A stretch of DNA of 63,135 nucleotides, the filler included, from Choristocarpus tenellus KU-1152 (taxonomy: Eukaryota; Protista; Phaeophyceae), in the NCBI GenBank assembly GCA_964200185.2. It is 11 parts of 11 records of this genome, joined end to end, with 100 filler letters (N's around TTAATTAATTAA, not from the genome) between each part and the next. Parts side by side here need not be neighbours in the genome. Positions count along the whole stretch, not along the records: positions 39,997 to 54,581 come from CAXNAD020001156.1; positions 54,682 to 60,493 come from CAXNAD020009692.1; 9 more parts are not named here. One strand, 5' to 3'. Position 1 is the stretch's first letter. Each line of letters starts with the position of its first letter. Made by a program: the position numbers and the translations under genes. Below the pieces are notes generated by a model. It was not told where the DNA came from. It ran no database searches and was given only the letters and a program-made list of their open reading frames with translations. Positions 1 to 63,135 of this stretch are shown one piece after another.

Positions 1-710
1 ATCTACAGCAGCCGTATGCCCACCCAGGACGGCGTAATGTAGAGGACTCCATCCAACCTGTGGTCGTGGTGACGGAAGTCAAGAAGAGTATGCACGAAGA
101 TTCTGAGGTTGAGACGAATATTTCTTTATCTCCAACCCTGAAAAATGTCGTAAATTTGATGGGAAAACACACCAATTACATTCTCCTTCACCTTGTTAGC
201 AATGTTAACACGAGCACCCCCTGCCATTAGTTCCTTGAGGCACTTCATATCCCCCCTTGCCGCGGCAAAGTGCAGCGAGCTGTGTCGAAGGAAGTCACGC
301 TCATCAGGGCTTGCCCCAGACCTCAACGCTGACTTCACATCCTCGACATTACCCGTAATGACTGCGTGGTGTAACACCACCCTGAATGGTGTCTCAGCAG
401 CTGGCCTGCGCGATGATCTCTTTTTCGAGCCGATTGGGGAGGGTGAGGTTGTTGCCAACTTCTCACCCAAGTGCGTGCGGTCCTCGATGGACAATCGGAC
501 AAGGGCAGATATTGTCCGACTGGATAGATCGTCGCGTGGTGTCATCTCTCGTGTGGGTGTAGTTCCGATTGTGGTAAAAGGCTTAGTGACAGGGGCACAC
601 GGCTTGACCCCAACCACATCTTCGGGCGAATCATCGTTGATGGAGGTTAGCCCATGGGAGCTCAGGCCTGGACGTTTCTCTGTCCGGGACTTTGTGGGAT
701 GCTGACACAT
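1..710 (-). CDS. Ankyrin-repeat protein, 5' portion (exons 710-192 and 57-<1; runs off window start)
   Basis: ATG at 710. Ankyrin motifs LHHAVITGNVEDVKSALRSGASPD and SLHFAAARGDMKCLKELMAGGARVN. The GT..CAG intron 191-58 joins NK to VGWSPLHYAVLGGHTAAVD, a third repeat in frame. Confidence 0.9.
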
Positions 711-2976
711 CCTTTCTCACGAATAAGCTAAGTGTGGCCCAGATCAGACCCGTCACGTGAGGAAATGTTACGAATACGCACCACCTAGAACTCAAGTCGA
801 CGGTGAAGGATAGTTGGTGTGTGTGACCAAAGTTGCTTGTTTGGTGAAGGACGTCTTTATGGTGTTCCAAAAGACACCAAAAATAATATGGAATAGTGAT
901 GCTCCACTATCCCAATTTCCAACGTCCACAAAACCTCCGCTTCATCCTTTTTGGCATGCATGAATCATTTCCATTTACAACGGTCAAACATTTCCTCTTT
1001 TTCTTTGTGCAACGGTAATGATAGCTAAAGTGATTATTGTTCATTTGTTTTCGAAAGAGGTTCATTATATTGGGGGATATTTTTCTGGTCAACGGTTCTG
1101 TCATGAAATATACTGGGAACCAAAAATCGAATTTTGTTCATTTCATATCTTCATATTTTCCCGCTTTTATTATTTTATTTTATCAAACTTCATACTTCAA
1201 CACCCTTACCATATCTCCAGTAACACTCTGAACCTTTCACGCCACATTGTCGGGTATGCACATACACATATACAATAGTGTATTTTATTATTATATCCTT
1301 GGACATTTTGTAGATGTGTTTTAGGGGAAAAACCAATGAAACCTATTCACGTGTCAGAAAAATCTCTACAAATGTAATAATAATATTATAATAATTGTAT
1401 GATATATATCCCAAATGAACTAATCTAACGATTATGTAGAGTATATACCACCCCTGACCCACTATACACCACCAACGAACCATTTAATATTCTTTCCAGT
1501 TGCCTCTTGGTAATCATTCCATGATTTTGTGGTTCTGTGTGATGAGGAAGGGTGTACATATAATATTTATCTAGAGAAAGAACACAGACGACTATTCAGG
1601 AAAAGACAAAAAATAGACATTCTGCAACTCAAAAATAGTCCAACAATTCAACAGTCAAATATATACATTCATACATATCCTTTAGTTTTTGGATGTCCAT
1701 GTCCAGGGACGGATGACGGATGAGTTAGGATATATTTATGATAGCTATAATTATTTTATTTTCACTATACTATAAACTATACTACTCTCAATATTTATAT
1801 TTAGATATATTGCGGTATGTATCTATCTACCTTCCATTATTTTTCAACATGGTCTAAACCATCATATTCCTTCTCACGTTAGTGTGTACTGTCGACAAGA
1901 ATCAAATTTTCCATATTTTTCGTTAATCCTTAATGCTTATTGCTTAGATTTGGTTTTTCGAGAATTATAGAGAATAATCTATAGTAGGAGTTGGAGTACG
2001 TATTACAATATAGATAGGAACATTTGGATATTTGAAGTTAGTTAGGATCTTGTATGTACTAATATCTAGGTGTAATCATCATTTTGGAATATTGTGACAA
2101 TAAAAGACATCATTCGAAGCGTGGTTCGATCAGAAAAAATATTGCTTTTATAGAGGTGACTATGATATTGAAATGCCTTTTCATTGAAATCTGGAAAATG
2201 TCAAGGCGCAAAATAAAATATACCATATTAGTATATATTCAAACTTCCATTATTAATCACTACAATATTTTGTGTGAAACCAAATTATTGAAATCGAACA
2301 AAATAGAACGGGGATCTCGTAAATGTGAGTGAGTACATTTCTAATTGACTGAAACTACACATACAAAATCTCCAATCATTCCAACACCTCATTACAATCC
2401 TCTCCCAATATATACCAGAGTAGTCAGACCAAAACAAATTGCCTGGGGTCCCCCTACCTTCCTATTGAAAAAACGAGTATGGAGCGAGAGGGTGAGGTAG
2501 GATACGGTTCCATTAAGGTTGAAGTTCAAGTATCGATGTTTTGGTTTTGGATATTATACTGTATGGATGGTGATTACTACATAACGACATACCTTCGTGG
2601 AAGAGTTTACCTTTATTGTTCAAGTAATTTCTAGGTTTACAGGGTTAAATACTTTTGAAATGAGGCTGAAGTTATGGTTAGACCATGTGATCAAGTGAAG
2701 ATATGTTGATTGCCGAACTTGTTGTCCAAGGGTCTTCATCCTCTTCTGTGTTGTTGACACAAGATCATTTAACTTGATTGTCTTCGGCAGTTAGTTATAG
2801 AACGTCCAGGTTGATTGTAATAAACGGGAAACGATGCTCCAGAAGTCTGGCATTCCACTCAAACAAGTTTTGTTTTAAACACGCCGTCTAGGGGGAGGTA
2901 CTACCTAGCATTGTTTACAGCCAGTATAGCAGTAATCCCTCCTATTAAATGATGGAGACCCAAAGTTTCTGGGGGG

Positions 2977-3076
2977 NNNNNNNNNNNNNNNNNNNNNNNN
3001 NNNNNNNNNNNNNNNNNNNNTTAATTAATTAANNNNNNNNNNNNNNNNNNNNNNNNNNNNNNNNNNNNNNNNNNNN
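2977..3076. other. Artificial contig spacer (44N-TTAATTAATTAA-44N), first of ten
   Basis: Identical 100-bp spacers at 2977, 5982, 13010, 15983, 20948, 31038, 34956, 39897, 54582 and 60494. The 12-mer gives stops in all six frames. Confidence 0.97.
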
Positions 3077-5648
3077 TGTTTACATGATTCTTGGTTTTAT
3101 TGTTCTTGGTCTGTCATTCATCACTCCTCTGTTCCGCATCAAGGGTTACGCCTCTATCTTTGGGGATGCTAAGGGCGAGCCGGACTCTGTTGCAGAGATC
3201 TGAGTTGTTGTGTAGTGCTTCTGCTAACTTGTTTTTCGGTATTGCTTAGGTAAATGTTTTTTGTACTGTGCAGTTAAGTTAGCAGAATAATTCTCATGTA
3301 GTGGCTTAAGGAGGATTTATACCGTTGCCATGATAAAGGCAAATTTATGGAGCACTAGGCTGTCCATCTTTCTGATAAGACTCGCAATTGTTTTTCTGCC
3401 AGAGGCATTGAGCGTTTCATGTATGGGGTTGTTTTCGTTGGTAATGATGAGTTGACATGTTTTGTACCATTATTTAATATATGTGTGTCAAGTCATATCC
3501 TCATCTATGTTTATTGTTCCTTGGAGGTTTTCGAGGTCAGGTATTTAGAGTATTTTTGAAGTGTTCGATATCTCAGTGTTGTGAGCAGTCAATATATTTG
3601 TTCGCTTTGTCCTAGTCTAAATTGAAAATCTCTACGTCGTCCTGTTATTTTATTTTAGTTTTGTGTAAGATATGGTGAAGTATTTTTGCAGGTCAAGCAA
3701 TGTGAGAAATCTTTTACAATCAAGAGCTTAAGTGAGACCTCAGCAAGTTCTGCACACCAAATGTGCACTGACTGCTGTATTTATCTTTTGCCATGATAAG
3801 CCATTTTGAAATGTACTTAATGGAATGTGTTCTGATGGATGTGTGATACGACCTTCAGGAGTGCTTTTGAGACACGAAGAAAATTTGCTACGCTTGAGAA
3901 GGAAATGTGATTGGGAGAAATATAGCAGTCATATTCGAAGTAGAAAAATCTCTTCAACAATAGAAGCAGCTGCCATAGTATCTAGCTAAAGCTGAGGTGT
4001 AGCACATGCCTTTATCCATACAGTGCCATATTGTGGCGATGGCAGTTGCACCACATATACCCAATTTCAATGCAGTGCACAAGTCTTGGGTGTTTGAACC
4101 CACTTGCCTTAAACACGGTACACAACATACTCTGACCCTTCTACTTCATACCGCCATATACAATCATCTTATCAACCTATCATTAAAGAATAGATGCAGG
4201 TGATCAGAAACAGGTAGACACCCTCTTTGTGCACACCTTGCCTCAACAAAACCCACAGTCCACATCCTATGCATTTTTTCCTTTTCTTTACAAGTCATCG
4301 TCAACCACGGTCCTTACATTACATACATTGAGTTCATATTAGTGGCCACTTCCATTGTATTTCACTTCATATCTCGTCCTCCATCCCCTACTGCAGTCCT
4401 CACATCACATCTTGAAGTTCCACCTATTGATCATCTCAACCGTGTAAAACTTCAATATTCCTCCCACATTCAAAACATGTCCACTATGCCATGGTCTTTC
4501 ACCTCCATTGGACTTCGTTGAAGGAATCAACACTATCTATTCCAGTCGCTTGTGCATTTCTAGCAACCCCCACTGAAGTCCCCACCACATAAGGCATTGA
4601 ATACAATAAACTTTCACACGTTCACCATTTTTGCATCAACATACGTACGTGTGCCCTCTGTACAATCTTCTTTTCCTCCATACAGCAATGTACCGAGTAA
4701 TACTCATCCCATTCCTTCTCTATCCCCACTTTAGGTGAAATCCACTGTAACTACTACCTCTTTTCTACACCTAGGCAAATAGACTACCACTTTTCACGTG
4801 AATAATCTGACCTCTTCTGTACAGCAATAGACTGAGAACGACTACATAATTTATGGTCTAATTTCTTTTGTACGGCTATAAGCATCAAGTACCAGTCAAT
4901 TCACACCACGACCTCGTTCCTACACCTGTACAGGTCTAATCCTACCCCTAATGCAATGCATATTTTTGCCGTGGGTGCGCACCAGTGCAAATCAACTGGC
5001 AATCACCTCATTCATACCTTTACTTATTTTCTAAACCTATTTGCATTATGTACAACTCAGCCCGTCCATCCCTTGACCTCTTCCCTACTCGTTTATATAT
5101 TTTATTACTGTTTATCTCATGTAAAACTTGCCTCTTCCATACAGCAATACACATTACTGGGTAACACTAATCTAATTAATGGGCTCACTTTTTGCGACAG
5201 CTACAAATTAGTACCAATCAGTCAACTCCACCATTTGTTCTTCTACTCCATATTTGCCAATACTGGATCGAGCATCACTCATATAGTAACATAGTGTAGG
5301 TATTGATACATAGTATAAGGGTTACGATTGACTCTCACGCCTATGAAACTCCTATTATTTGTACGTTCACCCCTCTGGTACCATTTAGTATTCTATTGAG
5401 CATTTCTCATACAGCAATACAAAGCAAGTACTCCCTCTGTTTGGGATGATTAAACACCTATGAGCTTGGAAGAGTGGTATACGACACCCTAGAATAATGA
5501 AGGCCTGCGAAGATAGAATATGTTTGTATACACTGTCATTAAGCTCTGTTTTAAATTTAGTGGGAAACGAATCCGTACATCCCAAGCTCTATGGTCTTCC
5601 TCTCAGCCTCCCGGAAAGCCATTTCCTTTGGCCACCAAAGACGCATCT

Positions 5649-5810
5649 GAGTGAAAGTATCTTAGAGGTACGAGATTTGCCCTGTTTGTCCATTTGGGAC
5701 TTGGCTTCCCACAGGTGTTTTATGACATTTTCCTACTCTGATATGTTTCAGAGTAGGTAAAATTTATATGTTATGAAAAGGTGTGTCCGGAGCAAGGATG
5801 TTAAGCTGTC
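5649..5810. mobile_element. Truncated MITE, family A
   Basis: Starts GAGTGAAAGTATCTTAGAGGTACGAGATTTGCCCTGTTTGTCCATTTGGGACTTGGCTTCCC, matching one end of the complete copies at 58260 and 58816. The other TIR is missing. Confidence 0.8.
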
Positions 5811-6495
5811 CTTGGCGATCTGTTGTCCCACACAACTAGTTATATTATTGTTTATTAACTTGTACCTCAGTTAAGAAGAGAGTGAGATACCTTCACTAGG
5901 TGGGGCTCACCAGTCCTTACACTTAATGACTCAGAATACCAAATGACTCAACGTATCTCTAGTACACGTCAGAAACACTCCNNNNNNNNNNNNNNNNNNN
6001 NNNNNNNNNNNNNNNNNNNNNNNNNTTAATTAATTAANNNNNNNNNNNNNNNNNNNNNNNNNNNNNNNNNNNNNNNNNNNNTTCCCTGTTTTGAGACAAA
6101 AGGGAACCCTGGGGTAAACCCCCCCCCCCCCCCAAGATACTTTGGGTCAGTAAAGAGAGCAAACAGTACAGACACACCGAAACTACGATAATGATGGTGC
6201 CACATATAATATATACTCTTGAGTACATAGTAGCAGTGTCCTCATCTTCGCACTACCCTTGACCAGTTCACCTGAATGTGTGCACATATGGCCGTTCGTC
6301 ATACCGCCCATAGTGTGCCTGGGCAGACCTTCCCCAAATGTTCTCCTGTGGAAGAACGATTGAGGTGTGGTGTGAAAGTATGTGTCAGGGTCTGAGCTAC
6401 GATGAAGGGTAAGTGTGACAGGACAGACTCTCAGTTATGGATTCTTGGTCCAGGGGCAAGTCCTCCGAGCTTGTACTCTAAATAAAGTTGGCACG

Positions 6496-6772
6496 GAGTC
6501 GAAGCATTTAAGAGGGTAGGAGTTTTGCCCTGTTTGTCCGTTCAGTAGTTGGCTTCCCACCTTTTTTTTTATGCCCTTTTTCGGGGGTTTTTCGGTTTTC
6601 TGTGCGAACACAAAACGTGTAGGACTAACCCTATAGGAGGTGCGCCTGGAGCAAGGATATTGACACTTGCTAACAAGCACGATAGCCAAAATTAATCAAA
6701 ATCGCAACATTGGATTTATGACCCCGAACGGACACGGTCCTACCCCCCTACCCTCTTAAATGGTTTGGACTC
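6496..6772. mobile_element. MITE, family A variant with both TIRs
   Basis: GAGTCGAAGCATTTAAGAGGGTAGG ... CCTACCCTCTTAAATGGTTTGGACTC. Internal TTTTGCCCTGTTTGTCC and ATCAAAATCGCAAC are shared with other copies. No clean TSD. Confidence 0.75.
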
Positions 6773-7865
6773 AAGGTTGATCACAATCATTGACACATGT
6801 GTACCTGCATATCTTCATCATAGAGGCTTACTTTCACAGGATTCAACGAACAGAATAGGAACTGGACTTGAACACCTTCTGTAACACCATTCTGAACAAA
6901 GGCACGGGTTGAATCCCCCGCACTCTATCCTAACCCTAACCCTAACCTAACCCTAACCCAATAGGAAAGGAGCACCGTTAGTTTCCACCTACTCCATGCC
7001 TACATAGGCTTCCCCATCCACCATGTTGCAGCCCAATGGCCCATAAGAAACTTAAACATGAAATCGTTTTTTCCAGGAGGGGTACATAGGGTGTGCCCTC
7101 CACGTGACAGCTCCAAGAGGACTATAAAACCCATATAGAATTACATGCTTCTGATACTCTTAGTAAAAATTAAATAATGATGGGGTTGAGTTTAGAATTT
7201 TTATATTGATAGAGACAAGAAGGTGCAAATGGTCCACAGCTTTGAATTAAATCGTTAAAAGGGTGTTTAGGAAGTGCACGGACGAGATTGTCCCACATAA
7301 ACACCCCCTTGAACCAATAAACTCTACTTGGAAGCAGTTATATCATTTCATGCTGTCAATTTCAACCGTGGAGGGAGGTTGACCTGGCGGATTCTCTCCT
7401 CTTCTGTGGCGGCCCTTAGTCAACCCTATGTTAAGAGTGCAGACCCACATTCGCCTCAATTTAGTGCCTTTTAGTCTCTTTTCAAACTCAGATGATATTA
7501 TAGGCATTGGTCCAGCCTATTCCTACCTTGATCTCCATCGCATAGCTCGCGCTGTTCTAATGACATGCTTTTTTCTATTCTGTAGATCTGTTGTTAGGTA
7601 CTGCTTTGTCACGGTCTAGTGGATAATGTCCTAACCCAGAAGTTAAGAGGGTGGTACTTGAAGCACTACAGGAGCACTGAGTGATTACTTGGAGTACAAC
7701 TACAAAAGTCCATTCCAAGCACTCATACATAAAGCAGTTTAGTGAAAACAGGAAAAATATTAAGCGCAGCGAAGCAATTTTTCAATCTGATGGGAATGCC
7801 CACCGCTGCTACTTGCCTGTCTCCAAGATGTTTGGTATCTTCTGTCAGGCAAAACCTATACACAC

Positions 7866-10800
7866 CTGGTCTGCCGCCACTGCCAACCTCTCCTCCTGTA
7901 TTGTGCGTGTCTTTGGAAAGCGACTGAATGCCCTATCCCCTTCTCCACCCCTCTCTTTGCAGTGGGTGAGTTCTTGTCTGGACTTCCCTCGAACAGCCAA
8001 GCTTGCCCCACCACCTCGTGGTTGTAGCCTGAATGAGGAATTGGGGGCAACAAGTGGCTGGCCATACCCCCGAAGGTCAAGTTCAAGGGTATCACGAACC
8101 TGCAAGGAAAAGTGGGATGAGAGAGTATAGCAAAGTCAAGAAAGGAAATGTACGGGCAGAGGTCAATGAAGGACCTGGGTGGGACTGTTAGTCTTGGGGT
8201 GCCAATTCGTTTTTACTGGTGGGTACTCTTCAGAAGAAGGTGATACTAAGCAGCACAATACTAATCACTGTGTTTTGTGGGATGTTGGCAGGCGTGTTTG
8301 GGATGTAAAGAATTGCAATGTTTCGATGAGTACAAGGATGTGACAGTCCAAAAATGATGCTAGTAGTCCCTAGTCTTTCTTGTGTAGGTCCATTGAGTAC
8401 AGAGTGCTGACAATTACATGTCATGTACCCTCTGCATCACTTCTGTCAGTAAGTGTTAGGGTTCAGGTTTTGTACTCTACATTCGAAGGGCTAGACTTGA
8501 GGGCTTGAGACAAGCTTGGAACTCGGTTTTTCTAATGGTAGAAGAACACAGCAGGTGAATTGCTGCCGAAATACACTCAGCCACTGGAACTGGTAGATGA
8601 CCATGGGTAGAGGAGAGTAAAATTCCACAGTTTCAAGGATTTTTTGAAGGGGTCTTCTTCCTCAAATCAAAAGTGCAAGAGAATGCTCATACATATGAGG
8701 TGCAGCGCTGCAAGAAGAGGTGTACCTTCTAGCAGGGAAAAACAAATTTACTACCAGGTACTTTCGCTGTGAGGATTGGTGCCAAGGAGAACCGGAGGGG
8801 TTAGGGCCAGGGTAAGGGTTAAATTGGTCACCAGGGTGCTACTATTTGTCTCTATTTGTTTGTTCATTTACACCGGCATACTGTACCATAGACCCACGAC
8901 TTTCCAAAGACCAGAATCATTTTTTCTTTAAATAATATTTTTATTGTATAAGGAAAAAAAGATGAGATGTCAGTGTCAAAAGAAACCATCTGGGGTATGT
9001 ACTGGTGAAGTATTAGTATTCTTCAATTTTCCAGGTTAATCTCTTATGGCACATTCTTCCGTGCAAATGGGAATAATATAATATAATGGGTATAATATAA
9101 TATATTGGATATAATATAATATAATGAGTATAATATAATATATTGGATATAATATAATATTTTGGATATATAGTATATTGGATATAATATAATATATTGG
9201 ATATAATTTAATATAATGGGCATAATATAAAATATTGGATAAAATTGTGGTCAGATTTGAGGGAATGCGTTCCATATGTACATTTTTCAATAGAAATTCC
9301 ATATCAAGATTTCCCTACCACAATAATAATAAAAAAAATAAAAAATGAAAGAACAATTTAACAAAAAGAATGCATCATCATGCCCCCCCCCATATGTTGA
9401 CTCACTAATCACATGTGCTCTGTTGTTTGTCCAAGAGTCCTGTACATGGCATTCGTCAATACATAATACCTACACCCTAACCCTAACCCTAACAATTTTT
9501 TGTTACTTCAATTAAAATAAAAAATGATACACTGTAACAGCATCTTTTCTATCTTCAATAAATGGGTGGGTTTATTTTTGAATATTTTTTGTTATTTTTT
9601 TAAAAAACTGGAAGAAGAAAAAACAAGTTAAGGAGATACGATCTTGCTTGAGGTACTGAGATATTTACTAACTGTAGCATTTTCCAACAATTGTCCCCCA
9701 GCCTTCTTGCTTGCTACCTTGGAATGCAGGCTAGCATCCCTCTCCTGGCCTAGTATCCGTTTCCCAATGAGGTGCCTGAAAGTGACGGCACTTTGTGCCC
9801 TGACCATCTTGCTCTTGGCCACTCCCCCCCCCTCCTCTACCTCCGCCAAAGCTGCTGTCTCCAGGTCACTGAAGTGATGCCTAATTAGGTTACATATGGG
9901 GTCATGCCCAGGTTAAAATAGTGATGACAATACTGAAATAATAACAAGAATACACCGGGGAGGTTGAGGAGTACAAGGCACAGCACGAAGAGCAACAGTT
10001 AAGCCAATGAAATAGTCAGCAAAGAAAAAACTGAGCCAGTAGGATGTACTCGCCAGGAACGTCTCCTGCATGGTCGATCTACCAGAACCGCTCATGAAAT
10101 GAAATATATATATATATACATACATATCGTTTTTTCCTTGAAATTACTTACATTGAAATTACTTACAGACTGAAAGTATGTTAGGGTTAGGGTACGAGTT
10201 TTGCCCTGTTTGTCCGTTTGGGGCTTGACTACCCACAGCTTTTTTTAATGATATTTTCCTACTCCAAAGTGTTTCGGAGTACGTAAAATGTATCAAACTA
10301 TGAAAAGGTGTTTCCGGAACAAGGATATTGACGCTTCCTAGCAAACACGATAGCCAAAATTACATCAAAATCGCAACGTTGGATTTTGGACCCCAAACGG
10401 ACGCGACTCTACCCTAACCCTAAGATAGTTTGAATCTTTATACTCCACTAACAGAAACCACTTGTTCATTCAAGCGTATGGATTGTTGTTTTTATGGCCA
10501 TGTAGGAAAGAGCATACAAACACCCTCTGAAGTTTTTGTAAACGTAACGTCTTCCAGAGTTAACACCACCCGTGACAGCATCATTGACAGGGGATAATCG
10601 CGATCTCATGGAACACTTATATATTTCCCTATTAGTATATCAACCCAAACTGTACAGCATATATATGCAGAATTCTCCCCCAAGTGCAAAAAAATTATGT
10701 ATACATTCACCAACATCGTCTCAGAGGAAGAAAAAAAAAAAGCTAGTTGTTCAAAGAAAGTAAAGTTCCATCCCTCATGAAAAGCACCATCGATACAGTG

Positions 10801-12794
10801 TGAGNNNNNNNNNNACAATAAAAATGAAGAATACCCCCCCAAGTGCAAAAAAATTATTTATAAATTCACCAACATCGTCTCAGAGAAAAAAAAAAAAAAA
10901 ACGCTAGTTGTTCAAAGAATGTTTTGTTCCTTCCCTCATGAATTGCACCATCGATACAGTTTCAGTTTCCCATAAAGAAAAAAAAATGTTTCCAACCGAA
11001 AATAGACACTCCACAGACGAGGAAGTAGACGTACAGGGTTGCTCAATTAACCCTAACCCTAAAAGACACTGTCCCTTCGTGCTCAAACTCTTCCGCCGCC
11101 TCCAACTCGAACCCCCCGACCCACGTCTTTCTTTTTATTGTGATGTGATACGGTAGGCTACTCTTTCTTTTTATTTTGCTTGTGTCCTTCCCGTACCTCC
11201 TCTCCAGATACTCCTCCAGAAGGCGATGCTTTTCCCCTATCATGAAACCACACGTAGGCGCCGTGGACGGCCTTGTGGCGATCCTTCCCCAATCGACACC
11301 AAGTTGAGAGACATCAGGAACAGCATTACCCTCAGCTTCTTGAACCCTGCCTACGAACACGTCATGTCTCTGATGCTGATTCTTATCCTTATCATTATCC
11401 TGATCCTGATCCTGATCCTCATCCTCATCCTCATCCTCATCCTCATCCTCATCCTCATCCTCATCCTCATCCTCATCCTCATCCTCATCCTCATCCTTAT
11501 CCTCATCCTCATCCTGAATTCCCAAGGGGTTCTTGTGCTCGTGACGCTGAGCCTCACTCATCAGTGTCCCACTGCCAACAGTGTCGCTGTTTGGGTCCTC
11601 TGCATTCAGTCCCACCTCAGGCCAAAATTGGTGATGTCGAATTGCTTCTTCCTTATTGCCTGGGTTTAGTACCATGCTGCCTTCTAACAATGCTTCGGAA
11701 TCCTCCTCCCAGGTGATGGTAGAGTTGACAGATTCCCTGGCCAGGTTGAAATCGCCGTGATTATTGTTGACTCCCTCTACTTCAACACCCCTTGCACCAC
11801 CCACACCCGCCTCCTTATTGTGAACACCACTGAACTCTGGGATGCACGAAAGTATCAAGTTAGCAGTTTTCTTATTGGGGATTGAGAGGGTTGAGGATCA
11901 GTTGTGCCTACAAGTACCCTTTAAAGTTACACGGCACAGCTAAAAAATAAAATAGAATTTACTATACAATAAGTAAACATCTGAATTGCTGGTTCTGCAG
12001 CGAGCAGTTGATGACACATGTTGGTCCACTTTGGCATCCCTGCAAGAGTTTGTTTGGTGAACTCCAATACAACCCTTACTTATCCCCCCAAGTAAAAAAT
12101 TTAGCTCTTCCGGCTCTTAAAACAGGAGCTGGTATTGCTGTTCATGTTGATGGCACTTGACCTGATAATAATGTGAAACCACTGGAATTAATGTCCGCCT
12201 TCATGTCTAGTATGCTCCTCCCATCATGGTCTTGAGTGAGTGTCTCAGGTCTCAGTTGATTGCATCCATCCGCCCTGGAACGTGGTCGTCTCCTAAATGC
12301 ATTAGGTAAGGGTTGTTTTTTCTCAGGTTGTAAGAGCAGGTAGTGCATTGGGGTTTGGGGTTTGGGGTTTTGAACTAGGCCATAATACACTAAAACACGG
12401 CTGTTGCCTCTTAAACTCTACATGCCTTTGTAGGTCACTTCATACTTTAAACATGCACTCTGTACGGTCTATGGTGACAGGGACTGAACCATCTTATTGT
12501 ACACACAGTGGAACATGGTGTTTTGATGAGTTTTTATAACAAGCAATGCAGAAGGCAGGGAGCAATTGGACAGATCCATTGGGCCGGTTGCTCCCTTGGA
12601 CTTGCAACCCAGTATGGAATGCAACACATGAGAAAAGATGTATGTTGTTCCACCTTGGGGCAAAACACAAAGATCGCACAACTGTCGCCGGGCTCGCCGG
12701 TCGGCCAAACAGGTCTGGAGACCTCCTCCCCCCCCTGCTGCCATGGGACTTGAGCGGCAGTGAAGACCACAGTTGTGATGGGTTTGTTCCATCC
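7866..12794 (-). CDS. Multi-exon gene of unknown function with a (DE)n tract, partial
   Basis: Phase-compatible exons 11836-11197, 9880-~9700 and 8099-7866 have AG/GT borders. Probable upstream exons lie near 12.2-12.35 kb and 12.65-12.8 kb. No recognisable domain; gene ends not determined. Confidence 0.5.
9070..9242. repeat. AT-rich minisatellite (TATAATATAATATATTGGA-like unit)
   Basis: Imperfect ~19-20 bp units repeated in tandem in an intron. Confidence 0.8.
10168..10436. mobile_element. MITE, family A variant with (TTAGGG)2 inside both TIRs
   Basis: GACTGAAAGTATGTTAGGGTTAGGGTACGAG ... CTCTACCCTAACCCTAAGATAGTTTGAATC. The interior is collinear with the 58816-59072 copy. Confidence 0.8.
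11377..11516. repeat. (ATCCTC)n hexamer microsatellite encoding poly-(DE) on the minus strand
   Basis: Visible directly. It explains the IL, HP and MR low-complexity shadow ORFs. Confidence 0.95.
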
Positions 12795-13946
12795 CTGATG
12801 TCAGAGACAGGTTTTGGTATCAAGATTTATTCCCAAAAGTATTGCATTAGGAACAAAATAGTTGTGAGATTGAGTGAAGGGTAACATTGTATACAAAAAA
12901 AGGTGATAATTGCCTGCACGAAAATGATAGCCTGCAAGTAGTGTACTGGTGTACTACTTCGAAGTATGGGTCAAAGTATCTGGGGGGGGGGGGGTGGTTT
13001 GTGAGGGGGNNNNNNNNNNNNNNNNNNNNNNNNNNNNNNNNNNNNNNNNNNNNTTAATTAATTAANNNNNNNNNNNNNNNNNNNNNNNNNNNNNNNNNNN
13101 NNNNNNNNNGTTTGGTGTTCTGGGGTTTGCTGCTCTGCCCTATCTGTTTGTGGCGTAGCTGTTTTTTTTTTTTTGAGGCATTGTGAACAGCCTAGCCTTC
13201 CCATTGCTCGTTGCTCCCTCCGCCTTCTGTGTCAATCGTCATGTACTATTATTAGCCTGCACACTGTGACACTGTGATGAAGCCTTAACACCACGATTTA
13301 GGTTTTCTGTGTGCATTTTTGTGGTTTATCGATAGAGATTTCATGGGAAAAAAAGTCTGACTTTGACGGGGTTTGAACCGGCACATTCCAGTGAAGGAGC
13401 CTCTGGTAGGTAGACTAGGTCGAAGCCACGGGGACGCTCTTCATCGCCTTAGTATATTATTGATTTTTTTTGTTCCTAAGGTTGAATAGGGATGGTTGCG
13501 CAGAGTTTTTTTTTATGTTGGTTACAAGAAATGTTTGGTTAACAAGAACTCTATTATATATGTTGGTGTTTGTCCCACACCGTTATAACTTAGAACAAAA
13601 TAGAGTTCTTGCACTTTCTTTGTGAAGTCGACATCCACTCAGCTCCAATTGTTCCGTATCAATCATAATTTTTTGAGATCCACCTGTCGGAATTTTCTTC
13701 GTTGGGTTCTTTCTTTTCTCTTTCTGATCCTAAATTATTACCTACTTGAACAAAATTCCTCGATGCCTTTACAGAGTGCTGGCTTGCATTTGAGGATAAT
13801 TTTCTCCTATCATCTGGCACACCTGGTTGAAGTTCCACCCCAGCCCATGGTCTTCTTTTATCATAACTGTACATTACAATCCTCCCCTCCCTCTCCCCCT
13901 CCCTGATGTCTCCATATTTCAACACCTTGACTCATTTGCCCTCCAG

Positions 13947-15885
13947 GTTTGTCACAGGTGACTGGAATGCTGGGGGTGGTAATAAGGGGGAGCCTGAACA
14001 TGACGACCCTCTGCAGGACATGGATGTATATGGAGACTTCGAGGACCTTTCGACAGGGTAAGGACAAGAAGGCTGTCGTGAAGGATGATGCTGTGCTTTG
14101 TATTGTATTGTATTGTATTGTATTGTATTGTCAAAGCTTTGGAAAGGCTTTTGGGAATTGGTGCGTGTACTCCTATCCTATCGGCACAAGGGTCTATTGT
14201 TTGTCTAACTAGGTCGAGTTCAAGGTGTTGCGTTCCAGATTGCCTTGTGCTTGGTGTTAATTGGGGTGTGTGTGTGACTGGTACTATTTCCACACAGGGG
14301 AAACAACATATTGCCGTCAAGATGTTGTCTTGGTGTGTGAGGGGTTGAGTGAACTACCTGTGTTTCAATGGCTGTGCATGTCATCCTGCAAACGAGTGCG
14401 GAAATCAGTGAGAAAGTTTGTCCCATTGCTTGATCCGTGGGCCCATTCCTTTCCCCTGTTTCTGTCGTGTCCCTGACCTTGAGATAGTTTGCCCTCAAGG
14501 TCAGGACCTTAAGAGTACCGCGGCATGTGTAACCTCTAACTTCAAACGCCAGAGAAGGACCTCAAAACCCCAATCCCAACCCCGGCGTTTCGAACCCATG
14601 TAAAATATAAATAATAAATATTGTGTCCTTGAAGGGAAAAGTTTGGTCCGGGTGCTGGCGGAAATGGCAGCGACGACGAGTCTGATGGCGAAGGGTTGCC
14701 CACCCCAGGGATAGCGAAGACCAGTCCCTCCAATGAGAGTGAGCGAGAACGGAATGCCCGGCTGAGAGCGGAGGCCATGCTTGCAAAGGCCGCTGTTGAG
14801 GATGAGGTGAGGATGGACTGATTTTTGATCTGCCCCTCTCCTCTTGTTCGTCCACTCCTGTGAGTTGAGGAACATCTAGGCTTCAGTGTAGTGGTGCGGT
14901 GACGTATGGGGTTAGGGTTAGGGTTCCGAAGATGAGATGAAATGGGCACAAGCCATGGCACTTGTTTTATCGTGTTTGGGGGAATGTACTTGCTGGCACG
15001 ATCTCCTTTGATCTACTTTAAGGTGCTCCTTGGTTGCTGCCGTTGTGACCTTGTCGGAATGACCTGGGGGTGTAATGGGTCATGGATCAGACCACAATAC
15101 CTGTGAAGATGATGTTTTTATTGAGCACTCTTGTACCAATTGGTTGCACTGTTGTATTTAGAAGTACATGTACATACCCAAGTGTGATATTGTGACACTT
15201 GTCTTTCAAATTGTACCCGAGAGATAGGGCGCTGCTGCAGTGGAATGTGATCTGAACTCCCCTACTAGACAAAGGACGTTCCTTTTCTTAGGTGAGTATG
15301 ACATGCTGTTGAGTTGTGGTAGTGGCGTTGTTGTGCATAGCATCTAATGTGTGTATTCTGTGCCCTGCACATGATGGAAAGGGCAAGGGCGAAGGAGAGG
15401 AGAAGGGGGAGGAGGAAGGAGAGGAGGAAGACGAGTTCCTCAAGGAGGCCAAGAAGATGAGGGAGGAGCAGCAGGTGTGTCTTGCTTCTAGCACAACGTT
15501 TGGCAGATTCAGGGAATTGTTTGTGCTCCTACCTCCTTGTTTTGGACTCGAAATTTGATGTGTTCTTAGCACTTATCACATCCTCGGTCAGATAAGAACA
15601 CCAGGCTCACTCAATGTTGGTAGTTTTGTAGTTCAGCACACCTCTGCAGGCCACCAGCTGGTTGCTGGTTGTGTCTTCTTATTGCAGTGGCGTGTAGCTT
15701 TTGGCCCTTGGTCCAATTTATATTACACTATCTTGGCCCTAACCCTAACCCTCACAGGTGCGAAATAAGAAGGAGTTTGAGGAGGAGGGGCAGGTGTCTA
15801 GGCATCGTCTGGAGGGTTTCCGTCAAGGGCTATATGTCCGTATCCGCTTTGGGAGCCTTCCCTCTGAATTTGTGTGCAACTTCAG
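13947..15885 (+). CDS. BMS1: Ribosome biogenesis protein BMS1, internal exons 13947-14057, 14635-14806, 15382-15474, 15758-15885
   Basis: The spliced translation contains FVTGDW...DVYGDFEDLSTGEKF and NKKEFEEEGQVSRHRLEGFRQGLYVRIRFGSLPSEFVCNF. These match the conserved Bms1 segments FVTGxW, YGDFEDLETG and EGFRPGxYVR...PxEFVxNF. Splice phases are consistent. Confidence 0.9.
14099..14150. repeat. (TATTG)n microsatellite in a BMS1 intron
   Basis: Visible directly. Confidence 0.9.
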
Positions 15886-16100
15886 GTGCCAACCCTAACC
15901 CAACTGACCAGAGACTCGAAGTATCGGGGGGGGGAGGGGGGGGGGGGGATGTACACCAGGGTGTCCATTTGGGGCAAGACCCNNNNNNNNNNNNNNNNNN
16001 NNNNNNNNNNNNNNNNNNNNNNNNNNTTAATTAATTAANNNNNNNNNNNNNNNNNNNNNNNNNNNNNNNNNNNNNNNNNNNNTTGTTGTTGTGGGGGTGT

Positions 16101-16140
<40 letters not shown>

Positions 16141-16319
16141 AAGTGGCAAGCAGGGTATTGCTACGCTCCTGGAAATGGTCACGATGAATAAAAAACTCAT
16201 ATAATTAGAAAATACAAGAATAATTTTCTGTGCGGTAGTAGATACAAGAATAATTTCCTGTGGTTCCCCCCCGCCTTCCTGCCTTCATCCTCTCCTGCAT
16301 CACCTCTCCGCTATATTGA

Positions 16320-19300
16320 GAATGAAATGCTTGGATGGTCTGTTGTCGTATGCCCATGTGTGTTGCGAATGCATCACGTGCCTGATGAAGTCCCTCAAGC
16401 TGCAAAGCATTCGACTGGTGAACCTGAACACCAACCTCTCCGAGGAGCTCGTGTTGGCGACCAAGGCCTTGGAGGTTGTCGGGGTGCTGCCCAAGGAGAA
16501 GAGGGGCTCTGGAGCCGCCTGTCACGCGCAGGTGCTAATCTCTCGCCTTCGGTATACTACCAATTCTCTTTGTGAGGGCGGTTTTGATGTTGAGGGGGGG
16601 GGGGCTGGGGGAGATGAACTTCCCACGGCATGAATGAATGAATTCTATTGGTTTACTGTGAGTCGTGAACATGGCGTATGTTTTCCTTGATGCGGTACCC
16701 CTGTACCTTCCATCCCTCAAATTTAATTATTCGGCACTACAAGATTACTTTTTATTATTATTATATTATTATTATCATTATTTTATTCTTATTGTTTATT
16801 ATTATAATATTGTTAGTGTTTCGGTCGTTCTAACCGAGAAATATGTACTTTTCTTTTTTATTAAAATATTATTATTATCATTATTTTATTATTATTGTTT
16901 TTTAATTATTATATTGTGTTTCGGTCGTTCTAACCGAGAAAGATGTACTTATCCTCTTTTTTTTAACCCCTGTTGACAATGCACCCTGTTTTCATTTTAT
17001 TTTTTGTGAATACGATTAGGATACTATTAGGGTACTAGTAGGATATTATTAGGATTCTATTAGAATACTAATAGGATACTATTAGGGTACTAGTAGGATA
17101 TTATTAGGATACTATTAGGGTACTAGTAGGATATTATTAGGATTCTATTAGGATTCTATTAGAATACTATTTGAGTACTATTTGGATACTATTAGGATAC
17201 TAGTAGAATACTATTAGGCCGTTCCAACACAAAAGGCTGCATACCTCTGCACACAGAATAACCGGCTCTTTAACCGCCTCTTAAACACCGCCAACTCATG
17301 CAAATCCTATTAGTAACTCATTCAATTGTGATCCAACCCTAACCCTAACCCAACCTCACATTCACCCCCCCGCTAAGAAGGGCTTTGTTCAGATCCCATC
17401 AGTCTATCCACAGAGTGGGACATTCCTCTGAAAGGCAAGGTGCTAAATAACGCTGTTCTTTTTTCTTTTTACGCGACAAACATTGTCGGCATGGAGTAAG
17501 GGCATGGAGCAAGGGCATGGAGCAAGGGCATGGAGCAAGGGTCCCCTTTTCATAATGTAGCAGAAAAGGACATTCTGATCAAAAATCTGTGATCCTTGTG
17601 TTGCGATGATACCCTATGATTATGTATGTATTATGTAACATTATGTATGTATGTATGTGTGTGTGTATATATGTATGTATGTATGTATGTCACTGGTAGT
17701 ATGACCCATTATCAAGGATCTTTAAATTTATGTTGTGCCTGTTTTGAGGACAAGATTGATTTGAGCGTGGGCACCACTCTCACCCGTTGTTTGGGGAACT
17801 GAGAATTGTACTCAATCACTCAGTCCAGTTCATGCTGAAACTGAAGTGTCTTCAGACTATTTCCAAATTATACTCTACAGCAGGCCACTGAAGTGTCTCG
17901 ACCCGACCCAGGCCAGATCACTGTGCCCTCAGAACTAGGTATGCACCGTTCTTCGGTTCCCAATCGGAGAGGGAGCCGTTCCTGGAACGTTCTCGAACAG
18001 TGTTGGTTGGCGGTAAGGGCCGGTTGGTTCTATTGTCAATAATGTACACTGTTGCCATTTTTTTTTGTTGTAGAGCATGTGTACATTTTTTTTTTTAATC
18101 GTTATATATATATATAGATGTATATTTTTTAATTGTTATTTTTTATTATTATTCTGAAACATGTTTCTACGATCACAGGTTCTCGAAGGGGGAAGGTTAG
18201 CTGCGCATTTCAGGGACGGGAAGAATGGTGTGTTGGATGTGTAGTTCTTAATTAGCCCTTAAGATTCGAAAGGCCCTAAAATCGACATTCTTCCTCTAAC
18301 TCCTCTAACATGAAATGGTTCTGATAGTGTCAAGACCTTTTTCTTCTTTTTTTTAAAGGTTCTAAATGAGGACGATCGTTGCGTCAGTATATTTGTCTCC
18401 TCCTGCAAGAGTGTGTGATGTTTCTGGGAAACTTTTTTTTTCTGTATTACACATTGGGTGTAGATGTTATTTATTATTACTATTATTATATTATTATTAT
18501 TATTATTGTTTTCTGAGTAGAGGTCAAATTGCCTGTTTTTTGTTTTTTTCTTCATGTGTAGTGTGTAGTGTGTGTAGTGCAACAGACTTTTGGGACAGAG
18601 GGAGTGTAATATCAATTACACAAGAGATGAGTAGCCTGTGTTTCAACACGGCCCAGACCTTCCTATATTTGGGAAAATATAATTAATCTCAAGTACAGTT
18701 TTCCGAGGAATCCAATGCAAGAATCCGTTTTGAAATTGGAGGTCATCCTGAAGAGGTACGTGCTTAAAGGAAGACTTCTGGGACAGAGGGAGTGTATGTA
18801 TATATATTTTTTAATTGTAGTGTTGATTACTTGGTATCTGTAATAATTTTTTTGAATCTGTGTCGATTTAGGATGTAGTGACCCAGGCTGACTGATGGGC
18901 AACTTGGGTCAGAAGAGTGGAGATTGGAATGTGTTCCATGTTCCTGCTGGGTATGATCGGTTTCATAGAGTGCTTCACACGAGGGCGGTGTGCGCCGTCT
19001 CTTTCCTCATTACAAAATAAAATCGATCCCTTCACTGCTGTCCATTTTATATCTATATATTTTCATCTTGCAAATCTGATATTTGAGAATACACGTTTTG
19101 TTATTACCCTCAAGCATTTCTTGAGTTCAAATCCCTCCGCGCCATAATTTTTTTCACCGATATATATATATATATTTTGGTAGGAGGTAAGGAGAGTACG
19201 GTCTCTGATGATAGTTGCAGGCAGTCACTGCTCGGTGTGTAGTAGTAGGCACTGACGTACGTCACTGTATGGAGTAGTAGGTATGGAGATTTAGGTGCGT

Positions 19301-20488
19301 TATTGTATTTCCAGCTCGTGGGTTCCCCTCTCTCCTTCTGCTTGGAAGACATAGTTCAAACCCTGTCTATCACCCTTGCCTAAACTGAGCAGGATGGGGG
19401 TGAGGATGCCTCAGACCCGTTGTTGAGAGCAGCACGAGGCAGTGTAAGAGTATCTTCGCATTGTGATACTGATAAGGCAGCATTGGGGTCGGCCCTTGAG
19501 AGGGATGATACTGAGGACAAGTTGAAGGTGACAAGGAGTAAGGAACGCAACCGGCTGAGGGCCTGTAAGGGACGAGGTTTTGCTGTGCACAACACAGAGG
19601 CGGCAGTTTCGGCATCGAGGCAGCCACTAGAGAGGCGGAAGGGGGATCAGGAGGTGGGTGCATGGGAGGCGTGAATATATAGTCATTTTTTGTTGTTGTT
19701 GTTGTGCGGTGGTAATGTGTTGCTTTGCTTTGAGTTCTAGTCTAGCACTGTACATTTCAGGTTTAATTTTTTTTATGTTGTAGTGCAATGCAGGAAGGGA
19801 GGCTGCTGGAGTTGATAGGGTCGAGTCGGAGTTTGTTGGGACTTGAAGAAGATTGCAGGGGAGAGAGAGATGAGAAAGTGTGTGATGCCAAGTCTCCATT
19901 TGGTGGTTGTGGTCCTCACTGCATTCTGCTTGTAGGCAAGTGTGGGCGAGGAGGATTACCATTTTGGACATCAAGCTACTCATCCCTCAATCTCGTGCCA
20001 TCAACTTCTTGAACATAGTCGGCAATGACAAACAGCTCATTGATGTCTGTCCTCTTGAATCTCTCTCCCGCCCCTCAATGGTCCCTCTTTTTTGTCCTCT
20101 AAAACCCTGATTATTTACTCTGATGGATTAGGATTCATTTTCGCCGACTACTCCACGCTCAAAGAGGCCCCGGATTGCACTTCGGGAGCGCCTACTCAAT
20201 GCTTTGAACTCCTCATTAGTTCTCTCTCATCGCAGTGCTAACCAAGAGGAGGAAGGTGTGTGGGAGGAGGATGGGGCATGTGGAACAGTGCTTGGGGCGG
20301 GTATGCGGGCTGGGCATGGACTTGTTGTTAGTAAGAGTGACTCCAGGATTGATGGACTCGGTTTGGTTCCTGCGGTGGGGGGCGGCAGCTGCCTTTGCAA
20401 TGAAGACCTTAGGGAGGAACTTAAAAGGTTGCTTGCAGTGGGGGTGCAGCATGGTGCCAGTGTTGGTTTGGGGGATGAAAATACTTGA
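16320..20488 (+). CDS. Probable multi-exon gene of unknown function, 3' portion
   Basis: GC-richer open segments are flanked by AG/GT between AT-rich, microsatellite-rich introns (near 16.32-16.53, 17.88-17.94, 18.63-18.76, 18.89-18.95, 19.39-19.65, 19.79-19.88 and 20.13-20.49 kb). No recognisable domain; exon chain not fully resolved. Confidence 0.4.
17017..17218. repeat. 11-bp minisatellite (TAGGATACTAT)n
   Basis: About 18 imperfect tandem copies. Confidence 0.9.
17488..17541. repeat. 13-bp tandem repeat (GGCATGGAGCAAG) x4
   Basis: Visible directly. Confidence 0.9.
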
Positions 20489-22533
20489 CCATATCCAAGG
20501 TGGAAATGCAGCACTGGAATGCTGTGATCAAGTCCCGACTTGATGTTGACCATGCTGCCCAATAGTGTGAATGACATGAATGACGGTTAGAGGTGTGCTG
20601 TATAGGGGTACAGGTTCTCGGGCTTGTGGCATGTATTGGGTGTTTTCACCTGTGATCCTCTCTTTGTGACCTGGTACTGATACCCATATGCCCAGAGGAC
20701 CTGAGTAACATACTTTGACACATTTTCCAAAGTACATGTATAATTTCGATGCCAGTTTTTTTCATGAGGATTGACTGTGAGACACAGCCGGACTGCAGGA
20801 GTATTGCATAGCTGACACAACTGAGGTTGACCAACAACTGCAGAGCTTGCCCCCACGTAGCCGGGGGGGGGGGGGGGGGGGGGGACTTTACCTTTTCTAG
20901 GAACCCGCCCCGGGTTTGTGAGGGCCTTTTTTTTTTCGGTTTTTCTGNNNNNNNNNNNNNNNNNNNNNNNNNNNNNNNNNNNNNNNNNNNNTTAATTAAT
21001 TAANNNNNNNNNNNNNNNNNNNNNNNNNNNNNNNNNNNNNNNNNNNNACGGGAAGCCAAGCCCCAAATGGACAAACAGGGCAAAACTCGTACCCTCTAAG
21101 ATACTTTCACTCAAATCATAATGTAAATTTAGGTTAGGATCATAATTGTCCTTGATAATTGAACAACGTTTTGAGTGGGGTCTTGATGTGACTACAATAA
21201 TAGCGCACAGCTCCCCAACTATTGGTTTGAAGTGTTGCTGTCGTTGATTACTTCGAAGTATATATTCATTGCTGTTTTTGAAGAAACTCTCTCAATATTT
21301 AGCAACGTATTTTATTCTATTCAATATGATCCCGATCCAAACTATGCTCGATATATGTAATAGTGAACGACAATATTGATACAATGTCTATGTGGAAGCA
21401 TTGCACGGGAGTAAATGTGAAGCTATGATACATATATGGATCCACAAGGCACATAGTACCATGGGTATATTATCGTTATAGTAAGGTTTAGGAAGGAGCA
21501 GGAGAGGTCGAGTGTTCCATCATCACCCGTGATACATAATCTTCTTCTCTGTAACCTTTTTCTGAGCTTAGCCTGTATACGTTTGTGGTGCATGTAGGTT
21601 GTTAGTCTTCGCTTGTAGCCTCATTGTCTGGATGGCATGGTGAGTGGTGGTTGGGTCAGGGCCAGGGTCAAGGTGACTTACTTGCTAAACCTCTAACCAA
21701 CCCCGTGATAGGCCGCACTATGTTGTCATTGCCATATAAATGAACTATAATACGGGTAGCTTGTAGATGCAGATACAATGCCAGCACTGCCTTTCTAGTG
21801 GCATCATCGAAGATATATATAATCAGTCATGTGCTGTTTGAATAAAATAGGGTTATGGTTCGGGTTAGGGTTACGCTTAGTTAAATGTGCTTGTCGGAAA
21901 CCCTACACTCTTGACATAATTGACGTCCATCATTGCAACTGTCTTGGGATTAAGCTTAGGATTAGGGTGATGGACGGACCAAAATGATATTGCAGTTGCT
22001 ATAATATCGAATCAGGGTGTCATCATATATTTGGCAACAATAATGTGACTGTTTGCTGTCCTGGTTTGCTATTTATATTGCAGGTGAGGTACGTCTAGTC
22101 TTGATTACTTTCTCGCCATACTTCCCGTGTACTTGGCTCTTGTCTGTCTTCTCTTGTCCTCTTGTTGTGCTTTTTCTTTGACTGCTGGTGGCGACGCTCC
22201 CCCCTCCTACGTCGACATTTGCAATTCGATCCTATTACTTGACCATCACACCATTCGTAAGCTGTGTGGCAAATCCTTTCGGAGGTGAGTGGGACAAGAA
22301 TGATACTTCAGCAACATCGTTAGTATAATATTGCCATTCTCGTTTCCGTTCGGTCTTGTCTTGTAACTTTTGCCCAACCCTCACACAATTGCATCTGCAT
22401 GTTTCCATCAGCAAGGCCACAATACTATTCACCTGTGTTAACAACATTATTTGTGAACCTCGTTTCCGTCTGCTCTTCTTGTCATTCTTGCCTGTGTTTT
22501 GCCCTATGCCGTCTCGTTCTCTTGCTGATACAG

Positions 22534-22833
22534 TTTCCTTCCATCACCAACATCTCTTACCCGGCTTCATATCAATAATTCCTGTCAGTAATCCACGTCT
22601 TCAATCTTGATCTCGGATCCATAGTCTCTGCCTCATGCGTGTTTGAATGGGTCAATTTTTACCACCGGCTCCTGTTTATGACCCTGTTGCCCATTATCCT
22701 TGGAGGTTTACTGGGAGTCTCCTATGTGTCTGCCAGGCGATCCGTGAAGCGTAGGGAGTCGTCAACGAGTCAAGAGGATCTCAAATCGACATTCTCATGG
22801 CATGTTGCATTAGGACTTTTGCTCACTTTTCTG
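22534..22833 (+). pseudogene. Isolated exon of a brown-algal POMP/adhesin-like multi-TM protein family, with an in-frame stop
   Basis: 300-bp exon between CAG and GTAG: FPSITNISYPASYQ*FLSVIHVFNLDLGSIVSASCVFEWVNFYHRLLFMTLLPIILGGLL...HVALGLLLTFL, with TAA at 22576-22578. Family recognised from the YP...FNLDLG...SC...FY.RLL pattern. Confidence 0.65.
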
Positions 22834-25800
22834 GTAGGTTACTCCCATGTTTGAGGTTGCACTGATACAAGACTTTTATATTGTGTCCCCCTCTCTCATG
22901 GTTTGGTGAGGAAGGAGGGCTTACGTACGGGTAGAGTCCTGTGCCTCAAGCAGTAATGTCTACGCCAGTTTCACGATAGCAGGGAGCACCTTTCAGTGTT
23001 GTTTGGCATTTTTTCCATTATCCTCAGTACTGCACATCAACAGGGTGGTCTTTAATCCGCGTTGAAGGTTGTTTTTCTCTGAACAAGCGATAGTGACGTA
23101 TTGTTTACCTCGAGGCATGTATTATAGAGAGATTGTGTGTGAGAGCCATCTTCCACAAAAGGCATACCCTGAAGGTGACCTATCTTGAATATCGTGATAT
23201 CCATGACATATGTTTTTGCATGTTGAAGGTAACATCATCTGCTTGACGTAAGATTGGGTGATTTTGGAGTGACTTTACCTAGGCCCCCCTCCTTCACTTT
23301 CCCACCTGAACACTCTTTTCCTGAGTGAACTTCTGAGGGATTGCTCTCCCTCTTTGACTTTGTCTCTCTTTGATCTGTCCTCCTTCCTGTGGGTCTTCCC
23401 GCTCCCCTTCATTACGAAGAAGCTGTCAGCTGTTTCCAACTGTTTCACAGTGGCGAAGACGGCAATCGTTTTGAAGTGGGAGAGTACTTTTCCAGTACTT
23501 TTTGGGGGGAACTCTGAGTACATTGCCTGTACTTTGAGCACCACATATGCCAAATCAGTCTGATTGGCATACAGTTCGATCAAGGAGATGACGAAGTACG
23601 TTCTGGACAACTTCAAACCGGCTCCTAAGCTTCATGGCGGAAGTATTCAAGGAAAATAAACCCGATGAAACCCTTGAAGCATATGCCCTTCAGTTTTGAC
23701 ACCTTCTTGGTAGATTTACTACAGCTGTTGATAGTCCATCTATAGATTCTAGTGACCGTAAATGTATTGATCAAATTGCGATTGCCAATAGTAGTACCTA
23801 TAATATTTATGTTGATTTACGTTTTTCCTTTTGATGTCTGTCTTTTCAGATTTTGTCAGCTTTATTTGTTACACTTACCTTAATGTTAATAGCAATGGCC
23901 TCTATCGATGATTAGATTCCCCACTTCAGCCCTCAAATAAATGTGACCTATCCACTGTATTACCATAATACCTCCACCCTGAGAGATCCCAGTGTTGGAC
24001 TTGTTTTTCGGGTGAGAGTGTTTATAACTGCATTGTATGTATGATCCCTTCTATCGAACGTTTGTGCTAAATTCGGAAATTCCCTCCATTCAATCGGCTT
24101 GGAAATGGGAGCTGGGTACGACGCTATAGATTTCTCCTGTAAAGTCAACTACACAAATAGTTGTAAAAAAGGGGCAGTGGACAAGAACGAGTGCACCTGT
24201 GCCATTTTGGGGCAAAAACAGATGCCATTAAATAAGTTAGATAATGGGGCCTCCATCACAATACTCTTGGAAAATCCTGGCTAAGCCCGTGCTCACCTCA
24301 ATGTTGACAACTACAAAACCCCTACTCTCCCTGTCCCTTTTTCCAGCCACTTTTTGGTCAATTTATGATCTTCGTTATTGTAAGTATACTGTTGGGATTG
24401 GATAAATGATAGGGTCCTTCCATCTCGCCACACACCATAGCTTCAAATTCTCATCCACATATCCTCGTCCAAATTGGGTTGGATCTTCCACGTTCATGTT
24501 CAAATTTTGAAGGTTGACTGTGGAATGACAGAATGGTTCTTGCGAGATAGACTAGTTCAGGTGGAAGGCTCCCATGTTGTCTGGAGATGATCAATCATCA
24601 CAATTAGCGCGATTACCACAACTACGTCAAATGGAGATATGAGGATGGCAGTTTAGAACATGTGTGATGTGTGATGGGACGTAGGATCTATTGTTCGTCC
24701 TGAACACTTACACTTGGCGAAAACGAGCATCAATTTCAACAAACAAGTGGACGATATGGAGAGTAGACAAGGGGTGTTCTACCTGTCGCAACATGGCGAC
24801 GACAAAGGTTATAGGACGATTTTAGAAGTGTTTCTTCACTGACGCCATATTACCCAACTTGTTTTCTGATATGTAATCATTTTGAACCAAGATGACAGGT
24901 GTATCCATTCTTCCTACCCTATACAGATAATACTTCTCCTCCTCCTCCTGCTTCCTCCACTGAAAAATACTAATTTCTACTTCTTGTTATTCTTTTCTCT
25001 CCAACAATCATAGAAAAATAAAAACATGTCGGTCCGACAGTAGTGGATAGATTGTTCCACTACGCTGCAATACCCCTCAAAATATTTCAAAATCTCCGTT
25101 ACCATAAAGAAATGGAAAAAATGGTATAATAATATTGATTCTAGATCCCATACCCTCCCTATTTTTCTGCTTTCATATTTGAAGTATAGAGTTTTGTTCT
25201 ATTTCAAAGTAATGTAGAAAATTATGCTTTAGTATTGCACTACCATTTTCTATCAACAGTAAATATTCTTTACGTTTCTTATATCATATTTGTAGTTCTT
25301 ATTTTGAATGTTCAAACAAATACATCACAAACAGAATAATCAGAATAATGATTTGATTGTGATATAGGGGGATCGCCCATCTGCCCACCTTCGCATAAAA
25401 CGAAAGGAGTAGTTATAACAAGGGGAAGGAGGACGTAGGTATACAATTCCTGTGCTTCTTGACATCGTCGCTAAGCCTCTAGGTCAAAGCTTACGCTGTA
25501 CATCGGTTACGGGAAAAAGAAAAGGGGAAGGCACGCGTGAAACTCAACTAATTTCTGAGTCCTTCTTCTCAACATCAATTTTTTGGAGACCAACCACTTG
25601 AAATCAGGGAAACGATCCTGTGACTGGAGAGGAGGGTGGTCACAGCACTACCTAGCGAAAATATCTTTCCAGAATAGCTCCGTCTTGTTGGGAGGGAAGT
25701 TCGACGCGGTGGAATAAGAAGATTCTGCATCGGAGAGTGTAGACGGTTTGAGGCTTGGCATCTTGGTCTAGTCATTGAGGTAGTTTACAGGGTGACCCGA

Positions 25801-26233
25801 AATAGGAGCTCACCAACTCCAGGTGAGAGTTTCACAATTGCGTGGTTCGGATGGTATCGATTCACTGCTACTGAGACTGGGCTTTTTGTACAGACTTTCC
25901 CTTCTTCGCCTCCCGACTACATAACTTCGGTCATCTACATGTCTTCTGTCGTCTGCATGCCTTCGGTCATCTCCTTCGATATCCAACAATTGTTTCATCC
26001 CATGGCCTGTTGTACCCGGTAGCTTCCGTCCCTTCCTGATTGATCCCTGGAGGCTATCGTCCTCAAGCCTATCATTTGAATTCTTCTTGCTCGCTATCCA
26101 TGATGTCCTTGCTGAGACCTCACACCTGCATCGCATCTCTTGAAGTCCCACCTTGTCACTTCCCCCCCTCCGCTACCCGCCCCTGTCATCGATGCCTGAT
26201 GTTATTTGACCTTGTCTTCCTAGGAAGAGGACT

Positions 26234-29200
26234 ATGACGAAACCTACCTGGGGGACACATAATGGATCTTCGGCTGTGCGACGCAATTGTGATCGCTGTG
26301 TACAGAAAAAGGTGATTTGTGATCGTGGGTTCACCTCCTACCTGCCAGTAGCATGGGGGAGGAGAAGGAGATTAAAAACTCATTGTATGTCATTTCTCGA
26401 TCCCTCGCGGAATCCGAACCCTGATCACTCGCACTATCAGATGTTGAAATGACAACGACACTTTTTTGATTCTTCCACCTGCACGTTGTCGCAGCAGTTG
26501 ATCGATCTACCCTACTGAGCCATATGAAATATCCAGTCCCTCAATATTCACCCTACCCACGTCCCTCACCCTCTTCTAAACCCACCCGCATACATCCTCC
26601 CTTCTCACAGGTTAAGTGCAGCGGTGACGCCTGCTGTATGATTTGCTCCCGAAAGGGACTAGAGTGTGTTTACTCTATTAAGAGGAAACCTGGGCCTAAG
26701 TCTCGCAAACGTGATGGGGATGGGAGTCCAATAGCTCCGCTACCTGGCGGTGGTGGCCCTCAATCCCCTTCGTATCCAGTACCCTCCCAACAAGTATCTC
26801 CATCTTTATTTATTTCCTTGGTGGACCCTCACTTGGATAATGAAAACAAGTCAAGATATACGCCACGAAAGCGGTGGAAGCGTACCAACCATGAGTGGAG
26901 CAAGACTCCAGTACGACAGCAGGTGAGGAAGAGGTACAGTAGCACGATTATAAAGAAGGGGGTGGTGTAGGTATTTTTAGATTTTATTTTCTGGTAGGGT
27001 GGGCAGGGGGGTGCTCCATATAAGTTTGTTGGAGTGATGGCATGATACCCTTTCAATTCTATACATCACTCCTGCGGTATGGGGGGTAGTTTTGTAAGTG
27101 GAAGGTGATAGTAGTGATGAGGGGAAACTTCAAGTGAGTCTGTTTCAGTGAGGGAATGGGGGCTTTTAAGATTCATAAATTACTGGCCTAGTACAAAGTG
27201 GAAGGGTTAAGGATTGGATGTCAATTATCCCAAGCCTTTTTCTCTCACACCAGCAATAGGTAGTGGTATGGATTGGTTATTATTGTGTCACTCCAAGAAT
27301 GGCACTTTGAGCTCCCCCCTGCCCAATTCACAATATTTCTTTCGTCAAACAAGATCACTGATTGATGGAGTGGCATTCTCTCACTCAAATCAGCTCACCT
27401 CAAAGCTCTCCGCCACCAGTTCACAAATACCCACTGAATCGATTGTTTTGTGTTGTGAATGTATATGTGCAATATTTGCTTGTGCTTCTCTCTTCCTTCT
27501 TGACAGAATGCATCGTATCTGTTGATAAGAGATTGTATCAAGAAATTCAGAGGGGGAGGGGGGTGGAGGGTGTGAAGGATTGATCTATGCTTCCATGTCA
27601 CCACCATACTTCCCTGCCTGTTTGTTTCTTACCTGCCCTGACTTCCCTCCCCACTCATAATTTTGTTGCGGTGCTCCTTGCAACTACCAGCCTACTCTCA
27701 CCTGCTTGTCACAGGAGTATGCCTGAGGGTCTGTGTACTCAAACAAGACGACGTTGCTGATACAGTCCTTGTTTCACTGTCTTTCCACAACTAACAATGC
27801 CCCCCCCACCCACCCACCCACCCCCCGCCTGTCCACACACAATGGTCTGCAGGATGTTGATGAGGAGGAGGATGATGGGACTTTGAAGCGATGGTTGTCC
27901 ATGGATGAATCCCAGTTAGTTTCCTCGCCCAACTCGATGCTGGGGAGGAGGGTCAGGATGAACGACGAAGTCCAAGTGCCAGTACAGGTCTCCCCCTCTA
28001 CTTCCCCGTTACCTCAATCTCCTCTGGCAAAGAACCCAGTGCGCCGCTATGCTCGGTACTCACGGAGGAAGAACAAGTTTGACTCTCCTGTTGATTCTCC
28101 CCTATCAGCGGCTGAAAAATCTCCAGCGAGCACAGTCTCTTCTTACAGCCCCACTCATCAGGTGGAGGATAGGGGTGGGGTGAGGGGCAAAGTCCTCAAG
28201 CAGGAAGAGTTTGCACTGGCGAAACTCTTTGAGAAGGTAGGGGAAGATAGAAATGTTGTATGGAAAAGGGAGAAATAAGGGGGATATGATTTACGATATT
28301 ACAAACATCTTACTGTGGACCTTTTTTTTCACCTTCTTCTTGTGTGTGTGTGTGTGTGATTTTTTTTCTTGTGATTTTTTGCCTTTTTTTTTTTGTTCTT
28401 TTGAGGGTAATGTCCTTGGTATGCACAGAGATTAACTAGGGAGCCCTCTTATTCCTCTCCTTCAATATTATATAGCCGTTGCACCACTTATTACTGTCAA
28501 CGTGCTCATCATCGGGGGGGCTTTTTTTTGTTTAATATCTACATATATATATATATATATTTCTGCACGCTTGCCGAGTTGAGCGCTTTTCTTCTTTTAC
28601 TATTAATTTCCATCAACCTTATATTACGTTTTTTTCTGGGGGGGTGGGGGGTGGGGGGGGGGAGTTCTTGTTGGATGTCTTCGTTCTTTTTCCAGCGCCC
28701 AATGCACCGAATTTCTTTTCTTTTCTTCTCCGCTAGTGCTCTACCTCTTACGATCATCAGTTTTACTGTGTGTATGGAAGAATTGTCCTTTTTTAATAAT
28801 TTAGTATGGCCACCCCAATCTGTCTCAACCTCTTGCTTTCACTTTATTTTGGGGTCTCTCGGTGATCTATTTTGGTCCTCTGTACAAAAAGGGGACATGT
28901 AGTTGCATGTAGAGATACTATAGTGGTGATTTCCCAGGTGGCAGGGGATGAATCTGTAACCCTGGTGCTTAGAGCATCTTACCATGGCTGTCATGTGTTG
29001 TCTTGACTACTGTTCTGTGCTTTAGTGCCTCTAGGCTTGTGGTGTTTGTGTTGATGTTTACTTTGCTGAATGAGAGAGGTTAGTGTGCGACACTAATAAT
29101 AATAAAATTTGTGCTATGAAAAGGTGGATTAGAGTTAGGGTTAGGGTTAGGGTTAGAATGGTCCCAGTCGTGATTGTGCATATATACGCCTTTGTGAATA

Positions 29201-30683
29201 GGTCGCATCTGATGATATGTTATAAAATTAATTCAGGGTGAAATTGTGCCTACTTTGTTTTACCAGACCAACTCATCACGCTATACACACACCACTGCCT
29301 GCAACAGTGTCCGGGTCAATGCTTGATATGATCCCTCACAGCAGGTTACACTTCCCCCCCCCCACCCCCCCCCCCCCCCCCTCCCCCCCTCCCCCCCCTC
29401 CCTTCCCCTCCCTCCCTCCCCCTTTTTTTTNNNNNNNNNNGCCTGCAACAGTGTCCGGGTCAATGCTTGATATGATCCCTCACAGCAGGTTACACTCCCC
29501 CCCCCCCCCTCCCCTCCTCTCTTTTTTTGTGTCATGCACCTTTGCAAACCTCCTTTTTTTGTGTTGTGGTTTGTGAAGGGCTTGGAGCGGCTAGAGCTAC
29601 CAGGACTTGCTGATGTGACCAAGCACCATTCCGCGACAGGGGTATGGGTGTCCTCTGCGTGCTCGACAGATGGGGAAGATTCCTGCTCTGATCAGGACAA
29701 TGTGAGTAAAAAGGATGAAAGAGATCAAGTGGGGAATCCCTACCCTCCTATCCCGCAAGTAACCCCTGGCACCATTGCGCACTGTGGTGCAACAAGTGGA
29801 TTTTGAGGGCGTGGATGGTGTGGATATCTGACATAGTTTTTTGGGGGGGTGATTTCTTTCTTCTTTGGGGTGTGTGTATAATGTGAATGAATATGTTTCT
29901 GAAATCCCACCTTCCGGTTCTTTCACCTTTCGGTAGGCATCTCAATGCAAAAATGGTGTGCCAAATCTTGTTGGCAGGACGATAGCGCTAGTCTTTTGCA
30001 GCATGCTGCATCTGCCTTACACTGCCAACAATTTCCTCTATGCTATCAAACCGCCACGCCCTCACCACCCACAGGTTTTTTACACAGAGGCAATCAACCA
30101 CTGGATCTTAACTCACTTTCCCACATGCTCAGACGCATGCCTCTAATCATGCTTGATCCCCATCCTTCCCTAACACTCTCTTTAGGGCAAGTTCCAACCA
30201 AGGATGGACCCGCTCTGTCTGCCTGACCCTCATCCGGGGTACCAGCAAAGTGTACTTCAAGGTGACAATACCTCTCACATAAACCGATTTGACACCGTTT
30301 CATTTATGATGGCTAGTGAGGGAGGCGTTTGTGACTCCGTGGCTGGCAGTCAGAGCTTGATCAGCGATGATGAAGGGTCTTGGCTGAAGGGGATCAATGC
30401 TGGGCTTGGAAGTCCTGGTGCGTTCTTGGGCAGGGGGTTAGCGAGTGGGGGACAGGGTAACGGGCTCACCCAGGAACCCACTGGAATTTTTGACCCTGTC
30501 CCAGCAGCCCTCAATGGTGGGTTTTGTGAGGAAGAGCCGGTGAAGCTGAGCAAGGAAGTAGAAGACCTGGAGATCTTCTCCGGCTTGGGTGCTTTCCCTG
30601 GGGAACCCAAGGGCTCTTTTTGCGGGTTGATGTTGTCTCTGGCAAGCCCCACGAAGTTTCATGATGATGGAAGTAGGTATTAA
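26234..30683 (+). CDS. Zn(II)2Cys6 (GAL4-like) binuclear-cluster transcription factor; exons 26234-26311, 26611-26922, 27853-28236, 29579-29701, 30186-~30683
   Basis: Splicing yields RRNCDRCVQKK|VKCSGDACCMICSRKGLECVYSIKRKPGPK, which fits C-x2-C-x6-C-x5-C-x2-C-x6-C. All four introns are phase-0 GT-AG. The C-terminal region is Ser/Pro-rich and acidic. Confidence 0.88.
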
Positions 30684-33600
30684 AAGTTGTGAGTTTTTGT
30701 TGTATGTGTGTGTGTGTGTGTGTGTGTGTTTTTTTTTTTTTGTCCAGAAAGGCACCAAAGATAAGAGATTGGTGTAGTGAGAGGTGTATGTGTGGTGATG
30801 GGCGATTCCTTGTGTGCAGTAGATAGAGCAAAGTGTGTTCCATTGTACCCAATAGGGGTTTGGAAAGGGGCGGATTACATTCTTAGGTGTTTGCCCAGGA
30901 ACTTGATGGTGATTCCATTATAGAAGGTTCCGGTAGAGGTATGCTCTTGTGCAACACAAGGTAGGCCGATCGGGGGAAGAGGGGGGGGGGAGGGGGGGTT
31001 CTGACTCAAGGGAGAGTGTTTGCAACCCCCCTGGTACNNNNNNNNNNNNNNNNNNNNNNNNNNNNNNNNNNNNNNNNNNNNTTAATTAATTAANNNNNNN
31101 NNNNNNNNNNNNNNNNNNNNNNNNNNNNNNNNNNNNNCCACCCCCCCCCCCCCCCCCCCCCCTCCCCACCTATATTCCCCCCCCCCCCCCCAAAAAAAAA
31201 AGTAATGGTTGTCTTGCAGCTCTCTTCGTTTCCTTGATGACTGTACTCCAAGGGAAAAAAACATATTAGTCTTACAACAAACTCAGTGGAAAAAAATATA
31301 TCCACGAAAACGTCACTACAAGTATCAATCGCCTTCGAAGTCTAACCAAATCACGGCAATTCAAGCGTTTCAAATATGTGACGGTCACCGCCTCCCTTCA
31401 ACAAGGAACAGGAGACAGGTCAGTTAGCCACCCACATAAACCCACATCCACGCTACTCCACATGAGGAAAGGCACACACACACACACACACACACGTGAC
31501 ACTCCCAAAGTTGCACCTCCAGGTTCCACAGAAGCTGAGTTGCCTTGATCCCTGTGATACCCACTTCCCCCAGCCTACCCCTGTTTACGAGCGAGATCAG
31601 AACACTCCCCGTGATCCTTCGTTCTCTGACAGTGTACATTACCTGCACAATGTTCCCCCCCAAGAGATACAATCAAAGACATGGGTATCATTGTTGCAAC
31701 AAGGGGGGGAAGGGGGGGGTACAAGGTGAGAGGGAGGAAGGGGAGGGAACATGGGGATGGGGATGGCCATATGATGTCTGTTTACGTGTTAATAAGTATG
31801 GGTTGATATATGCAGTGTGATGACAAGAGCCACAAAAAGATACATGCGCGTATATACATGCTATTAAACCTGATACAATATTATTTTTGGTTGCTTTTGC
31901 TCTCCCTCAAGCAGAGTGGATGAGTTCGAATGTTCTATCTATCACTAAAGGGGAAGGGGAAACAGTTCAGGAAGTGCAGCTCCCCCTTGCTGTAGACTGT
32001 AGTTTTCTAAAATACCAAACAATCTTGCATTGATTTGCTACAAATTTAGAATTAGCTCATTTTGCTGCGCGATTGGTGAGCCACAATTATCATATCGGGC
32101 AATCGCTCCCCACTCTTTGCAGCTCGATCCAGTCAACTCTCCTGCAAACACGTCCAGTTCATCTTTCTAACAATGACCCCATTCTAAGCGCTCGTGAAGG
32201 TGCTCTGTTCACGACCTACATAAAAGACGCTCCTCGACTGTATTAATCATATTTAGAATGCGAAGCATATCTTTCCATCGAACACATCCTTCAGGCTGTG
32301 GGCAGGGACTTTCTACTTGTTTAATGCTGGACTCCAGTTTTTGATCATGTTCCAGTACTCCACACAGATACTGCCAAACATAGTTTCATCGATGTGCCTA
32401 TTCTTGAAGGTATTGAAGACCAACTTGTACCGTTTAGCCAACATCGACCGGGAATTAATCAGCACACACACAACTTGGCTATCCCACTACCACGAACCCC
32501 ACCCATCCCTAATTTCGGGTAGAATAACAAAGCTCCTTAGCGGATCTTCTTTAGACCTGAAGCAACAAATGTGGGGTACCACGAAGAAAGTCCAAGGAAA
32601 ACACTTTACACTGAAGATCAATGCCACAGGCCCACGAATCCTTCATTGAGAACATGCAAGCAGAACAAACAGAGCAACAAACTTTCCCTAGTTACGTAGT
32701 CGAACAGCATGTGAGTAACTAAAGACTGCAACGCCAGAAGGTCACGTATCTCTCACCCTCAGATCGAAATTCATTGCCGCGAACCATTTGCAGATCTCTT
32801 CTACTTCCCAATAGATCAAACTCCTTTTGACAGGGATGTTGACAAGTGTGGGGCCCTCCATCGTGTGAGTCACACACTACCGACCCAGGTAGGGCCCCAA
32901 AAGCTAGACCTCTCTCTTGACCAACAGCCTTTGCGAATGCAAGGACTACAAGTTCATGCACAGTGGATACTTGGCGATCTGTGGATAAGGATGATCGCTA
33001 GTATTAACCTCTCGGATGAGCGGTCCAAAGACAGGACTTTGATGTGCAATTAGAGTGGCAGAGGTACGACTACTACTGCTTAACACAAAAAACAGAGATG
33101 GTGTTTGAGGTCAACTTGTCTGTTCCTTTTCATTCAATAATCTTTTGTTGAATGTAAACGTCCAACAACTCAAATTTCATTGATACTTACTATAGAGGTT
33201 ATTGTTTCTTAGTAGTGAATGGACGATGTTCCCTCAATAATTTTCGAATTTCAAGGATTACAGGTTATTGTAGTACTGTAGTTCGTTTCATAGAAATCTA
33301 GTTACGCATAATCAGAATTCCATGTGGCAACCCTTACAAAGTTGGAAATACAGAACTTATCTAATATATCCTATACGTTACGTCTTGGTATAAAAATGTT
33401 GAACCAAGAACGAGGTGCGAAGGTTGCATTACGAGGTGATGCTAAGTGAGGTCCAGCAAATATTTGAGAGAGGATAGGCAGGGGGAGGACCAGTGAGATG
33501 GCTGAATCCAACACAGGAGAAGCAAGGACACGAACAGAGCCAACACAATTTAGATATTTGCAACAATAGGGCTATCGTTTGAACTATGTAGTCACGATAG

Positions 33601-35055
33601 TGGTTTGTATGAGATGTTTTGTGTATATACATACATATCGCCGCAGGACAGTGCCGACACAGTCCTAGACGAAAAAGTGTATACAGATAGTAATATTCTT
33701 GCATTTTTCCCCTGTTCCAGTGTTCAGTATCCATATTATGTACCCAAGAGAATATCACAACAACAACAAAAAGCTCTAGTCTCAGAACTATCCCAACCGT
33801 GGTCAGAAGCAGTACACCTGTGAACTACTTTTGGTGCAACATTCTTGTGGAATAGCAAAAAATAGGATAGTGATGTAGATACAGATATACAATCAGTAGT
33901 GGTTGTCACGTACGAGGGCGGCAGATACTCGACACTAGCTTTCCATTAAAAAAAAACATTAGCTTTTTTTCGTTTACTCTGTGAGTTGTTTTTCTTCTGT
34001 TCAATCTAGGGACTGTCTCGACCCATGGTCAAAAGCACTACAAACTGCCCTACACTCTCATACCGCTAACTAATGTAACTCTTGTACTATGACTAATTGT
34101 AGTGCCTCCATTCGTGGCTTGCTTCTTGCACGTTGGGTTCAGCCATCTCACCAGTCGACGCTCCACCTCTTCCCTTGAACCTTGTGCTGGACCCACCTCA
34201 GCATCATCCAGCAATTGAATTCTTGGTGCTTCGGTCTTGGTCTAGCGATTACGTTGTATGGCGACAGATGTGATGATACAGGGGTACAATCCATTGGTTT
34301 GCCTTGCCACGTGCAATTTGGTCATCAAGACCAAATTTTCAGTAATAGAAGTCTGGCAGTGACGAATGGGGTTCAAGTCCACAAAATCATTCAGGGAGAA
34401 GGCTCCTTCAATCACTTCAATCACGAGGACACTGCTAGTATTAACGAAACTTAACAAGAAATGAGTAGCACACACAGATAGATGTGGGTTCTTCATCTCC
34501 ATGGGGTAAAAACTCAAACACAAACACAATGCTATACGGACACCAGTGGATTGTGTTGGAAGCACAACACCACATGAGGCAATCCATAAAAAAGTACCTT
34601 GAAGTAATACACACCTCCAAACATACATTTATACATCCCTCGATGTTTGCATTAACTTAGAATGTTCGGGTATATCAGGCCTAGATTTTGACGTTGTCCA
34701 TTTCAAAGATTTTTTATCGTGGGCAGTGGATACAATCTGGTATACACATCCAGTTTGGCAAGGTCCCGGTACAGGTGGAACCCAACTTCTACAACAAGTG
34801 TTTTTGGGGTTTGAGCTTACTGCAAAATGCTGCTTCACCCTTTCTGCCCTGTAAGGGTCGGGTATGACTCAAAGTATCTGGGGGGGGAGGGGTCTACACC
34901 ATGGTGTCCATTTGGGCCCTGACCAGGAAAAGTGTTACAGGTGAATAGCGCGGGCNNNNNNNNNNNNNNNNNNNNNNNNNNNNNNNNNNNNNNNNNNNNT
35001 TAATTAATTAANNNNNNNNNNNNNNNNNNNNNNNNNNNNNNNNNNNNNNNNNNNN

Positions 35056-35618
35056 CAACACCACTGCATGCACCAGGTGTGCAGGAAGTGAAAGAGCCGG
35101 TGAAGAAGATAGGAGTCACAAAGGGCGCAGATGCAGTGATGAACCCAAAGAAATCAGAGGGAGGGGTAGGATCAACACCACTGCATGCACCAGGTGTGCA
35201 GGAAGTGAAAGAGCCGGTGAAGGAGATAGGAGTCACAAAGGGCGCAGATGCAGTGATGAACCCAAAGAAATCAGAGGGAGGGGTAGGATCAACACCACTG
35301 CACGCACCAGGTGTGCAGGAAGTGAAAGAACCGGTGAAGGAGATAGGAGTTGCAAAGGGGGCAGATGCAGTGATGGACCCAAAGCAATCAGAGGGAGGGG
35401 TAGGATCAACACCACTGCACGCACCAGGTGTGCAGGAAGTGAAAGAGCCGGTGAAGGAGATAGGAGCCACGAAGGGGGCAGATGCAGTGATGGACCCAAA
35501 GAAATCAGAGGGAGGGGTAGGATCAACACCACTGCATGCAACAGGTGTGCAGGAAGTGAAAGAGCCGGTGAAGAAGATAGGAGTCACAAAGGGGGCAGAT
35601 GCAGTGATGGACCCAAAG
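35056..35618 (+). repeat. 117-bp tandem repeat, ~4.8 copies
   Basis: CAACACCACTGCA recurs at 35056, 35173, 35290, 35407 and 35524. Confidence 0.97.
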
Positions 35619-36350
35619 AGAGTTCCTTTGGAGAAGGGTTCGGAGAAACCGGCTGTCAGAGTGATAGCAGTGGAGAGGGAGACAACTGTGGATGCAACGG
35701 AGGTGATGGCAGAGGCCGCAGTGAGTGCGGCAGCTGATACAACAGCAGAGTGGACAGCCGAGTGGGCAACAGAGGCAGTATCAGAGATGTCGGTGAAAGC
35801 ATCAAGAACAGAAGCAGCAGCAGTGGCGCATCCAGTGATGCCATTGAGACCAGCGCCACTCAAGCGCAAGTGTGATGAGGTGGCGAGTGCAGTGCCTATG
35901 ACAAACTGTTGCAAGGAAAGGAGAGTTTCAGGGCAACAAGCAGTTGCTGGTGCAGCCTGCAAGGTGGTGGATACCAGAGCAGAGGGAACTGCTCCCGCTG
36001 CTCCTGGAGCTGAGGCATGGGAAGAAGCTACGGGTCAGGGGTCACTTAGGGTGACCACAGGCGTGTCGCAAGAGAGCAGAGAGGGTCAGGAGGAGGCAGT
36101 GGGGCGGACAGGTACTGGGTTCTCACAGGTTGACATTAAGGCAACACAAGCAGCAGGGGCAGGGCAGGCAGGGCGGGCAGCAAGGGGAGCAGGTGAGGTG
36201 GTGACAACATCACCAATAGCATCAGCAGCACCACCTGGGGTAGGGCTCCCAACTACTGCTGACAAGGCCTCTGGTCAAGTGATTCCGAAACCCAAAGAGG
36301 GGGTCTTGGAGACGGGATCTGAAGACACCGAGGTGATCCCCATAGTTTAA
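35056..36350 (+). CDS. Low-complexity protein segment with 39-aa tandem repeats, 5'-truncated by the contig end
   Basis: About 1.3 kb open frame, purine-rich, rich in E/K/A/G/V. Confidence 0.55.
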
Positions 36351-37231
36351 GGTTTGAAGAGTCACGTTCTTGTCTTTTTTTCAGTTTGACAAGGTCCTCC
36401 ATGCCCGTTGAATATGTAGGTGTCCTGTCTCGCTATCCATCTTCATATGGTTCATGACTTTGCCTGTGTGGTTCTCTCTCCCTAACATATGCAGTGAACC
36501 ACCAAGCATGTATTAATGGGGTTTTTTGTCGTGGGTGATTATCTTTTTGATAGCTCGTGCGGTATCGTGCGGCCCTGCCACTTAACGATTTTCTTAGTGT
36601 GGTAAGATCATTCATAGGTAGAATCGATCCAGTTACACCCCCATCACATACCAAATAAACGTGTCGAGGATCACCTTTTGAGAGAATGGTAGGAAATCAA
36701 GGGGCTAGAGTCTCTACCTACTGGCGGGTAAATTGGAAACGTTCACCTATGGTTGTTCTGATCCTCCTTCTCATCCCCTTTCTCATGTTCAATTCTAGAG
36801 TTGTAACCAAACGTTTAAACATGTGCAGTACTGCGATGCTATGCAGGGAGTATTCTGAAGCATTTGCTAACCTTTCCTTTTGTATTTGCCCAACGGACAT
36901 TATTATTCACATTATTGAACTGTCCTCTCCACTTCTTCAGTCCCCTCCCTTTCTTGCGAAATAGTCCATGTGTACACCACAGTGCCTTCAAGATAGAAGT
37001 CTGCATGTGTTTGTTATTAGTTACTTCACAAGAGAGTATCAAGTATTGGGCTGATATAATGAGACTTTATCCATCTCTCTGCAATCAAATATAGCGTTTA
37101 GCTATCTTGGTTGGCAGAAGAACAGAGTTTGCATATTTTTTCCTCTCGCGATTGGTCAACTACACATTTCTGGCCCATGGGGTGTCGCATGGTAATCCCA
37201 CTACCTTCGAATCACCTTAGCATCATCAAAT

Positions 37232-37325
37232 GAGCCAAGTTATCTTAGAGGGCAGAGTCGCGTCCATTTTGGGGCCAAAGTCCAATGTTGCAATTCTGAT
37301 GTAATTTTGGCTATTGTGTTGAGAT
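37232..37325. mobile_element. Truncated MITE, family A
   Basis: GAGCCAAGTTATCTTAGAGGGCAGAGTCGCGTCCATTTTGGGGCCAAAGTCCAATGTTGC matches the left end of the 58260 copy. Confidence 0.75.
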
Positions 37326-38295
37326 GAAGGAACACAGGGTTGTACACATTCAGAAATGATAGGCATAGAAGTTCCAATTGAATATTTGATGTATGTTGAA
37401 CTGGCCATGCATACATGTTGTACACAAGAGCTGTATATAGTGTGGTGTACGCAGTCCTGCTTTTCCTCCCATTTGGTTTGCTCCTTTGACCCAAACCCAT
37501 GTGCTCCGATGACTTAGATGTTTACTCCACCCCCACCGTGAATCCCTGCCATCACAGTTATCGTCAAGGCAACCAAAATCGCGACACCTGATTGCCTGTG
37601 AAAAACCAGAGCGACAATTTGAAAACCCTCTGGATGGCTACATGGCACTTGTGGGTCAGATGAATAAGGTACGAATCGACTTGCCTCGAAAGGTAAAGGC
37701 TTATCGAAACCTTTGTGGTATCCGACACTACATAGTGGCCTGTCAAGTGGAAGTAAATTAGCCCACCAATTTCGGATTTCATGTCAAGAACAGTATGAGA
37801 ATGTACTGTTGCTGCAATGTGGTGCTTTGATCCTCTCCGTAAAACAAGATAATGGCGAAGGAAAACACAAAACTCACCCATCTGAATCATTCCGTGTGCT
37901 GTCAAGATACGTTAATATATTCTTCCGTTTTTTCGTGCTCATGACCCAATCCCTGTTGTACTGGAAGTGCGACGCATTGGAATGAGGGAGTGAGCTAGCC
38001 GTGATCACTTTGTGTCTGTGTTTTAACTCGGAAAGTAGAGAGATTCGGTCGAGGTGCTGGAACCTGGTGATCTTTTTCTCGCATGTGATAGAGAAACTCG
38101 TGAGAGGAGATTGAGAGAGGAATTGTTCCTACAGTGCGAAATTCGTGAGGGTTGTTGCTTTCGATGTTTAAGTGCTTCTAGTCAGGGAGGCATCTCTGCG
38201 ACCGACCATAGACCTTTAGGCTGTAGACCAACGTGAGTTGAACTGATCTCAAAGAGATTATTGAAGACGCTTGTCCTATCTCTTCGATCTACAAC

Positions 38296-38470
38296 CCTTG
38301 CTGACCAAACTTTTATTACAGGGTGCGGAATGGTTTTTGACATGCAAAGGATACCTGGTAGTCTCAAGTAGGTCACTGAAGACACTAGTCCTAGTCTTCG
38401 AACTACCTTGCTGACCAAACTTTTATTGCAGGGTGCGGAATCATTTTTGACATGCAAGTAATACCTGGTA
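38296..38470. repeat. ~65-bp direct repeat at 110-bp spacing
   Basis: CCTTGCTGACCAAACTTTTATT.CAGGGTGCGGAAT...TTTTGACATGCAA...ATACCTGGTA at 38296 and 38406. Confidence 0.85.
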
Positions 38471-40215
38471 ATCTGCATCAAGCTTGGGTTGAAAAATGTG
38501 AACCAGCGCCAGAAAGGATTTCGATGCTAAGAGCACAGTAAGGATATAGACCAGTGGCTAGGGTAGCTTGTGTCTCCAGAAGTTGACAGTACTGTGTCGA
38601 AGGTATGAGATGAATACAGATTTTGAAGCCACTGATATGCATGGGACAAAGGATCAACATACATCACTGGATCCCTTGGAGACTGGTGGCATACAATTTC
38701 TTGACGAAAGTATAGCACCTACACTGCAGCATTTTGTCATGTACTGTGCCATGCGGTGAGCTAAAAATACGATTAGGGGAGAGCAGAGGTTTCTGCTCGC
38801 TGGTAGAAGGGCAGATCTAAGGAAGTAAGTGTAGAAGTGATACAGCTGTCGGAACTGAAGAAAATGAAAGAAATCAATGACAAGGTGAACCATTGAATGT
38901 ATACCCTATAAATGTATATTAGAGGTATACCTTATAGTGTCACACCAAACCTTATATTTTCCCCCCTATCGTACATGGTTACATGGGTTGGATCAACAGA
39001 TTGTCGGTTGACTGAGGGAATCTCCTATTCTTCCTCAAAATCGACGCGCTGTTGATTTTTTTACTGTAGTTACTTCCATGGACAGATGTCTTTGCGCCAT
39101 TGGAAAAAAAATCGCCCCGTGTCAAAATCAGAACCCTCAGTAAAATGTCTAAAAGGACGAGAGAGAGTTTATCCATACTTGGGGGTGCAGGATTGCGAAA
39201 GGGCGATAATGATGAGCACATATGAATAGCGCCAAGTACATGAAATATTTGGATTCGTACTGACTGTCACTAAACAGGATGGGGTTTTATGGGCGTGTAC
39301 GAAATTGAGAGATATGATTGAATTGAACTGGGTTATTGCTGGGTGAACTTCTCCAAAATATATTTTGTACCCACAACTTCAGCATGTTTCACTTTTGAAT
39401 AGGTGCAAGGCTTCAACATGGATCAGCTCACCTCTATCATGAAGGCAGTTCGAGACGTGGAGGTACGTTTTTTATTTAGATTGGAGTCTTGGGACATCGG
39501 GATCATGGGAAATCTGCCCTGGGCTTTGGTGCTGTAGCAACAATTTGAACGTCGTATTCGATGGGATTGGTATACTTAATTTGGCAATCAAAGAGAGTCA
39601 AAGGGGATCTTAGGCAGTCTATCCGTCCCTACTGGTGCTGATCCTGATCCAAATTGTTACACAAGCTTTTTCCTGGACTCCCGCAGTCGCATTTTTTTTA
39701 CCACCCTGTGTATATTGTAGCACCCTTGCCTCTGACTAGGGTCCAATCAGTCTCTTAGAACAGTGCAAGCAGCACTGCCCAATGCAATATGGCGTTGATT
39801 TCAGTTTCAGACTGGACTACGTTTGTTAGCAAATGTTCGTGGTTCTTTTCCTACATATTTTTTTATATGATTCAAAGACTCAAAGTATCTGAGGGGNNNN
39901 NNNNNNNNNNNNNNNNNNNNNNNNNNNNNNNNNNNNNNNNTTAATTAATTAANNNNNNNNNNNNNNNNNNNNNNNNNNNNNNNNNNNNNNNNNNNNCCCC
40001 CACCCTCACCCCCCTTCGCAAGCAGCACATATGGCAAGAAAAGTACTGTCGAACAATAGTCTTGACATACGCATACACCCTGTTTCATGCTGTAGATTGT
40101 TATCAAATCATACAACAACGCCATCGCTTTGATCATGTTGATGTTTACGGTAGTGTGGCATGTGCTGGCACCCACTATGGTAGGAGTTAGCTAGGTAACA
40201 ATTAGAACAAAAAAA

Positions 40216-40255
<40 letters not shown>

Positions 40256-40711
40256 AAATAAATAAGTACTGGGCTGCAAAACATACAAGTAAAAAAGGTT
40301 AAAACATACAAATTTTGAATACCACCACCAAAGCACCATCCACTCTAGAGGTGGAACCAAATATCCACCAGAGGTGACTCAACTGTGTGCTTCAGTGCTA
40401 GGTACATATTCTGGTGCGTTTCGTGTGCAATAGGGTTAGGGTTAGGTATGCAATAGGTGTGCAACCTCAATGGGACACACCTCGCCATCACAATCTTGTA
40501 AAAAAAATTATCTGACGCAAAATACTCCGCTCTGCTGTTGACAATTCCTACGGGTAATCGATTTTGTCAAGATGATCAAATGCCAGCGGTACACACTAGG
40601 ACTCCGCTCTCTAGTCCTCTTAACGGTTCATGCGTGGGTACCCTACCGACACAGAAGAAACAACCTCACACAACTATGACTAGAAACACCATTCACAAAA
40701 GCAGACCCCAC

Positions 40712-40977
40712 CTGTGGATACAGGAACAGTGTCGCAAAGAAGTCTTCAGTGAAGGTGCCCAGTATGCCATAGTTCCTTCGGAAGGAACTCCTCCGGATGG
40801 ACAAGAGAAGACAGAAGCCGATGTAGAAGACCCAGGCAAAAGTCCACAGACCAGTCTCGGCGAGTTGGGCAAGGTGAAGGAGCACAAATGTGTAGAAGGT
40901 CATGTTGATCAACACTTCCACGAAAATGGAAGTGCGCACACTACTTGACAACTTCTCATTGGCCTGGAAAAAACGGT

Positions 40978-41015
<38 letters not shown>

Positions 41016-44000
41016 TAGTTGTTTGAGGGACAAGATATATTACCGAGGGACAGAAGGCGCTTACAGAGATAACAAAAAAAATTAAAAAAAGAAAAGTGGA
41101 GTATCACAAAACAAATCATCTTAGGGAACATAAAATGGAAACACGAAAACGAAACTCTGTACTTTCCTCCTCATGGCGGCGGCGACAAAAACGGCCCACA
41201 ACACCCCTATCACTACCAAAATGTCCCCCCCTCTCACCCTGTGGATGAAGAGCCCCGGGCACACCATGGCGAACAGGAACCCTAAGACCAACTTCCTGCT
41301 AGGCAGACGATGCTTCCCAAGAGAAAAGATCCACTCCATCACATCAAACACCCCTCCACAAACCGAAAAGCTGAAATTCTTTCGCTCCATGACTGGAGCA
41401 ATATCGTAGTTTGCCTGCCCACAAGCACGCCAGAGGGATGTACACAGCAGACAAATCACAACAGTGAAGGGCAGACCCGCCGAGATAGAGGCTGACTGAA
41501 GGGCCGCAGTCCCACTAGATCCCCCAGCTTTGATGAGCCCTGTGGCGAGGCCTCCTTCTGTGAAGGCCCACAGGATACGCTGGGCAGGGTGCGTGCCCTG
41601 TAGAGACAAAAGTAAGGTTGGTGAGAGGACAAGCAGGAGAGGGGAGGGGGTGAAAGCCTGCCCAATCAATCTTCTTCCTTAGTGTGTCATCAGAATCACC
41701 AAGGCAACAAGTAGCTTCCCCCTTGCCCCCTTGCTCATTACCAGGGTATCAATAACATGTTGGCCGATTGTTGCCTTTGCCTGGCTGTATGATATGGCCA
41801 TGAGATACATCGTTGAAGAAGTTACATGTACCTTATATCAATTATTCTGCGTATGTCATAACCTGCATACCATTCCACTCCCCATGTTTTATACCTGTGC
41901 CAACTTGGGACAAATTTTCCTGCACCTGTAGCCGGTCGTCCCCTTTCCATAAGATAGCAGTGTTTCGTATACTGACACTTCTTACACGCACACACACAAT
42001 CCTGGACCCCATGTACCATGTGCAACATCAACAGTGTTCATCCCGTGTGTGGAAACATACCTCCTGACCATTGGCCGCAATATAGTCCACCACGAGAGAC
42101 CCACTATCAGATGAAGTGATAAAGTACAGAACGATGGTCACAATGCTGAGCCCACCAAGGAAGTTCCCCAGCCCATAGTATTGGTCCAAGAGCATGAACC
42201 ACGCAGTAGAGGACTCAGCACCAAAGAGGTTGCAAACAGGGCTATGTGCGGGGTTGTCCGTCGCATAACACCCGCTGTCAGCAAAAGTCTCGTCAACAGT
42301 CTGAAACCGAAGACGCGGAAAATCCGCAGAAAAGTCCAGGTATAGTGCCAAAAACGACAGGGAAGAAAGTGAGGCACCGTGGGGTATGGGTCGAGGGCAT
42401 GAGAAGGAACAAGTGGTCAAGATAGTAAAGCACTGGTATATCAGAATCTTGGTGGAAGGGCGTGCTGCACGAAGGCCACACAATTTAAGTTGAGGTATGT
42501 GTAAAGATGAAGGACAAAGATGCATGAGGTAGTTATGTTCTCAGTGAAGTGGCTTTCTTACCAGGTCAGCACTCAGGGTGGTGGCGGTGTTCTGCATCTT
42601 GATACCAGCACCACCAAAAACGGAAAACCACAATATCGCGTAGAGAAGAGGTGCGCTCAGAGAGTAGTGGATGACCTCACGTATCGAGCGTCCCCTGCTG
42701 ATGCGGGCCACAAACATGCCAACAAAGGGAGACCATGCAATCCACCATCCCCAGTAAAAGACGGTCCAATTATCCATGAAGTTAGGCACGGCCTGCAAAA
42801 AGGGTGGGTTACAAGAGGGCAAGGAGCAATCAATGGTGAACGAAATGGGATTATAGGTTTGGCCAACAGTCTTCATTGTCGTGTTCCTTGATTTTCAACA
42901 AGAGTTTCTGTTGGAAATAAACATTTTAGTTGTTTGTTCTGATACAAAAATTGGAGGTTTAGTCCCAAATACATCCCATCGAAACACTGGTTGAGGTTTA
43001 CATCATAATGTTATGAAAAGTAAGTGTTGGTGTAAGGCAAACAAGTAGAACAAGAACCATCATAGATACACACAACGAACCTTTATGTCGTTACCAACAG
43101 AGATTTTCTCTACTAACCAACTTTCACAAACCGAGTGTTACGAAGTTAGGAGAGGAGAAACGAAGTTATTCCAAGATTCTTGCAGGTTTCTTCGTGCCCA
43201 CTTAATCAGCGTCTCTAGTTTGAAACGCATCACACACATCATGAGATTCTTTGAAACGCCATTTACCTTACCACAAACTAAACTGTAACCATCTTAAACC
43301 TCAAACCGGATATCGATAGGTATCGATAATGTGTTTCCACAACCTAGTTCAAAGATACCTTCCTAAAATCCCTCACCACTCGAATCTATCATCTTACATC
43401 TTCGTCGAATCATTAAATAGTTGTAAATACTTCCACCATTAATAATAGTAATTCCGATATCAGAACATTTGGAGTGATTGATCGTTTTGATATGAATGGT
43501 GAGGGTTATACATAAATGGGAATGATATATCGTTAGGTATCTATCTAATAATGGACTTTTTCGACAAAAAGCAGAATAACAATGAAGACATAAACAATAC
43601 AGAGTATAAATATCAACAGATCATCCATGCAAGAGGCAGTGTAAATATCCAGCCGTTTACATCTACCAATATCTACAAACATCAACATTCTATGTAGAAC
43701 CATTCGAATCTGAATTCTAAAACATGATCATCTATTATCAATCTACCAATAGGGGTAAGGAATTTCAAAAGTACAACATTCTTCTCTTCGATTGATGATG
43801 GACAAATGAACAGCATTCCTAACTTCATGTAATAACTGTAAAGGAATCGCGGTACCAGTTATATAACAGTTCAAAATAACCTCATCCTCTTCGTTAGCGC
43901 ATCAAATTTAAACCACCAACTCAACAACCCGTGCACAGGTTTGGGGTCGTTAGTTTGTTATTCGGGTTGAGGTGTTGCGAGGGCGTGATACCAACAAACT

Positions 44001-47000
44001 ATGTGGTTTCTTTCATCGTCCATGTGGAAAATTCTTCAGTAACAGGCACTATATGTGGTGAAGTTTGTGTACTTGGCTCCCTGACGATTGCATTGTCTTG
44101 CATATTGTGAACAAGAGATCTTAACGTGTTGTACGCTTCGTAAATTTGATCGAACGAACACTTGTACCAATGTTTTTTTCTTGCGAAGCAGCTTAGGGAG
44201 CACTTTCACACATCAAAAGTTTTTGAAGGCGGCGGTTGCAATAAAAGGTTTGCTTTCTTCTAGTCAGTTGCTCAACTGTCAGTCCTGGTGACCGAGGTGA
44301 GATTTGAGAAGAGCTATCAGATGGATCTGCTACAAAGTGATGCTTCTTCCTCATTGCACCCTAAGGATCACTTCTATTTGAAATCCATACCTCTGACCAA
44401 ACATCAAACATCGGTATTTTATAGTGTTCAAATTTCGGGCTGCTGTGCTCTGTCACCAAGAAAGGACGTCAAGACATTCAATTCGTCTAGAGGTGGAATA
44501 GCTTGTTCACAAATGCTACGAAATTTGTCAACAATCGTTTTGGACAACCCTGTAAAAAATGTTCAACTCCCTATTAATCCAAGTTACGAAATCCTTATGT
44601 TTATCCACCAATACTAGGTATGTACGAGAATAAACTTCTCGTTCCTTCTCTGCTGCTCCATGGTCGTCATGGTGATCATGCAAGAACCGAAAAAAACACT
44701 TGTGTCAACAGATAATACTCAGCGTGCAATAGTAATCCCAACTAAAAAATATCACACCATCCCTTCTTTGTTACAATACAGACAGTACCATTTCTATTTT
44801 CCATCACAACAAATTAAGATTGTTGGTAGCATGGCTGTTTACATCTTCGGATGAAGTCCAACTGTTCAATAGGGAATGTCTTTGATTGGAGGTACTCGTG
44901 CTTAACTGCTTAAACATGTTATTTCTTAAATATAGTAATACAATGAAAACAGCGTTCTTTTGGACGTGGGCATAGATTTGTCACCATCGTTAACATCCCT
45001 TGCAGAGCACGTACCAAAAACAGCAGATTTTGGGATTATCTTGTTAAATACAAAAGTCTGTTCAGGGAACAAACCAAACCCAAACAATTTCCAAAAAAAC
45101 TTCAGTTCAAGACATACTTCAACTGTTGCAAATCAACATATTCCATCAATTTTAGCTAGTTGACTCAAAAGTGTTTCATGTACTCTGTTGAATCAAATCG
45201 TGCCCACAATGAGAAGCAAATCATTTGTCAAACACCCGTAGAATGTTGAACTGGTCATCAGGCATATTCATGACAAAAAATGGAAGATTTCTGATTCAAA
45301 GGGTAAATGATACTTGTTATTTCTTCTAAACATCCTTGAATCATCACTATTCACACCACTACAGGTGCATTTTTCACTTTATACGTTCAGTCAATATTTC
45401 CTTCCTGAAAGATCCCAATGACAACCTTCCAATATAAAAAGCTACCTTCCATTTCCTCTACAAGGGAATCAGAAAGAGGAAAAACAAAAATAGCTTTTTG
45501 AAAGCAAATTTCAGCAACCGCACTGTATGAAGCGTAATTTGGAAACAAATGTTGCAATAGTAACAGCAACAAAATACAAATCCTCACCAATCCGTCAGGA
45601 GCAGCCCCTCCACCTTCTGGAAGCTGTTGAAACGCATCTGTAATAAAGCTCAGTCCAACAACTGCAAAAGCAGGACAAGACACGACAAGATCAAAAAAAC
45701 ATCAACACGGTCAACTATGATTGCAATGCCTACACCACCAGTTTGCTACATGCAGCTGTCATGAATTTATCTTGCATCTGTGTGCATGTCAGTGTATGCG
45801 TCTGGGTATATGCATTTGATCACCATCACGAGCAGGATAAAAAAAAGAAGGCTCCTACGAAATATCAAAAGCACTACCAATTCATGTAAGAAATAAAATT
45901 AGTTAGCAAACCAAACTAGTGGTGTACCATACACAAGAGTTTATGCTATATTTTTTATCTGGATACCACAGCCTACATTCAACCAAGAAAAAGTATTCCT
46001 GTTTGCCCTCACTAGCTTTTGCCATGAATGCGCATTGTGAAATAAGGAAAGAAGGGTCTTGTCCACATCAAGCATATATTATAAGTTTTGTTTTCTTCAC
46101 TCAGTTATAGCCAACATTGATCAAGACAGCCATTCTTTAAGTGTATCCTTCACCTCACCTAATGTTGCACATCTGTGAAGGTCCAAAGTATATATATACA
46201 TCCCTTCTCACCATTCTTACAAGGTTTTGCCTAAAGGTTCTCTTGCCACAAAATATATTTTCACTTCCATTTTCTAGTAATGCTTTGTTCTTCTTTGCTT
46301 TAAGGCAGTAAAAAAGGTAAGTAGGTAGATGACGGTTTCCACACAACCCTAACCCTAACTACTCACTGTTCTGAAAGTAGTGGCCGATTGTCTGAGTCAT
46401 TGTGTTGAGCAGGAACCAAGTGTCATCTGCAAAAAAAACCACTGTCCACATGAGGCCTCCCATGATGAAGGCCACAGCAGACAGGTACTTGATCCCAACA
46501 TGGATGCCGCTCACAACACTAACGGTGGCCAGTGATGTTATCACCCAGATCATAACTGCAGAAATCATACAATGTGTGCACAAGCAAGAGTATGTATGCA
46601 TGAAGGAGAGCAAGTAAGTGAAAGACACTTTACGTAACCACTTATCACAATTTGCGGCTTACCCGTATCTACAAGAGATCTTTTCATAATGTCTCGCGTT
46701 CATATACTTAAATCCTCTACAATGTATTTTTCCAGTAGGCACTGCTGCAGTATAGCTCATTCTCATTTCATCAAAAAATTGGATGAATTACACAACTCCC
46801 ACCAACCAATACAAGGAATAAAGTTCAGCGATGCAAGCACTTAATAAAACATCTAACATGCGCTCACCATGCTAGATACACTACATTGGAAACACATTCA
46901 TTGTATGTATTTGTATAAAGTCCACAAACACGCCCCAAATCTAATCAACTACACTTTCTTAACACTCAAAAACAAGAAATGCAGGTACAATAACAGATTA

Positions 47001-48893
47001 AAGGAATATATTTTGTTATTTCTACTGAAAAAAGGAGTTTTTTAACCCCTCCACTATTTGAACCAATCTATATTGGTCTCTCACCAATGAGGACATTGGA
47101 GTGGGTGTCCTCATCCGTGCTGTCCCAGAGTCCGGGGTCAATCCACAACATTCCAGCCGCAATTTGCACCACACCAAGCCCTAGTGAAGTACACACGCCG
47201 GCAACCACAACAACTGCTCACACAAAATTATGGGGAAGGGTGATTTTCATTAGTGCAAGGGCAGTGCAGGATTTGTCACCTTCACAGCTGTCAAGAATCA
47301 CCCCTGTAGAACCATCTGTGGAGCCAAGGGTGTGCAGCTCGTGTGTTGTATGGAATGGATCATTCGCAAGCACACCTTCAATATTCTATTCTGTCAAGAA
47401 CCGCACCACTCAAGGTCTTCCAATTGGCAACAATTGGAATTAGTGGAAAGGATAAGATGCTACAGGGCAACATACTTTGGGTGCATTATGTGGTCAACGT
47501 ACATTGACAGCTACCAAGTAAAGAGGGATGCACCGATCGGGCACCTCGGTAGGTCAGCCGTGCATATATGTTATCTATCCATATCATGTTCCCATTCTTC
47601 CGAGGGAGAGAGTGCAAACCAGAACGACCTTCGGAAATTTCACTCTCATTAGAGAAACAGAGAAGTTGTCTGGAGGCAAAAGACACGTGAACAACGAGAC
47701 TGCAATTGCATTTACAACCCCTGCGAAGAAGGAAAGATCGCCACAATAATGAATGTACAGACCACCTATCCGTTGGTCTCACCGATGGAGAAGACGTCGA
47801 TGAGGTCCCCAATCCATCCGTTGACCTTGTTACCTATTAGCGGAAAGAAGCACGACCTCATAGACATAGGGAGACCCTAAACATAATCCCAAAAAAACAA
47901 AGTGCGGGGGTGAGAGAGGATACTACTGCATTTGCACTCATAGAAATGCTGCAATAAGGACGACGCCATCAATCTCGCCACGAGGCATCTTTGATGACGA
48001 CACGACTACCTATTGCCATAATATCTCGAATAAGGACCAACATCTATCACTCTTCTTACTCATTTTCTACAGAGTGAAGGGGTGAGATGGGACCAGGAAT
48101 AGAGATGGAATCAAGGAAGAAGGGCAGAGAGAGTACGCCTTTACCATTCGGAAGTGGACAAAGCCAAGGCAGCAAGCCACGATCGTGTAGGGAATCCACC
48201 CATGGACGCCCCAGTGGAAGATTGTCAGAGTCATCGCCCACTGCGCCCTCTCATTGTCCGTCCTGTAACCACCTATGGTATACCTGTTGTCGCCTTCATA
48301 CTGCCAAGCGAGAATGGGGAGAGGACAACCCATTAGGTACTCAACGCATCAGCAGCATGTAAGATATTCTTCGCTCTGCTTGGAACACGCTAACCTTGGA
48401 AACATGGTAAAATAACGGGACCAAATAGAGCAGGGCCAAACAGAAGACCATCCTGAGGAACCTTCTAGCCCCCCGACATAGGTGAGCCTGTGTAACTGTA
48501 TGTACTCACATGATAAATAGGCTCGTCCACTGCGAAGAAGAACAGACCAACCCCAACCCCAGCGCTAAAAATCATCATGAAGTATTCTATGTTGCTGAAT
48601 TCAGGTGGTTTGTCCTCACTACCCTTCGCACAGAGCTTCATTCCCCCATATTTGGAGAAATACAAGACAATGGCAAAGATAAACCATACATCCTGAGTTC
48701 CAATATAGAACCAGGTGAATTTGTCCGACACCCAGGTTCTCCAGCTCAACAGGACATCCAGGGCAGCGTCTGGACTACTCATACAATAAGCAGTCATACC
48801 CCATAAGCAGGCCATCCCCAAGAATGTCACGATAGGATTAAACCGTAAAATACCCCCATTCCATTCACGCGGACGTCCATCAACTTCTCCCAT
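40712..48893 (-). CDS. BCCT-family betaine/choline/carnitine transporter; exons 48893-48510, 48300-48145, 47876-47783, 47213-47085, 46555-46367, 45661-45588, 42792-42562, 42300-42061, 41597-41238, 40963-40712; last exon unresolved
   Basis: Family motifs: PEFS...[84 protein letters not shown] and [13 protein letters not shown]. All introns are GT-AG with compatible phases. Confidence 0.95.
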
Positions 48894-51800
48894 GTCTCTC
48901 TGGGATGAGCGACTGCAGAGTCTACCTCCCACCACGCGGAAGGAGATTGTTGTAGGCACGCAGATTAGTTGACTGGCACGATCTGGGCAAGTGTGGGAAG
49001 TGTGAAAGTCTCAAGTGGACGACGGGATAATTAAGAAGCGAGTATCCGGAATTTCAAAGCCGTTAACATTTCTATAAATTATAAATAATAATATCGTGAC
49101 TGGATTTTCGTGATTGCTCGGGCCCTAAATAGAAATTCCAATACCAAAATCGATTTTTTCAATAATAGCATGCATATACTAATCGTATTAAATGGTTCGA
49201 AATGTCATGTTCTATCCTGTATTGTAGAAGATCGTATATAAACCTGAACACTTCAATCATTAATACTATTATATCCTCTAACATTTTAGCGGTGTGTCAG
49301 AGAAAAAGTCAAACCAATATCACAATAAGCCCTACATAATATTATTGATCATCTACAAATCGTATATAAAATATATTGGATATTGAGGTATTTGATTTCG
49401 AATCATGAAGAGAAATAAATATGAAAGATTGATAATCAACTCTTAGTATGGAATGAATTGTATTATATTAAAACTACTACAACCATTGTAACAGTAACTT
49501 GCAAGATGAATTGACGGACCTTCAAGTAATAGAGAATGAGTTTGAAGTAGAGAGTGGAATCACATTAGAGTACCGCTCGCTTGAAAAATTTCATTATTCT
49601 GGAAATAATAGGAAGGTGGAAGGTGGTGGGTGGTGGGGGGCAACTAACTGACAAAGTTTGGGGAGATTTCTTGGAGGTTTGGAAGACAAACAACCATGGA
49701 AGTATCAAGAAGTGCCCACATTCCGTGAATGAGAGGCTTTAAAATCCATTCCAGAAGACAGATTTTCTGTTCAACTGAATCTGTAGTGTTAAAAATAAAA
49801 AGAGCATGAATTTTCGACTATAATTAAATCGATTGAAGGAGAAAATTTCGATCATTGAATTGAAGTGAGGGAGGACGAGGTATCAGTCCCAAATGTATGG
49901 CGGTTGTTGAGTAATAGACGTGAACAAAACCACAAACTTTGAGGAGGTAAATCGGAACCCCATCAACAATGAAATGTGTAGTGAGTGGTGGTGGGTATAA
50001 TGATACAATTTGTCAAGAATGTGTGTTACTATGATCTGTACGTCTTCATTGGTGACAATTTCAGTTATATTGTGATCGAAAATCATATCCTAATAACCTT
50101 AATGTTTCAGTTCAGGATTACGAGTTTTTCTTCTATTTTGTAAATCACCACAACAAAAGTATTTTTGTTGACTTCATTTGGATTAACTTGAATAATCGAA
50201 CAACTGAACTGAAGTTCAGTTGTCCAGTTTTCCGTCATCGTACACACCAGAAGTGTCACGATGATGGACGTGTGACAAGGTGACAGAAACATATATTGGT
50301 TGCAAGGTGTTGCTTTACAACTAACAACTCACCACACATTCAATAGTGATGAGTTGGGATTTACTCTACATTTTTGGATTGCATATATATGAGCTTGTTG
50401 GCGATTTGCGCGAGTTTCGTGTGCGTCACCATTGGTTGTTAGAGTTCAATTCGATTCAATTCGAATAATCGAAACTTTGATCTTTGTCGGTATGTCGAAC
50501 CTATCATCTCTTGTCATTGTCCACAAAGAACCATGTGCGGAAAGATCTGAATCATAGTGGGCGAAGAATCATTTTGGATAATATAGGAGTAGGTAAGGAT
50601 GACATTTGAGGGAGAGGTAGAACGTCTAAAGGCAGGAGGGGACAAACTCGACCGAGTGAAAATAAAAAGTCCACAACACAGAATCCAGTGAGCGGAATTG
50701 ATTGTAGTGCAACAGGTAGTTTGTAGGATAAAAGAAATAGTCGAGTATGCACTCAAATCTGACCACAGATTTAAAAAGTAGGTAGGGTAAATAAAGGTAG
50801 TGCGGAAGTTCCGGACAAGAATTGAGTAATAATAAAGAAAGAAAGGAAAGGGGGCTTGTCCGTACAGGTCGGTCCAAATTCTATCATGAAAATGAGGTCC
50901 AAACCCTGTTTAAAGTCAGATTTTCTTGACAAGAAATTGATGGACCACCTCCCAAATACATCGGGAAAATACACCTACTGTCTTAGTCGAAAAGACAAAA
51001 GAAACCGTGAATATCTGGATCATCGCTCTGCAAGGTTAGATTTTCTTCTACTAGATACGACTTTTGTATGGACCAGATTGGAATTGAGTACTTATGTAGC
51101 TTGGGTTAAACCACAAAAGAAACCTAGAAGATCTGGGTTGATGGAGTGTGCACTACTTTCAAGGGATGAGATGGGACGAGGAGTGCCAGAACTCCTGAAC
51201 ATAACACGCAAGAAAAAAACGAGCTAGGCAAGGGGGGGTGCAATTTGCTGTACTTATTGAACAAGAATAATTCGTAGGATAGAAAAAATAGTGTAGTGAC
51301 TACTGTGATCTGTGTAGTAATCAACGGATTGTTAGGGTGGATGTAAGTGGAAAAGCTTCCACACTAAAATTGAGTGAATTTTCATTATTTTGAGTCAAGC
51401 TACTTGAGAGGTACACAAATCCGGACCCTTTTTCTTCCTAGTTGATATTTTTTACCCTCTGAAATACCCTCTATTTCTTGACTTTATGGGTGCAATAGTG
51501 AATGCAAGATTGATATTTCCCCTTTACATATTCAACGTGACACCATAAATTCTTTCTCCAATAGTACATAATATAATATTTCTGCCCTTTCTCAGAATCC
51601 TTAGAATGCAACCCTCCTGGCTACCTCTCATAATAACATTATATGCATAGTAAACCACTCGAAAGGGTGTATGCACATCTCAGCTTGCATGGCCGTCTTG
51701 ACTAGTACACCTGCAAGATGGACCAGTACATTTTCTGCGGGGATCGAATTGTATCTGAAGAGGTTCGAATTAGAGAAGACAAAAACAAGGACATAATGCC

Positions 51801-52850
51801 TCTCAACATACCTGAAAATGAATCAGGCGCCAGTGTGATCAATAAGTATGCACGCAGGCAACCCGAATCGGAATCATTTGATTCCATACAGTAATAGTGT
51901 AAAATCAATAACTTTAGGATAAAGAAGTGGTTTTTAAGTTGTATTACGACTTCTGAAAACTCGACCCTTTCTTCAGAACTCTTGTCGTAACACACACCCA
52001 TCTTGTCAGTCCTGATCCATTGTCGTACACTTACCCTGAGAATAAGTATTTCTTCATCTGTCAACCTAATATCAACCATCTCCACTAGTCATCAGGCTTT
52101 TAAATACATCACATGTACCTTGTGAGTGTGTCGACGCCATCTACAGGCTTGTAGATTGGAGGTATCCATCCCGCACAGATAAGGTGTGAACTGTTTGTAT
52201 AACATGAAGGTCCTACCGAGGCAGTCAAATGACGAGATGCAGGCACACGAATGTTCATGGTCTTGGGGTAAGCCAAATAATGTTGGAGGTGTACCAGTAG
52301 CCAAGGCCATGGGATTGAATACGTAAGATACATGTAGGATGAAGGCTCATTATTAGGAGCTGCTCATCAAAATCTCACAAGAACCTCGAGACTGGTTAGC
52401 ACTTTGCTTCAGCTGTGCTCCAGAAAAGCCAGTACCCCAGAACAGGCCAGGTTGATGCCTTTGGCAGAAGGGCTAGACGACTTCGCTTTTTCTATCAACA
52501 AGAGAAAATGAACAGCGATTGGTAAGAGTTCGTGATGCCAATATAGGGCAAACTTAGGAGCACAGGAAACATTTGATGTACTTGCATAATAAATCTAATG
52601 GTATGGGCATGTGATATGTGATGTCTTCACTGTACACAGAAAAGTTGGGACTCCAAGAATATGTGTTACAGGCGATATGTCTTGATGGCGGTTTCATAAA
52701 CACCATTATGACACTGAAGTTCTAGATTTGATATATTTGTATTTATTATTTAGTTGTTATGGTCCCCGATTGTGAAAAAAGACATCGTAGACCAGTTCCT
52801 TTTTATACGATGGTATTGATGATAATCCAAGTGAGAGATCCAGCATACTT

Positions 52851-53030
52851 ACCCAAAGTATCTGGGGGGTTGGGGGGGGTCCACACGAGGGTGTCCATTT
52901 GGACCAAAATCGGGAAAAGTGCATTGGCATTATTCATCCGACGTATGGCAACCAAATCAACCAAAAATCGCGATATGAAAAAATTGACCCAAAATGGACA
53001 GGCGCCACCCCCTCCCAGATACTTTGAGCC
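52851..53030. mobile_element. Complete MITE, family B (G-tract TIRs)
   Basis: ACTT|ACCCAAAGTATCTGGGGGG ... CCCCTCCCAGATACTTTGAGCC|ACTT. ACTT flanks both sides; the left TIR is one base short. Confidence 0.8.
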
Positions 53031-56000
53031 ACTTGACGACTTGTGCATCAGGAGTCCTATACGTACATCAGTATCATCTACAGACCCGTAGATTGGAGCT
53101 ATACATCCTGTGGAGGTAAGCTTTCTTTTCTGGGGCGACTGTAACATAATATGCTCTAACTTTATATTGCACTAGTACTCGTGTAGTGATCTAGTTCTGA
53201 CAGATACATCAGTATTTTAGATGGACAATAGGGTTCAGGTTTCTCCAAGACAAATACCCTCCTTGATTTAGTAATACCCCAAGACACCATCACTTTACAA
53301 GATATATCCGATTAGCGCACATGGAGAGAAGATTGTATCCTCTAGGCTAGACTCCAACAATGTAATCTATCAATCAGCTCCTCCGAACATCTGTATGCAG
53401 CTACATGGATTGTGTTGTATTGGAAATTCATGGAGGTAGAGTCAAGCACTTCCCCTCCTGCAATTGAGTCAAAGCTACTAAAAGATAGGCAGGGTTGTAT
53501 TGTAAGATCCCGAGAAACAGTAAAATTATGCATTTTGTACGATTGCAGAAAGAGCCCTTGCTCAACTATGGTGTCATACTGTGTTTGGAAAGGGGTAATA
53601 TATATTTTGCGTATACTAGCATGAACATGAAGCAGTGGAATATGGTTTATTGCGCAGGATGAGAAAGATTACTTAGAATGTAAAAAGATCCAAAACCTGC
53701 CTGCCTCTCAATTGGTTTGGCTCATTAATTATTGCTAGAGAACCCTCAGGGGGAAGAGCAGCACAAGGCCTTCGACCTATCCCTAGTCACACACTGCTTT
53801 GCCTTAACTTGATTTTGTGGAGCTGCAACCCTACCTCCGAAAGTTCACTGATAGAGCATTCAAATTATATATTTAGAATAATACACAACAGTAATAATAT
53901 GCAGTAGTGTTTTTTTTTCTGTGAACGAATCCTTTGCCCAGATTAAGATCTGCTTTGTACCCTCTCGACAGGTAGTCCCTCTAGAAAAAGTACAACAATA
54001 TCGGAGAAAAGGTAGCAGTTTCAACGAAAGAAGGAGCAGGCTTATTAGAACAACACCCAAGGTAAACAGATAGTGGAATATTGCACCCCAAGAGGATTTT
54101 ACGACAAGGGGATAGTATTTACAAGACATTTCCTTAGGATTGTGAATTATATGATCCCAAAAAGAAGTAGAGGATTCTTGTGGCATCGGTTAAGAACTGG
54201 GTTTGTCCTCTCTAGTGCATTAGGAGGTTTTCCCGCAAAGCCTTTGTGTCCCCACATAGACATAAATGATACATTTTGATTTTTTCTTTATACTTCTTTA
54301 CATATATTTATCAATTTCATTTTTTTTGGTTGGTCTCAACCACCTATTAAGATGTTTGAAGGCATTGTGCATGCTTGATGCTGGGGGGCATGGAATCGGG
54401 AATTGTTTTGCATTGATTAATCATTGAATGGTGCAGAAGTCTTGTGATTATTCATTGGCAAATTACACAAAGTTGACTCCGAATTGAACTTTGAGCCAAA
54501 GTATCTGTGGGGGGGGAGGGGTCTACACCAGGGTATCCATTTGGGACAAAATGAGGAAAAGTGCATTTACATTATCCATCCNNNNNNNNNNNNNNNNNNN
54601 NNNNNNNNNNNNNNNNNNNNNNNNNTTAATTAATTAANNNNNNNNNNNNNNNNNNNNNNNNNNNNNNNNNNNNNNNNNNNNGTCTTCGTTATCATCATGA
54701 GTGACAGAGTTGCCTTCCCTACAACAAACGATGCTGTTTTGTCATATCTCGGCTTTCATTGCTAATAGCGGGAATAGCCAAATTTCAACTCTGGGCAAGA
54801 TCTTGGTCACTCTGCACCTCGTTTCCACCTCCAACACGTGGCACTGTCGTAACCTACAGACTGGCTGGCGTCCTCGACATTGACTTCTTTCAAACTATTT
54901 CGCCATGCAAGCCGCCTCCATTAGACGTGTTCACCACGTTAACCGTATCGTTTGTTCTGTTTGATTGACAAGCTATCGTTCTTCCATTACACTCTCCCAT
55001 TTTTTACGTCACCGTCGTCCCCTCCTCTCCTCAACAACGTTCTCCGCCGTGTCCACCATCAGATTCTCGACTCTACGCGCTTACCTCACCACCTGGGATG
55101 GGAAATACCAGGATGTCCTCAGCCAAGTCAACCTCCATAAGGTTCACAGTGGGCGGGGCGGTGATGGCGGTGGCGCAGACGTCGAGAGCACCAATGGATC
55201 GGCATCAGATGGCGGTGAGAAATAAGACGAGGGAGGGTGCGAACACAAAGGACGGGACGAAGATGGGGGAGGGGACAGACTGCCAGGCAGGGAGGATATG
55301 GGTGAGGGGGGTTCTGTCGACAGCGTTCCTGGTGCGGAAGAAGAACAAAACGGCCATGGAGGGTGGAATGCGGGCGTTTGCTGTACTGAATGCAATCCTC
55401 CATCTACGTCTCGGTGAGTAATGTAGTTGTAATGGTGCACATGCGGATGGCGGGTAATTAATGGCGTAAGATTGGTTTTCATCCAATCCCCCGAATGGCT
55501 AACTAGGTTGTCTTGCTTCAGCAGTGCATGCCACCACACCGGTGGATCTTGCGGGATCCCTCTGTGTGTGGTGCTGCGGTCGCTACCCCCAGGTCTCTTT
55601 GTTTGCCACAACCCGAGTGTGTTAGTGCATATCGCAACCGACTGTTGTATCTCACCTGTACTTCGTATTGTTTTGTGCCACCAATTTCGTGGTCCTTCGT
55701 AGCCGTGGATCCCTGCGTTGCGTTGTTGCACCCAATTAATGATTTGGAAAAATGCTGCTCTGTCTATTTGACACTCTCGTTCGATGCCACGCGCGACAGG
55801 TATTCCTGCCCAAAGTGCTCCATCACGTACATGGGCAAATGTGCCAACGTGGAGATTGTGGGTGACGAGAGGCACAAGGATGGATTGTGTATCAATTGCC
55901 CTGTGGCACAGGAGGGCAGTGAAGGGACTGGACCGATGGGGAACGAAGTGGCGGGTTGGGGCAGGGGCAAGGGTAAGAGTAAAAATAACGCAAGGAGCGC

Positions 56001-58259
56001 GGGCGGGTCACCCACCAGGCAAAGCCTTTTACGTCCCCCCTCACGCAGTGAAACGGCGGACATGGAGAAGTGCATGTGGATCTCGGCGTGGTTGCACATT
56101 ATACGGACATACAAGTCATCTCTGCGTGTTCAGTTTCGCGTTGATTTGCACGTGGGTCTTGGTTGGTTGTACATCATGTGGATTGCTCGTCCTTTGTGTG
56201 TTCGGTATGACGTTTTTTTGGAGGTTTCCATGGGCCATGGAACTTACCTGTTTGACGTCTCCCTTCCTTCCACGAGATGTATCTGATGGGTCTGACGTTG
56301 TGGAGGGTACGGCTTAACATTTTGGGGATTCCGGGGAAATATTGTCAGGACCTCACTTAATGATACGATTGCCTGCACCGTTGTTTACGATGCTGTCCTT
56401 CTTGTTGTGCTGTCTGTGTACTGTGTCATGTGTCATGATGTCCAACCAGGGCTGAGAACACTGCACTACACGACCTTCGCCCTCTCGACCCGACGCTACC
56501 CTAAGGCGGCATGAAAGAGTTCGCCTTCCACAACACACCAAAGCTCGCCATAGTTGTCCATCACCGCCGAGCCAAGACTCAACGACGAAGAGGCGATCAA
56601 CACCCACTTGCGCCAGGTGATGAAGTGCTTGCAAGTGAAGATACATCCTCAGGGCACCATCGCGCTATGTGTGCCCCACCCGTGGGACATGCAATCACAC
56701 CGCCTACACGGTGAGTTGCAGAGTTCGCCAGCGCTAAAATACGGGGTGTATTGCGGGAGACTATTGCAATCCGCCATGGCCGTTATCAGTCCGACCGTGT
56801 GTCCATCGGAAATGGTGGCGGCCGTTCAGGAGATGCGGATTCTGTCGTATTTCCTTTTGGTGTCTTTTGCTCTTTCCCCCTGGGTCGCTAGTAGTTCTTT
56901 GTTTGATTGTCCGCGAATCGCATGCTGGTGTTACTTGTCTTCACTACATTATTTTTGCCGCCTTTCCTTCTATTACCGAATTTCCTATTGTTTGCATTTT
57001 CGCATTTGTTATTTGGCTTGCGTTCCACACTCATTGTACTATTATCATGTTAGTGGTATGCAATTTCATGAAGTGCAACGATACCGTACTTGTGTGCTGT
57101 CACTGTCAAGTTTGACGCATGCCAGACCCACGCGCTCGCTCCCGCCTTCTCTTCATTCAGGGGCGCTTATGTCGTCGAAGGTGGGCTTGGTTGTGGAAGA
57201 TCATCCCCTGCTTACAATGTACAAGATGAGGGAGGGGGGGCGCCCTCTCGCAGGCACTGATAACTATCTCAGATACCACCAGGACATGATTCTTCTCGCG
57301 CACAACGATGGGACAGAGTTCACATGCAATTAGTGAGTCACCGTCGACGACATTTTGGCCATGGGAGTGATCCATCTCCTCCGGTGCTCCAAACCATGTG
57401 TGACGTCAAGTACCAAGGTGCTGCGACGGACATCCCTATGAGGGCCCTCCACTTCCTCGTTAACAGGTTTGTTAATTACGTTACACACGCCCTTCTTCAT
57501 GGGAGCAACGACTTTTTTTGTATAGGTGTAGATCATCGTTAAACAGTAACGCAACAAGCTGGGTGACGGTTCAGGGGCGTCCGTACCATGAGTGTGTTTC
57601 CCTGAATCAGTATGTTAAGTGTCCAACCGCACCAAGAGTGTGTTGCCCTGTATCAGTATGTTACTCGTACATTGCCATATGATGAATCTGTGCGCAATGC
57701 AATATACTCCTCGAGATAATTTACGACCTGCCCTCCTATGATAGGTACACGAATCCTGGGGACACCGTCATCTCCTTCAGCGCAGAGAGGCACAACGTGA
57801 TGGAGGCGGCCCTTGAACGGAGCAGGAGGGTGGAGGTGTTCGTGTCCAACGTGGTGTCAAAGGACGACGCGAAAGAGAAGATGGAGACCTCCTTCGGACG
57901 AGCCTACAAGGGTGGCAAGTGGAAGGTAACAAGGGTGTGCTGGCTTTTTTCCATTTCTTTCCAGCTTGTTGTCTGTCTTGGTTCGCTATGGATAGGTGTC
58001 GGGCGTGGGGTTGTGGTAGTGATGTTTCCTTGTCCATGTTTACACGTTGCTAACACGGTGCACGTGGTGACCCACGCCACAAACGGAAATCGCGAGACCC
58101 CAAGACTTTGTGTGTGAGTGTTGGTACGTTGTAGTGTCCTCCTTCCCCACACGAAAAAACAAACGTACTGCGGTACACCCCAAGATCTTGAACCAACGCC
58201 GGAATAACCCCTCGTACGTGACATAACCTTATCGCATGGCAAACACTTCAATGCCACAT

Positions 58260-58518
58260 GAGTCAAAGTATCTTAGAGGGTAGAGCCGCGTCCATTTGGG
58301 GGCCAAAATCCAGTGTTGCGATTTTGATGAAAATTTGGCTATTGTGTTTGTTTGGAACTATCAATATATCCTTGTTCCGAACACACCTTTTCATAACATA
58401 CACATTTTCCTACTCCGAAACATTTTGGAGTAGGAAAATGTCATAAGCATTCCGTGGGAAGCCAAGCCCCACATGGACAAACAGGGCAAAATTCGTACCC
58501 TCTAAGATACTTTCACTC
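58260..58518. mobile_element. Complete 259-bp MITE, family A, with 4-bp TSD ACAT, intronic
   Basis: ACAT|GAGTCAAAGTATCTTAGAGGGTA ... TACCCTCTAAGATACTTTCACTC|ACAT. The 23-bp TIRs have one mismatch. Confidence 0.92.
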
Positions 58519-58815
58519 ACATGGTTGGGCTGTCACATGTACGCACATGGTTGGGCTGTCACATGTACGCACATGATGTTGCAGGTATCCACGTCTCTCG
58601 TTCAAGAACGTGTGATAGGCCCTTCCTGCCTGCCGGAAGCCTTGGGGCAGACCCTCGTCCCAATTGAGATGCAGCGGCCGTTAATCCTCAGGGAAAGGCA
58701 ATGGGACGCGATGAAGCCACCGTTTTCGTTGCGACAACGGTGGCGTCGGACTTCGGCTACCAGATCGAGGTGAATCTGGCATAGAATGCACTTCGTAACA
58801 TATTTGTCAAGAACG

Positions 58816-59072
58816 GAGTGAAAGTATCTTAGAGGGTATGAGTTTTGCCCTCTTTGCCCATTTGGAGGTTGGCTTCCCATGAGTTTTTTAATGACATTTT
58901 CTTACTCCAAAATGTTTAGAAGTAGGTAAAATGTGCATGTTATGAAAATGTGTGTCCGAAACATAGATATTGACACTTCCTAATATACGCAATAGCCAAA
59001 ATTACATCAAAATCGCAACNNNNNNNNNNCCGCCAAATGGACGCTGCTCTACCCTCTAAGATACTTTGGCTC
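58816..59072. mobile_element. MITE, family A, opposite orientation, intronic
   Basis: GAGTGAAAGTATCTTAGAGGGTA ... TACCCTCTAAGATACTTTGGCTC, the reverse complement of the 58260 copy. It has a small N gap and an unclear TSD. Confidence 0.88.
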
Positions 59073-60109
59073 ACGAACGGCAGAGTCACGCTCTTGACAC
59101 GCAGTAGACACGTATTTTTTTCTTCCCGAGTCCGAACCTATCTAATGCGGCACCCAAATATGTCGCGTAGAAGACTATTGGCCTTGCGGATAAGTATTGG
59201 ATCCGTCGTGTGTTCAACATTTGCCACGATAAGGTTGCCGTTTTTGCACCACCTTCGGTCGTGCACCTCCAAATTACGCCCATTAATGAATAACCGAACT
59301 CTGGCCCCCCCCCCAACACCCCTCCACCCCCCCCAACCCCACCGACGTCTTTGTCTTCCGCAATGCTCAACCGCATGCAAGCTCGTCCGCGAATCCCGCC
59401 GAAATGGCCTTATTCCGGCTTGACGGGAAAGACTACAAAGTCGGCGGAAATGACCTCCCTGCGTGGGGTGATCTCCAAGTGTGCAACTCTCGATCAGAGG
59501 CCTTCCGTTCGATCTCTCTTGACGACCAAGAAGAACAGTGCATTCGGCTGCTTCATGTGGCCAACAACCAGCTCAAGCGCATGCTTTCGCCTGGAACGGA
59601 GGTGTGTGGGCCGTGTGCAGAGCTCTACTTGCGCGTGGCAGCCACTTGCCCTCTCTACTACATGTGTTGGACTGAGAAGGCAGACGACGCCAATATGGAA
59701 TTCACGTCAAAAGTTCAGCAGAGCGGAAGCCGTGATGAGGTCCTCCTCCCCTTCTCCCAAGTTGGCCCCGGGCAGATGTTTGTCTCGCCCGTAGTCGGGA
59801 GGGTGTGCAAATCCCGGGCAAAGAATGACATGAGATCACCGTTCAACATGCTCCCGGGTCTTACGGTAGTGCGTTCTCATGGGTTTGAAGTGCGGGATTC
59901 AGACTCAGACTTGACGCCAATCACCACTAGAAAACACAAACGTCCCTCTTCCCGCACGGGTGGAAAGGGGAAAGGTAGCAAGGTGCGGAGGGGCGCTGGC
60001 GATTCTGCGCCGGAAGACAAGCCGGAGTATGTCAGTGACGTGGAGGAGGATGAGGAAGAAGAAGAGGAGGAAGAAGAGGAGGATGAATGGGATGACGAAG
60101 AGGAGTGTT

Positions 60110-60429
60110 TGTCCTTGAACGGCAAGCGCAGTGTCGGCGGTGAGCTGGTTCCCGTTGCCTAGGGAGTCTCGTTGAATGACGATGGACAGAGCAAACTGCT
60201 CAAGCCAGCCTTTTTCACGGATAGACTTGCTGACGCGTGCAAGGCCACGCTCGCTCAGGGGTCGCACCATCTCCGTGCCCGTGATGTTGCCGAGTTTCAT
60301 CTTGTACATGCCGAGGTAGTGCTGTTCGAAGAGCATGGACATGCCCTTGGCATTGCTGTCCAGTGCTCTCGATCCATGGGCAGTGCCATTGGTGCGCAGG
60401 GGGGTCGTTGTTGAGTGAATGTTGGACAT
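60110..60429 (-). pseudogene. N-terminal fragment of a ParB/Srx-like domain protein
   Basis: GCC-ATG at 60429 follows a pyrimidine-rich leader. EMVRPLSERGLARVSKSIREKGWLEQFALSIVI resembles ParB-N (R..s...l..L..SI...G.l.pi.V). The frame runs into the antisense of the acidic tail before any DGxHR motif. Confidence 0.5.
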
Positions 60430-61259
60430 GGCGAAGATTGGGAAGGTGTGACGGGGATAGATAAGAAAGAGCTGCTGGTGGTATGTGCGGAAGNNNNNNN
60501 NNNNNNNNNNNNNNNNNNNNNNNNNNNNNNNNNNNNNTTAATTAATTAANNNNNNNNNNNNNNNNNNNNNNNNNNNNNNNNNNNNNNNNNNNNCGGCACC
60601 CCCCCCCCAGATACTTTGACCCAAAACGCTAAAGAATCCAACACAACTAACCAGGTCTTCATTGGAGGCCTCATCGAGACGTTATGACAGATTAACCATA
60701 ATTTCCAGTATTTTTTTCCGGTTTTGTTGTTTTTACTAAATCTGCCATTTCCAACAAAAAACGTTTGTGTTCAGAGGGTGGTGTCTCAACCACATCGAAA
60801 TGAAAAAATATTTTGAAGATATCTATGCGAAGCCAATGTTGTTGGGTGTCGAATAATATTATTTGTAGTTTCTGAATCTCACATTAAAAAACGTTTTAAA
60901 AATAAACTTAATGATTCAGACTTATAGGACTGAGGGAGTATATGTTTAAGGAAAATCTGGGATTTTCGACCTTGAGAAAACCTAACCACGAGGGGAACAA
61001 TAGGTTGGGGCAAAGCAATTGAGAGGTAGTAAGTTTGGAACCTTTTGCATCCTAAACCTAAATCACCTCTCTTACTCTGTGCAATACACTCCATTTCATT
61101 GCTTTATGTGCAAAATGATGCTCGCAAAATGATACCCCCCTTTCATAGACAAAGTGACACACAATAGACAGAGGTTCTCTCTTCTATTTGATCACGACAC
61201 ACAAAATTCTGACAAGATTCCTAAAATTTCTCGTCCTTCCTATTTTTCCACTCCTTCTC

Positions 61260-63112
61260 CGCTCAGGGGGATAATGGTGGGTCCATTATCGATGGGATAC
61301 TTCAGTCAGCGATAAAGGTGTTGCACCACACCTCCTGTGAACTCCCCAGATGTAAGATACAACTCCAATAGATGTTTTGCTGCCTCAATTGCTTCCCTGG
61401 ACTCCTGTGGGTAAGCAAAGGGGAATCTTGATGTCATTCACAGTCAGTAGATACTTGTCAAACTGCGCTGGTATGTGTTCCACATCTTGTAGATCCAGCT
61501 CTTGCACATCTCATAGTTCTAGAAAGTCGGCTAGAAGCATTGGCGCCTGCGCACTCAATATATTCTTCCACCTGCAGCAGCCACCGTTTGGAACAGAATC
61601 CTGTTATCCTTGTGAAGAGAAGCCCAGAAAAATACCTTTAAGTAATGATAGTTACTAGTGCTATAATATCTGAGACTATAGAACGAAGAATTGCTCGCCT
61701 AGGCGACTGTTCCTTGTACGTATTCCACAGCAAACTCTTATAAACTAGGGGAAAACACTCTACACATACGATCCTTTTTTCAGCTTCTAGAGTAGACTTT
61801 TGAAGTTCCTGACCCAATAGGATGCTTCTGATATTAGTCAAGAAGGGACCATTCCTTTGCCTCTTTACAAACTCCGGCGAGTCGGAAAAGCTACCTCTCC
61901 CCACTTTCTTCTGCATCCTTTTGGTGGCGTTTTGTTCACGTATTTTCTTGAGTGGCAGTGTCTCTTTCGCAATTGCCCTCTTCCCTGTGTCCCTATTCTG
62001 AAAACCAGGGCCTACGCGTAGGTTCCCATTGGTTCCTGAGCCACTGAACGAATCGAGTGAACTGTTTTGAAACAGGGTTCAAGTTTGTGCCAGGTGTCGC
62101 ATCTGGATTAACCCAAAAGGGAGGGGTACAGGAGTTAGTAGAACTTGATCTTCGCGCCATCTGACTGGAAACCAGCCTCTGGTAACAGGGGTACGGGTAT
62201 CGTTCTGTGTGTGACAGATACTCAGCGCTGAAAGCAACTCTGGGAATGCAGCGCAGTCTGTGTCCTATTGTACTTTGTCTCCAGTCTAGATTGGGTTATT
62301 CATACGAGGGGAATCTATAAAACGTACAGAGTGAGATATATAACACAAAGTAGTTGACAGCTCACCAAATCAGACATGTCTCCAAGTCCAGAAGCACACA
62401 AAATGAAGGCTGGTGCTTTCGGTCCTGTATCAATTGAAGGCATGCTACTGACGGGTCAGCAAAACATTATTAATCTATTTCAGACCTGGTTTAGTTAGCG
62501 GAAAGAGTCGTGATAGGCCTCCTGGTAGCTGATTCTTCGAGCCTGACCACGACTTAAATCCGTGGTTCACGAGGCTGAGGTTCCACCTGTAAATCTTGGG
62601 GATGAGGTCGTAGAATCTAAATATCCATATCAGGGATATGCAGTTAGATAGTAGGGTAAATTTCCTGCCCTAGATGTAATAGCAGAAACATTCAACAGTC
62701 CACAATATAGCCATGGATTCTCTTTCAGTGGATGCCCTCCTTCTGTCTCCCAGAAGCCCCCTAAGATTGGCATGCACTATGACATGCTTTCACTCGTCCT
62801 CCTGCACCTGAGTGAGAGCAGCTCAGCTCCCTCATCACATGCATTTGTGTGACGGAGAAATGGCTTATCTCATTTAGGAAAGACACTATAGACGTATTTT
62901 TAGCTCTTCAAATCCCCCTTGCTGATCTGCTCCCCAAGGGATTTTCCTCTTCCTAACTATTATTGACTTATACCCCTTATTCCGGAGGACACCAGTCATA
63001 GGCGCAGCTATCTGACCAATATTGTCGACGAACTGTCTCATGTACCCTGTCATGCAAAGGAAGGTCCTCAGCTGCTCAACTCTGTATGGGGGGAGAGCAA
63101 GTTTGGCGAACG
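61260..63112 (-). mobile_element. Decayed Ty3/gypsy pol (RT thumb, RNase H, integrase)
   Basis: RT/RNase H: VEQLRTFLCMTGYMRQFVDNIGQIAAPMTGVL...IPWGADQQGGFEELK; STERESMAILWTVECFCYYI*GRKFTL...KIYRW...NQLPGGLSRL. Integrase: FLEP*DVQELDL...KYLL...KHLLELYLTSGEFTGGVVQHL. Domain order is RT-RH-INT; many stops and frameshifts. Confidence 0.88.
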
Positions 63113-63135
63113 ATGGGTAAAAGTATCTTGGGGGG

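What the first reader, a model, noticed from the sequence alone, without database searches (positions are those of the whole stretch)
55063..60429. Candidate chromatin system: (ParB)-PHD-amino-MTase-like-SET-like architecture within one contig
Seen: a histone-reader-like finger, a DNA-MTase-like fold, a lysine-MTase-like fold and a basic then acidic tail lie collinear on one strand with no spacer between them, and a ParB-like start sits beside them. Established: ParB-N plus amino-MTase fusions are common in phages. The bdelloid rotifer N4CMT (bacterial N4C-MTase plus chromodomain) is a precedent for coupling such an enzyme to histone marks. Ectocarpus lacks detectable 5mC. Inference: this may be a decayed copy of a multicopy, possibly transposon- or virus-borne, gene family linking histone marks to DNA binding or modification. 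I do not know a described protein with this exact architecture but cannot exclude one.
Basis: inference. Interest (0 to 1): 0.8.

Follow-up and report, generated by a model that had tools for sequence, protein, structure and literature searches.

The report
Broken algal transposon pseudo-methylase cargo gene
This is a broken copy of a many-copy brown-algal gene whose protein joins a ParB-like DNA-binding start, a zinc finger, a predicted DNA-methylase fold and a predicted histone-methylase (SET) fold; the usual catalytic motifs of both folds are missing across the family, so it likely works as a transposon-carried tether rather than an enzyme, a design already half described in algae.

Summary
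The architecture is real. Contig 54682-60493 holds eight plus-strand exons of one spliced gene, broken by four stops and three frameshifts, with two MITEs in introns. Gene models from five brown-algal genera tile ParB/HTH, finger, MTase and SET segments in this order. An AlphaFold model of the Scytosiphon relative gives a beta-class amino-methyltransferase fold (Z 20.4) followed by a SET/PR fold (Z up to 9.3). DPPY, FxGxG and NHSC motifs are missing where expected in all 130 aligned sequences, so both folds are likely pseudo-enzymes. The finger is not a canonical PHD and some members lack it. The 'ParB start' is the gene's own 5' end, present here inverted on the minus strand against the 3' tail and cut just before its DGNHR motif. 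ParB+methylase transposon cargo is published for Ectocarpus Sola1-1 (1,104 aa, possibly this family), and methylase+SET cargo for red-algal Plavaka elements. This scan also noted Sola ParB-methylase cargo in other genomes. The four-part, doubly degenerate form was not in the papers searched. The carrier transposon's ends and transposase were not seen. New variant of a known kind; interest 0.42.

The parts
54860..54944 (+). probable exon, end of the helical region after ParB-HTH (weakly supported)
   Evidence: AG/GT ends; 7 of 14 residues match Ectocarpus P0156/P0031, E 0.23; covered by run contigs
55063..55413 (+). exon: end of helical region, acidic/Gly linker, first CxxC pair of the finger; in-frame stop at 55223
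   Evidence: AG/GT ends; matched by Choristocarpus P0152 at 65%, whose model reads this exon in another frame
55800..56075 (+). exon: second half of the cross-brace zinc finger (Tyr where relatives have His) and basic linker
   Evidence: matches P0001, P0152, P0011, P0121; 7 of 168 stored proteins carry the pattern
56450..56710 (+). exon: start of beta-class amino-MTase fold, motif IV position degenerate; stop at 56502, frameshift near 56554
   Evidence: one X3 contig skips the preceding intron, 56076 to 56453
57161..57466 (+). exon: middle of MTase fold; stops at 57331 and 57334, frameshift near 57355
   Evidence: X3 joint 56708 to 57160
57745..57925 (+). exon: SAM-binding half of MTase fold, motif I position degenerate
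58260..58518 (.). MITE inserted in an intron; GAG...CTC ends, 4-bp ACAT target-site duplication
   Evidence: hundreds of loose ends with unrelated flanks at both edges; related copies elsewhere in the window
58585..58769 (+). exon: linker and start of SET-like domain; frameshift near 58675
   Evidence: 85-94% identity to Choristocarpus P0005 in two frames
58816..59072 (.). second MITE of the same family in opposite orientation, in an intron; holds the 10-N scaffold gap 59020-59029
   Evidence: 81% inverted match to the first MITE
59371..60162 (+). last exon: SET/PR-like fold without NHSC motif, basic stretch, acidic run, stop at 60160-60162 (exon start inferred; acceptor not canonical in this copy)
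   Evidence: 64% identity to P0001 over 194 aa; fold; motifs
60104..60429 (-). inverted copy of the gene's own 5' end: first ~108 codons of the ParB-like domain, cut just before DGNHR; overlaps the last ~19 codons of the + strand tail
   Evidence: 77 of 106 residues identical to the N-terminus of P0152, then 1 of 16 after residue 109; loose ends in X1, X2 and X3 continue this frame into DGNHR

Best explanation
The locus is a broken copy of a spliced, many-copy brown-algal gene that is likely an accessory (cargo) gene of a giant DNA transposon and whose roughly 1,150-1,200-residue product likely tethers to the element's own DNA and chromatin without methylating anything. Shown: one gene, domain order, many copies, wide spread in brown algae, loss of the canonical catalytic motifs, decay of this copy. 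Predicted: beta-class amino-MTase fold and SET/PR fold. Inferred mechanism: the ParB-N/HTH part binds motifs in the element; the MTase fold serves as a nucleic-acid-binding or dimerising platform (as METTL14 does, recalled); the SET fold and, where present, the finger contact histone tails or host chromatin proteins; the complex shields the element from silencing or assists transposition. The inverted ParB piece at the 3' end is a second copy of the gene's own 5' end, left either by a rearrangement or nested copy or by a long terminal inverted repeat of a non-autonomous derivative.
For: One gene: P0152 joins ParB start, HTH region, the 55063 exon and the 55800 exon; P0156 joins the HTH region to the whole MTase fold; P0001, P0011 and P0154 join finger, MTase and SET; X3 contigs skip three introns. 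Many copies: 213 clusters at 50% identity; four Choristocarpus models cover the same last exons and six Ectocarpus CCAP 1310/34 models fall in three clusters plus one fusion; 722 diverged contigs of run X1 lie on one 594-bp stretch. Folds: pLDDT 80.8 model; CcrM Z 20.4, rmsd 3.3, 223 aligned; PRDM11 Z 9.3, rmsd 2.4, 119 aligned. Motif loss: 0 of 130 rows hold (D/N/S)PP(Y/F/W) or NH(S/A/C); the two FxGxG-pattern hits lie outside the MTase domain; other positions stay 80-97% conserved. Precedent: ParB+MTase cargo of Sola1-1_Ec32 and MTase+SET cargo PAG2.
Against: No transposase, element end or target-site duplication for the carrier lies in the contig, and no flanking DNA of relatives could be fetched. 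No palindrome or motif array that the ParB part could bind was found in the contig. No single stored model holds all four parts end to end; the architecture is tiled from overlapping models. Motif positions were placed from secondary structure and one weak 23-column anchor to E. coli YhdJ (probability 0.25%), not from a residue-level structural alignment. Many of the 130 rows are fragments or decayed copies (27-36 rows cover the MTase motifs). Binding and anti-silencing are untested.
Confidence: 0.55

Rival explanations
1. Transposon cargo, but enzymatically active: the MTase fold still transfers methyl groups to DNA or RNA by a non-canonical active site (or the SET fold methylates a protein), marking the element as proposed for Sola1-1_Ec32 and PAG2.
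For: The full beta-class fold is kept (Z 17-20 to CcrM, M.BceJIV, N4CMT). The first motif IV position is S, N or D in 23 of 30 rows. One Laminaria member keeps recognisable SET motifs, Pfam SET E 0.017. The published Ectocarpus protein was predicted to make 4mC or 6mA.
Against: The PP and aromatic residues of motif IV and the glycines of motif I are absent in all rows that cover them; a conserved Glu, Arg or His fills the SAM loop. No PF01555 hit at E up to 1-10 for any of the proteins scanned.
Confidence: 0.15
2. A host gene family of chromatin readers that expanded by segmental duplication or was domesticated from a transposon, with this copy one of many pseudogenes.
For: Present in Discosporangiales, Ectocarpales and Laminariales genera; intron-rich; spliced forms exist; brown algae are reported to have two lineage-specific SET families, whose identity I could not see.
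Against: Hundreds of diverged contigs per stretch, introns included, and frequent fragmentary or internally deleted models such as P0010 look like a repeat family. ParB+MTase genes described so far in algae ride on transposons.
Confidence: 0.15
3. On the inverted ParB piece only: it is a family-wide long terminal inverted repeat (at least 390 bp) that captured the promoter and first ~108 codons, so a transposase-less derivative reads into its own antisense start and could make hairpin or antisense RNA.
For: The genome of organism A holds the uninterrupted form of the same sequence, running on into DGNHR. The break is sharp at 60103/60104. The tail of P0003, an unrelated record, resembles the window's antisense-derived tail (198 of 10,000 shuffles score as high; best antisense compatibility, 6 of 14, at the predicted offset).
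Against: Contig depth across 60080-60099 is 14, 0 and 0 in X1, X2, X3 against hundreds to thousands on the arm, so the junction may be rare; but the tool skips the repeat at 60035-60089, which can hide it. The P0003 signal is weak. Tails of P0007 and P0020 end differently.
Confidence: 0.3
4. The contig is a chimera of collapsed repeat copies, so its exact layout (above all the inverted ParB piece and the join at the 10-N gap) is an assembly product.
For: Short contig of a highly repeated family; scaffold gap inside a MITE whose flanks are not an exact duplication; no run contig spans the stretch.
Against: Exon order and frames agree with independent gene models from other genera, so a chimera would not change the architecture; the tail/arm junction lies in ungapped sequence.
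Confidence: 0.15

Closest known systems
Accessory gene of Sola1-1_Ec32, Ectocarpus (Dinatale et al. 2025, PMC12477816; section 5, passages and supplement rows read; FASTA supplements and figures not seen)
   Same: Brown alga; spliced accessory gene; ParB-like domain plus N4/N6 DNA methyltransferase domain; 1,104 aa against about 1,150-1,200 aa estimated here; proposed to bind its own element. May be the same family.
   Different: The text names no SET fold and no finger and predicts methylating activity; here a SET fold follows the MTase fold and both lack catalytic motifs. No transposase, 282-bp TIR or 4-bp TSD could be tied to this gene.
Plavaka accessory genes PAG2 and PAG3 of Bostrychia and other red algae (Petroll et al., bioRxiv 10.1101/2025.02.11.637652; passages read, supplements closed)
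   Same: PAG2 joins an N6_N4_Mtase domain and a SET domain; PAG3 has a ParB-like N-terminus; both are mobile transposon cargo.
   Different: There ParB and MTase-SET are two genes and PAG2 gives InterPro hits to PF01555 and PF00856. Here they are one polypeptide, too diverged for Pfam cut-offs, with no 2OG-oxygenase domain and no palindrome array in the contig.
Bdelloid N4CMT (Adineta vaga; PDB 8s9n; paper PMC8885841 seen as search listing only)
   Same: Same beta-class amino-MTase fold (Z 17.6) in a eukaryote, next to a possible chromatin-binding module.
   Different: N4CMT is an active host enzyme with a chromodomain (recalled); this family is multicopy, has ParB and SET parts and lacks the catalytic motif.
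Phage and bacterial ParB-N + N6_N4_Mtase fusions
   Same: Atlas structure neighbours of P0001 and P0152 include ParB_N + PF01555 clusters; likely the ultimate source of the N-terminal two thirds (inference).
   Different: Intron-less, catalytically intact by family annotation, no SET fold or finger.
VANC anti-silencing proteins of VANDAL transposons (named in the Bostrychia preprint passage; details recalled)
   Same: Transposon-encoded protein that binds its own element to counter silencing: the working analogy.
   Different: Unrelated domains; activity shown there, untested here.

Membership tests
beta-class DNA amino-methyltransferase (N6_N4_Mtase, PF01555) | permuted Rossmann fold of the beta class | tested here: met
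   predicted model of P0001, residues 75-326: CcrM Z 20.4, rmsd 3.3, 223 aligned; Foldseek E 9e-10
beta-class DNA amino-methyltransferase (N6_N4_Mtase, PF01555) | catalytic motif IV (D/N/S)PP(Y/F/W) | tested here: not met
   0 of 130 rows; consensus after the strand is S/N-I/L-G/A-A in about 30 covering rows
beta-class DNA amino-methyltransferase (N6_N4_Mtase, PF01555) | SAM-binding motif I FxGxG | tested here: not met
   consensus at that place is S-L/F-S-A-E-R-H in 27-28 covering rows; the 2 pattern hits of 130 are SET-region fragments
beta-class DNA amino-methyltransferase (N6_N4_Mtase, PF01555) | Pfam profile score above cut-off | tested here: not met
   no PF01555 hit for window segments or relatives
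beta-class DNA amino-methyltransferase (N6_N4_Mtase, PF01555) | methyl transfer to A or C | not testable with these tools
   needs biochemistry
SET-domain lysine methyltransferase | SET/PR fold | tested here: met
   29 of rows 21-50 align to model residues about 340-575 and are SET/PR entries by title or recall; best Z 9.3, rmsd 2.4, 119 aligned. Single Z values of 7-8 are within the chance range the tool names; the family-wide agreement and P0131's Pfam SET E 0.017 carry the call
SET-domain lysine methyltransferase | RxxNHS/C and ELxF/YxY catalytic motifs | tested here: not met
   NH(S/A/C) in 0 of 130 rows; G(E/D)E(L/I)xxxY in 1 of 130 (P0131); the consensus is C-P-x-Y-(Y/W)-x-x-W
PHD finger | C4-H-C3 zinc-ligand order | tested here: met
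   four Cys from the spliced 55063/55800 exons, then His (Tyr in this copy) and three Cys; second half seen in 7 of 168 stored proteins
PHD finger | canonical C-x4-H-x2-C spacing and Trp of the methyl-lysine cage (recalled consensus) | tested here: not met
   spacing is C-x3-H-x3-C with no Trp in all 7
PHD finger | profile or structure match | tested here: inconclusive
   no Pfam PHD hit; FYVE E 0.025 for P0011; stored proteins hold only the second half and the finger was not folded
ParB/sulfiredoxin N-terminal domain | D-G-x-H-R motif and ParB-like fold with following HTH | tested here: met
   DGNHR in P0152 and in run loose ends; Atlas neighbours ParB_N by features (0.91-0.93, low shared counts) and structure (TM about 0.5). 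The window's own piece stops before the motif
ParB/sulfiredoxin N-terminal domain | Pfam or PHROG profile match | tested here: inconclusive
   no ParB hit for P0152 or the window piece
Sola1-1_Ec32-type transposon cargo | ParB-like plus amino-MTase domain in one spliced gene of about 1,100 aa | tested here: met
   against the description
Sola1-1_Ec32-type transposon cargo | linked Sola transposase, terminal inverted repeats, 4-bp target-site duplication | not testable with these tools
   contig ends inside the element; no genome held; no related loci returned
Sola1-1_Ec32-type transposon cargo | sequence homology to the published 1,104-aa protein | not testable with these tools
   the FASTA supplements cannot be read here

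The most novel reading that the evidence does not exclude
Brown-algal transposons have kept, since before the split of Discosporangiales from other orders, a single protein that fuses the red-algal PAG3-type ParB anchor and PAG2-type MTase-SET module, has turned both methyltransferases into non-catalytic readers in a lineage that lost DNA, H3K9 and H3K27 methylation, and uses it as a self-recognising anti-silencing scaffold; one derivative regulates it through a terminal repeat that mirrors the gene's own start.
Probability: 0.25. Interest if true: 0.72.

Novelty: new variant of a known kind. Interest (0 to 1): 0.42.

Why it matters
Two recent papers propose that algal transposons carry ParB, DNA-methylase and SET genes to mark their own DNA. 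This family suggests that in brown algae the methylase and an overlooked SET fold are fused behind ParB and have lost their catalytic motifs. If the published Sola1-1 protein belongs to it, the 'writes 4mC or 6mA' reading would need to become 'binds without writing'. That is a direct, cheap test. It also offers a candidate transposon counter-silencing factor in a lineage whose silencing relies on H3K79me2 and small RNAs. The locus itself is a dead copy in a fragmented assembly, so its value is as a pointer to the family.

Tried and rejected
Pfam on raw window ORFs and single exons gave nothing. Single-sequence AlphaFold of P0001 failed (pLDDT 34.9); only the alignment-based model was used. Sequence searches of the PDB with alignment A2 and with P0152 found nothing meaningful; PHROGs gave only weak hits. 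A second word-index search with P0001 returned only itself among 7,993 candidates. No related loci in viral contigs (three scans) or metagenome contigs (two scans), so a viral origin is unsupported and element ends could not be seen; no genome is held. No RNA holder was listed by the run search; the kind of X1-X3 is not on record, so X3's intron-skipping contigs may be RNA or intron-less DNA copies, and summed depth was not used as copy number or expression. A search for palindrome or k-mer arrays in the contig with MITEs masked found no palindrome more than twice and no 8-10-mer more than four times. Profile alignment to E. coli YhdJ gave only a 23-column weak anchor. dN/dS could not be computed: no intact DNA copies were available. 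Look-ups of earlier findings by sequence and by place were empty, as was one word search. Rejected: separate genes for each domain (overlapping models tile them); ParB piece as an independent short gene (it is a truncated copy of the family's N-terminus); giant-virus gene (intron-rich, no viral contigs).
Full report
Setting. The window is a string of short contigs joined by N-linkers; the finding lies in contig 54682-60493, which has one internal 10-N gap at 59020-59029. No whole genome is held. The closest named proteins are Choristocarpus tenellus gene models at 72-88% identity, so the source is probably an early-diverging brown alga rather than Ectocarpus (inference).

One spliced gene. The last exon found one relative among 873 candidates, Scytosiphon promiscuus P0001. 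P0001 aligns back to six + strand segments in order, from the finger to the tail. Seven of eight inferred exons have an AG acceptor and all seven introns a GT donor; the last acceptor is not canonical in this copy. Contigs of run X3 skip three of the introns: 56076 to 56453 (absent from X1 and X2), 56708 to 57160, and 55382 to 55815, the last lacking 15 bases of my exon start. The kind of X3 is not on record. The minus-strand ParB-like piece found one relative among 246 candidates, Choristocarpus P0152, which begins with that piece, goes on through DGNHR and an HTH-like and helical region, and ends in the 55063 and 55800 exons. It reads the 55063 exon in another frame than I do; my frame carries the first CxxC pair and joins the next exon in phase. 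Ectocarpus P0156 links the HTH region to the whole MTase fold, and P0001, P0011 and P0154 link finger, MTase and SET. No stored model holds all parts. The eight exons sum to 2,447 bases; with about 355 residues upstream from P0152 the protein would be about 1,150-1,200 aa (estimate).

This copy is dead. It has stops at 55223, 56502, 57331 and 57334 and frameshifts near 56554, 57355 and 58675. Run contigs differ from the window at some of these places in nearly all their depth (57331, 56554), so these lesions are not shared by most copies. Two MITEs of one family sit in introns.

Many copies, wide spread. A full HMMER search with P0001 gave 213 clusters at E up to 0.001, 96 up to 1e-10. Of 20 representatives looked up, 12 carry names: Choristocarpus, Discosporangium, Ectocarpus, Undaria and Laminaria; 8 are unnamed. 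Several models come from the same named species or strain. In run X1, 722 contigs lie on a 594-bp stretch, 61/180/328/153 in the identity bands 99+/95-99/90-95/under 90, and all 30 bins of the contig, introns included, are covered in all three runs. The three runs come from one study and are one line of evidence.

Folds. AlphaFold on a 130-row alignment gave mean pLDDT 80.8, pTM 0.55. Residues about 75-326 match beta-class amino-methyltransferases: Foldseek E 9e-10, VIA Z 20.4 to CcrM, 17.6 to bdelloid N4CMT. Residues about 340-575 match SET/PR domains in 29 of rows 21-50, best Z 9.3. That Z is modest, but a Laminaria member, P0131, keeps visible SET motifs (Pfam SET E 0.017, under the cut-off). 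For P0152 the Atlas lists ParB-N clusters by features and by structure, as leads with TM about 0.5.

Catalytic motifs. None of 130 rows has (D/N/S)PP(Y/F/W). At motif I the consensus is S-L/F-S-A-E-R-H. NH(S/A/C) is absent from all rows and G(E/D)E(L/I)xxxY is present in one. Only 27-36 rows cover the MTase motifs and many rows are fragments, and the motif register rests on secondary structure plus a weak anchor to YhdJ. Still, 28 other columns are 80-97% conserved, so the folds are kept while the active sites are not. The finger's second half appears in 7 of 168 stored proteins with C-x3-H-x3-C spacing and no Trp; P0031, P0156 and P0159 span the same linker with no CxxC at all. It is an optional cross-brace finger, not a shown histone reader.

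The inverted ParB piece. It matches P0152 at 77 of 106 residues and then stops matching (1 of 16 after residue 109). Loose ends at 60104 and 60113 in X1, X2 and X3, read on the minus strand, continue the frame into DGNHR, so organism A holds the uninterrupted form. The window joins the piece, inverted, to the acidic tail, and the + strand stop lies inside it. This fits a long terminal inverted repeat that captured the gene's start, a nested or rearranged copy, or a collapsed assembly. Against a family-wide repeat: depth over 60080-60099 is 14, 0 and 0, although the tool skips the neighbouring repeat. For it: the tail of P0003 resembles the window's tail weakly (198 of 10,000 shuffles). I leave this open.

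Literature. Eight searches. PMC12477816 (section 5 whole, passages, supplement rows; FASTA files and figures not seen) describes a 1,104-aa ParB plus N4/N6-methyltransferase accessory gene on the 21.5-kb Sola1-1_Ec32 transposon and proposes that such proteins bind and modify their own element. bioRxiv 10.1101/2025.02.11.637652 (passages; supplements closed) describes PAG2 (PF01555 plus SET) and PAG3 (ParB plus 2OG oxygenase) on red-algal Plavaka and other elements. PMC4738411 (passages) lists ParB-HTH and PHD-type fusions of other adenine methylases but not this one. PMC13076208 (section 6, passages, supplement search; one file not searchable) reports loss of DNA, H3K9 and H3K27 methylation and two brown-algal SET families that I could not identify. 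bioRxiv 10.1101/2024.02.19.579948 (passages) reports DNMT1 in Discosporangium. Iyer et al. 2011, cited for green-algal cases, was not seen. None of the text read names ParB, finger, MTase and SET in one protein or the loss of both active sites; unseen supplements could. Earlier notes of this scan report Sola ParB-methylase cargo, some without the catalytic motif, in plant, liverwort and animal genomes; they are unchecked, and their palindrome arrays have no counterpart in this contig.

Verdict. A real, decayed member of a large brown-algal family that most likely is transposon cargo of the Sola1-1/PAG kind. What is added is the fusion of ParB with MTase-SET, the SET fold, and family-wide loss of both catalytic sites. 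Mechanism (self-binding, non-catalytic chromatin tether) is inferred, confidence 0.55. New variant of a known kind; interest 0.42.

Noticed in passing
window 58260-58518 and 58816-59072; related ends near 5645, 6493, 10169, 12964, 34862, 52846, 54489: Very abundant MITE family with GAG...CTC ends; the first copy has a 4-bp ACAT target-site duplication. Such ends and a 4-bp duplication recall Sola2 elements (recalled, not tested). Many contigs of the window break at these repeats.
   Followed up: partly
whole window; contig 54682-60493: CpG observed/expected is 0.45-0.76 in the ten other contigs and 0.87 here. Of 60 listed differences at 70% share or more (from 65 rows taken from the cut tables), 33 are window C-to-T or G-to-A type and 19 of these are at CpG, against about 32% background (p 0.002). 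This suggests past or present 5mC in this alga, unlike Ectocarpus, and fits DNMT1 reported in Discosporangium.
   Followed up: partly
protein P0010 (Ectocarpus sp. CCAP 1310/34): Gene model joins the helical region behind ParB directly to the SET-like exon: an internally deleted derivative without finger and MTase.
   Followed up: no
protein P0131 (Laminaria digitata): The only member seen with recognisable SET motifs; its subfamily (with P0099, P0151) may be closest to the ancestral or still active form.
   Followed up: partly
window 41124-49010, - strand: Exons of what reads like a BCCT-type (betaine/choline/carnitine) transporter gene; named by eye from the translations, not searched.
   Followed up: no
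window 26470-30680, + strand: Exons with a Cys-rich stretch that recalls a Zn2Cys6-type DNA-binding domain, in a multi-exon gene; not searched.
   Followed up: no
window 35056-36347, + strand: 430-aa open frame with five 117-bp (39-aa) tandem repeats at its start.
   Followed up: no
window 129-716, - strand: Exon with an ankyrin-repeat-like stretch; not searched.
   Followed up: no
window 50800-52350 and 61100-63135: Decayed LTR-retrotransposon-like coding fragments (polymerase- and gag-like wording in the translations); not searched.
   Followed up: no

Follow-up and report, generated by a model that had tools for sequence, protein, structure and literature searches.

Has a DNA methyltransferase of bacterial or phage type acquired introns in a brown alga, and is what is left of it dead or repurposed? 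The question was raised by three putative exons of Choristocarpus tenellus, lying in the window (the whole stretch of DNA that was analyzed, 63,135 nucleotides) and, more precisely, in its piece 54682-60493, which is eukaryotic DNA with spliceosomal introns. The original prediction combined these exons into a beta-class N6/N4 DNA methyltransferase domain with both signature motifs degenerate. We found seven exons of the corresponding gene in this piece, two of them upstream and two downstream of the three that encode the fold:

55063-55413, + strand: upstream exon of the same gene, found by tblastn to L010, L002 and L007
55800-56075, + strand: exon with CxxC pairs and a basic linker; frame open, junction to the following exon as in P0031
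56450-56710, + strand: methylase-fold exon 1, with the motif IV strand and HPQG, the equivalent of the LKPGG segment
56711-57160, + strand: intron between fold exons 1 and 2; GT..AG, 450 nt, phase 1
57161-57466, + strand: methylase-fold exon 2, with two core strands, the variable target-recognition region and the helix before motif I
57467-57744, + strand: intron between fold exons 2 and 3; GT..AG, 278 nt, phase 2, junction matching P0001, P0021, P0029 and P0031
57745-57925, + strand: methylase-fold exon 3, with open frame; SAM-binding half of the domain
58585-58769, + strand: exon 4, helical linker domain, from paralog comparison
59371-60162, + strand: last exon, with a conserved domain without known fold, a basic cluster and an acidic tail

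The three fold exons are real at the positions first proposed. They are separated by GT/AG introns, and their junctions recur in the genomic paralogs L009 and L002 and in the NCBI spliced models P0001, P0029 and P0031, a support made of gene predictions and genomic comparisons rather than of transcript reads. Intron positions are kept even in loci that are just 30-40% identical at the protein level. As an extent, 56450-57925 describes the fold well and the gene poorly, since two exons on either side also belong to it. The first of these (55063-55413) encodes a short helical segment, an acidic/Gly linker and the first half of a Cys cluster, and the CxxC pairs of the second may form a putative Zn-binding region. 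Three further upstream exons are common to Scytosiphon and to the genome of L002/L003, and are open in both. An intact gene has at least 10 exons and, as estimated from exon lengths, encodes about 1,000 amino acids, with the fold domain in its middle.

Outside the fold domain, no exon of the gene matched a known family. The C-terminal domain is well conserved (window 59452-59900; P0031 420-570), with 40% identity to the most distant locus; its structural model is of low confidence and returned no family or fold match, and the SET and 2OG-oxygenase assignments that we considered were guesses without support. Similarity to the paralogs in the last exon stops at about 60087-60106. One conserved upstream exon (L010 7837-7995, L003 244-402) resembles by eye a SAM (sterile alpha motif) domain, and gave no match in Pfam. 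A 259-aa ORF at 56554-57333 is an artefact of intron read-through: the intron 56711-57160 happens to be open in one frame, and the ORF has no homolog.

Relatives and fold of the split domain

We searched the window exons singly, while the whole domain was represented by the database proteins P0029 and P0031 as deposited; single exons of other loci entered the alignments as separate rows, and L002-L005, L011 and L012 are loci from ENA and Logan samples. In a search of 1.84 billion representative proteins, exon 3 had 25 matches at E<1e-3. The named ones are NCBI models of two brown algae, Choristocarpus tenellus and Ectocarpus sp. 12, in agreement with the brown-algal origin guessed from the sequence; Scytosiphon promiscuus contributed a 590-aa model in a later search. 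With introns counted in, the DNA of four Choristocarpus contigs matches the window at 82-88% identity.

Family profiles were of no help in recognizing the domain. Pfam, PHROGs and NCBIfam returned no significant family for the window exons, the database paralogs or the upstream exons. The check originally suggested, a match to PF01555, gave nothing at E<=10 for the window exons, the spliced paralogs P0029 and P0031 or the 18 exon-3 rows. Sequence and profile searches of the PDB were likewise without significant results (best 3iv6, E 0.05, over the motif I strand), and tblastn against phage genomes returned noise only. These blank results, even for spliced proteins, are explained by the low identity to known beta-class methylases, which is 8-17%.

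Structure and profile-profile comparison gave a different picture. The AlphaFold2 model of the Scytosiphon domain (P0031:75-330; pLDDT 75, pTM 0.78) had 44 Foldseek matches in the PDB at E<=1e-3, with top E 5e-8 and TM about 0.5. Ranks 1 to 41 are taken by bacterial-type amino-methyltransferases and by the bdelloid N4CMT: TTHA0409 (E 5e-8), CcrM (1.6e-7), M1.HpyAVI (2e-7) and N4CMT (5e-7) are among them, and PvuII, BceJIV, MboIIA and RsrI are further leading matches. The MT-A70 proteins MTA1 and METTL3 trail at rank 42 and lower, with E about 1e-3 against 5e-8 for the bacterial enzymes; in the modeled structure the domain is thus not closer to MT-A70 (METTL3/METTL14/MTA1) than to restriction-modification methylases. 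Compared by hhalign with six methylases of phages and E. coli, the domain reached a probability of 92 and E 5e-7, with motif IV, the target region and motif I aligned collinearly across 152-220 columns. The whole-domain score was 51, compared with a maximum of 17 in 60 shuffles, and the exon-3 profile scored 34.5 against known methylases, compared with at most 17.5 over 60 column shuffles. Taken by themselves, exons 1 and 2 did not convincingly beat the shuffles (2/60 and 29/60), so that the signal resides in exon 3 and in the whole domain. Given the 25 relatives of exon 3 and its profile score above shuffles, the three-exon observation is not due to chance. The modeled domain is confirmed to have the permuted class-I SAM-dependent fold of beta-class N6/N4 DNA methyltransferases, with motif IV before motif I, as had been proposed.

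Among viral proteins, N4/N6 methylases of Pandoravirus and of phages, one of them fused to ParB, were the top structure matches (E 1.7e-8 onward). As the Pandoravirus enzymes are the best of these (E 1.7e-8), we considered that the gene could be a relic of an endogenous giant virus (Nucleocytoviricota) that gained its introns later. The Pandoravirus matches are, however, 13-17% identical, no better than phage or bacterial ones, and no viral genes flank any locus. Pattern scans of viral (including IMG/VR), metagenome and prokaryotic genome collections found no relative, a result that excludes no more than close relatives, since the scans relied on exact short words. The dense and conserved spliceosomal introns also argue against a viral relic, which we regard as highly improbable.

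Loss of the catalytic motifs and decay of the window copy

The two signature motifs lie in the first and third fold exons:

56557-56568, + strand: motif IV site (D/S/N-P-P-Y), in the register of the global hhalign alignment; strand end in the model
57773-57793, + strand: motif I site (DPFxGSG), reading SFSAERH by hhalign

Both are degenerate, as predicted. The reading of motif I was also right, whereas that of motif IV as AEP was off by three residues: the profile alignment gives S-I-T-A, with no prolines and no aromatic residue. The same site reads SITA, SIAA, SIGA, AIDA or SLSQ in seven rows and varies freely between relatives. In motif I, the first Gly is replaced by Glu in 18 of 18 relatives, and the position of the second is occupied by H, N, D, A or T, and never by Gly, across the 18 rows. 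The acid of motif II is replaced by a hydrophobic residue (V, L, A or M). No relative that we examined, down to about 30% identity, keeps PP(Y/F/W) or FxGxG. By established methyltransferase chemistry, the loss of motif IV removes the activation of the target amine, and the changes in motifs I and II remove SAM binding.

We asked whether the intact relatives might still be active enzymes with unusual motifs, with Ser first in motif IV as in N4-cytosine methylases and a remodeled cofactor pocket. Ser does occupy the catalytic position in five of the seven exon-1 rows, and the invariant Glu of motif I indicates that the pocket is constrained. Nevertheless, the prolines and the aromatic residue of motif IV, the glycines of motif I and the acid of motif II are all gone, and motif IV is free to vary, which makes residual activity very unlikely. 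That the Glu fills or reshapes the cofactor pocket is a guess of ours. Even the most distant relatives share the motif losses, so that the family had probably given up catalysis before it spread.

In rough Nei-Gojobori estimates over the three fold exons, dN/dS is 0.35-0.44 between species and 0.63-0.73 among the Choristocarpus-type copies. Judged from these sequences, the reading frame is under moderate purifying selection. Because all the relatives examined have lost motifs IV and I and the acid of motif II while keeping the frame, the family reads as a pseudo-enzyme derivative and not merely as one mutated copy. On the same sequence grounds it is not to be filed as a PF01555 enzyme, because the fold is present and the catalytic and cofactor motifs are not.

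The window copy itself has gone further. Compared with intact paralogs, it bears four in-frame stops (55223-55225, 56502-56504 and two at 57331-57336) and four frameshifts (an 11-nt deletion near 55066, +1 at about 56554, -1 at about 57354 and a 13-nt deletion near 58670). The acceptor of its last exon has changed from AG to AA (59369-59370), and two MITEs have inserted in its introns 3 and 4. The two frameshifts at about 56554 and 57354 had been marked correctly from the sequence alone, and the stops at 56502-56504 and 57331-57336 had been missed. This copy is a pseudogene and does nothing itself. The description 'catalytically dead or repurposed' was therefore right about the loss of motifs, which turns out to be family-wide, and 'repurposed' can apply to the intact relatives only, which have lost motifs IV and I as well.

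The two insertions are copies of the same element:

58260-58519, strand not assigned: MITE copy 1, in intron 3; GAG..CTC ends and ACAT target duplication, absent from the paralog L006
58816-59072, strand not assigned: MITE copy 2, which lies in intron 4 in the opposite orientation to copy 1 and is missing from L006

The element is short (about 260 bp) and non-coding, with inverted ends GAG..CTC of 23-29 nt and a target duplication of 4 nt at copy 1 and in L007, and of 3 nt at copy 2. By its terminal motifs it may be Sola-like. Two of the four Choristocarpus contigs that are 82-88% identical to the window carry the same MITE family, and further copies lie in L007 (212-472) and L009 (2974-3244 and 7647-7927). 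Four of the five copies seen sit in introns or upstream sequence of the methylase-fold gene family. What looks like an 815-bp long inverted repeat element at 58259-59073 is really two separate inverted MITEs around exon 4. Minor features of the region are an assembly gap of 10 N inside copy 2 (59020-59029), a 26-nt tandem duplication at the right edge of copy 1 (58518-58575) and a 37-nt direct repeat in intron 2 (57581-57663).

Spread of the family and competing explanations

At least eight separate Choristocarpus contigs carry copies of the gene, 82-93% identical in pairwise comparisons. A second genome hosts an apparently intact copy, present as two near-identical loci (probably allelic), together with one decayed copy and exon-3 fragments, seven in number and near-identical. 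An isolated exon-3 fragment lies at L011 10008-10443. As its protein cluster comprises seven near-identical members, four of which are on one 1.04-Mb contig, the fragment was seemingly multiplied as part of another repeat. Copia-type LTR retrotransposons lie near two family copies (L012 13601-19346, with 486-bp LTRs, and L011 16317-20228) and are apparently independent insertions.

The downstream flanks of the copies are unrelated, and L009, L010 and L002 have no common neighbours. Since copies that are numerous, dispersed, often decayed and surrounded by unrelated flanks are the pattern of a mobile-element gene, we consider, with a little more confidence than doubt, that this brown-algal pseudo-methylase family, of which the window hosts a dead copy, is cargo of giant DNA transposons and provides a non-catalytic binding module. 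The central domain descends from a beta-class N6-adenine/N4-cytosine DNA methyltransferase of prokaryotic or viral type, and the gene would travel as an accessory gene of the transposons, in the manner of the ParB-methylase gene of Ectocarpus Sola1-1 and of red-algal PAG2. The intact members, presumably unable to transfer methyl groups, would keep the domain for nucleic-acid binding or scaffolding without catalysis; together with the Cys clusters, the basic cluster and the acidic tail, it may bind the element's own DNA or chromatin. Copies without an active element would decay, as the window copy did.

Domestication is a serious rival, because transposase and element ends were not found and the Scytosiphon copy sits among host genes. 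No DNA (DDE) transposase occurs among the called genes of the fetched loci within 10 kb, where spliced genes are poorly called. The other loci break off within the gene or are too short for terminal inverted repeats to be seen, and the Scytosiphon copy, which is flanked by a prolyl-hydroxylase-like gene and by further host genes, has none around it. We considered the 2OG-oxygenase gene beside it as a PAG3, and it looks like an ordinary membrane-anchored prolyl hydroxylase. The copy itself (L010 13653-13900) ends directly after the basic cluster, with remnants of the acidic tail interrupted by stops downstream, and may be truncated or starting to decay. In L009, a neighbour gene with a Helicase_C_2 domain (6240-8302) is not common to the other loci. 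The family could thus go back to a single acquisition, from a prokaryote, a virus or a transposon, that became fixed in the role of a chromatin protein, its methylase domain dead, and then duplicated without mobility of its own, the extra copies being ordinary pseudogenes. Introns kept down to about 30% protein identity and a dN/dS of about 0.4 fit such a history. The same dN/dS is nonetheless high for a conserved host gene, and domestication accounts poorly for two genomes with many scattered and decaying copies, for their unrelated flanks and for the lack of shared neighbours among L009, L010 and L002. We regard it as possible, with odds clearly against it.

A binding function could also be exerted in a heterodimer, if the domain were the inactive partner of an active methylase from the same element or genome and supplied DNA binding, as METTL14 does for METTL3. 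Beta-class enzymes commonly work as dimers, the inactive METTL14 offers a precedent, and the fold and surface Arg/Glu positions are conserved. A methylase-bearing transposon gene has been reported in Ectocarpus (PMC12477816). Against this, none of the fetched loci contains an active methylase gene, and brown algae are reported to be without DNA methyltransferases, with DNA methylation low or absent, so that an inactive-partner role appears unlikely.

The end of the piece contains part of another gene:

60106-60330, - strand: truncated exon belonging to a second gene, tail-to-tail with the first; a homologous exon occurs in L011

The alignment of this exon with L011:4548-4823 scores 76, compared with a shuffle maximum of 43. 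The L011 exon has a DGNHR motif of ParB/Srx-like kind, and within 400 bp after it comes a diverged version of the last exon of the methylase-fold gene (5211-5720), an arrangement that suggests a second, related gene without the methylase part. Neither exon scored against phage ParB, Pfam, NCBIfam or PDB, and we treat the ParB identity of the DGNHR exon as a lead. No ParB domain was found fused to the methylase-fold gene.

More speculatively, and as something that we would rather doubt than expect, the brown algae, which are reported to lack DNA methyltransferases, may harbor an old and hidden family of dead prokaryote-type methylase proteins with an invariant Glu in the cofactor site. Its intact members would be non-enzymatic readers of DNA or of 4mC/6mA, or partners of a transposon-encoded active methylase, and would form a chromatin-control module for transposons or host that profile libraries do not see.

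Comparison with known systems

Bacterial-type methylase domains with introns in eukaryotes and methylase-type accessory genes in algal transposons are already known. With the PF01555 enzymes (M.RsrI, M.MboIIA, M.PvuII, CcrM, TTHA0409 and M1.HpyAVI) the brown-algal domain shares the fold and the motif order over its whole length. Unlike them, it has no Pfam score at 8-17% identity, has lost motifs IV, I and II, and is split by introns and embedded in a long eukaryotic protein. The bdelloid N4CMT (PMC8885841) and the Marchantia DN4MT1 (bioRxiv 10.1101/2021.02.12.428880) are also bacterial-type beta-class domains in eukaryotes, and N4CMT, with a structural match of E 5e-7, contains introns as well. 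In contrast to the brown-algal family, both are active, low-copy host genes, and the Marchantia enzymes keep TSPPY. In the DIRS1 retrotransposon (PMC4738411), a likewise transposon-borne amino-methylase domain has been judged inactive in all copies. That domain belongs to the unpermuted PCIF1-like group and lies inside a retroelement polyprotein, whereas no reverse transcriptase or tyrosine recombinase is linked to the brown-algal gene.

Closer parallels come from algal transposons. Red-algal Plavaka elements carry the accessory genes PAG2 (PF01555 and SET) and PAG3 (ParB and 2OG oxygenase) (bioRxiv 10.1101/2025.02.11.637652). As in that system, a methylase domain is present in many, mostly decayed copies of an algal genome; unlike PAG2, the brown-algal family has neither PF01555 detection nor a SET domain. 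In Ectocarpus, giant DNA transposons carry spliced accessory genes, and several of their families are without transposase (PMC12477816). One such gene, of Sola1-1_Ec32, encodes 1104 aa with a ParB-like and an N4/N6 methylase domain and is a predicted producer of 4mC or 6mA (PMC12477816). The gene in the window resembles it, in a comparison by description only, in the brown-algal host, the prokaryotic-type methylase domain, the similar estimated size of a long protein and, in the piece, a putatively ParB-like exon lying tail-to-tail. It differs in that its motifs are dead and that no fused ParB, transposase or 282-bp inverted repeats were found.

In the literature, we found no description of a brown-algal family with a methylase domain dead throughout, although the Sola1-1 gene may belong to the same family. 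The published surveys looked for brown-algal DNA methyltransferases by BLAST- and orthology-based screening, which would probably overlook the family, because Pfam, NCBIfam, PHROGs and PDB sequence searches give it no score, even as a spliced and intact protein. The family would extend the methylase-type accessory genes of algal giant transposons to a case in which catalysis was lost long ago while fold and frame were kept, and it enables a concrete test of whether such accessory proteins exert their effect through binding instead of writing a mark.
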